A DNA stretch of 57,364 nucleotides, filler included, from Dugesia japonica (lineage: Eukaryota): assembly GCA_001938525.1 (NCBI GenBank). It is 5 parts of 5 records of this genome, joined end to end, with 100 filler letters (N's around TTAATTAATTAA, not from the genome) between each part and the next. Parts side by side here need not be neighbours in the genome. Positions count along the whole stretch, not along the records: positions 9,662 to 20,720 come from MQRL01588196.1; 4 more parts are not named here. The stretch is one strand, 5' to 3'. Position 1 is the first letter of the stretch. Each line of letters opens with the position of its first letter. Positions 1 to 57,364 of the stretch are shown here, one piece after another. The translations under genes and the position numbers were made by a program. The notes beneath the pieces are model-generated. The model searched no databases and had not been told where the DNA came from. It was given only the letters and a program-made list of their open reading frames with translations.

Positions 1-203
1 TACTTTTTTATTGATTTGCCACAAAAAAATTCCTTGAATCAATCCGTCTATTTAATCTACCTCACAATAATAATTGTAAAAAAATTTCAAAATTCCTAAT
101 ATATAAAAATTTTAATATATAAATATATATAAAAGTAGAGGGAATAAGGCGAATTTACCTCAGGGGAGTACACTACAAATTTTTAAAAAAAAATGTAAAA
201 ATT

Positions 204-431
204 TTAGATGAGAAATGTCAGATGAAAACGTCGTTAGATGTAAAATGTCCGATGTCAGATGAAAAATATTAGATGTAAAATGTCAGATGTCAGATGAAAA
301 ATATTAGATGAAAAATTTCAGATGTCGGATGAAAAATATTAGATGACAGATGTAAAATGTCAGACAAGAAACGTCAGATGAAAACGTCGTTAGATGTAAA
401 ATGTCAGATGTTAGATGTCGGATGTAAAATT
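204..431 (+). repeat. Subterminal 7-bp periodic array (TYAGATG / TAAAATG / AAAAATA units, about 30 copies)
   Basis: Parses as ttagatg-taaaatg-tcagatg-tcagatg-aaaaata-ttagatg etc. Confidence 0.9.
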
Positions 432-567
432 AAAGAGGAAACATTTTTCATTTAAGAGGAAAAATATATATAATAAAAAAGAGGAGTGAGATATTTAAGA
501 GGAGACTTAACCTACTTTTAGTGTGTCTATGATTAAATTATTTCTTTAGAAAATAGCAAAGCAACCT

Positions 568-3390
568 ATGGTCATGAGTACAATAATAAGATGTGAAAAT
601 TGTAATAAAGTGTTTAAAAATTTAGCAGGAAAAATGGGGCACATTAGATCTAGAATTTGTTATAGAGTAAATCTAACATTTCAATGTGAAAGATGTCGTA
701 GAATATTTAATTCAGAAAATGGTTTACAAGAACATTTAAATTCAACACGTTGTGGAAATCCAAATATTGTTCATTACATTGTGAAATATGTAACAAAAGA
801 TTTAGAAGAAAAAATCATGCAAGAGCACATTATAATTCTCCCAAAAATAAAGAAAAAGTTAATAAAGTTTTATTTGAAGAATTACCAGGTGAAGAAGCAA
901 TTGATTACGAACCAGAAATAAGAGATCTATTAAGACAATACAGAGATTATGAAATTGAATATTTTAAAGAAAGTAAAGTGGTAATGAGAAAAAATGTGAA
1001 TGAAATATTCGAAGAACCAATTAGAGATATTAACACTTTTCAAAATGAAGTTAAAGAAATTATTACAAAGTATTTAAGTTATGGAAAAAAGATTATTGTA
1101 AGTATNNNNNTTAAATGTAGATATGAAAAAGAAATAAATAATGAAAATAATGAAAGAGATTTTACTTCATATTCGATTAATAAAAGATTTACAACTGAAA
1201 GTGAAATTGAAAATAATGTTAATGAAATATTTAATGAATTACAAAGATACATTTAAGATGAAGATAGAGAAGGCTCTGGATGGACAATGTCAAATATTGT
1301 GGATTACAAAATAGATTTAAGTAAATATCAATCATTAGCTAGAGCAACATATTGCAAATTACCGTTTAAAAACCAGGCGTAATCAACATAGAAAATAAAG
1401 ATAATAAATGTTTTCTATATTCAATCTTAGCACACAAGTATATAGTTGATAATCCAACACGTGTAGAAAATTACATTCCATATTTAACAGAATTAAAATA
1501 TAGTGGTTTTAAATTTCCTATGAACATTGATGATATAAAAAATTTTGAGAAATTAAATAATTTAGAAATAAATTTGTTTGGTGTAAATGATAATAAAAAA
1601 CTTGAACCATTACACATTTCACATTACAAAAGAAATCCATCAGCAGAAGAAAATAAATGTAATTTGTTAGTGTATAAAAATCATTATGTTTTATGTAGAG
1701 ACATAACTGTATTTTTTACATCATAAAATAGAAACACAAACTATCCATGCATAAGATGTATAAATTGTTATTCCAATGAAGAATTATTAATTAAACATCA
1801 AGATGCATGCATTAGACACAAACCAAATAATATTGTTTTTCNANATGANGANTATTATTATTTTAATANATATTATCAAATAAATAAAATACCATTTGTA
1901 TTAATTGGAGATTTCGAAGCATATACAAATTTAGATAAAAAACAAAAAGCATTGTCATTAGGAATTTATCTCAAAAGTGATCACACAGAATCATTAGAAA
2001 GTAAATATTATGAATTTACAGGTGAAAACATTTATGATGATTTCTTTAAGTTTTTAGAAGAGACTAATAATAAATTGCAAGATATAAAAGAAAATAAATT
2101 AATAAAAGAAATTACCAATCAAGTTCCAGATTTTACACCAGAAACAAAATGTAGATATTGTGATAAAAAAATACGTGACACTCCAGTTAAAGACTATAAT
2201 CATTTTACAGGAGAATTTCGAGGATGGTCATGTAATAAATGTAACATGAATGACAAAAGTGTAAAAAATTTATTTATACCATTTTATTTCCATAATGNAT
2301 CAGGTTATGATAACCATTTATTTTTTAGAGAATTATTAACAAAGTTTCCTTCGAGAGTAAAAAGAATAATTCCACATACAACAGACAACTATATTTCTTT
2401 TCAATATGAAGACATTAAATTTCTAGATTCAAATAAATTACTTCCATTTACACCAATTGAAACAATGGGAAAATTATTAGCACAATCAGGTAATTATCCA
2501 ATTTTAAATTCATTTAATTTAAGACCAAAGAAAGCAAGTTTTCCATGCGAATATGTAAAAGGAAACAATATTCAAGAAGTTAAAGAATTATTAAAATCAG
2601 ATCGAACACCAACTAAAAAAGATTTTTTCAACACATTAAATCAAAACGAAATATCTGATGAAGATTATGCGGCATTTCTAATTGACTTTGCACATTATGA
2701 AAATATGTGGGAGTACATGTTACATTATATGAAGTTACATGTTTTAATTTTAACAGATTTTCTAGAAAACTTTAGAGATTCATGTTTAAACAATATTATT
2801 AAATTAGATCCATGTTATTCATATTCAGCACCAGGTTATGCATGGGAAACAGGAATGTTAAATGCCAATGTAAAATTGAAAAATGCGAAACCTGAAACTT
2901 ATGATATTTTCTTAATGATTGAAGAAAGAATTAGAGGTGGATATTCTGGTATATTAGGTGAAAGACAAGTGTTTAGTCACAATAAAAATAAAAATATCAG
3001 ACAAATAAATAAAGCACAAAGAGAAGAATTATTAAAATTACTAGGTGAAGGAAAAAATATTTTAGATGATTGTTTTGAGGATACATTTATAAAATATATT
3101 GATGAAAATTCTTGATATGCAAGTTGTATGACTAGACCATTACCAACAGGTGAAATGCACGAAATAACAGATCTAACATATGAAATGTCAACTGATAATA
3201 TTAATTTTATTTATGAAGTCGATTTAGAATATCCAAGAGAAATTCATGAGAAAACAAAATATTTTCCATTATGTCCAGAAAGAATAAATATCAGATAAGA
3301 CATGTTAAGTGATTACCAAAAATGTTTTAATAAGAAAATTGGAAATAAAAATATTAAACTTACACTTAATCAATTCGACAAGAAAAATTA
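568..3390 (+). pseudogene. polB: Protein-primed family B DNA polymerase with three N-terminal zinc fingers and endonuclease VII-like insert; C-terminal half deleted
   Basis: ZnFs CENC..H..C, CERC..H..C, CEIC..H; EGSGW and NKCFLYSIL N-terminal motifs; ExoI GDFE, ExoII FHNxSGYD, CRYC..DYNHFTGEFRGWSCNKCN, IRGGYS, motif A YIDENS*YASCM; stops at 1254, 1724, 3113; homology to element 2 ends at about 3390 (LTLNQFDKKN). Confidence 0.92.
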
Positions 3391-3530
3391 AAGGTGTAAC
3401 AAAAAAGTTTAAAGATGGAATACGAATAGTTCACAAAGGAAAAGATTTATATTTAAATCCTTATAGAAATAGCGAAGCTGGCCTACGGACAAATAGCGAA
3501 GCAGATGAATACGAAACAAGTTGGAAATAG
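3391..3530 (+). pseudogene. 3' fragment of a small basic Polinton core-like protein
   Basis: HKGKDLYLNPY resembles the GxGLYLxPY ending of small Maverick/adintovirus proteins; joined to polB at a deletion breakpoint. Confidence 0.4.
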
Positions 3531-4359
3531 AATTAAAGAATTAAAAAAACAAATTAAAGCACAAGAAGAATATAATAATTTTTTCTCTGGTAATATTATT
3601 GATTCAAGAAACTTACAAAGTGAATTATCAGTTTTACAACAACCAATAATTAAAGCATTAGAAAGCGAAGCCCATAAAGGTCAACCAATAATAGAAAGCG
3701 AAGCCCATAAAGGACAACTATTTACATCATTTAATAAAAACAACTATAAAATAGAATTAACCCTGAAAGAAGATACACTTGCAAATTTATTTTCAGATGA
3801 TAATACAACACCATTTTATCCTGAAATACAAATTAATAAAAATGTAATAACATCAAAAATAACGCCCTTAGTAAGTACAGCAGAATTTACAATTAATAAA
3901 AAATTGTTAAGGTTTTATTATACAAATAGTAATGTGATTATATTTTTCTTTAATATTGGCAAGAAACCTCATTTTTCAGTTAGTGGAAAAATTCATGAAT
4001 ATTCAGAAAAATGTATGGATATAATGATGGGGAAAAAAGAAAAAATAGGAGATGATGAAGATACAAAAAATTATATTAAAATATAGTTAGATGAAATAGT
4101 AAAAAAATCACCAATTACTAATGATTATATTAAGTTTTTAATAGCAAAAATAGAAGGTGTAAAGCTCAGATATAAAAGTGGAGAATGTTTTAATCCTTTA
4201 AACTTATTTGAAAAGTTAACATTATTAATTTCAGCAGCAAAATCTGGACATGATAATGTAGATGAAGANNNNNNNNNNNNNNNNNNNNNNNNNNNNATGA
4301 TGGGTTTAATATCTAACAAGATTTATGATAAATATAAAGCTAAATATTTTAAAAATTAA
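3505..4359 (+). pseudogene. Conserved Polinton hypothetical protein
   Basis: One frame with an internal stop at 4084; C-terminal NPLNLFEKLTLLISAAKSGHDNV matches the DPNELxxRLxLLxAxxxAGNxx pattern of Maverick proteins; 33-bp tandem duplication (ESEAHKGQ x2). Confidence 0.6.
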
Positions 4360-4469
4360 TATGCCCACGAAGTGGGCTTTATAAAATGATGGATTTTACA
4401 TTTTACATTTTAGAGTTTAACAAAAGCCCACTTCGTTGGCATATATTTTATTTATAAGAAATAGCAACG

Positions 4470-5246
4470 ATGCCACATAAATTCTTAGTAGTTGGAAAAG
4501 AACAAGATTTAAAATTAGATGTAAAATTTCCTATAGAATTAGATTCAGAATATGAACTTGGATTAATTTGTTTTACATGTTACAATATTATTTTTAACAT
4601 AACAGATTTAAATAATAAATTTGAAACTAAGGTTGATCCAAATAAAAAAGTTGAACCAATTAAAACTGATGGTCAAGGAAAGAAAGTTGAAACTGAACCA
4701 AAGAAAGATCGCGAAGCTGGCCTACGGACAATAGAACATGGAAAAAATAAACTCGAACCTGGAGCATATGAAGTAAAAGAAATATCAAATAAATTAGCAA
4801 AATATGGAATAGAAGTTACAGCTGACACTTCGACAGTAAAATGTAACAAGAAAACATTTTAATTTTTGATGATAAATCTTTCTTTCATAAAATGTTAGGT
4901 TTTGATGTAAAAGTTAATCCATCAGGAAAATATTATTCAGAAAATAAATTTGACATTTCACATATTAACATGATAAATATAACTTGTAANNNNNNNNNNN
5001 NNNNNNNNNNNNNNNNNNNNNNNNNNNNNNNNNNNNNNNNNNNNNNNNNNNNNNNNNNNNNNNNNNNNNNNNNNNNNNNNNNNNNNNNNNNNNNNNNNNN
5101 NNNNNNNNNNNACAATTTATTCTAAAATTAATACAAAATATATTGATAGTTTAAAATTTAACATTGTAGATGAAAATTTTAACACAATAGATTTTAACCA
5201 AGAGATGATTTCAATTTTAGTTCATTTACGTAAATATAGACTTTAG
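4470..5246 (+). pseudogene. Minor capsid protein (penton, single jelly-roll)
   Basis: FPIELDSEYELGLICFTCYNIIFNI..NNKF, PGAYEV, MLGF, INMINITC, IVDENFNTIDFNQEMISILVHLRK; frameshifts and an N gap. Confidence 0.8.
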
Positions 5247-5353
5247 ATTTAACATTTTGCGCCCTGCAGGGCGCATTTTAACATTTCACACAAAACATTT
5301 TACATTTTCCGAGTAAGGCGTTACTTGCAAATTTTAGATTTAAGAAATAACAA

Positions 5354-5779
5354 ATGTCAGATTACAACTTATTAGATTTCTTAAAAACATTTGGAATTAA
5401 CACAACTACAAATTTTGATTTATATTCAATTGCAGACTTTTTAGAAATGCCATTAGAAATTTATATGAAAAATGAGATATCTTGGATGCTTGCATCCAAT
5501 GTAAATATGAATTACATCTTTAATTATCAAAATTCAAATCAAAAAGGAATACATTGGACATGTTAAACTATCGGTTATTATTTTGACTCTTTTGGTTTAA
5601 AACCTTTAGAACAAATTGAAAAACTTACAAAGAAATATAATGAAATTCAAGTTCAACATTTTGGTACTAAAATTTGTGGTATTCTATGTATTTATTTTTT
5701 ATATAAAATTAACGAGCGAAACGAGTTTGATGAAATAATTTTAGAGATGAAAAATTTATATAAAGAAATAGATAAATGA
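5354..5779 (+). pseudogene. Adenain-like (C5) cysteine maturation protease
   Basis: GIHWTC*, YYFDSFG, QVQHFGTKICGILC give the catalytic H/D/C plus Q; single stop at 5564; ATGA overlap with next gene. Confidence 0.9.
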
Positions 5780-7559
5780 ATAAGTTTGGAGAAAGTTTAT
5801 CCACTGTAAACAATTCACAATTAATAAAACATGTTGATGCTAAAATTAGAATTTCAGATGCACAAAATGAAAATAAATTTGTAAATGAAACAGGTGACAC
5901 AATAACATCTTTAAAAATAACAGAAGAACCTAAAGATTTAAATGATGCAGTTAATTTAAAATATGTAAATCTACTTGAAGATAAATTAAAGAGTCATGAA
6001 TTAATTTTTACTGATGTTTTAAAAATTGACAAATCTGTAATCAACAAACTTTATTTATAATTTAAAGCTGACCAAATAAATGATAAATCTATAAATGAGA
6101 AAATTAGAAATCTAACAAAGAACTGTTCACAAGAAACATTTGACAATATAAACTCGGAAATCAAAAGAATAAAATCAGAATTCTTTCCATTTAAAAGAAG
6201 CGATTTATTGTATAGATTAAAAAAATTAAATAATGAGGATTTAACTAAGAAACTTAAAAAAGACATTGACATGATAAATGTTAAACTTAATAAATTACAT
6301 TTTGATTTAGATGTGAAAACTTTTAATGAATATTCATATCTTATTGACGAAATTAAATTTAATGTAGAAAATTTCACACTTAAAATTTCAAATGTGCGCA
6401 AAGAATTTGAAATGATAAAACCAAAACTACACAAAATTTTTATTAATAGAATTAATATTTTATTTCAAGATTATAAAGAAAATGGCTCCAAATCATCATT
6501 TAAAAGTTTAAAAGACTTGCTTGATAATTACTTACCTTATGTTTTTACACCTAGTGATAAAACAATATTTTCAATTACCACTAGTGAAAAGCTTCCAGAA
6601 TTTTCTATTATGGATAAATATGTAAATAATTTAGATTTTATAAGAATTGGTAAAGATGTTTTAAATATTTCTTTATATACAAAGATTAAAAAAAGAGTTA
6701 GTATAATTATAAATGGAAATTGTCAAATTGAAAAATTTACATATGTCATTAAAATTAATCAAATTGCTGTATCATTTTTATATGTTAAGCCTAAAGATAA
6801 TATTATAAAAATTTACAGAGAAAGAGTTAAATTAATAAAGGTGATATAAACTTTATTAACATAATTTTACCACAAGAAATTTATTTAAAGAGTTTAATTA
6901 TTAATTTGATTGCATTTAAAATTCCTGAAACACTAAATAAAGAATGTGAAAGAATAAAACCAAAACTCCATAATATTCATATTAATAAAATTAATCTTTT
7001 ACTAGAAAATTATAAAGAAAATGGTTCCGACTCAACACTTATAACTTTAAGACGTTTAATTGATAATTGGTTACCTTATAAATACCCAGATGAATTTCTT
7101 CACAAAGATGGTGAAAAATATATATTCTCGCTTTATATATATAGAAAAGATGTAACGGATAAACTTCCTTATTTTTATGTTGGTAAAGATATGAAAGGAT
7201 TTGATTTTAAAAGAAAGGGAAAAAGAATATATAAAGAATTAAGACCTTTCTTTTATCTCGAAGAGCCATTTGTTGTTTCTATAAATACAACTATTTTTAC
7301 ATATATTTCTTATTTCATAAATGGTCATTCTGAAACTAAAGATTTTACATATACCATTAAAAATAATAATATTACACATAAATATAATCTGACTTCTTCA
7401 ACGAAGCATGATTATAATATTAATACCAAATTATTTTTCTTTGCTAATTTTACTACGATCGGTGAAGGAGAATTGAATATAAACTTTTTCTCATTAACTC
7501 TACCAAAAGGTATTTNCATTGATCATATTCTTTTTGTTAATAAAATAGATAAAGTATAA
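5776..7559 (+). pseudogene. Putative fibre/spike protein: neck motif, coiled coil, two tandem head modules
   Basis: FVNETGD..PKDLNDAVNLKYV; 5776-6849 is one frame with one stop, a frameshift near 6800-6830 joins 6906-7559; duplicated IKPKLH..YKENGS..DNxLPY module. Confidence 0.55.
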
Positions 7560-7574
7560 ATTTATTACTTAAAA

Positions 7575-8165
7575 ATGGAAGACAAAATATATCCTGATCT
7601 TCGCGATCTCTCCGATTATACAATTATAGATTTAAAAAATAAATTGTCAATGTCTAGAATTAGATATTTCGAAAATGACCTTTACTATATTAAAGATAAA
7701 ATTAAACATTATAAAAAAAACACAAAAGATGGCAAAGAATAAATTCAAGTAAAAATTATACACAAATAATTGTTAGTGTTGGAATTGGAATAGGAGGCAT
7801 AATATTAATTACTCCAGTTGGAGTTGCGCTTGCAACAATTGGTATACCAATAATTACTGGCGCAATTTCCGTCTTACCTGTAATTGGAACATTAAAGACT
7901 TCATTAATAAGTTCTAGAAAAGAAAGATATGAAAAGTTAATAAAGAAACTTGAATGTGTTAAAAATAAATTNNNNNNNNNNNNNNNNNNNNNNNNNNNNN
8001 NNNNNNNNNNNNNNNNNNNNNNNNNNNNNNNNNNNNNNNNNNNNNNNNNATTTGATATCTAGTAATAAACATGAAAAAAATAAAAAGACAGATGTTAGTT
8101 TAAAAATGTTAGTGAAAAATCAAGCAAAAGTTATTAATGAAATGAAAATGAAATTAGGGATGTGA
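7575..8165 (+). pseudogene. Two-TM membrane protein with N-terminal YPDL
   Basis: MEDKIYPDL..FENDLYYIKDKIKHY; Gly-rich hydrophobic hairpin IIVSVGIGIGGIILITPVGVALATIGIPIITG; homolog at 11110. Confidence 0.7.
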
Positions 8166-8260
8166 TTTTCATACCAGGGGTGTTGGTTTTTTCATACCAG
8201 GGTGTTTGATTAAAATCTAGATATAAGAAATAAGTAAAGAAGCTTTAAATGAAATAATAA

Positions 8261-9165
8261 ATGCAATCAATAAATATTATACTCCAAATAAAAATGTTAA
8301 AATAAAAAAATTAGAAAAGGCAATTAAAGAATTGATAGCAGAAGATATTAAATTAAATTATTTACATAAAAGGAAATTATGTGAAGACTGTGAACAAAAA
8401 CATCTAAAAATAATAAATAAAATTAAAGAACAAAAAAGACAAGAAATGAATAGAAAAAATAGAATATTTGCTACACCTGGAGAATTAAAAGAAATGTTTG
8501 AAGAATTCCATTTATATAGTTTACAAAAAGATTTAGAGGCTGGTATGAATTTAACACAATTATGGGTGAATGAAAGAAAAATAATTGAAATGAGTGTAAA
8601 TGTAGTTAATAAAATTGAAGATAATTTATTTTATGGTGAGTTAATAAATAAATTAGTAGATATGGCAATAGATGAAAGATTATCCAATCGCGAACTTATA
8701 TTAGCAGATGATAATATTTTAACTAAAGGAAAATTTTTAGCATCATTACAAAATATTACAAATCCNNNNNNNNNNNNNNNNNNNNNNNNNNNNNNNNNNN
8801 NNNNNNNNNNNNNNNNNNNNNNNNNNNNNNNNNNNNNNNNNNNNNNNNNNNNNNNNNNNNNNNNNNNNNNNNNNNNNNNNNNNNNNNNNNNNNNNNNNNN
8901 NNNNNNNNNNNNNNNNNNNNNNNNNNNNNNNNNNNNNNNNNNNNNNNNNNNNNNNNNNNNNNNNNNNTCAATTGGTATAAAATATAAAATAAATTATGTT
9001 AATAAAATAATAAAATTTACTAATTTAGCTGAACGATTTCCAGAAATAAAAACTTCAATTTTCCCAGTAACTAAAATTATAAAATATTTTCCGCAAATAG
9101 AAGGATATGTAAATGAAATATTAGAAGAAAGAAATTCTCGTTTAGCAATAGACCAAGGCAATTAG
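8261..9165 (+). CDS. Hypothetical viral protein (CxxC, helical), gapped
   Basis: 277-codon ORF spanning an N gap inside the element; probable frameshifted start at ATG 8261; no family recognised. Confidence 0.45.
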
Positions 9166-9217
9166 ACCAAGAGTCGCGAAGCTAGAATAAATCATCTAAC
9201 ATCTAACATTTAACATC

Positions 9218-9561
9218 TTAAAATAAATCATCTAACATTTCATCAGTTTCTTTATTTATATAAAAATAATTATATTTAGTTTTAGAGTGAAGATTTACTT
9301 CATAATCATATTCTAACTTATTTTCAAAAATATTAGAAAATAACTCATGATAAACATTATCTCTATCAGTTTTATTTAATTTAAAGAAAATGTAACAATT
9401 CGAATTATTNCTGATAGAGTTTTTATCTAAATGATAATATGTTTGTGAAATATAAATCACGTTACAATTTGAATGTCTACTTCTTGGGAAATAACTTTTT
9501 TGAATCTCTTGATTTTTTATATTAACTACATCATCAAATATTATTAAGTTTTTCTTTTCCT
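9218..9561 (-). CDS. A32/FtsK-like genome packaging ATPase, C-terminal part
   Basis: Open frame from scaffold end: KKNLIIFDDV (Walker B), YFPRSRHSNCNVIYISQTY (Arg finger, sensor Q), NSNCYIFFK. Confidence 0.9.
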
Positions 9562-9661
9562 NNNNNNNNNNNNNNNNNNNNNNNNNNNNNNNNNNNNNNN
9601 NNNNNTTAATTAATTAANNNNNNNNNNNNNNNNNNNNNNNNNNNNNNNNNNNNNNNNNNNN
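9562..9661. other. Artificial scaffold-joining linker
   Basis: 44 N + TTAATTAATTAA (stops in six frames) + 44 N. Confidence 0.95.
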
Positions 9662-9832
9662 ACATTATTTTGACTCTTTTGGTTTAAAACCATTTCATGA
9701 AGATCTTGATGAGCATGTTATAAAATTTAATGAAATTCAGGTTCAACCTTTTGAAACAAGGAATACTTTGTATTTATTTTCTCTATAGTTTTCCTGAAAA
9801 ATCTTTTGATGATATTATTGCTGAAATAAATG
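9662..9832 (+). pseudogene. Adenain-like protease, 3' fragment
   Basis: HYFDSFGLKP..FNEIQVQPFETR, then LCIYFLY after a frameshifting deletion that removes the catalytic CG. Confidence 0.8.
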
Positions 9833-11095
9833 AANATATTTGGAGAAAGCTCACAGGCGATGAATGATGCTGAACTCTTAAATATAATTTCTGGTAAACT
9901 AAGAATTCAAGATTCTACCAATGAAAAAAGATTTGTAAATGAAACTGGTGATATTATTAAATCCTTAAAAATTCTTGATCCACCTAAAGATGAACTTGAT
10001 GCAGTAAATTTAAAATTTTTTAAAAACGAACAAAAAAATATTCTTTACGAGGGTTTAAAAAAAGAAGTTGATAAATTTGAAAGTAAATTTGTAAATGAAA
10101 GTGGTGACACTATTAAATTCTTAAAAATTATTGATGATCCTAAAGATAATCTTGATGTAGTAAATTTAAAAAATATTNNNNNNNNNNNNNNNNNNNNNNN
10201 NNNNNNNNNNNNAAGATGATCTAGTAAATTATAAATTTCTCAAAAAATTTATTTTCAAGTTTTTCTTCCAAATAAAAGATGATGTTAAAAATTTTAAAAA
10301 ATCAAAAGAAATTGAAGTTTTAAAAAAAGAAGTTGAACTTTTAAATAAAAATTAATGGTGAAAAAGAAATTTCTATTATTAAAAAACAAATTGATCCATT
10401 ATTTCCTTTACTAGAGGAATTTGAAAATATAAAAGCGCATCTTAGTGAAAAACATAAAAATAAAATTAATGAAAATTTAGAAATATATAAAAAAACTAAG
10501 TCTTCAGAGATCTTAGAAAAAATAAAAGAATTAGTTAATAATTTTTTATTCTGGTGTGATATTAGCATCGATGTATTTGTGGTTTTTAAAATATTTTTTT
10601 TTTATTAAAAGTAATAATAAATTTCCATATTATACCGAGTACTCAGATCGTGGATGGTTAGAAAAAGTAATAATAAATGGTTTTTGGGAATATTCTAAGG
10701 AAAAAACATTATATTTTTTTCTTCGGGTTTCTTTAAGACTTTATCTTTCATTAAAAATCGCTAGTGGTCCAATATGTATTTTTATTTCTGGATATACGAA
10801 AACGCTTAAAATTAGTATTATTTTTAATTTTGCCGGTTCTGATGAGGTTTTAGATTTTACATTTGAAAAACTTGGAAAATTTAAATTAGAAATAAACTCT
10901 TTAAAATTAAAGGGGGGTAGAAGTGGGCATGATTTTCCTTCTTTGGGAGAAGATACTTTTACGAGAAATTTAACAGCGAGTATATCAATAAAAAATTTTT
11001 ATAAATTTTTACCACCAAATCTTTATATTAATAACCTTATTATTATGTCTGGGTGTCCTAAAGAAGAAAGAAAAAAAATATTCGATGAACTATAA
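9830..11095 (+). pseudogene. Putative fibre/spike protein (at least two neck repeats, one head)
   Basis: FVNETGD..PKDELDAVNLK and FVNESGD..PKDNLDVVNLK; helical linker EFENIKAHL..KELVNNFLFW homologous to element 1; divergent beta-rich C-terminus. Confidence 0.55.
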
Positions 11096-11109
11096 AATTC
11101 TTTAAGAAA

Positions 11110-11671
11110 ATGGCAGATGAATCCATATATCCAGATTTAAAAAATTATCAACAGGAAATAAATTTTTATACACTTGAAGATTTAAAATCAAAATTATCAT
11201 CTTTAAGAATTAAAGATTTCGAAAATGATTTATATTTTATAAATGATAAAATAAAATACTATCGAAAATATTATTCAAAATGGGCCGCCGCCGATGATGG
11301 AATAAAAGTTTCTCAAATTATAATTGGAACCGGTGTGGCCATTGTTGGTGTAATTTTTGCAACTCCTATTGGAATATGAATTACTACATATGGTCTTCTC
11401 ATAATAACTGGAATAGGTTCTTCAATTCCAATTACTGGTGCATTAAATTCATCATTAATTCAAAAGAAAAAAAAGAAGTATATCACCTTAATTGTAAAAT
11501 TAGAGAGTTAAAAATAAACTTTTTCTATTTCAACAAAAGGCCTTGAATGATAATCTTTTAAGTGATGAGGAAATTACTACAAGTAAAAACATGATTCGAG
11601 AAGTTCATGAAATAATTTTAAAATCTAAAATTGAAAGTCCTAAATTTGAGTTAAATAAATTAACAGTCTAA
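11110..11671 (+). pseudogene. Two-TM membrane protein with N-terminal YPDL
   Basis: MADESIYPDL, FENDLYFINDKIKYY, hydrophobic hairpin, KALNDNLLSDEE; stop at 11377, frameshift near 11508. Confidence 0.75.
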
Positions 11672-14600
11672 TCTATCCCATAAATGATCAAATTTAAAAT
11701 GCCAATCTTCACATCTTTCACAATAAAATTTTATGCCGTGGGCCCATTCTATAATTCCATTATCTTCTAATAAATGTTTATCATTATATCCAGACATTGC
11801 AATTTTCTTTTGAGAAGTTAATTCTATTTGATGTTTGTGAGATTGTAAACGGCGGTTTACCCCATGAATCACTTCTTGAGAATCTTTTAAAATTTTGTTA
11901 TAAGCCTCCATTTGTATGTTGTTGGATTTTGATGTTCCATTATGTTTAGCATTATAAGTTTCACTTCCATCTTCATTTTTATAATTAATTGCATAACCTT
12001 TTGATTTTATAAAACAAGCTTCTGTAATTATACTATTGGGCAATTAATCTTTCATTTGAAAGAGATTATTACCTAATATACCTTCTACCTTTTCCAAATT
12101 TTCTCGCCGCCTGATTTCCACAAATTTTGAGTCGGTATAAGAATAGTGAATTTTATAATTTTTTGTTCCAATTAGTGGGGCCATCTGTTTATATACAAAA
12201 TCATACATAATCTCTTTTGCAATTTCTAAAATACAGAATCCAAGGAATGGAAATTTGTTATATTTTAAATTTGTTTGTCGCATGTGCATCACAGCTATAT
12301 TTGGAGAAAATGTTTTTGAATATTTATAAGTTGGTCTTCCAGCGAGTCTTCTAAATTCTTTATCATTTGTAACAAATTCCATATTACAACGGTTTCGTAT
12401 ATCTTCAAGGGTTTTCCCATAAAATGAATTATTCAAAAGTTTAAATAAATAATCACCAAATTCATCACCATTTCTTTTGGCTTCATTTCTCTTTTCAACA
12501 TTAAAAAGAATATATGGTCTTAACCATGGTCTTGTTAACATTTTACATTTGTAATGAAATTTTCTCAACTTCATGCCATGTTCTAAATAAAGATTTAATG
12601 TGCTTTCTAATACAATGTAATTTCTTTTATCAAACATATTAAGTGTTAATTTAACATTTTTAGGGTGTTTTCTATTAAATCTCCTTTGATGTGGACTTAG
12701 CATATTCTTTGTGATATTTACCCTTTCTGGCGCTAATGGATAATATCTTGCTTTTTTTATGAATTTCAGGTGAATAATCTAAATCCACCTCATAAAGGAA
12801 ATTATAATCATCTGTTGCTATTTCATAAGTTAAATCCTCACATTCAATAAATTCACTTGTTGGAAGTGGTCTTGTCATGCAAGCAGAATATAGAGAATTT
12901 TCATCAAGATATTTTAAAAATGTTTCCTCAAAATAATGCTTTGGAACATTTCCACCTTGTTTTAATATTTTCATTATATCATCAAATTCCGCCCTAGTTA
13001 ATCTTTTGTTCTGAGAGATTTTTTTATTATAGGGAAAAACTTGCCTATCACCACAACCACCTGAGTAACCACCTCTAATTTCTCTTTCTATTTTTTGAAA
13101 TATTGCTAATGTTTCTGCTTTTGCATATTTTAATCTAACTCCTGTAAATTTCATTTCAGCTGCCCATGTAAGTCCTGGGGCTGAGTAACAATAACAAGGA
13201 TCGATATCATAATATTCTATACATGTATTCCTAAATTTTCAAAAAAGTCTGCAAGAATTAAAACATCAAGTTTCATGTAATGTTTTGTATATTCCCACAT
13301 ATTATTAAAATTCCTAAAATCTTCAAGAAATTCATAATACTCTGTATTGGTTATTTCTTTCTGTTTTAATGTATTGTAAAAATCCTCCATTCCTGGAATT
13401 CTATCTGATTTTAATAATCTAATTACTTCTTCCACATTTCCCCCCTTTACATATTCATAAGGAAATATTATTTTTTTAGGTGTTAAATTTAAAGTTTTTA
13501 ATCGAGGACATTTACCAGTTTTGTTTAACATCTCTCCCATTTTTTCTATTGATGTGTTGCTACACATTCTGTTGGAATCGAGGAATCTAATATTTTTTTA
13601 AATTCAAATGAAATATATACTACATCATTCTGTGGAATTATATTAAAAATGTCCCCTGGATGTTTTTCTATTAATTCTGTAAAGAAAAGATGATTGTCAT
13701 AACCAGAGCCATTATGAAAGTAGAATTGAAGAAATATTTTTACATCTGCTTGTTTTATGCATCGCGCATGTGCGAATCCTCGGAATTCTCCAGTTAATTT
13801 ATTAAAATCATTTTCCCGATCATCATCTAAATAATTTTTACAATATCTACATTTATTTTNTATGTGGTGTGGAATATTTTTTTTCTCTGGTGGATTGTCT
13901 ATAATATTAATAATTTTTTTATTTAATAATTCTAAATATTTTATAAAATTATTTAAAAGATTTTTTCCTGTGAAATACTTATAATGTGTAGGAATTAAGT
14001 CTTGATATGAACTTTCAAACCACCCTCCTAAACTTAATGGTTTTTTTTATTATCATATATGCAAGTGTATGTTTCAAAATCACCATATGCTGCAAATGGA
14101 AGTAGATTTTTAAAATTATGATTTTTATAATAAGAAAATTCATCCCTACAAAATCTTGTTTTTATTGGTTTGTGATAAATACATTCTTCTTGATGTGTTT
14201 CAAATAATTTTTTACTGCGATATGAATTCATACAACCAATGCATAAATTATTTTTATTATTAAAATAAGTATTTAAATCCTTGCAAAGTCCATAATAAAA
14301 TAATAAATTACATTTATTTTCTTCTTTATCAGGTTTGCATGTAAAATGTGAAGTATAAAGTGGAGTAAGATTTTTTTCATTTACAATTTCAAAAACATTT
14401 ATTTTCCAATTATTTTTTTTTCAAATTGTTTTATGTCTCCCACCTTCATTGGAAACCTAAAACCTTCAAAATTTAACTCGCTAAGAAATTCTTGATACCT
14501 AGCTTGATTTGGATTTTCTAATTCATGTTTATGTTCTAAAATTGAGTATAGAAAACATTTATCATCATCATTTTTTATATTAATAACCCCCGCTTTTTTA

Positions 14601-15404
14601 AATGGTAATTTTACATATGAAGAACCTCCAGCCACAGATTCATAAGCATCCATTTCAATTGTATAATTAATTATATATTGCAACACCCAACCACTCCCTA
14701 CTCGATCTTTATCTTCTAAATATCTTTGGAGGTCTGCTATTTGTAATAAAACAGCTTCTTTAATTTTTATTTTTTCTGTTATTTTTTCAAGTTGTACATA
14801 AGATTTAAAAATTTCTTCTTTACCCTCTTTTAAATAATTACCTGCAGCTGATAATTTAAGATTTAGTTTTTTTTCATGTTCAAAAAATGTTTCTACAACT
14901 TCTATTATTTCATCACTATATGGACTAAGCATTTTTTCTTCATCTTGAGAAATATCCAATGTTAATTTAATTCTACTATTTTTAAAATGTCCAATTTTAT
15001 ATTCAGGATATTTTTTTAAATAATCTATTAAGTTTCCGACCCATATAAATAACAACATCATCCCCAGGAAGTGCATCAAATAATCTTATAGTATTAAATA
15101 ATGAATTGGGATCTGCTCGTTGTATGTGTTCATCGCTAGAGTAATGTATTTTTGCTATAGATTGACTTTTAAATTTTTTCTCACAAATATCACAATATAA
15201 ATTTACTGGAGTGGGATTTCTACATGTTGATGCACTAATATGATAATTCAATCCATCTCGAGTTGTAAAATTTTGGTGACATACTTCACATGGATATTCT
15301 ATATTTGGGTTTCTATTACATTTTTTAAAGTGGGATATTAAACCCGCTAGTTTTTTTAAACGCCTTCCACGTTTAGGACATGGATATGTGTTTGTTGGTG
15401 CCAT
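11660..15404 (-). pseudogene. polB: Full-length protein-primed DNA polymerase B with three N-terminal zinc fingers, fragmented
   Basis: ZnFs; VGSGW; DDKCFLYSIL; ExoI YGDFE; ExoII FHNGSGYD; ExoIII YMKLDV; motif A YLDENSLY; motif B KLLNNSFYGKT; motif C YSYTDS (D to Y); several frameshifts and stops. Confidence 0.95.
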
Positions 15405-15653
15405 TTTATAAAATAATAATTTAATCATATTATATTTTTTTCTTGGGGGTATAAATCAGGGGGTCCTCTTTAAGAGGATTTTTTTTTCTATAAAAAATTT
15501 TTTTTGGGGAATTTTTTATTCTTGGTTATCTGTAAAAAATCGCGCATTCGAAATTTTTTCATTTTAAATTTTTATGAAAAAAAATAAAAATGAAAAATTT
15601 AATTTTTTTAGGGTTTATACTCCCAATCTGGCTGCTTCATTATATTAACAACT

Positions 15654-16040
15654 CCCGTATTTTTCAAATGAAGGTAGAGATAAATTAAATAACAGAGGGC
15701 AAATAAAGTGTTTTAATTGTAATANNNNNNNNNNNNNNNNNNNNNNNNNNNNNNNNNNNNNNNNNNNNNNNNNNTAAAGAAAGATGTATCATTCAGCCCA
15801 GAAACAAGAGAAACTAATGCTATTGAAGTAATCGATAATGAAGCTTATCAAAATATGAGAATTGAGTTAGAAGATATGAAAATACATTATCAGCGTATGA
15901 TGGAGAGACAACAAAAGAGAGAGGAATATGAAATAAATATGTGTGAACCAACATAAGTAGATTTAGATGCAGTTTATGAAAGGAAGCAGGAAATATTGAT
16001 AGAGAATGTCCGATTGGAAATAACAAAAGAAAGAATTAAT
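15654..16040 (+). pseudogene. gag: Gag C-terminus with two CCHC zinc knuckles
   Basis: RGQIKCFNCN running into a gap; RCSL*KEAGNIDRECP is a degenerate second knuckle. Confidence 0.65.
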
Positions 16041-16219
16041 GAACTTAGATTGTTACAATATTTGAAAGATGTTAATGAATACCCTATAACTTTCAAAAAA
16101 TTAAACCCATAATAATCATTTTAGCAAAGAATCGAAACATAATAGAGATATCAGAAAGTTTAGAAACAATAGATGAGATATTTCAAAAATATAGTGAATA
16201 TGTAAAAGGAAACGAAACG

Positions 16220-17123
16220 TTGCAAGAGTCATTAAAGATCAATATGGTAGCAGGAAAAAACGAGTGTTCAGTGACAGCATTAAAATTGACAGTACACGCG
16301 TGTACAAAAACGAATAAATTATTTAAAATAGTAAAAAAAGATTGGCCAGTATTGTTGCAAAATGAAGATGTGATACAACTATCATTCTATAATACAGAAC
16401 TAAATGAGAACAGAACATTGATGGAATATGGAATTATTCCAGGTAATATTAATATCATAAAAGCAACAATCATGAAACATAAGTCACAAGTATTAACAAA
16501 TGATCAACAAAAATCTATTGAAAAAACTTTGAGTATGATGGCACAAGCAGATAAAGCTGAGGATGAAAGAGCAAGCCAGCAACAGCCACCAACATCGACC
16601 ACAAGAAATGAAAAGCCATCAACATCAGATGATGTAAGAAGCGAGATGAAAGAGACAGAAAATATTTAAAGACAAAGTATCAGATTATTAAAAATCAAGA
16701 GGTAGACCAAAATTAGAAGATATAATACCAGAAAAAGTGCAAGCTGAACATTTGAATAATACATCACAAAGATATGATGAGCAAGCATCAGCAGGATCAG
16801 ATCAAGGACTTATAAGAAGTCTAATTAAATTGGTACATGNNNNNNNNNNNNNNNNNNNNNNNNNNNNNNNNNNNNNNNTAATGATATTCGAAGACATGAA
16901 ACTCATATTAAAAGAAGTGAGCAAATTGATAATAGCAGATCCAGAAATTGATGATTATAAAGTGATAAAAACAGTGATGAAGGAAGGAATAAAAAAAAAT
17001 AAAGTAGTCACAGCTATTTTGTATTTGATACTCAAGAATCGAGAACAATTAGTTGAGAAACCTGATAAAAATATTGTGGTTGTAGAACAAATAGTTAATC
17101 AATTTTTGAAAAAAAGGAATTAA
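16220..17123 (+). pseudogene. Gag-env spacer region containing a ubiquitin-like domain
   Basis: LKLTVHACTKTNKLFKIVK..QLSFYNTELNENRTLMEYGI aligns with ubiquitin [39 protein letters not shown]. Confidence 0.5.
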
Positions 17124-17262
17124 CGCGGGGATCACGCAAGAAGGAGGTAGGGAAACGTTATTTCCAACAAATAATCGTAAACAAAAAATTCAACAAACAG
17201 AACAAGAAGATGAAATAAAGAAACTTATTAATGAATAAACTAAAAAATCAAATCGACCACTA

Positions 17263-19140
17263 ATGGGTACAATAATAACAATTATAATAATGTTATTAGA
17301 ATTAGCAAGAGGAGCAAATGCGATGGTAGCATATGATTGTAACACTCCAAAATGGGGGGAAAGTTTTCATTATTGGATGTAGAAAATTTTTCAGAGGCGC
17401 ACCCAACAAAATTAAAAATATCAAATCCAATAATCATGCATTTATATCAAGAGTCTGACTTTGTGCATGCAGAAGCATACGAATGTAGTATAAAATTTGA
17501 AGAGGAAATTTCATATTGTGATACTACACAAAGTATAACACTAATACCAGCATGGTCTCCAGACATAGTGGTAATAGATGCGAGTGATTGTGAGAAGGCG
17601 TTTAAAACCAAAGTGTTGAAAGTACATGGGTATGAATTACAGGTAAGAGTTGGGGCGAGAGTAAAGCAAAGAGTAGATATTGTAGGATGATCAACTGCAG
17701 ATGGATATTTTGGAGGAGGAAAGTATAGAATATGGAGACAAGTGAAATTTGACATCTTAGTTCGAAGACAATATCATGTCGAATTAAAGAAAATAAAAGT
17801 AACATTTGATGCTGCTATGGGAAAAATGATGACACATCCATTTTTTAGCTTAAAAGATACAAGTTGTGATACCGGAGAATCAATGATGGTGTATAAAGTA
17901 AATCCATTTAAATGTACACTTACGAAATTAAAAACAGTGGCGATGAGAGAAGTTAGTGGAACTTTACCAACGAATAAGCCACCTAACATACGAGATGCAA
18001 AAAGGAAAGCATCAGTGATTGGTGAAAAAGCAACACCAACAATATATATATATATATCAAATTCAACACAAGAATCATTAAGACTTATTGAGAAAGGAGT
18101 AGATATCAAATGTGGAGTGGAAGTGATAGTAACAAATTATAATGGGTTATATTTATCAGTAAAAGAAATAAAAGATGCCAGACCAGAGGTTGATAAACTG
18201 GATGTAAAAAGAGCTACATATTTCAACAATAAAATAGATTTTATCTATCATGAAATTTTAAGACAAGTAGACAGAATATATCAAGAAACAATGATGAGAA
18301 ATTGTAAAATTAAGCGAGAATTGTTAAGAGCAAAAATGGCAATGGTAGTCACGAATCCGGATCTGGTAGCACCACTCTTGTTTGAGGAAAGAGGAACATT
18401 TGGAAGAATAGTAGGAGAAACTTTAGTGAGTTTTAAATGTAAACCAGTAGCCGTTACGCTTACAGATCATGAGAAATGTACTAATGANNNNNNNNNNNNN
18501 NNNNNNNNNNNNNNNNNNNNNNNNNNNNNNNNNNNNNATTACCAGTAATTTATAAGTGAGAAAAAGTGTTTTTGCTCCCAATAACAAGAATTTTAACAGA
18601 TAAACATCAACCAAAAGTGATTGAAAAGTGTAGTAATATTCTTGATCATATGTACAAATTAACAGTGTCGGATAGAAAGACAGCACCAACTCCACTAATG
18701 ATGGAAATGATAGAGCTCGGTAGAACAACAGAATTGGAAAGGATTGATAATATGGAAAAGCTTGGTATTTATACAATTAATGATATTGAGAAGGCACGAA
18801 AACATATGCTTTTCCCAATACAAAGAGAGAAAATAATATCAATAATGGTCGATAAAGTAGCAAGAGGGAGTAATGGAGACGATGTAAATTTTGAATCACT
18901 ATTACACGCAGATCATTTTAAAAGGGCAATGCGTAATTTCGTAGATAGATTTTTATGGGGAATGCAATGGTTTGGTAATATATTCTAATGTATTTTATTT
19001 GGGTGGTATGTTTTAACATTTTTAAAATTAGCAGGTCATCAAATACTTTCCCTAAGAGAATTACATGCAGTTTTCGGTTAAACATGGAAACTAGGAGCAT
19101 GTTTCTGTCCATTTGTTGCAAAACACATGATTGTGCAAAA
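17263..19140 (+). pseudogene. env: Chuvirus-like (class III, gB-related) envelope glycoprotein
   Basis: Signal peptide MGTIITIIIMLLELARGANA then AYDC..FSLLDV; HLYQ..EC..SYC; YFNNKIDFIY; NPDLVA..GTFGRIVGETLVSFKCKPVAV..KCTN; FLLPITRIL; TM then LHAVFG*TWKL. Confidence 0.85.
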
Positions 19141-19339
19141 CCATATTGAAAACATAAAGAATCTAGAAAAGCATCGAGGCGTATATACAGTAAACATAGA
19201 TGATGAGCAGGAGCTTAATAAATTAACTAATGATAGATCATCAGATACAGAATATAAACCATATAAACAAGAAAACATTGAGTTAGAACATATAAAAATA
19301 GATGATTCAACACAATATAAATATCGAAAAAATTACTCA

Positions 19340-19780
19340 ATGTCAGTCATAGATTCAGACAATAATAGACCCACAACAGATATTATAATAAATAGAATTA
19401 GTATACCTTCGTTAATAGATATAGGAGCAGTATGCTCAATAATAAAAGAAGCGTGGTTAAATAAAGCCTAAAGACAGAAAATAAAACATTATAAACCAGA
19501 AAGTATAAAATCATTTACAGGTCATATAATAAAAATAAAAGGCATAATTGAATGTACGGTCGTAATTGGACAAGAAATTGTTACACATCCATTTAGAGTT
19601 ATGGAAAATGGAACACAGAACTGTATCTTTGGTATGGATTTTCTAGCAAGATTAAAAGATTACGTCATCGATTTACAATATAGCACATTAAAAATGGTAA
19701 CATCATTACCAGTGCAGGATGAAGGTAATGTGATATGTGCAACAGAGTTAATAACAGTGGAACGCTGTAGTGAATGTATA
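19340..19780 (+). pseudogene. Retroviral-type aspartic protease
   Basis: RPTTDIIINRISIPSLIDIGAVCSII..SFTGHIIKIKG..CIFGMDFL; one stop at 19469. Confidence 0.85.
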
Positions 19781-19783
19781 ATA

Positions 19784-20720
19784 ATGTATAATAAGAAATG
19801 GTGTCAAGCATGTAGTATCTGTGCCACAAGAAAGAACACAGGAACAAAAACCAAAGTTCCATTACAACCAATGCCAATACCNAGTTCACCAATGGAAACA
19901 TNTGCAATGGATTTNTTNTGNAAATTACCNANNACTATNAANGGCAACAAACACATATTAGTGTTCAATGATTATTTTACAAAATGGGCAGAAGCATTTC
20001 CTACAAAGGATGAAACAGCAAATACAGTAGCAAAGTTATTAGTTGAAAAAATAATATACAAATATGGAACGCCAAGGAAGCTGTTATCAGATAGAGGGAA
20101 AAGTTTCCTCAATGAAGTCATACAACGAGTAACAAATATGTTTGATATTAAGAAAATAAATACAACGGCTTATCACCCACAAACTGATGGGTTAGTTGAA
20201 AGATTTAACAGTACATTATGCAATAAATTGGCAGTTTTCGTAAATAAGCATCAAAATGATTGGGATCTATTTATTAAGCCAACATTATTGAAACATAATA
20301 CAACTGAGAACGAAGCTACGGGATATTCACCATTTTATCTTATGTATCTCAGAAAAAATTATATGCCTATAGATATAACATTTGAGCCAATTGTATCACA
20401 GTATATAGATAATCCAGATTACGTTACAAAAATGCAAGAAAGATTACAAGAGGTAAATAAACAAGCAAATCTAAAAGTAAAATTTAAATAGGAACAATAC
20501 AAAGACTATTATGATTGAAAAGCTAAAGAACATAATTTTAAAGTAGGAGATAAAGTGAGGATAAAAGTACCAGTTACACAAAAGGGATTAACAAATAAAT
20601 TAGCAAGGCCTTACAAAGGTTCATATGAGGTAGTAAAAACAACTCATACGAACTTGCACGTAATAAAAAACAAAAAAGATGATCCCATGATTGTGGCAGT
20701 TAACCGATGCAAAATAGCAG
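19784..20720 (+). pseudogene. Gypsy integrase (ZnF C-half, DDE core, GPY/F-like tail)
   Basis: CQACSICA, PLQPMP, AMD, DYFTKWAEAFP, SDRGKSF, TTAYHPQTDGLVERFN, TGYSPF, KLARPYKGSY. Confidence 0.95.
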
Positions 20721-20820
20721 NNNNNNNNNNNNNNNNNNNNNNNNNNNNNNNNNNNNNNNNNNNNTTAATTAATTAANNNNNNNNNNNNNNNNNNNNNNNN
20801 NNNNNNNNNNNNNNNNNNNN
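20721..20820. other. Artificial scaffold-joining linker
   Basis: N run + TTAATTAATTAA (20765-20776) + N run. Confidence 0.95.
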
Positions 20821-22027
20821 ATTATTATTATTAAAATTCATTTAGAAAAAATATTAAAGCCGAACAATTGTTTGAAAAAAATACTGCAAAAACTGAAGAA
20901 ATGAAGCTAATTGATATGACAAGTGTGTTCAATTCAAATAATTGTAAATAAAAATATATAAAGAATTGTTCGATTTCTGATACACGTCGCTATTTAAATT
21001 TATTCATGGCATTGATTTTTAAATATTTAGTTTTAATTTTAATGAAGATGATCAATCAAAATAAGGGGTCAGTTATAATTTGAATAAGTTGTTTAACAAA
21101 AAATAAAAAACTATAAGAAATAAAAATTTAAAATTAGACTTCACAGTGTGTGACCAGAAATAAAAGAAAAGTAAAGTTTAAAAAAATAATTTAGAGTGTG
21201 ATTCTCTGATCTTTGTCAGCTTATTCGGTGACAAATGCCTATATTTCGATTTTAAACATATGATTAAACATAATTGATTGTCTTGCTTATATAAATTGTA
21301 AGCGTTTTGACTTACTTGCTAATTGTAATTGTTTATTCATAAAAATATAATTATTTGTAATTGATCTTAATTATAATTATTTATTAAATTCACAATTTTC
21401 ATATTTTAATTTTTTATCTTAATTAATTTTCATTGAAATAAAGAAAAAGCTTCGATCGAAATAAAATGTATTTGAACTTTTTTACAAATANNNNNNNNNN
21501 NNNNNNNNGCTTTTTCTTTATTTTAATGAAATCTCAAATGCAATCAATGGTTAAGTCCAACAATTATTCTCACAATAATTGTAATTATAAAACTTAAATA
21601 ATTTTAGTTAATTTTTAATAGTGTAAAGACTTAAAATTAAAAATAAATTTAATGTTATTCATCTCTGTATATTATTTATTTAAAAACTGATATCTTGGAC
21701 GAAAATAAATAAAGCATAAATATAGCAAATTATGATTGTCAATCATTTTATTGAGATTTAGTTGTATAAAATTTTTTCCAAGACTTATTATTATATGCCA
21801 AATTATTTATTTATTATAGTATAATTATTATTATTATTATTATTAATATGAATAAAATACAATGTAGGTTTTACTTGAAAGAATAATACATAACCATGGT
21901 TAGAAAAATTTTCTAACCTGACTATTGTATTTCATTGTTTAAAACTATAAAATGAAAATCGATAGAAAACATGGAAGAATTAATTGGGTTAATAATTAAA
22001 AGTTCAAAAATAATATGGTAGTCTTAC

Positions 22028-22154
22028 CAAGAAGTTTCATATCATCTTCAATTTCGGATGTTATCGACATGAGTTCATTTTCATTGTCTCCGATTTTCTG
22101 TTCAATTTCCTTAAAACGTAAATGCCACTTGGAAAAATAATCTTCAGAAATAAT
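22028..22154 (-). CDS. Single internal exon of a P4-ATPase (phospholipid flippase)
   Basis: ttag/ IISEDYFSKWHLRFKEIEQKIGDNENELMSITSEIEDDMKLL-G /gtaag; matches the segment preceding LLGATxIED; other exons not found in this scaffold. Confidence 0.8.
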
Positions 22155-22399
22155 CTAACAAAAATTATTTGATCAATATCTACATATGACTTAATATTCT
22201 TTCGTATTATTTATTATTATTATTATTACATATGAGGTTTCAAAATTTTAATAAATAGCAAAATATATTATCGATTAATAAATAATAACTTTAAAAATAT
22301 AAATAAAATTCTCAATATCAATATTAATAATCATTAATGAAAATATAAATATATAATATAACATAATTATAAATATAACTATTTTATAATATAAATAGC

Positions 22400-25300
22400 C
22401 CTAAATTATTTTAAATGCATTTAAAATCAATTTTTCTGTTACATTTTCGTCGGAATTTCCAGCTTCTTGGCCTGATTGATAATAAATTTTTACCTGTGGT
22501 TCAATAATGATTACAATAATTAAATTAATAAACAATTTGTAAATTTGTATCAATATCGAAAAATAATTTGAAATCAAAGTCAATATTATCTGTATCATAA
22601 TAATCAGTTTTATGATTTCCTTGACAGAAGGATACTTGGTAGAGCAATTAATAATGGTATCAAAAGGAAATGAACATTAAGCAATTTTGAGCAGAAACTA
22701 AAAATTCTTTCGTAATCAAAATAAATTTTGAAGATTCCAGACGATCTAATATTTTGTCATAACAAATAGTTTAAGATAATTATTTTTTATAATTTTACAA
22801 TAATGAATGATTCCTTGATCGCATTGATGAATAAAGGGAGTAATATTAGGTTGCGAATTACAAATTCAATTAAATTTAAATTATTCTTTAAGAATAATTC
22901 ACCGACTAAAAAGAAATATTTAACGATATTTTCAGAGGCAATTTTCAAAAATGTTTGCTGCCATCAATGCTCTGTTATTTTTACAATTATAACTGCAATT
23001 ATTAAGTGTCTAGAAATTTTTGATTCTCCATTTCTCCACCCATATTTGTACAAAACTAATATTTTGTCCTTGACAGTTCAGAGCGAAATATTAAGTGCTA
23101 CAAGTTAGTTGAGTTTGGAAAACTCATNNNNNNNNNNNNNNNNNNNNNNNNNNNNNNNNNNNNNNNNNNNNNNNNNNNNNNNTATAACCAATAATTTTTG
23201 TTAATCAAACAAATTAAAATTCCGTGTTTTAATTGGTAATCTTTTTTCAAAAATTAAAAATTTAAACTTTTTATTTATTAAAAGTAATTTAATTTAATTC
23301 ACCTAAAAACATTTTATTTATTTACTTAATTTTCATTTAAAATCTATGAGAAAACTTTTAAAATTTTATTTATTTCACTTTAAAAAAACAGTTTATTTAT
23401 TTACTTATTTTTCATTTAAAAATTGAAACTTTTTATTTATTAAAAGTAATTTAATTCAATAATTTCAATTTATCCTTAAACCAAATAATTGTTTATTTAA
23501 ATTTTTCATCAATAATTTAAATGACTCTTTTAAACAAAAGATTTTAAAAAAAAAGATCACCAATCACACAAAAATTTCAACCTGCTTTTNNNNNNNNNNN
23601 NNNNNNNNNNNNNNNNNNNNNNNNNNNNNNNNNNNNNNNNNNNNNNNNNNNNNNNNNNTTCATCGATATCCAGAAATTTATTTGAAAGACTTCTCTATCT
23701 CACATTATTGGTTTGAAAAAGCTCTTAAAAACCTTATAACTCTGCTGATATAGAAAGCGTCAACATTAAAATTCTTTGCAATATCAACACTTTTTTCTTT
23801 ATTTGCTATGTTTCTTATTTTTGAAGATATAATATCTTTTGAATCTATGAAATTGATCTCTTTTATTCCCATTCCAAACACTTTCACTATATCGATACCA
23901 CCAATAAAATTTCGACAAATGTCTTTAACAATAAATATTTCTCTCTATATTTTCTTTTCATTCCAAAATAATTTAATTCCGGCTTTTTAAATGCATTTTT
24001 CACTTTTCTCAGAAAATACTCCAGCTAACAAAAAATTTGAAAAATTTATTTTTAGTGAACCAATCTTCTTCCAAATTTCTTCAATTATCACTGAGACAGA
24101 CGCTCCAGAATCCCATAACATCTCTACATTAATTCCATTACAATTTATACTGCTCCAATTTCTACAATCATGTTTTTGATACATCACTTTAGCATTAGGT
24201 TTTTCTCATTAAAATTCTTTAATGCAACCTCACTGACGAAATGGATGCAGCGGGTGGCTGGGCATTTTTTCATTATTTTCGAAAGTATTTATTGCATTAA
24301 TTTATTGCAATTAATGATTCATATTTATTTAAAGATTTTTCCTCCTCTTGTTCTGCTATACATAATATTCTTCGATTATTGTTTCCTCTTTGTAATAATG
24401 CACACTCTCTGAAAGCGTCGCCTTCTTTACCGCATATTAAACCCTATTTTTTTAAAGGACAGTTTATACTTCTATGGTTTATTTCTTCTATTACTCTTCT
24501 ACTCTTGGAGGCGCTTTACTATGACACCTATTATAAATTTTTGTTGCTACATATTTCAGAGAGTATTTTGGAAAATCTCTTTTTTGGTCTTCATGTACAG
24601 GGTGCACCAGCAAAATCCAGACAACGTTTGTTTTGATATCCGAATACATAAATTAATTAATCTAAATTTAATATAAATTTGATTAAATAAGCTTACCACT
24701 GTAGTATTTAAAATTGTATACAAAAACCAAAATAAATGCAGAATTCTGTCGAAAAGCGGCATTAATTGAAGGGCTACGTGCTGGAAGATCGCCCGCGGAA
24801 ATTATTAAGTTTTTTGGTTATCCCAGGACAACGGTATACGGCATTATCCAAAGGTATCGTGACTTGGAGAAGTCCAGAGAAGATACTAGTAGTCCGGGGA
24901 GAAATATTTGTTCAAAATAAGGAAGTCCAAAACCATGAAAGCATTCCAAAGAGCTGAAGAGCTAATTATGAACGATCCTGGGACATGACTTGGAGAATTG
25001 GCGACCATATTAGAAGTAAGTAAGTCCACCATGCGTCGAATTGCTGAAGAAGACCTTGGATACACATTCTACGTAACGAAGAAGCGGCAAATGCTGTCTG
25101 AGGCCACCAAGATCAAAAAAATTGCCCGATGTAAATTGCTATTGTCTTCATTAAAACATAAAGCTAGTGGACGTCTAAAGTTTTTTCCGACGAGAATATT
25201 TGTACCATAGATGCCAAGGTGAACAGAAGGAATGACTGGTGGCTTGTCCACAATCCAAAAGATGTTCCTGTAGTAGGTTGTACAAACTTTCCAACAAGTG

Positions 25301-26640
25301 TGCATGTTCTAAGCGTTGTTTCCAGTGAAGGTGATTTCATGCCATCATCTTTCTTTTCGAAAGGTGAAACCATTACAAAGGATTTCTATCTTCAAGTTTT
25401 AATATAGACAGTACATCCTTTTAACAGGATGTTGCACCAGCTAACACAAGCCTCTTAGTAAAAAAATGGTTATCAGAAAATTTGGATATGTTTTGGTCCA
25501 AGGAAATAGGGCCTCCAAATAGTTCAGATTTAAATCCTCTAGATTATTTTTACTGGGGCGTTTTTGAAAGGGTTGCTAATAAGTCTAGACATGCCCATGC
25601 TGCATCCTTACAAGTAGCTATTGAAGCAGCATTCTCAGATTTGAACAGGGAGCACCTAAAGAGAGCATGTTCACGCTTCCGAGAGCGAATAGAGGCTGTA
25701 ATAGCTGCAAAAGGTAGCTACATTGAATGAGAATATATTAAACGATCTGTTTAATTAACATATAACCTTATTTGTTATTACTTGTTGCATCTTCTTAATA
25801 AATTTTTTGTTAGAATAATTACATTGTTTTGTCTAGATTTTGCTGGTGCACCCTGTAGATCTCTTAATTGGTGATTATTATTACTATTCCTTGAATCATT
25901 TGGCTGTTTTTAGAAATAGTAGAATATCTGCGAGTATTTTCTTTTTGATGAAAATACTGTTATTTATAATCACTTCCCATTTTATTATATTTTGGTTCAA
26001 AACCTGATTTCTTAACTACACTTGCATAAGTTTCATTGACATAATTTACATTACTTTTGCTACAAAATTATCAAGGTTTTTAGCCAACTCTTGAGATTTT
26101 TCGTCATTTAACTCTGACTGGAGTGCAAAAGATTCTTTTAACTTTTCGCTTTTTAATTTATTCAGGATAAACACTCTTGATATTTTTTTTGATGATCTTT
26201 TGCTTTCAAATACATCGTGTACAAGTTTTTTTTACTCTTATCTCGATATTCCGATATATCAATTCTATGTTTAATTGATGATAGGTCCATAATTTTTAAA
26301 CAATCGATTTATCATTAATAAATATTGATCGAAACCAACTTTCACACTTTTTATTCGAAATTAAGTATTCGCTTGTGTTGGCTTTTTAGCACAACTCCTT
26401 GGCATTGCCTTGTAATAGCATATCGAATGCAAAGGAAATTGCCATTTGATTAAACCTGGAAAATTTCTTGATAGTTTGCATCCAATCTTCTGCAGCATCT
26501 GAAGAACTGTCAAAAAATGCCGGTTTCGGAATCAGCATTTACTGATTAGCTTGTAGAAGATTTTAAAAATCTTTTGTCACTATTCTTTCCTTTGCCTAGT
26601 AATGGCACTAATTTTTACATAGTTGCCAATTAGATTTCAT
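22400..26640 (-). mobile_element. Highly decayed Gypsy LTR retrotransposon remnant (gag, knuckle, protease), interrupted by a maT transposon
   Basis: Protease INCNGINVEMLWDSGASVSVI (23987-24187); knuckle LICGKEGDAFREC near 24400; gag-like PKPAFFDSS..EDWM near 26500; boundaries approximate. Confidence 0.6.
24598..25855 (+). mobile_element. Tc1/mariner DD37D (maT) transposon, both ends present, inactive
   Basis: 27-bp TIRs CAGGGTGCACCAGCAAAATCYAGACAA (1 mismatch), TA on both sides; FSDE, QDVAPANT..PPNSSDLNPLDY with 37 residues between D2 and D3; frameshifts. Confidence 0.95.
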
Positions 26641-28367
26641 ATTTCAGAATAAGACATGTGAGGCATGCATACCTCAGAATTTCCTAAATTTTCATTTAAC
26701 ATAATAAAGAAAATTATTTATAAAAGATTTATTAAGTTCAGTTAAATGTACAAGGTTTCAAAAATATTTTACCAGATAAAATTTACAATTTAATAAGATT
26801 TAATACAATTACAAAGCAATTACAAAAATTAGCAAATTACAAGATTATGAATTACAAGAATTCCTTACTATCGATCTTCAATTTTTTCTTAATTCCACTA
26901 CAAATTACTATTCAAAATTAACTGTTTTTTATATCTTTTTGGAAAATTAAAACATCAAAATTTTGACTTCTCATATTTTCCTTACAAGATATAACAACTA
27001 TAAAAGTATATTAAAATTAAATAAATCAATAATATTTAAACAAATGTTTAAATTAACTCTAACAATTATAAGTTGAGATGGTGAAGATTTTGAATATCAA
27101 AATAAAATAAATAAATAAAATAAAATAAAAGATCGCTATATTATATTAAAAAAAACCAATATTAAAAATATTTAAAAATTTTCTTAATTGAAATCAATAA
27201 AATGAAATTTTTTAATTTTGAATTTTCAAAAAAATATTAGTAATTTTTTATAATTTTGGTTTATATATTGAAAGAAAATCAAAACCTATAAATATGAATT
27301 TATATTTTAACCATTTAATTGATTGTATTAAGACTGTCATATGGTGAAATATTGAATATTGGAAAAATCAATATTACCAATAGACAGTATTAACCGCCTA
27401 AAGTTAACAAATTAGATTACAATCTTAGAAATTTAACTAAGTCGAATCCTATTAAAATTAACAAACCAGAATTCAGCAGCATCTTGCGGCATGTATGTTG
27501 TAAAATGAAATATCATTGCAGAAGCCGTTAGTAACGCACATATAATGAAAAAAATTGCGTTCAATTTATTAAAAAAAACGATTACGTTCAAGATGATTTA
27601 TTAACATTTAAATCTAACGTGATTGTAAGATAGTATAATTTCAAGGTTATTCCGTTGTTTTATTTCACAATATTTCTTTAATATTTCGTACGTACGAACT
27701 TGTAACAATGAATATTTTTATAACACAATAAACAATCAATTTTATTTAAAAAACGCAACCAACTTTTTTAGCCATAACTAATATCCGTAATCCCATTCTC
27801 GCATAAGCATCGAGATAATCTTTGGTATTTTCTTGATCAATTTCTAAATAGAGTTTACCTTAGTTTCTCATATAATATAATATTTATATATATTCCCAAT
27901 AACTATTATCATCATAAATATGATAAATAAATAAAGAATTTGAAAATTTCATTAAATATTTACTGAAGAAAAGATTTAGAAAATTTATTTATTTATTTAT
28001 TTTTTTAAAAAATATATTTTCAATAAATAAAAAAACAGTTAATTTGATCACAAATTGTTGATAAGATAAACAATTGTAAAAAGTTGAAAATAAATAACAT
28101 TCAAAATTAATTTGAAAAATGGAACACGTTTAAATAAGGTTAAAAATAATAAGAAACAACACAATTTGGAGGTTTTGTGTTGAAGAATTGCATTGAATAA
28201 TTTGTAAATATTAAATACTCATAAAATAAAAATCATGTGTGATCATTAAACAATTTTTGGTCGGATGTGTTACAAAAATAATTTGAACAGTTGAGATTTA
28301 TTAGTGTAAGAAATTTGTATTGTTTGTCTGACGTTTACAAGTAAAACTTGAAAATTTTTCGTATTAA

Positions 28368-28368
28368 C

Positions 28369-28420
<52 letters not shown>
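28368..28420. repeat. (TTA)n microsatellite
   Basis: About 17 tandem TTA/TAT; another run at 30458-30526. Confidence 0.95.
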
Positions 28421-28421
<1 letters not shown>

Positions 28422-28579
28422 TGAAAGTGTATAATATTATTTGTGATAATAATATCACTTATTGTGATCATGTTTGTCAACTTATAATTGATCCAATCAA
28501 ACGGCGATTCTAAAAACCGAAAATTGGCAATATTAAATCCGTAAGGCGGACAATGAACGGTTATTTTGAATTTGATTCT

Positions 28580-30200
28580 AAGGTCGTGCACAATAGGAAA
28601 TTTTAAGAAAAAAGATAAATTTTATGTTTTTTATGGTTTATCATATTTATTGTTATTTTTATGCATTTATTATAAAATGTTTGAAAATTTTAAATGATTA
28701 TTAATGTTATACTGTAATAGTATTAATTCTTTTATATCTAGATTAAATTAAGGATGCTAAATTAACATGAAAGAGTTTTAAATGAAAGAGTTTAATTAGT
28801 TCTAATGAGTGGCCGGCCAGGTTCTTCCAATCAATCAATAGCTGTTGATTTTAATTTAAAATACCCACAGAAGAACACAATTAACTAGACAATTGTTGGA
28901 AGGCCAATAAAACGTTTCATTGAAACATGAAGTGTAGGATATAAGTCTTGAACAGGTTGCCCACAAGTACAAACTGTTGAAGCGAATGCGACAATGGCTT
29001 AAGATAAAGTCTCAATGACTCCAAAGAGTTCTTTACGAAAGCTTGCTCAGGAGACAGGTATTAACAGGAGGTCTATCCAACAAATTTTTAAACAACATCA
29101 TTTTCATTTTACAAACTGCACGTCGTTAAAAAATTGAATGGTGATTGTAGTATGAAATGCTGTCAATGGTTTTTTAAACAGCGAAATTTCATCTCTAACA
29201 TTTTCTTCAGTGATAAAGCGGGATTTCACTTCACTGGTTATGCCAATTATTAGTGTGACGTAGACTCTAATTGGATAAAAGTAACTCATTTGCAACATGA
29301 TCCTAAAGTAATGGTATAGGCCGCCTTATGGGGTGAACAGCTTATCGGTACATACTTTTTTTGAAGTTAATGTCACTGGAGAAAGTTACTTGCATATGTT
29401 ACGATCATTCTTAATGCCTATTTATAACAGGTGTCAATTGCATAAACGAGCAAATATTTGGTTCATGTACAATGGTGCATCACCATATTTTACTTTAATC
29501 ATTCGAATTTTTTTGAATGTTTCATTTCCAAACAAGTATATAGGTCGCATGGTCCTGTCGAATGGCCACCTAGATGTCCAGTACTTACGCCTCTCAACTT
29601 CTTTATTTGTGGCCACCTGAAGTCTATTGCATATACAGACCGCCCTATAAACGTCTTAGATTTGAAAGAAATTATGATCAATGTTCAGATGTTGCAAAAT
29701 GTTCAGAATTTTTGTGTACACTGAATTCAAAAAAAGTAGTGTAAAGGTTCAAGGTCATAAGTTTAAAAATCTTTTGTAATAAACTTTTATTTAAGTACAC
29801 GACTTTTCCTTTCATTTTTTGTTAATTTAACTTCCATAAATTTATTTTGGATACAACAAAATTAATATTATTACAGTATAATATTAATAATAAATTAAAT
29901 TTTTCATGTATTTTATAATACATGCATACAAAGATCTATTGTATTGAATATCTCAAGAAGCCAACATGTTCCTGAAGAAGATTATTGTCAAAAATTTGAA
30001 CCTTTTTACAAATAAATTTTATTTTGATCGAAGCCTTTTCTTATTTTAATGAAATCTCAAATGCAATCAATGGTTAAGTCCAACAATTATTCTCACAATA
30101 ATTGTAATTATAACATGCATAAAAATAATGATAAATATGATAAACCATCAAAAAACATAAAATTTAACTTTTCTTAAAATTTCCTATGGTGTGCGACTTT
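28580..30200. mobile_element. MITE-like fold-back element with nested insertions
   Basis: 28580-28670 is an imperfect inverted repeat of 30112-30200. Confidence 0.6.
28712..29876 (+). mobile_element. Tc1/mariner rosa (DD41D-like) transposon, decayed
   Basis: TIRs CTGTAATARTATTAATT flanked by TA; WFMYNGASPY..FPNKYIGR / GPVEWPPRCPVLTPLNFFICGHLKSIAY. Confidence 0.85.
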
Positions 30201-30471
30201 TGAGCCAAATCCTATATTAAAGCAGCCGATTCTAATAACCAATTATCACAATAACTGGCTCTTACTGTAATCATATGTTGTCATTTTTAGTATTATGTAT
30301 TATTTGATAAGATTGTCATATAAGCGCAATAGTAAGACCAGTGGTTCCAAAATTTATTTTGGTTAGAAAAGTCCCTAGTATATCAAAGCTTTTCAACGGT
30401 GCACTACATCAAAATATGGGTTTATTAATTTGCATGTTTTTAAGTTGAGTTATTTAATATTATTATTATTA

Positions 30472-30526
<55 letters not shown>

Positions 30527-30626
30527 NNNNNNNNNNNNNNNNNNNNNNNNNNNNNNNNNNNNNNNNNNNNTTAATTAATTAANNNNNNNNNNNNNNNNNN
30601 NNNNNNNNNNNNNNNNNNNNNNNNNN
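30527..30626. other. Artificial scaffold-joining linker
   Basis: N run + TTAATTAATTAA (30571-30582) + N run. Confidence 0.95.
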
Positions 30627-30850
30627 ATTATAGTAAGTAGTATTGTTAAACAAATAAATTAATTTGAATTATCTAAATTACCACTGACTAGTAAAATAAA
30701 TGATAAAAATAGAAAAAGACGAGCTAACAAAATAAGGCATTATTCTTATCCATAATATATCAAAATATTTACAGAAAATGATGAGCAAATCACGCTGATA
30801 CAAACAATACAATCTCGCAATACCAATAAAATTTTTTGTCAATAACATTT

Positions 30851-33800
30851 TCATTTTCCAATCTGATTCCGTAATTGATGCAAATTTTTCTCCAATCTAC
30901 GCAAACGACTTTGGTCTGCTCGCATGTGAAATTTAAGAGATCGAATCTCATTGCGCAATGATTGAAATGAATGACGCAAAGATTTCATTTTACCTCTAGA
31001 AACATGTTTATCCCTAGACTGAGAATCTGTGGTTGATTTATTAACTTGATCATGGTTTTCAGACAGGGTATTCGATTGACAATTTATTTGGACTGTGTGA
31101 AGAACTGATGACGAATTTTGAGTAGGAAGAGCTGGAGGGATCCAGTTATACATACTTAAATTGGATGCAGGTGGGTTTATATCTGTAGATATCGATGATA
31201 TTGTTGTGGGATCAACGCTGCCTCCACCATTTGTCAAATGAGAAGAGACTGTAGTCATGGTTGAATTGGAACCGGTACACATGCCATTATTGGGTTGTTC
31301 TTCATATTGCGCTTTATTAAAGATCGGTGGTTGATTAATTATGAGTCGACTGATATCATTTGTGTTGACCATATTCGCCGTTCCAACAACACCAGGTTTA
31401 ATATTGTTGATAATTTGTGAAGGTTTTTGATTTACTGGAGGAAACGGGTCGATTTTTATTTTATGTTTTGTAATAGGCTTTTTATAATTCGAGCTGTCTT
31501 TGCGCATATAATCTGCACGAACTGCGCGTTCTGCAGCTTCAATATGTTTCCTAACGTAATCTTCTGTGCTGAGTTTTGGCTTTGATTGACAAACAGAGCT
31601 GGTAACAGCAGTAGGAGATGTGGTTACAATTCTTGATTGTGTAACTACAGTCGAAGGTAATTGTGTAATTTGTGTCAAACAAGGGGCTGCTGCTGGTGGT
31701 AGTGGTGGAATTTGAGTGAGATTTATTGGGATGACATGATTGCAATTTTGAGGAACTGAAATACAATTTAAATTTCCGACTTCAGTTGATGGTCGTGATA
31801 CCATCAACTGTTGAGTGGCCAGCAAACCAAGCAAATCAATACCAGTCGGTCGCTTTGTGTCTTGCACAGTTGTATTGACAACATTCAATCCATTGAGACC
31901 AAGATTGGCCACCGCTAGCGATTTGGAGAGGGTTAACAACAAATTAGAATCAAGATGTGCTGGAATGTTGATTAAGGGAGATGAGGATGTTGTTATTGAG
32001 ACATGTTGAGGAACGCTTGGAGTAATCACATTAGTGACAGCATTAATAAAAGACTGATTACACTGTACAGGTGGTGACACACATTCTAATTTAAGATTGG
32101 ACGGTTTCTCAGTTCGTTGCTCCCGAAATTTTACCATAAGTGCCAATTCTTCTTCGGTAAAATCATCCTCCTGGGGTAAGACTGGCGGTATTTCCATTGA
32201 ATTTATACTTCGATTACTACGTTTATCATTGTCGACAGAGATCGCTTCAGAGTCCAGCTGACATCGCTTGGTGTTGACTTCATCCTCAGACTCCTGTAGA
32301 ATATTCTAATGGTACAACATGAATACTGCATTAAAATAACTAATATATGAGCAACTAAACGAAACTAAATGACAATCATAAATTAAAATTTATTTTAAAA
32401 AATTCAAATTATTTTGAATCGTTAAGAAAATTGTGCTACCTTAATCGATTCTACCATAGGGCCATTAATGAGCTAATTAAAACTAGAAATAAAATATAAT
32501 AAAGACTGACATCGTCTTTTTATTTTCAATCAATAATTAATTTAAAAATTTCTCAATATATTCTTATTAATAAGCACACTTAAACTCTTAATTATTTTGA
32601 ATAATATAGAGATCTAAATTAAATAATAATATTGTCAGGAGAGCAACTAGACTTTAATATTATCCATGCAAATTTCACTTAACTACTTAAAAATTTTAGT
32701 AAATTTAAACATAAATAGAGATTTCCACCAGTTTTGTGAAAAATTTATAGAAAATCATTAGTTTTACTTAATTTAAACAAAAATGAGTTTCCGAGGATCG
32801 TGTAATAGTTCTGTATTCATTATATAATATTATATTTATGACGTCATTGACATAGATAATGCGATCAACTATAAATTTATATATCCATTGACGTGCATAA
32901 CGCACTCGGCTAAACCCAATCTGATTAACAGAGGAGTTTAGTACAGAGCTTATATCTATTTACTACTATCAATGAAGGATACAAGTAATTATAAAGATCG
33001 TTATACTAGTATAATTATTATTTATTCTTACATTTTTTACATGTCGAAACCTATGATATTTTCAATTAAAATTAATTATTCAAACTGTCGTTAAGAATTT
33101 AAACAAACGAATCTTGAATTTTAATAGTTAATTAATAATTTGTAATAATCAATAAAAATAATTGTTAAAATTGTGATTATATTACAGTAAAAGTTGTTTA
33201 ACTGAAATAGCAACATATTTTTATTATACGCCGTTAACCAAAAATGAAATGAACAAAACATTTAATCGAGGACTTTTACTGCATATTGTATTGTATATTT
33301 GTCTGTATTAACGGAAATGAAAATCGCCGAATCAGTCAAAAATTTGAACACTGAACAAAGAAACTATATAGATACATTTCCACAGCATTGCAAAAAGTAG
33401 TGATCGCTGATGCCAGCCGGAATATTACATGGGGATAAAGTGTGTAAAATAATTTCTACAATCTGAGATTAAAATTAGAATGATTGTTAAATAATTCACA
33501 ATAATGTCATTGATTTAGTAGTAAATATTCCAAGAATTTTGCCTCGTTTCGATTGTTTGAAAATGCACGTGTTGACATTATTCAATGAAAAGTTTTAATA
33601 GATAATTTGCATATTAAATTTACACCGAATATAGATAAGTTATATATTCAACAATAATCCCAAATATTTTCACTCATTTAATTTTCAATTTCCCATGACA
33701 TAGCTATCGAATTTTCTTTTATAATAGTGATTTTGTAGTTGTATGATTAATTATTAATGAATTATAATGATTGAAATATATTGAATGGAAATGGAATACA

Positions 33801-36800
33801 AATTTATTAAATTTCTCAGAAAAATGTGCTCACATTAAAACAAGAAAAAATCTTTTAGGACGGAAAAATTTTGAATAAGAAAATTAATAATTTCGCAGGC
33901 AACTGATAATTGAATCGATATAAAATTTGGTAATAAATGAAAATAAATTATTACGAAACTAAATTTTATCTGAAATTGTAAAAGGTGATATTAATTTTCA
34001 AATATAATTTTCATACATAAGAAATATTATAAAATGTTCTTATAAAATTAAATAAAACATCAATGTAAACATATCGATTTAATTCAGTTCACATGGAAAA
34101 TTACGTCATTCAACAACAACCAATGATGATGATCTATCTATCTGTCAATTCAAACTAATCGATAGCAAATCACCATCAGCATAATTGAGCCAGTTATAAA
34201 TGATTAAAATACTTCTATAGCCTACTGACTAATATAAGTAAAAAAATAATGAAAAAAATTGCAATAAATCAAAAGTGACAATACTAACATTACTAGACAC
34301 ATCTTCATAGATATCATTTGTTTTCAATGAACTTTTCTTCCTTTTTCTATTGATATTTCTCGGTGAATTTTCCGACATGACTGATAGTGATTCGCTTGTG
34401 TGAGAAGATGCATAAATCCTAAATGCAAACAAAATTCATTATGCAAACGCTTATTTTCTCCGATTACTCACTTGGTATCATCCTTATTATTGTGTTGTGT
34501 GTGCTCCTCATTGTTATAACACATGCGGCAACGACACAGACTTGAGCAAAATACTTTGTTCTGTTGAAAGAAAATATCGAAATCAATAATAATAATATTA
34601 ATAATTATGATTTACAAAATCTAACCTCAAAACATTCACAATAGTTCTTCAAACATGATGATTTCAAACAATTGCATCCTTTACTGTGTTTCTTGCCGAC
34701 ATCTTTATTTTCTGAACATTGTTAAATACTCAATAAAATTACACTTTCATAATTGATCAATAATGAATATCTAATTTGATATAATTTGCACAATTTATCG
34801 ATCATTAGTAAAACATTGATTTTTGTGTTCAATGTGGTATCACTAGTAATTTTTAATCGGTATTTATGTATTGACATCATAACTCATTAGAAATAGTTTT
34901 ATTTTTACTTTATTTCTCAATTGGTAATTAATTATAACAATGGATAGAAATCAAAATATTTAAAATCAAAACTAATACTATTCTTAGAAATTATGTAAAT
35001 CCTTGTAGTATAGAAATAAAGCAATCCCGAGTATGAAGTATTCATCAACCAATAGTACTAATATTCTCACATTATGTTGCTCATCATCTAATTTTGTGCC
35101 CACGCAAGCAATGTGGGCGCCGATCTACATAATTGAAATATGTTAGGATATATCGATGCAGGGGAACAGGTTTTGTACGACTAATAATTATATTTATGAA
35201 ATGAAAATAGTTGATATTGATATAATTTGTTTGTGCAAGGTTATTTATAATATATATAGAAAATATTAAACAAAAATTAATTATCATTGAAATGGTAAGC
35301 TTTGTATACTATGATAGAATAATCATTTAACAGAAATAATCAATATTGTTAGTCGATATACAAAGTTTGACCCTGACATAAAATCGTGACCGTGACATCA
35401 TCATATCGATGGATGTGAAACAGCAGTAAAGTTGTGTAATATATGCACAGCAAACTGCATCCATCGTTTAATCGTACATAAATATCACCATGATTATGTA
35501 ATATTACAATATCAAAATGCAAACCTATTTTCGAATTGAACACCCATGGATCTCTCTCCAAATAGGAACTAACAATTTTTGCTCTCTCTTCTTTGTGATT
35601 ATCATTATTACGACAATTGATACATGTACATCCCGAACAGCACAGATTACCATTAGCGAAACACTCACAGTACAATTTTAAACAACTCGACTTTGTACAT
35701 GTACAGCTTCTCGATGTTGTTTCTTCACTTGGAGTTCCCGTTCGATCGGGTGGTGTTTGTGATTTACTTATTGAATTTTTTATATGAGTAACATTGATAT
35801 TCGTATCAAGATTCGGTTCATTCGGTTGGCTAATTGACTCTTTTTTTAATGGTTCCTTCTTTGACGGATCTGAAATGAAGAAATTATTTAATCATATAGT
35901 GTTGCTATGGGATCGTTATAAATGTTGTGCTATACGTTTTGATAATCAATAAATTATTGTTTCTATTGTTCTTCAATCAAATTGTTGTCACAACCATAAT
36001 GAAATGCAATTTAAAAAGCGCATACATACATAAAGCAATAGATTCTAATGTACTGACACACAAGATCATACAACGATTTTAATTCATAAAATCTGACGAT
36101 GAGAATACTAGATAAATGTCTATTACATAACCGCCATATATTGTGTCATTAGAACTGCGATTATCATTAATAAGCAATGCGACATGAGTCTAATGAATAT
36201 GCTTAATGTTTTCTAATCGTCTAATCACAGCGAGACATATTTAATACTGACTAATTTATATACAAATATTGATTAATTATATTGATTATATTATGAATTT
36301 GACTTCAAGCATTTATTGATTTATTAATTCACGTGAAACAAAAATAATTTACCTATCTCATTGACTTTTTCTTTTTTCACTGATTGATCGTCGAGTTTAT
36401 TATAGGTTTGTGATAGATTAAGTGGACCTGCAGGCATAGAGACATTGACTGATAACGATGATTTTGTTAAATCCGAATTATTATTGTTGTTATTGTTAGC
36501 CATATTAACGCGCGCAATCGAACTTAGTAAATAATTCAAAAGATTACTCTTGATGGAAACTGAATTGTCTGGTACCAATTGTATTGTTGATTGAGTATTG
36601 AGATTCTGTGGGATGTTGTGTTGATTTGTATGGCAGGGGATAGATGACTCTTTGTATATTGGTATTTTCCCAGGATCGGTCGAAATTGATTTTTCCAATG
36701 AATTTGTAATGACAATATTCCTCTGTTCTATTCCATTGATTTCCGAATTGGAATTGATTTTAGCTGGTATCAGTTTTTGTTGTCTATTTTTATTGAAATC

Positions 36801-37748
36801 AGATGCAGGTTGAGGGTCGGTATCGATAATCAACTTTGAGCAGATATCGTTTTCTGGTAATTCGTATCGAGTTGTTGAAGATTCTGGCAAAGAAAATACA
36901 GAAAAATAATTCTTATTCAACAAATGCGAGATCATAAAGAAAATAGGAAATCGAATTTTTTTTAATTCAACCCAATAACTTATCAGTGTGTTAATAAGTG
37001 TTTGTATTTTTGTAAGTGTGTCNNNNNNNNNNNNNNNNNATATATATATATATTATAAAAAGAATCGATAATGGATTTTAAAACAAGGCTCGCAGCGACG
37101 TGTTGTTATTAGGCAAATCGCATCACTGTGTATTCAAACTACGATTGTTTGTGTGTTGAATTCAATTTCGACTTAGTATTTGTGTGTATTCATGAGTTGT
37201 GTGCATCGTTTAAGTAAGTATTGATTTTATAAGATGGTAAAAATATCTGAATACATTTATCCAATCGCATTTGAGTATTCCTAATCAATAATTGATTTCT
37301 TTGTCTCAACAAAATAGTAAAATAAAATTAATATTATAATTATAAATATAAATATAAAAAATAATCAATTACCTTGAGATAACTTTGATCCACTTGACGC
37401 ATTTAAAAAAGCTTTGGCGAGTATTTTCTGTTCTAATTCTTTAATTTTTGATTCATATTCTTCAACTGATTTGAAGCTTTTCATTTTTTCTTCCTTTGTT
37501 GACCAAGGAAAAATCGTTGGCATATAATCGACATGACTGGAATCGAGATTCGGTTTACCAGTTGCGAAATGTGAATTGCAAATCCGGGAATTCGATGAAA
37601 CAGTTCCGTATTTGATCCGTTCACCGATTTGATTAAGCCAAAGCTGTTTACGATCACTATTTTGCGGGAGACGATAAAATATTTTCCGTTTTTTACAATT
37701 GACGGACTCGGATTCACAATTGAGAATGCAGCAAAACAAAGTTGGCAT
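30851..37748 (-). CDS. THAP domain + tesmin/LIN-54-type CRC (CXC-hinge-CXC) protein, 7 exons, 999 aa
   Basis: Exons 37748-37373, 36883-36353, 35869-35525, 34711-34626, 34560-34472, 34418-34289, 32293-30851; all introns GT-AG and phase-compatible, total 3000 nt; [32 protein letters not shown]; CXC1 [17 protein letters not shown]; hinge [11 protein letters not shown]; CXC2 [21 protein letters not shown]. Confidence 0.88.
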
Positions 37749-39929
37749 GGTAATGATATATAGATTGTAATAAATAATGAAATAATAAATCACTAGACTG
37801 TGTTGGCAAATTTGAAATTGAAAATTGATGAAAAAAAGCCAGTACACGCGCTCTCCAAATGACACTGGAGAGTGATGAATAATCGATTCTTTATCACTGG
37901 CAAAATATTAGGCAACAAAATCACTCTATCTGCCTATCAAACATATCGATTAACAATGAGGTAGAGAATCAATACTGTAACTATGTGCCGGTCTGTGTGT
38001 CCGTTTATTGGCTGCAGTCATTAGTTAGACGATGGCTGGATAGATATAGCTACGATTCAACCAGCGTATTAGCTTTATACACACACTAACAACCTCTAAT
38101 TTGAATAGTATCGATCGACACTAGATTTTCATTTCAGTGTGGCTAACCCGGCCTGTGGTGAGACTACACTTGTATGCACACAGGTTTTTGTTTAATTTTT
38201 TTTAATTCAGTTTTTTGATAACAGCCAGCTAAAAATTCGGTGAAGGTTGAGAGCAAGTTTTTCAAAATTTGAGGATATAATAAAAATGAAATAATAATAA
38301 ATATTGATTTATTATGAAAATTAATTTTCAAACAAATTTTATTGGAGTGTATCGTGAGTGCTTGTGTGCATATTGAATATATGATAAAATTGATTAATTA
38401 TTTTGAATGTATGTGTATGTTCGTCGTAAAGTAATTGTGCTTCTATTGATTTAATTTTCAATGTCTATTTGAATTAAATATAATTAATTTGTTATAATAT
38501 CTTTAGGTTTTATTGATTTGTATATAGAAAAAAATATTTGTTTTCTATTTGAATAATATTTCAATTTTAACAAATTTTTGGTAAAATAAATTTATCTAGA
38601 TAAGGGAAAATCGATTTTTTCACTGTGGTCGATATCGTGATAGTCTGACACACACAGACAAATTGATGCCAGTTGGCAACGGAGTAGAGGCTTGGAGCAT
38701 TACAATCAGCAATTCTCAGGGGCCAAAAATCAATGTTATCGACACATTAGACTGGCTCATTCGAATTGGAAAAGGAAAACATATCGATTGAGATTCTGAC
38801 TTAATTAAGATATAGAAAATATTTTTCATAAATCAATTTTATCCTATTTCATTAATAAACTAGGGGTCAACAAAGATCAATATGGATTTTTTTAGCTCTG
38901 CATTTTTTTATTCACCATTAATATTAATATATTTTCCAATTAAATTTAAAATTATTTCATAATGAAAGCAGAATAATATCCAGTACAATTAAGAATAAAA
39001 TTAATTTGATTTCTTAGTGAAAACTAAAAGTGAAAAGCTGTGCAGTTATAAAGGTTAATGAGTATTGAATTTTGTAAAACCAGATGATTTATTTCTTGGG
39101 AAGAAATTTTTTTAATTTAAAAATAATAATTCGAGTCATTATTATTAGTTTGTAAATAAATGAGTTTATCATAAAACTAAATTTCTAACATCGCAACCCA
39201 CTAAATGATACAATATTTTTCTCTGTGTAAATCAACTTTNNNNNNNNNNNNNNNNNNNNNNNNNNNNNNNNNNNNNNNNNNNNNNNNNNNNNNNNNNNNN
39301 NNNNNNNNNNATTATTAAACTATGATGTTTCTTTCTATTCCGATTTTTATGCAATTCTTAATGAGATTTAATTATTGAAAATTATTGGATTATTAAATTG
39401 GTATTTTTAATTAATCTTACTAAATTAGACATACAAATGATAGATATTTCCCATATTAATTTAGAATTTATAATTTGTTAGAGGCATTAAAGACTCTTCT
39501 AGATTAACGAGATCTATTAGTTTCTATTTTATTACAAATACCGAGTAAATTAATCAGTATGTTTTAATAGTGTTTCGATTTTGTAAAGTAGTATTATCTT
39601 TGACAATCTGTAGTTATGGTTCACCCCTAAAATCTGATCATATGTTCTTATAATTTAAAGAATTATTATTAGAACTATTGTTGAAGTTAACCATTAATTG
39701 CTATTTTATAATTTCTAATTTAATAGAATTCAATTTATCTAATTTTTTGTAGTATATCGATTCGTTGTCAAGCTAATAAACCTAATTGTTTCCTATGCAA
39801 TAGTCGTCTCTGTAAGCAAAAACTAATGGTTTAGTTGTCAAGGTCATGATTTGTGTCTAGCGGAACCTTGAAAGAAAATTTCAATTCAAACTAGTTCCTA
39901 ATGTTGATGCTATTGATGCTGAACCTTTT

Positions 39930-40313
39930 GTTGTTTACGATGAATTGATGAAGAAGTATCCGACTTGAATCCTTCGGAAGCGTGTCTTGTTTTATTCAGA
40001 CAGTGTCAAGCCACACAAATTCCAACATGACTAAAGAGATATTTGAAAAGTTGCATGGTGTCAAGATTTTATCACATTCATCACTTCCGTCTTTCAGATC
40101 TATGCAGCACATATTGAATGGTCGTCGATTTGAATCATTTGATAAAGTCAAAAAAGCATGTTAGCAGTTCTTTCATTCAAATAAGATAGATTGGTACAGA
40201 TTGAAGAATAATGATGGACTGTATTTGAATAGTTGTTATTATTTTTTAAATTTAATAAAATATTCGTTTTATATTTTTTCGCAATTGTAACAAAACCTTT
40301 GGGACAACGTAAT
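39930..40313 (+). mobile_element. Mariner (DD34D-type) 3' fragment
   Basis: FRSMQHILNGRRFESFDKVKKAC*QFFHSNKIDWY; TIR-like caaaacctttgggacaacgtaa. Confidence 0.7.
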
Positions 40314-40569
40314 GATTAAATGAAATTAACTAATGGAACATAGTGAATATCTTTAGAAAGTTTGGTGTATATTTATTTAAATTTCATAAAATCTATGTGC
40401 CCCCAACAGACTTTACTTATAAATTAATGTATAACTGCCAATAAATTGCTGTATATTTTACAGGGTTTTTCCATAATATAAATCGTTATTAACTATTATT
40501 TAAAATTTAGATATAAAATATTCAAATATAATTCTATATTTATTAAAATAAAATATCATGTTTTTTTTA

Positions 40570-41110
40570 ATCAATTAAATGGTTGTCTTTCCAAAGCATT
40601 TGGTAATAAATCTCTGGTATATTCAAAGGCTCTAATAAAATTACCTTCAAAACCTCTCATAATATTCTCAACTCTTTATTTTAACTCTTCTCTTGATTTT
40701 GGAGAGGGTGTGATAGCTCTGAATTTCGCCTTAACTTCACTAAAAAAATTCGCAATTGGGCTGACATCCGGTGAATATGGTGGTAAGAACTTATAAGAAA
40801 TTAAATAAAATAATACATCAGATCTATGATGGAAACAACAATTATTCATCACTATTAATGAAAAAAGATCATTCCTAAAATAAATAAATTTTTATATTTT
40901 TATTCTAAAAATAAAGAATGAGATGTGAAAAATTCAGAAAAGACTCCGTTATATTCTCCATCAATCGAATTATATTCAACTGTGCTAATTAAGGAGATGG
41001 CTGCCATCAAACATCTCCCCCCATTAGCGGGAAAAGTAAAATAAGCTTTTTTATAAAAAATTGATACTATTCGATAGGTAATTTTACCAATAACACGGTT
41101 AAAAATCACA
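40570..41110 (-). mobile_element. IS630/Tc1-like transposase remnant
   Basis: LMAAIS..IDGEYNG; LIVMNNCCFHH..FLPPYSPDVSPIANFFSEVK. Confidence 0.75.
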
Positions 41111-41401
41111 AAACCTCATACATAAAAATTTATAGAAAAAACAAGTACTTTAGTAGATAGATAGTAGCAGTCCGCACCACACACACATTCAGTAGCCCCC
41201 CGCCCCCGCCATGACGTAATGAAATTTAATCCTAATGTATTTAGTTGGGAATTTTAAAAATCGCATCATTAAGTAATATTACTTAATTTGGTGTTACTTT
41301 TTCCCTGTGTATTTAGTTGGGAAAGTTTTTTGCACACAAATCATGTCATGAGATTAATTTCATCGGTGAAATTTTACGTAATAGGATTAACTGGTGTTAC
41401 T

Positions 41402-41501
41402 NNNNNNNNNNNNNNNNNNNNNNNNNNNNNNNNNNNNNNNNNNNNTTAATTAATTAANNNNNNNNNNNNNNNNNNNNNNNNNNNNNNNNNNNNNNNNNNN
41501 N
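41402..41501. other. Artificial scaffold-joining linker
   Basis: N run + TTAATTAATTAA (41446-41457) + N run. Confidence 0.95.
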
Positions 41502-41659
41502 GACTCATCGTTTTTCTAGATCAGGGTGACTCATCATTTTTCAAAAAATTTTCTATGTCAGAACAAAGACCCCCCGGGGGAGGGTAAGAAAAATTTTTTT
41601 TTTTAAATTTTTTTTAAATTTTTTTTTTAAAATTTTTTTTTAAAATTGTTTTTTTTAAT

Positions 41660-41931
41660 TTTAAATACATTAAATACATCTATATTAAAATATGCTTTTA
41701 TCCTTTATTAATTTCTAAATATAAAATCATCTCCATCAAATTCACTTGCCACAAATTGTCAATACCAAACGTTTATACGCTCTTGTGGGAAATCCTTTCA
41801 ACGATGGTTTGTTAAGACTGTACGCTAGTTGTCTCGATAACCACTTTTTAGTCTTTGATTTTGTTTTTTGACCTGCTTTCATTAATTTCTTTACGCTACG
41901 AAAATTTCGGGATTTTCTGCTTCCGTTAATA
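41660..41931 (-). pseudogene. Maverick retroviral-like integrase, N-terminal fragment
   Basis: NFRSVKKL..KKWLSRQLAYSLNKP..FPTR then FGIDNLWQVNLMEM..NKG*KHIL (cf. WLxxQxAYTLHKP..GIDxxWQADL). Confidence 0.8.
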
Positions 41932-42026
41932 TNNNNNNNNNNNNNNNNNNNNNNNNNNNNNNNNNNNNNNNNNNNNNNNNNNNNNNNNNNNNNNNNNNNN
42001 NNNNNNNNNNNNNNNNNNNNNNNNNT

Positions 42027-42351
42027 TAATTCTAGTTTTGCTAATGCATTTGGTAGTAATGCTGCTATAAAACCGCTGTCTTGTTTATTTACAAGTCGTC
42101 TCATTGATTTCCTACTTTTTGGATTTACAAGTGTTAATAATGTTCGTTTGTTTTTTCAATACTTTCTTCCTAGCGTTGCTCATATTTACATTACCGCAAA
42201 CAATATTTATAATAATCTCAAGTAAATCATCAAAAACAAACGTTAGAAATAATTTCAAAATTTTCATTCTCCCCGATTTTGGAGGTTTAATTAATGGCGT
42301 AAAAACGGAATATTTCGATGTATTTTCATTTTTATTTAAATAATAATACAT
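42027..42351 (-). pseudogene. Conserved small Maverick protein
   Basis: LLEIIINIVCGNVNMSNARKKVLKK..RRLVNKQDSGFIAALLP matches the EIxxNxLxGNV..QxGGFLxxLL pattern. Confidence 0.7.
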
Positions 42352-42569
42352 AACCAGTTATTCATTTATAATGATATCCATTTTCCATTTACTTTTGAAA
42401 TTCTTTTTTCATACATTTATGAGAGTTTTATGATTGCTTCTTCCTCTCGGTTCTTCTTATAGTATGCGTTTTATTTTTACGATATGCTACCGCGTTTCAT
42501 TTTTGGAATACTTTTTATCTAATCAACTAGAAATGTTTTAAATTCCGACATTTTTTAAAAATAAATAAA

Positions 42570-43195
42570 TATTTACTTTGTTTGTTTATACACAGTGATA
42601 CCATTAGGGTTGAAAATGTCGATTCGCACTCTTATTTCATCTGGACATTAATGTGTAAAGTCAAGAAACAGATAACCATGTGGGATTACTGTTGCATCTT
42701 GAAATTAATCAATTAGAAATTTTCAATTACTAGGATAAGCTTGCCTTGTTAGGAAATCAAAATATGTTTGATCTCTTGGGTTTTTAAATAGAAGCAAATA
42801 TGGTATGTTTAAAATACTTGTCCTGTGACTTCTTCCTTGGTGGAATGGATTTTGAGTAATGAATATCAGTCACATTACAATGTCTTGATCTTTTGTAAAT
42901 AAATTGATAAAATCATTTTCTTCATTATCTTCCTGGTATAGATCATCAACAACAATCCCATCACTTGGTTTCAATCTTTTGCTCCAGTTTTAATCAAATC
43001 TCTTTATAATTTTCATTGTAATGTTGCAAAATTCTGATTGTATTAATCCATGCTCTTCATTTGCACCTCTGTGGCAATATATTTTATAAAAATTTGATTT
43101 AAAGAAATTTGTTTTAGTAACTTTCATGCAAATAAGGTTTTCCGTTACCGCTTGGACAAACAATTTGATATACAGCATCATTTCTCAACTTCATT
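42570..43195 (-). pseudogene. Maverick packaging ATPase, frameshifted
   Basis: Walker A IVCPSGNGK, Walker B IVVDDL, LFTK/SRHCNV, FITQNPF..LNIPYLLLFKNPRD, DATVIPHGYLFLD..CPDEIRVR. Confidence 0.85.
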
Positions 43196-44425
43196 TTATA
43201 TCAATATTTCATTTAATGCATTGTTTAAAATGCTTCTTTTATCCCAGAAAAACTGATTTTCGCCTAATTTAATTTATTTTTTGGTTAAAATTAATTAATT
43301 TTTTCTTGCTAATTAACTATTATTTTTAATTATAATTTTCCAGTTTTTATAATAGTAAATTATTTTCTTTTGATTATGCGATTGATTTGAACCCATATTT
43401 CATTCAACCGGTATCTTCTTATTATCTATTGTATTTTCCTCAGGTTTTTTATTGATAAAACGATTATAATTCTGACTAGATGATAATAAGACCTTACTAG
43501 TTTTCTTTGCAGCCCCCTCTGTTATTACTTTTGATTTGGGCCNNNNNNNNNNNNNNNNNNNNNNNNNNNNNNNNNNNNNNNNNNNNNNNNNNNNNNNNNN
43601 NNNNNNNNNNNNNNNNNNNNNTAAAATTCTGTAAACTTTCTGTATTCAAAAGTGATAGACAATACATTATCTTTAGTTAAAGTTATTATTATTGGTTGCA
43701 TTTTAAAATTAATGAAAATTTATTGAAAGTTTTTGCTTATATACTCGATGACGATAAGCATAGTTTGTGTGTGTAATTGTTTCATTGTTTGTTATTTGTT
43801 TAAATTATGTGTGGTTCTTTATTCTATTTTGATGGGTTATTCTTTGTTTAAACACTATAATTGCAAAAGTAGTGCAATACAATTTCAAGTAAAACAAAGC
43901 ATATCCATGTTTTTATTAGCTGAATTTAATTGGACAGATTGTGTTGCATGAGATTTGTATATATTAAACAATTCATTGTCTATTTAAATACGATTTAAAA
44001 ATGATTCTATATAATGTAAAAGAGATTAGTGAACAGGGTAAAGCATTTTATTTATTATTATTGTTTAATTTTTCTTTAAATCTTGCAAGAAAGATACTAA
44101 AAGAAATGTATCCAAAATTGTAAAGTTAATCAAAACGATTCGGACAAGACGATTACTGAAACTCTGTTTTAAAACCAAAATATTTTGATTTCAAAGATGT
44201 ATTATTGTTGGGGTGAAACACCGGCCTACGAAGTAAGGATCAATTGAGTGCCATAACTACAACTAAAAGAAACAAGAAAGCCAAGAGGGCCAGTTAATAA
44301 TCAAATTATTTCGGAAAGATATTTATCAGGACAAGAAGATAACGATTTTCAGAGAAAAATACAGAAAATATTAAGAAAAATAATAAAAGATAGTGGCGCA
44401 TTGCTTGCATTGATTTTTCAATGAA

Positions 44426-44563
44426 GAAAACCGGCAAAAAAATTGAAAGAAATTTAAAAACGGGCATAAAAAATTTAAAAGAAATTTAAAAACGGGCATA
44501 AAATTTAAAAGAAATTTAAAAGAAATTTAAAAACGGGCATAAAATTTAAAAGAAATTTAAAAA
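44426..44563 (+). repeat. Minisatellite, unit of about 30 bp AAAAACGGGCATAAAATTTAAAAGAAATTT, 4 copies
   Basis: Direct inspection. Confidence 0.85.
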
Positions 44564-45919
44564 GTGGATTGATTAAATTATAATATTCAAAGAAAATAGA
44601 TTTTACAATTTAAATAAATATTAATTTGATATAATTGAATTTAAAAGAGCTTAATTTAAATTAAATATGACTCGAATATTCTAGAGTCGATTGTTTAAAT
44701 GCATCTATGTAATTAATAAATACACACCTATTCTAAAACCTATATAAACATAATATNTAATTGTTTATTTATTATTTCAACTGAGGATGTCAGTAACTCT
44801 TACCATGGAAAATTCGTCTAAACTAGAATTCGAATGTGAAAAACCAAGAAATTACTTCAAGCATGAGATTATTTTCTTAAAGAAATCAATAAATTATACT
44901 TTTCAAGAAAGATTTAATTTGCTTATTACTTTTTTAATACTTTTATTTAGGATCCAGTAAAAGTAAAGCCTTGTCTTTATGATTTGTATATTTCTGACAT
45001 CATAGATCAATTTTATTAAGAGGAGTTATGAAATATATTTGAAATTATAATAATCGGCATTAAATCAAAATAGAAAATAATAAGCAAAAAATTAAATTAT
45101 TTTCAAAAGAAAAAGGAAACTAATTCAACGAAAATGTGAAAAAAAGGCATTGGAGAAGGGCAGGGAAAGAAAATCTAGATAGTTTAGAGGATGAGGAATT
45201 CGATGTAGTCAACAAAAGAAAATTAACATCACTAGAAGGATCGGTAAAGGTTATAAAGATTGGACCAATGAGAGACCTTAGACAAAGCGATTAAAAAATA
45301 ACAAAAAAAATCAGAAGGTGTTTAAAAATAGGCACCAATAGAACAGATGAAATTCACATAAGAAATCTAAGAATCATACCATACAAACGGAGGAAACCAG
45401 ATTTAAAATTACGAGTCAGTCAAAATCAAGCAAGGGTGCGAGGTAAAATGGTATAAAACCCCCCAAATTTTGGAGAAAGACAACACAAAATTTTATTTTT
45501 ATTATTTGGAGAGAATAGAGCTAAAAATAATATTTCTTAATCTCGGCTAATTTGTACTGTACTACGTATAAAAGTTGGAAACAGTTACTGTTCAAAAACA
45601 AAACTTTTCATAAAACAGGGGCACGATTCAAAGAACAGAAGATCTTACAAGTCGGTTATACAAGTTTAATCGTAACTCAAATTAAATAAATTGATTGTAG
45701 AATATATTAAAGTGGGAAACAGAGAAAAATCACTTACTCAAGCCATCATTACTGGTTGCAGAAATTTTCGATTTATAAACCAGTAAATTTTCGTTCATTG
45801 TTAATTAATCAAATATGTAATCTTTATTTTTAATACATATTGTTATACGTTGAGAATTGATTATTTCTTTTTAACATTATCATGATTGACGAATAAGATT
45901 ATAAACTTTCCAAGAATAA

Positions 45920-47870
45920 TAGTATTTGATTAACACAGGGTTCATATATCCTGTCGTCTTGCAGAGCTGTAGAGCATTCACAACCCGTTGTGATTTAATC
46001 CAATATTCCATAACTCATGGGATGCCATAATTCCACACAAGCGACGACTCATTTTCTGGATTGTGTGTGTAATATGTCCGACCATTAACCGATAAATGAG
46101 TCTTGTTAACTCTAACAGAAATGTGTGACCAGATCGGAGAGTGAGAATTTCCTGATCTCTATTATCATAACCTAACTGCCGTTGTTTAACTCTGACGATG
46201 GATTTTATGTGCTCCTCTNNNNNNNNNNNNNNNNNNNNNNNNNNNNNNNNNNNNNNNNNNNNNNNNNNNNNNNNNNNNNNNNNNNNNNNNNNNNNNNNNN
46301 NNNNNNNNNNNNNNNNNNNNNNNNNNNNNNNNNNNNNNNNNNNNNNNNNNNNNNNNNNNNNNNNNNNNNNNNNNNNNNNNNNNNNNNNNNNNNNNNTAAT
46401 AATAATATTCCCACTAGATCATCATAGTCTTTTATTATTACTAAAATTGGTACTGTGGTTATTACTTTTGCGAGTATTCTTAGCACTACTAATAATTTTA
46501 GAATGGTTGTCAATATTCTTTTTGTTATCATTCTCAGTTCTATTAATATTATAAGTATTATTATTCTTATTATTATTACTATTGTTATTATTTCTATTAT
46601 TCTTATTATTATAATTATAATTATTGTCATTATTCTTAATATGAATATTATTGCTATTTTTATGATTATCATTATTATTACTATTATTATTATCATGGCT
46701 ACTAGTTACATTGTGTCAATTTAGTTATTACTATTATATTAATATTGTTCCTATGAGCCTTATTACTTTGTTTGGTTACTACTGTTAATACTATTATTAT
46801 TAGGATTTATAAAATCATCATATTCACGTTATAAGTTTAAACTGAGTATGATCATGATCACAATCGCACTTAACCCGTAGTCAATAATTAGAATCATTGA
46901 TACAAATACTATTTCTGGGTAGTTGACATCATTTAATAATAGGTCAACGGGGTATGAAAATTAAGTACTACAGGCTGGAGATTACTTCGCTTGTTTTTGA
47001 TAATATGCTTAATGATTACCTGTTTAAGCATTAGCTTTTACACATTTATGATCAAAGGTCTCACTACTATGAATTCACAGTATTAACATTTTTGTCAATA
47101 GGGTCTTCTGCTTAGATGTATTTGCATTCATACCCATAACAATCTTGTTACCTAGATAATCATCTAACTTGAAACGTATTTCCCAAAATTAATCCTATTA
47201 TTTAGAAATATATAAGTTGAACTGCGTAACGCTTTACGTCTAATTCTCAAATTTTGGAGTTCAGTGCGGCTGAAACAACTTATCGGACATCTTATTTTTC
47301 CTGTATTAGTGTAGCACCCAGATGAGACAGATTTAAGTTGTTTTCAGGAGATGTTTTCTATAGAATTTGATGATGATGTAGATTGTGACTCTTAAGTCGG
47401 AATGACTTTAAATTTTTGATATTTGCTAAATAAAATCATTGTCCATTATTTGTTGCCAATATTTACTTCTTGTAATTGCTGTATTTACATAATCACTTTT
47501 GTATTTTATTGAACGCTCTGTTTGGATTTTACAATATTTCTTATTTAGTGACTCAATATCGTTAGAATTTAGTACTAGATCGGTTCACCAGCCGAATGGT
47601 TTCTAAGAGGTTCAAAAACCCATACAATACGGATGCAGGAGTATTGGTAGATCGTTTCAATCTGCCAAATTGGGACGCGAATTTTGAAAGACGTGCCGAC
47701 GCAGCAAATCGACAACTTTACTACAATTGAACAGGCCCCGATCAGAATGTTTCTCTCGTTTCTCCTTTTCCCTCTTCGTCTACTCGACAAGAATTAGAAG
47801 ATTGTTTTGGAAACGCCAGCTTGAATCATTTGTCGACGTAATTTGATCCCTCCATGACCGTGAGAATAAT
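45920..47870 (-). mobile_element. Possible decayed LTR-retrotransposon gag with Asn-rich (AAT) low-complexity tract
   Basis: Stop-riddled coding-like sequence, AAT-rich tract 46400-46800, degenerate knuckles RLCGIMASH and QLCKTTGY. Confidence 0.3.
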
Positions 47871-50754
47871 TAAGGAAGCGCCTTCCAATAGAACCATTAA
47901 AGATTAACAAGGTTACTCAAACACGAAATTAATATTAGTTGGACTTTAAATAAATAGTTTTGTTAATTCTTTAGTTAATTCGATTAACTCTCTTTATATA
48001 GTTTGTACCTGATTTTCTTTAGTGCCAAGAGTTGAACTACCAAATTCATAGAGGCGGTGTCACAAATTGTTGACCAAATTTATTATTGAACACCATTACT
48101 CAAAAGATTGTGAACGATCGCTTCTACAGCTCTTTTCTCAAAATAATCGCCTTATAAAAAAAATTTGAATTGGTAAACAAGAAGCAATTAGCGATTGTCA
48201 ACCGGATAAACCTGTAGCTAGCTAATAAGATCGTCTTTCTTCAACAATATATTGCCTACCTGTCTTCCCGCCTTGAGTTAAGACATTGGAATGATGATGA
48301 CGACGAGGCCGCGTTTGATTTCACGGACGATGCATCCGTTGAATGGCTCGATCCAGGAGCTTTTGATTAAATGTAGAGAAATAAATCGTAGTAAGTATAT
48401 GAGTTGTCTTCGTTTTTAATCCATTATTAATTAATGGGAAATATGAACCTGAATTAAAGGTTTACGGGTGTGACTTCAAGTAAGTGTTGGGAGCTCACAG
48501 CTCTGCACCGAAAGCCTAAATGTGGGACTTTAGAAAAATTCTACGAGGGGTCCACTGAGGGCTACCTTTTGCCCCAGATATGTTTTTCTATCTTCAACTC
48601 ATGTGGAACCCTAGCATTATTCTTTTAGATCATAAATTCTATTTGGCAACCAAAAATGTTGACGATCCGTATCTATACACGCTTATGAACGAACTAATAT
48701 TAAATTGGTTAAAATGATTAAATTTATTGTTATTAAATACGTTATAGTTTTTAAATTGTTTTTCTTTATTTTTAATGTAAGAAACATTTTAGACTTTAAA
48801 TAATATTTTGAAAGAAAAAAACATTTACCCAAGATTTTCACTAGGAAGGAAATATTCGAGTTCATTTTACATTCCTATTATTGAATCCATGTATCCAAAA
48901 TGTACTAAAAAGCATTNTTAATTGTGTTGTAAAATAATTTTTTCTGTTTATTCTTGTTTGTTCAATTCAATTCTTATTTAGTTGTAATAAAAAATATTTA
49001 ATTAAGCTCAACTTTCACTATGAAGGAAACATTTTAATATTTGAGTTCCTATTTTACTTTTTCATAGTCTATATTTTAAATAAAACATTTTTACACGATT
49101 TTCACTATGAAAGAAGCGTTTTACAGTACAGGTTCATAAGAGATTCCTATCTTATTTTTTAATTTCCTATCTAACCAAACCTTCTATTTTTCAATAAAAT
49201 GAAAAATGGGCTACTTACTCTCACGTCCTTCTTTTTACACCATGAAGGAAGCGTTTTTCGTAATTATTCTTTAGGCTATGTTTAGACAATTTTTAATTTT
49301 AAGGTTAATGATATCATTTTCAAGTTAAAAAATTGAAAGCTACCCCTAAATTCAAAATTCTTAATGTGTGAAATATCTTAAAAACCAAGCTTTTCTACTG
49401 AAAAAAATGGATATATGAAATTTAGACAATTAAATTTTCTATCTTTTTGCGTTATTTCTAAAAGTGGCGGCTACTTACCCTTTTCCATTTTTTTAAAGTA
49501 AAATATGTGTACCGCCGACACACAGACCGAATATTCAGAGATGACAGAAGTTTTTAGAATTAAATTCTGCATCTATATGTTTAAAGTTGAATTTCTTACC
49601 ACATTTCCTTCGACGGCTAAGGCGGTGCTGATTCACCATAACCCTTATCTCCGAAACGAAGCACTTTTTGATAGTAGTTTTTTAAGTCATGTATAAATAC
49701 TTTTTGATTTTAGAAAAAATGAAATCGGTCTCGACTCAAAAAAATTAAAATTTNAAAATTTGAAATAACCCTTCATGTTGACGTACCACAAACGTGTAAC
49801 GCAAGAATTAGGTTTGTCATTACATTACAATTCCAACAATTCAAAATTTTCTTTAATTAAATCAAAAATTGACCACAAAAATTTAATTTAAATATTTTAA
49901 AAAAATGAAAGGTAAAAATAAAAAGTTTAAAAAATTAAAAAATTTTCAGTCCAAATTTTCTCAGCCTACGGGGGGTTAGGCTGATACGCCACTGTCTACC
50001 TAAAAAGAAAATCAAAAATTTGATTCCATTTTTTTTAGATAAAATGTTGAAATTTATCTTTTCCGTGAAATTAAGTTTGTGCTAACAATTTTTTATTGTC
50101 ATTTACAACATAATATTTCACTAAATTGTGAAGCAGTACAATATAATACGGAATACGTTTGTTTAAGTTGTGTAAAACATTACGTACAGCTCGAAAAAAC
50201 TATACTGTGGGAATTTTAGGCTTTTGATGTTTCCTATTACCAGCAACTCTGTTGGTAAGTAGGTACTGGTGGATTTTTTCGTATTATTTCCTCGATAGTA
50301 TTTTTTTGGAATCTTTGCCACTTAACTAATTGATCAATTCTTCTAAGAATTTTTTTGACGTNATGTTATTAAGAAGAAATCAGTTGTAATAAATATTTAT
50401 TTAATTACACCTTAATTCTCATATTATTCAAACAAATATATTTCATATAGATGACACCAAGAAACAGATATGAAAGACAATGAAATACTTTTCTTATCTT
50501 TATACTATGAAAATAAATTCTCTTTCTATTCCAAGCAACATCAAGCATTTCAGTAAATATTTGTAAGCATATATCAAATGAAAAGCTTGATCTTATTCTA
50601 AGTTTTAAAACAACATCTCAATATTGAGTATTCATTTAATGTTATTCATTTTACTTGTATATTTTTCAATAATTAATATTTATTATGAATGAAAAATTTA
50701 ATATAATGTAAAATATTTATAATGTTATAATAATGACAATAAATTATCAATAGA

Positions 50755-53700
50755 ATGTATTACAAATTTCATCTAGTTTTAATTGCGTATATTATGGAAT
50801 TTCAAACGGGATTATTTTTATTTACTTCTTATGAAATGAATTTTATTTTACGTATTCATAATCAAATTCGTAATAACGTAAAGCCACAGGCTGAAAACAT
50901 GACCAAAATGGTAAGACGATTTGAAATTAATAAATAATGCAATTTTTTATAAGTATTAATTTTAATATTTACATTTGTATATTAATCGGCATAAAAGAGT
51001 AATTAAGTATGTTTACTCCCGTAAAGATTTTATCCATTTCTAGGGTTCATCTATTTATAATAATATTTGTTATATTGAAATGTTTTCGTATGATTAAATT
51101 ATATCTTATATGCTCCCTCAATTAACTACAATGAATATTAGAACACAACACTCCGTGATTTCAAGATTAATCAAGAACATAATCAGTCAAACGTAATAGC
51201 GAACTTCTTATCCCTCCTGAAGCGCTGATCCTTGTGCTGCATAACCGTCTGATTCTGGGTACTTGGAAGATTTATTATCACTTTCTGTCTCACTGTTGTA
51301 AGTACTTTCATACCGCGTTCGTTTCTTCTCAACTGAGACAGGCTCACCGTACAAATTCTGCAAATGAAAAACGTGTCTTCAAATATTGTCATTATCCAGT
51401 TGCACGCCAACTGTGGAGTCTATTTTTGATATTTTATGTCGTGCCGTTTAAGGATCATTACATATACTCGTGTATCGTAAATATACCATATCGGTAATCT
51501 TAGACGGATTCTTGTTCAACTCTTGACGAGGATTATTTTCATAGCTATTTCGTTGGCTTGGCTTTGCAGAAGAATCAACTACGAGTTTTTTATTGATTAA
51601 TCGTGAAATACTAGCCAGTCCATTGTACCGTTACTAAACGGTTTACACTCTGCAAGGTTTACCCTTCTTTGTGACTATGATCTTTATTGTGTAATGCTTC
51701 ATTCATACATTTCATTTGCAGACAGTATACCGGTGTAAATTATTGAATAACATGCTAATTCTCCATCATCTTCTTCAACCTTGTTTGAAAAGAACTCATT
51801 TGGCGGACCAAAGTCAAAGAACACGCTTTTTGTCTGCTTTTGAACTTCTCTGGTTGTTTCACTCCTAAGATCTATTGAAATACAGTATATTGAATATGAA
51901 CAAATAAATGTTAAATATACTCTCCTTAAAAGTGTGTGATGTCACTATACTCTATATACCACACTATAGTCATGAAAAACTTCCCATGAAAGAATTTCTT
52001 TGGTATCGAACATGTTCACAGTTTTTTACAACATCCATCACCAATTGGATATCTACTTTTTTGTCCGAATACATTTTTTTGAACCATTTTGCCGTACTGT
52101 CCACTCTAAATTGACAAATTATGTACTTTCTTTTTCATCCTTAGAAACATTTGTAGATCTAATTACCTTCACAGCTTTCATAAAGCTAAGTTATTTCTTT
52201 GAAACCCTCGTCATTATATCACCATTATTTTGTTCTGACTTAGCCAAATCTACTTTAAAAATCCATAGTTTCTTAATCCTTTGATTTTTTTTCAAATTTC
52301 TAGCCGTTGATGAACTAACTGTGTGAGTCTTTACTGTGTGTGCCGTTATTTGAATTGAAAACTGACTTTAACCAACGATAAACCAGGATAGAATTCACCA
52401 CTAAGCGAAACGTTTTTAACCTTCATGTAATAACCATATTCACATCACGTAATAATTCGTCTAACTCAATAAGACTAATATGACTTGGGTCATTGTTCTT
52501 TAGTAGCTATGGTGTATCTTTTATTATTTCATTTAGGTAAAGCAAAATTTTACATTCATCCTTCAAATCTCCTGGCAGTGAGTCCTGCAACAACATTGAT
52601 AAAAATGGCATCTATAGGGTCGTGATTACAAGCAACTATCTTCAAACTTTTTTGATCTCTTCGATCTCTACATCAATCTTGTTACCGTCTATGATCATGC
52701 TCCTTGAATTTTTCGTGGGATCAACCAGTAATAAATACTTGTTTTTTGATCTTTTTCATTAATGATAACTTTGACGTTTTTTATAAGTGTTATTCTTACT
52801 CACCGTAAAATTCTCCATTGAGCAGTTAGGTTGATGGTAAAATTTGAGTGATAATATGTTTTTCAAAATTCAGTGGCGTGGTTCAAATCTTATGATTGGC
52901 CAGTTTTTTACACTTTTGTTTTTTAATTTTATTTCATTGAAGATCAAAACTTACGATTTTTAATCATGTTTTTCTTTCTTAACGTAAAATTATCTATCTA
53001 ATATGATCAAATTTTAGATACTTTTTATTTTTTGAAAATTCAGTAATGATGTTCGAATAATGTTCCTCGGGGAGACTCCGATTGTCTGGGAGAGCAACCA
53101 ATAAAGAGTACTTGTTTTTCGATTTATTTCATCACGGATAATGTTTGAAGATTTTAAGTTATGTTATTTTAATTCAACGACAATTTTTCTATCGAATAGA
53201 TGATCTGATTATAAATTATGATTTACTTTTTTTTTATAACTATCAAATTGGAAATTCCAATTAATTATTGAGAAATAAAAATCTTAACTTTTGTTGAAAA
53301 TAATTTGATTTCTCAGGTTTTACCGTTTATATTCTTGAATAGAGAGTACTGTTTCTGTACGCTCATATCTACCTACTTTCATCCACAACAATAATGTAAT
53401 AACAACCACATAAAATCACAAGATTCTTTAGTTACAACTTTATAGTTCTGTCTAAACCCTATAGAAAGTTTTTTTTCTCATTTATAGTCCTCCAAATTCG
53501 TTTAAATAAAAATGGTTATTTTGAAAATATTTAAAGGGGATAAAAATTATAGTTGAAACGATTTTAACATAAACGTTTAAAGGTTAGAAAAAATAATACA
53601 CACCAGGCAAACATATTTATACACACATTTTTATTATAAATAAAATTAAAAACTTATTAAACTTTTATAAAAGTATATTATACAGAATTTTATTTATTGA

Positions 53701-54170
53701 TTTATGGTTTTAATTTGACAAAATACATCTAAAGAATATTTACTTACGTACAGTGTGTCCTCCATTTCTTATAGCGATGGAATAAAACGCTTTCTGATTT
53801 GGCATTGGAATTTAGTAAAAAATGTTTATTGGATTTACCAAATGAAAATGATACTGAATATAATGAATACGGTCAAAATATTTATTTTTCTCGAATGTCA
53901 AAGTCTACTGTTGATGACATTAAGCTTGCTCTTGTATCTTGGAAAAAAGAAGAAAGTAATTTTATTTATCCATTTAAATGTACCAGTATTTGCAGTCATT
54001 TTACTCAGGTAATTTATATTTTATAAATTCAATTACTTGTTCTTATTAATTATATAGCTTATATGGTCTAATTCTGTTGAATTAGGTTGTGGAAATGATA
54101 TGTGCTTTGCAGAAAACTTGTCTCAACACAAAAAATGGCATGTTATTATAACATGTTTTTATTGGNCAAA
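50755..54170 (+). CDS. Secreted CAP/SCP/TAPS (venom allergen-like/GLIPR/PI16) protein, first three coding exons
   Basis: Exons 50755-50910 (signal-like start, ILRIHNQIRNNVKPQAENMTKM), 53775-54008 (RWNKTL..C..YGQNI..WKKE..CTSICSHFTQ), 54058-54170 (LIWSNSVELGCG..C..TCFYW); GT-AG, in phase; 3' exon not located. Confidence 0.9.
51900..52740 (-). mobile_element. Very decayed LTR-retrotransposon pol fragment in the CAP gene intron
   Basis: SHISLIELDELL..VNSILVYRWL (RNase H-like) and LVMDVVKNCEH (integrase ZnF-like). Confidence 0.35.
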
Positions 54171-54559
54171 GTATTTTTTAAATGTTTTTGTAGAAAAATA
54201 ATTAATTACATCTAAATTGATTGTTTAATTATTTTTAATTGAAAATTCAATTAAGTTGATTTGTTTAAAAAATAACGATTTATTTATTTTTTCAAATTAA
54301 TAAATGCTTATGGACAAACTTAGTGTTATTGGTTCAACTATTCAAAATCCAACAAATGTTTTCAGATATCACTCTTTCTTAACATATTTTATTCATATTG
54401 TTACAATCTTTTTTACATAATGAAAATGGAAACATGAAAGAAAATATCAATAATTCCTCAAAAATAAAAGTTTTAATGAATAAAATTTTTCGAAAAATAA
54501 ATTAGACGAACCTAAAGTCGTAATTTGCTGGCAGGAATGCCAGATGCCAGGGACAATCC

Positions 54560-55529
54560 AGTACAAGTAGTTAAATATAATAATTGTCTAAAGTAGTAAT
54601 AAGCATTTTCAAGAAATCTTTTGAACCACTCGAGGAATTTTAGACTTATGTGCTGGTATACTATCTTGTTGGAAGATGAAATGTCGTCAATTTATGACTT
54701 CCTTCATCCATAGTACGTCGTGGTATCTCAAAATGTCCATGTAAACATCTGTAGTCACCCTCAAGCTTTGTGGGGAAAATGTGGGGTCATGATATCTTTT
54801 TTATTGCTGATAACATTTAACACCATGACTGTAGCAGGAAATTTCGTTTTCATCACCATTGGGACTTTATCAACATTTTCACATAATCATCTGTTGTTTT
54901 TCTTATTGATTGTTTGGTCCTGCTGGAAAATCTTTTCATCGGAGAAAATATAAAAAGGCTTTTTACTTTTAGATTTTCAATGTTGATAGAAGTTTTTTTA
55001 CTTTTCTATATCGCCGTTTCTTTATCTTCCGTGTCATAAACTAGCTTTTTTAAGGACATATGATCTGCACCTGATATCTTCAGTGATAGTTTTACGAACA
55101 GTTGCACCCGATATTTGCAATTATCTGGTTATGGAGTGCATTGGTTTGCTTGAATCTTATCCTGAATTTTGTATACCATATCTACACTTTTTCGATTATT
55201 ACTATGCATTTTTCCCTATGCATTTTTCTTGTTGGTGTTGATACTTAAGGATCAGTTTCATACAGTTTTTAANGCAGTAGACTGTTCGTAAAGTGATATT
55301 ATTTAAGTTAACAATTTCTTCAGCAGTTAGCCCTGCACGCTGACCAGAGATTATGGTTTCTCTGAAATAAGATTCCTTCGAAATCATGTCTTAATTTTTT
55401 AATATAATATTGTATATATAAAATACTAAATCTTTAATTTTAATAAATAAGAAATATTTTTCAAATTTTATAAATAGCGCTTGAAAAAACAAAGTACAAA
55501 GTAATTGCAAATTTATCGAGCGCACCCTG
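54560..55529 (-). mobile_element. maT-like Tc1/mariner remnant, 3' truncated
   Basis: TA + TIR CAGGGTGCGCTCGATAAATTTGCAA; HTH GQRAGLTAEEIV..RTVY; IFSDEKIF, KTKFPATVMVL, FQQDSIPAHKS. Confidence 0.85.
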
Positions 55530-55569
55530 TATATATATATAAAATGAAAAAATGATTTCAAATTTATCT

Positions 55570-57345
55570 TTTTAATACATGTTTTGAACAAAACTATGTC
55601 CATCATCAGTTAGTGTCGTAAAATAAAAATAAATAAAACCTATTACGTAATCAATCCAATAAAATAAGATTAAAATAAATTTTAAAGTAAAAATGTGTCA
55701 ATCTGAGTATTAAGAATCAAATTGTGCACCCAATTCTCAAAGCCTCAGACGCAATTCTTTCAAAATAGTCACCAAAATCGATGTTCAAAACTGTAAAGTC
55801 ATCGTTGCTAATTTTACGTTTTCTATTTTTGCAGCAACAGGCATGATCTAAAACCTAACTTTTTTTACTCAATTGCATATGCTCACTAACACATGTGCAA
55901 AAATGACGTTTTGTCTCGCCAGTGTACGTGGCATCACACCCGTTACAATTAAATTGATAAATTAGGCTTCAAGGCTTTTGGTGTAGTAGATTTGTCGGTT
56001 AAATAACTGGAAGTGTTTCTTTGAAATGAAAATTAATCTAAATTTATTATCATCAAAATATTTCATGAGTAAACATTTTAATGATTTAGCTCCTTCCAAG
56101 AATGGTAGTTTTTTATAGTTTTATTATTTCTTGATTATTGTTAATGTTTTCTTTTTAGTTGTTATTTGATGTTAAGTACAGTTTTTTAAAGTACTCCATA
56201 TATTATTATAAATAGTTTTTTGATTATATCCATTAGCTCAAAGACTACTGTTTAATCTGCTAAGACCATCATCAGCAATCTCAAAATTTGAAGATATACA
56301 CACCACTCTGTGAACTAAAGCTTTTGTTAATCCATTTTTATAGCGATCATCATAAAAACATTTAAGCGTCTGTCTGTTGATTTTATATAGATTGCAGTAT
56401 TATAGCTACGACCTTGTCTACAAAAACAATATCTAAGAATGATAGTCTACCCTATTTTTAAATTTATTTAGTGAATTTCATATTTTGATGATGACTGTTC
56501 ATATAATCAAGAAAAGGTAATATATCATCTTTATCTTGAAAATAAGGAATATATCATCAATTGTATTCTATTGGTTGATTTCCAGAAAAATTAGTAACTC
56601 ATGATTCAATTTTAGACAAAAATAATGATGCTAATGTTGGTGCAAATGGAGAACCAATTGTAACACCATCTTTTTGAGTAAAAAAATCATTATTGAATAA
56701 AAGGTTAATATCTTTACAACAAAATGTCAACAGTTCCCTTATGGCTATTTCATTGAATTTATAGTTTAAATTCATGTAATGATTTGCCCAGAGATTTACA
56801 CATGTATCGATGGTCTCATTTATAGNAACCTTTGTGAACAGACTAACTATATCAAAAGAAACCATAATTTCCTTATCTGAGATCAGTTGTTTATTTTTCA
56901 AGCAATTTATGAATTCAAAAGAATCTTTACATTCTTTATCATTGCATATTAATGATTTAATCATTTTGTCAAATATTTTAGCAACTTTGTATTGCGCTTT
57001 GTTTATCATTGATAAAACTAGTCTTAAAGGGATGTCAGTTTTATGTACTTTTGGTAGGCCACAAAGCTTTGCAGGCTGACTTCTGTAGCATATCATAAAA
57101 TTTGAAACTAAACTATCTATGTGATTTCATTTTTGAATTTTTAATAATTGGCTTTAAGATTTGCGTTGCATAATTCGATTCTTGATACTCAGATTGACAC
57201 ACACTACTTTTAAAATTGTGTTAATCTTCTTTAATTGGATTGATTACTTAAGAAGTTTTATTGACCAGTATATAAACAATTTCTTTCTTATTTTACAACA
57301 CTAACTAATGATGGACATAGTTTTGTTCAAAACATGTATTAAAAA
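55570..57345 (-). mobile_element. Penelope-like retroelement (RT + GIY-YIG), 5' truncated, flanked by inverted pLTR copies
   Basis: LCGLPKVHKTDIPLR, VSFDIVSLFT, QKDGVTIGSP; GIY-YIG LIYQFNCNGCDATYTGETKR..EH (55870-55965); 55570-55744 inverted at 57150-57345. Confidence 0.9.
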
Positions 57346-57364
57346 TAAAAATTTCAAATATTTC

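What the first reader, a model, noticed from the sequence alone, without database searches (positions are those of the whole stretch)
15654..20720. Gypsy-type element with a chuvirus-like fusogen BETWEEN gag and pol, in frame with protease and integrase
Seen: order is knuckles, Ubl, signal peptide + glycoprotein ectodomain + TM, protease, integrase, all on +. From 18566 to the scaffold end the glycoprotein C-terminus, TM, protease and integrase stay in one reading frame, broken only by point stops (18986, 19078, 19469, 20489, 20516). Known: env in retroviruses, errantiviruses and env-bearing BEL/Pao elements normally lies 3' of integrase, and chuvirus-type glycoprotein capture has been described mainly for BEL/Pao. 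Inference: this is a decayed copy of an enveloped Metaviridae lineage making an Env-Pol (perhaps Gag-Env-Pol) polyprotein, with signal peptidase releasing the fusogen and Pol initially tethered to its cytoplasmic tail.
Basis: partly seen in the sequence, partly recalled or inferred. Interest (0 to 1): 0.88.

Follow-up and report, generated by a model that had tools for sequence, protein, structure and literature searches.

The report
Decayed planarian-type gag-env-pol retroelement
This is a broken copy of a retrovirus-like mobile element whose membrane-fusion gene sits in front of its enzyme genes in one reading frame, an unusual order that is real here but was already described in flatworms, so it is likely one more member of a known group.

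Summary
The order is real: half a zinc knuckle, ubiquitin-like domain, Bcl-2-like remnant, signal peptide, class III (chuvirus/herpes gB-like) fusogen, transmembrane helix, protease, integrase. Fusogen tail and protease share one frame (3 stops in 408 codons, about 37 expected), and intact relatives carry Gag-Env-PR-RT-RNaseH-IN as one ORF. No capsid gene or LTR is present.

It is not new. In-frame env between gag and pol, behind Ubl and BCL2 domains, was described in planarian Burro elements in 2019 (PMC6431247). GAG-ENV-POL Ty3/gypsy elements with gB-type env were catalogued in flatworms, nematodes and bryozoans (PMC13524379); their Smed_errantivirus_3 env is about 50% identical by hand count. 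This scan noted the same arrangement on other DNA (e1-9743086).

Still open: how the polyprotein is processed (Pol likely tethered to the Env tail), and why 9 of 18 relatives carry 2-7 protease domains. Verdict: new, decayed member of a known kind; interest low.

The parts
15654..15654 (+). 5' edge of this copy; capsid part of gag and 5' LTR are missing, and it abuts a decayed Maverick/Polinton polB region
   Evidence: 13, 16 contigs in runs X1, X4 run on unlike the window before 15654; summed contig depth rises from 197-576 to 3,965-55,680 in X1
15709..15723 (+). First half (Cx2C) of one gag zinc knuckle; the rest falls in the N run 15725-15774
   Evidence: weak phmmer match to the third knuckle of P0004 (E 0.006 in a small set)
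15777..16082 (+). Charged, probably helical spacer with a stop at 15954-15956
   Evidence: weak tblastn match to P0004 384-415; no Pfam hit for 15777-15953
16151..16474 (+). Helix plus ubiquitin/SUMO-like domain (in ORF 16079-16669)
   Evidence: Atlas features 0.91 to a ubiquitin-family cluster; profile with 4 relatives hits ubiquitin E 2.6e-5 and ISG15 E 1e-3; window alone Rad60-SLD E 0.1; model pLDDT 61, fold searches inconclusive
16692..17160 (+). RGRP motif and Bcl-2-like remnant (N run 16840-16878, frame change near its end)
   Evidence: aligns to P0003, P0006, P0016; those 3 of 4 alignment members match Pfam Bcl-2, best E 2e-5, the window member alone does not; atlas no usable hit
17236..17238 (+). 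Stop codon in the signal-peptide frame, 8 codons before the first Met of the signal peptide
   Evidence: L001 has a stop at a similar place, L003, P0003, P0004 and P0006 do not
17260..17322 (+). Predicted internal signal peptide (hydrophobic core, small residues at -3 and -1 before 17323)
   Evidence: the same pattern precedes env in 12 of 12 relatives printed
17323..18979 (+). Class III fusogen ectodomain (chuvirus G / herpes gB type); frame change near 17355-17367, stop 17688-17690, N run 18488-18537
   Evidence: PF24664; AlphaFold2 of 17343-18485 pLDDT 89.3; Foldseek: chu-like virus G E 1.6e-24, TM up to 0.79, HSV gB E 8.8e-11; contigs in 3 of 3 contig runs bridge the N run
18980..19114 (+). 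Transmembrane helix (18980-19036) and a conserved hydrophobic, usually Cys-Pro-bearing motif after it (19076-19114); stops at 18986 and 19079
   Evidence: motif found in 16 of 19 sequences examined, window included
19115..19378 (+). Open hydrophilic linker from env tail to protease
   Evidence: 0 stops in 82 codons (19133-19378), 2 of 5000 shuffles as low; 112 residues motif-to-protease here, 88-348 in relatives
19379..19648 (+). Retroviral-type aspartic protease, degenerate (D-I-G motif at 19418, stop at 19469)
19649..19792 (+). Start of the post-protease spacer, then the deletion junction; a 10-nt tandem duplication lies at 19773-19792; about 660 codons (spacer, RT, RNase H, HH of the integrase zinc finger) are absent
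19793..20720 (+). Ty3/gypsy integrase from the CC half of the zinc finger through the D,D(35)E core to a GPY/F-like motif (20606-20626); stops at 20489 and 20516; cut by the scaffold end
   Evidence: rve; 46-50% identical to integrases of P0013, P0005, P0135 and L003; best PDB match Ty3 Gag-Pol 7q5b E 2e-16

Best explanation
This is a 5'-truncated copy, lacking RT and RNase H and broken by stops, of a Ty3/gypsy retroelement with the published GAG-ENV-POL order, likely from a dugesiid planarian, whose intact relatives encode Gag, a class III fusogen and Pol in one reading frame. Shown: domain order, fold class of the fusogen, one frame from env tail to protease, single ORFs in intact relatives, decay of this copy. 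Inferred mechanism: the Gag-Ubl-Bcl-2-like part is made in the cytosol; an internal signal sequence would thread the fusogen into the ER; signal peptidase would cut before 17323, separating Gag from Env; the TM helix would stop transfer, leaving PR-RT-RNaseH-IN in the cytosol, attached to the Env tail until the element's protease frees it. Pol would then reach the budding particle through Env rather than through a Gag-Pol fusion. This copy itself is inactive.
For: Frame statistics. Fusogen by Pfam and fold. Of 131 library hits, 17 carry env plus a pol domain and env precedes the protease in all 17. L003 (3,703 aa) and L004 (2,693 aa) run knuckle-env-PR-RT-RNaseH-IN in one ORF, L002 (3,426 aa, open at its 5' end) from Ubl region to IN; P0065 likewise. 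The env N-terminal half groups with 17 retroelement-borne envs apart from 23 stand-alone glycoproteins (SH-aLRT 100, quick tree). Internal signal-like stretch in 12 of 12 relatives. Same Ubl-BCL2-env-PR order published for Burro. About 125 of 246 residues identical to Smed_errantivirus_3 env by hand count against 36% for the best database relative.
Against: No LTR, primer-binding site, capsid or RT in this copy, and no host assembly was held, so no intact copy of this exact family was seen. No single listed contig spans the whole TM-to-protease interval. A stop precedes the signal peptide here and in L001, so Gag may not be fused to Env in every lineage. A second hydrophobic segment follows the TM helix; if it crossed the membrane Pol would face the lumen. 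The hit count is biased, because the query held env and protease, and an env placed after integrase as its own ORF would count among the 74 'env only' hits. The host was not identified directly. Processing and tethering were not tested.
Confidence: 0.88

Rival explanations
1. Same element, but Gag and Env-Pol are separate translation units in this sub-lineage: the stop just before the signal peptide is programmed, and Env-Pol would be made by read-through, re-initiation or splicing.
For: Stop at 17236-17238 here and a TGA at the equivalent place in L001, which otherwise has an open 999-codon gag ORF. No variant row at this stop among the 40 rows shown.
Against: L003, L004, P0003, P0004 and P0065 read through from knuckle to env; P0006, sister to L001 in the env tree, has no stop there. 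817 variant rows were not shown, so the missing row proves nothing. This copy has many other stops.
Confidence: 0.15
2. The RT-less form is not a one-off deletion but an amplified non-autonomous subfamily (Gag-Env-PR-IN) that would be copied in trans by an intact partner.
For: The junction keeps the frame. The family is abundant in three contig runs and the bin holding the junction is covered; no loose-end pile at the junction is among the rows shown for those runs.
Against: The deletion also removes half of the integrase zinc finger, and a 10-nt tandem duplication marks the junction, as DNA repair leaves (the repair reading is inference). An in-frame join arises one time in three by chance. 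Five RNA reads in X22 run on unlike the window before 19799. 1,491 loose-end rows were not shown.
Confidence: 0.12
3. Chance juxtaposition or mis-scaffolding: an endogenous chuvirus glycoprotein, or a fusogen of the neighbouring Maverick/Polinton, sits next to unrelated gypsy protease and integrase fragments.
For: Fragmented assembly with three N runs inside the element. A decayed protein-primed polB lies directly upstream on the other strand. Nematode Mavericks with gB-like fusogens are recalled from the literature (not looked up).
Against: Single-stretch matches across env tail and protease in P0004, P0005, P0007, P0011, P0012, P0013. The integrase is 46-50% identical to those of env-bearing single-ORF elements. 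Env groups with retroelement envs. Depth changes sharply at 15654 and contigs bridge the N run inside env.
Confidence: 0.02

Closest known systems
[quoted passage not shown]
   Same: Gene order gag-env-pol, gB-type env, Ty3/gypsy pol. Env domains I-II about 125 of 246 residues identical to Smed_errantivirus_3 by hand count against window 17421-18158; the paper's own figures for that element against its five Schmidtea siblings are 31-38%.
   Different: This copy is truncated, lacks RT and RNase H and carries stops. About 50% env identity means a distinct family, probably another host species. The passages read do not state whether the three genes share one frame, nor mention Ubl or Bcl-2 domains ('fused', 'single ORF', 'polyprotein', 'ubiquitin': 0 hits).
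Burro / GYPSM1 giant gypsy-like LTR retrotransposons of dugesiid planarians (Arkhipova and Yushenova 2019, PMC6431247, section 7, citing Grohme et al. 2018 and Jurka 2007)
   Same: [quoted passage not shown]
   Different: No MATH, BIR or ankyrin domain was found in this copy, and knuckle to integrase spans about 5 kb here (about 7 kb with the deletion), so it looks like a smaller relative rather than a 30-kb Burro. No Burro sequence was available for direct alignment.
Nematode endogenous retroviruses (Sacco et al. 2022, J Gen Virol 103:1739; not held)
   Same: Metavirus with an RNA-virus glycoprotein and flipped ENV-POL order (as cited in PMC13524379); a continuous gag-env-pro-pol ORF is recalled from the abstract, not read.
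   Different: Nematode hosts; PMC13524379 reports that GAG-ENV-POL elements are not monophyletic, so not necessarily the same clade. Not compared by sequence.
Chuvirus (Jingchuvirales) G proteins and the chuvirus-type glycoprotein of mosquito BEL/Pao elements
   Same: Same Pfam family PF24664 and closest predicted folds.
   Different: Only 15-19% identity to the top ten viral folds; env groups apart from stand-alone glycoproteins; pol of intact relatives has Ty3/gypsy, not BEL/Pao, domains.

Membership tests
Ty3/gypsy (Metaviridae) | pol order PR-RT-RNaseH-IN with gypsy-type domains | tested here: met
   In intact relatives P0005, P0013, P0039, P0065, P0135, L002, L003, L004: gag-asp_proteas, RVT_1, RT_RNaseH, Integrase_H2C2, rve in that order. 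In the window PR precedes IN; RT and RNase H are deleted.
Ty3/gypsy (Metaviridae) | Integrase closest to Ty3/gypsy, GPY/F-type C-terminal motif | tested here: met
   Best of 15 PDB matches is Ty3 Gag-Pol, E 2e-16, ahead of foamy virus IN at 8e-10; GPY/F-like motif at 20606 (motif name recalled).
Ty3/gypsy (Metaviridae) | RT phylogeny | not testable with these tools
   No RT in this copy and no labelled reference RT set was available.
Ty3/gypsy (Metaviridae) | Flanking LTRs, primer-binding site, target-site duplication | tested here: inconclusive
   No LTR-like direct repeat among the 20 largest of 48 repeat families in the window; the copy is cut at 15654 and at the scaffold end 20720; no LTR pair inside L001-L004, which are short contigs.
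GAG-ENV-POL 'errantiviruses' with HSV/gB-type ENV (PMC13524379) | env lies between gag and pol | tested here: met
   relatives
GAG-ENV-POL 'errantiviruses' with HSV/gB-type ENV (PMC13524379) | ENV is a gB-like class III fusogen flanked by signal peptide and TM | tested here: met
   Model pLDDT 89.3; herpes gB fills the PDB list, best E 8.8e-11; hydropathy
GAG-ENV-POL 'errantiviruses' with HSV/gB-type ENV (PMC13524379) | Sequence kinship with the Platyhelminthes C1a group | tested here: met
   About 50% identity to Smed_errantivirus_3 env domains I-II, counted by hand from supplementary file 2; the other five rows were not counted
GAG-ENV-POL 'errantiviruses' with HSV/gB-type ENV (PMC13524379) | Intact ORFs with full RT and IN (the paper's inclusion rule for an intact element) | tested here: not met
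   RT and RNase H absent, stops and frame changes: a decayed copy of the kind, not an intact element
Burro / GYPSM1 | Ubl then BCL2-like then env then PR in one ORF | tested here: met
   Order met; the single frame is seen in relatives (L003), and only in pieces in this copy
Burro / GYPSM1 | MATH_TRAF_C, BIR, ankyrin and other extra domains | tested here: inconclusive
   None found by Pfam in the window pieces scanned, but the copy is truncated at both ends; ankyrin seen in relative P0135
Burro / GYPSM1 | Giant size: ORF of about 4,900-5,100 aa, element over 30 kb | not testable with these tools
   Both ends missing and no host assembly; the surviving span suggests a smaller element
BEL/Pao with chuvirus-type glycoprotein | BEL/Pao pol domains and env after integrase | tested here: not met
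   Env is before PR in the window and in 17 of 17 env+pol hits; relatives show gypsy-type Pfam sets and no Pao peptidase family
Maverick/Polinton cargo (fusogen and integrase) | Fusogen and integrase belong to the polB-bearing element | tested here: not met
   Depth step and loose ends at 15654; integrase and env both match single-ORF retroelements with RT

The most novel reading that the evidence does not exclude
These elements are enveloped retroviruses of invertebrates that package their polymerase through Env instead of Gag: signal peptidase splits Gag from Env-Pol, Pol hangs from the cytoplasmic tail of the trimeric fusogen, and the arrays of two to seven intact protease domains seen in half of the relatives let a membrane-tethered protease dimerise within one chain or cut each cargo domain free.
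Probability: 0.3. Interest if true: 0.62.

Novelty: new member of a known kind. Interest (0 to 1): 0.22.

Why it matters
As a discovery of gene order it matters little: the order, the in-frame fusion and the Ubl/BCL2 cargo are in print, and this copy is dead. What is still worth having is the mechanism. In orthoretroviruses and Ty3, Pol is packaged as a Gag-Pol fusion (established knowledge). A signal peptide between Gag and Env would break that link, so these elements need another way to load Pol, and the conserved env-tail-to-protease frame points to Env. PMC13524379 says the entry mechanism of gB-bearing elements is unknown. The multi-protease arrays in relatives were not found in the one paper search made for them.

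Tried and rejected
The env profile found no PDB sequence match; the gB link rests on fold. Ubl model was low-confidence and both fold searches were inconclusive; pairwise BLASTP of the Ubl ORF with L001 gave E 0.21 although phmmer gave 1e-6 in a 4-sequence set. The Bcl-2-like profile hit Bcl-2-family chains only at E 0.2-1, below designed coiled coils; the atlas gave no usable hit. Rfam and ARAGORN: nothing in the window. Runs: no RNA holder listed, best share 0.39. RNA run X22 gave 140 reads of 13.6 million, none 99% alike, 139 under 95%: relatives, not this copy. Sacco 2022 and Grohme 2018 were not held under the ids tried. The careful env tree did not finish; only the quick tree is cited. 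P0024 is a chance hit (cadherin repeats). No complex prediction was run. Rejected: BEL/Pao, Maverick cargo, stand-alone chuvirus insertion, chimeric scaffold at the N run.
Full report
Setting. The window is a chain of scaffolds joined by spacers at 9606, 20765, 30571 and 41446; the element lies on 9662-20720 and is cut by that scaffold's end. GC is mostly 20-35%. No host assembly is held.

Observation. Read with X at stops, 18560-20719 is one frame with five stops. Pfam places the C-terminal part of PF24664 Monjiviricetes_fusion at residues 2-209 (E 1e-23), a retroviral aspartic protease at 274-364 (E 3e-5, under the cut-off) and an integrase core at 450-540 (E 1e-8); the upstream ectodomain also matches PF24664 (E 3e-28), as does the piece holding the signal peptide (E 0.011). 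The frame is not chance: 3 stops in 408 codons against a shuffle mean of 36.8 (0 of 5000 as low), and 0 stops in the 82-codon linker (2 of 5000). AlphaFold2 on 17343-18485 with 40 relatives gave pLDDT 89.3, pTM 0.72. Foldseek ranks chu-like virus glycoproteins first among viral models (E 1.6e-24; TM up to 0.79) and herpesvirus gB first in the PDB (E 8.8e-11; TM about 0.4). The N run inside env is a scaffolding gap: contigs in 3 of 3 contig runs and 4 RNA reads bridge it, and relatives align across it almost without loss (P0004 1286 to 1288).

There is no RT or RNase H. Against P0013 the window aligns up to residue 1218 and resumes at 1877, in the middle of the integrase zinc finger; a 10-nt tandem duplication sits at the junction, 19773-19792. 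The protease-integrase frame match therefore spans a deletion and carries little weight; the env-protease match is the informative one. 'Knuckles' is half of one knuckle before an N run. Other copies part from the window at 15654 and depth rises there more than tenfold (summed contig depth is not a copy number), so the copy is 5'-truncated against a decayed Maverick/Polinton polB region. Between the Ubl and the signal peptide lies a Bcl-2-like remnant: it aligns with three relatives that each match Pfam Bcl-2 (best E 2e-5) though the window piece alone does not. The Ubl is supported by profile (ubiquitin E 2.6e-5; atlas 0.91) but not by its weak model. Three of the stops (15954, 17688, 19469) are private to this copy in the runs laid, among the 40 of 857 variant rows shown.

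Relatives. A phmmer search of 1.84 billion representatives with env tail plus protease gave 131 hits. With profiles built from some of these hits, 17 carry env and a pol domain, env first in all 17; 74 are env only, 39 pol only, 1 neither. The query favours such fusions, and an env in its own ORF after integrase would count as env only, so this shows that the fusion is common, not that other orders are absent. Four metagenome loci were fetched, three from one data set. L003 (3,703 aa) and L004 (2,693 aa) run knuckle-env-PR-RT-RNaseH-IN in one ORF, L003 with a weak ubiquitin hit before env; L002 (3,426 aa) does the same from its open 5' end; L001 has gag, Ubl and a Bcl-2-like stretch, then a stop, then signal peptide and env up to the contig end. 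The window's integrase is 46-50% identical to those of P0013, P0005 and P0135 and its best solved-structure match is Ty3. In a quick tree of 41 ectodomain pieces the window groups with 17 retroelement-borne envs apart from 23 stand-alone glycoproteins (SH-aLRT 100; the careful search did not finish).

Mechanism. Shown: order, fold class, frames, decay. Inferred: an internal signal sequence (present in 12 of 12 relatives printed) would send the fusogen into the ER and be cut by signal peptidase; the TM helix would stop transfer; the protease follows 88-348 residues after a conserved juxtamembrane motif (16 of 19 sequences), so Pol would be cytosolic and tied to Env until self-cleavage. Two things weigh against certainty. 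The juxtamembrane motif is itself hydrophobic, and a second crossing would put Pol in the lumen. And a stop precedes the signal peptide both here and in L001, though not in L003, P0003, P0004 or P0006.

Comparison with what is known. [quoted passage not shown] Chary and Hayashi (PMC13524379; abstract, section 14 and 22 whole, first parts of sections 5, 6 and 9, passages, and rows of supplementary files 1, 2 and 6) report GAG-ENV-POL Ty3/gypsy elements with gB-type env in Nematoda, Bryozoa and Platyhelminthes, and chuvirus-type glycoproteins beside gypsy pol in arthropods. Their Smed_errantivirus_3 env matches window 17421-18158 at about 125 of 246 residues by my hand count, well above the 36% best database relative. 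That points to a dugesiid host, which is inference. Sacco et al. 2022 was seen only as a citation; its single-ORF description is recalled. Grohme et al. 2018 was not read. Figures of these papers could not be seen and may already show details such as repeated protease domains.

Novelty. The element works like, and by order, fold and sequence belongs with, the published flatworm GAG-ENV-POL elements; it fails their 'intact' rule, and cannot be called a Burro proper because size and extra domains are untestable here. The search for a paper on processing topology listed 20 of 80 papers, none on these elements by title; none was read. One side result may deserve its own look: 9 of 18 relatives carry 2-7 protease domains, all with a D-T-G motif, some after the integrase (profile seeded from some of them; P0010 and P0135 are one 90% cluster). 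A search for tandem or duplicated protease terms found 0 papers. The window copy shows one protease, and any others would have gone with the deletion.

Verdict. Observation partly confirmed; new, decayed member of a known kind; interest 0.22.

Noticed in passing
P0135, P0004, P0005, P0006, P0009, P0010, P0015, L002:2-10279, L003:97-11205: Env-Pol polyproteins with 2-7 aspartic protease domains, each with a D-T-G motif, some C-terminal of integrase and followed by hydrophobic segments; no paper found for tandem/duplicated protease terms.
   Followed up: partly
window 17236-17238 and L001:3058-3060: A stop just before the signal peptide in two otherwise distant elements; decay or a programmed Gag / Env-Pol split.
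   Followed up: partly
window 11660-15455 (-), 550-3115 (+), 9218-9613 (-): Decayed Maverick/Polinton-like pieces on the first two scaffolds: protein-primed polB (weak DNA_pol_B_2, E 0.0014) with N-terminal C2H2 fingers, and an A32-type ATPase (E 1e-4).
   Followed up: partly
P0013 (HBK71150.1): A complete knuckle-env-PR-RT-RNaseH-IN polyprotein filed as a hypothetical protein of a Flavobacteriaceae MAG, most likely animal DNA in the bin.
   Followed up: no
L002:10617-12104 and L003:12085-13470: A separate ORF with a weak DEDD-type exonuclease match (RNase_T, E 1e-5 and 1e-3) downstream of pol in two intact relatives.
   Followed up: no
window 15000-19882, run X22: The few RNA reads from related copies are mostly first-mate-on-plus, which in a typical stranded library would mean antisense RNA; library strandedness is unknown.
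   Followed up: no
window 16089-16249 and 18660: Other copies diverge from the window here (loose ends, a 209-base stretch replaced by 197 other bases), suggesting subfamilies that differ before the Ubl and inside the ectodomain.
   Followed up: no
window 35349-35891 (-), 37365-37907 (-), 56599-57126 (-): Host or other mobile genes on later scaffolds: tesmin/TSO1-like CXC domain, THAP domain, and a reverse transcriptase fragment inside an inverted repeat (55555-57359).
   Followed up: no
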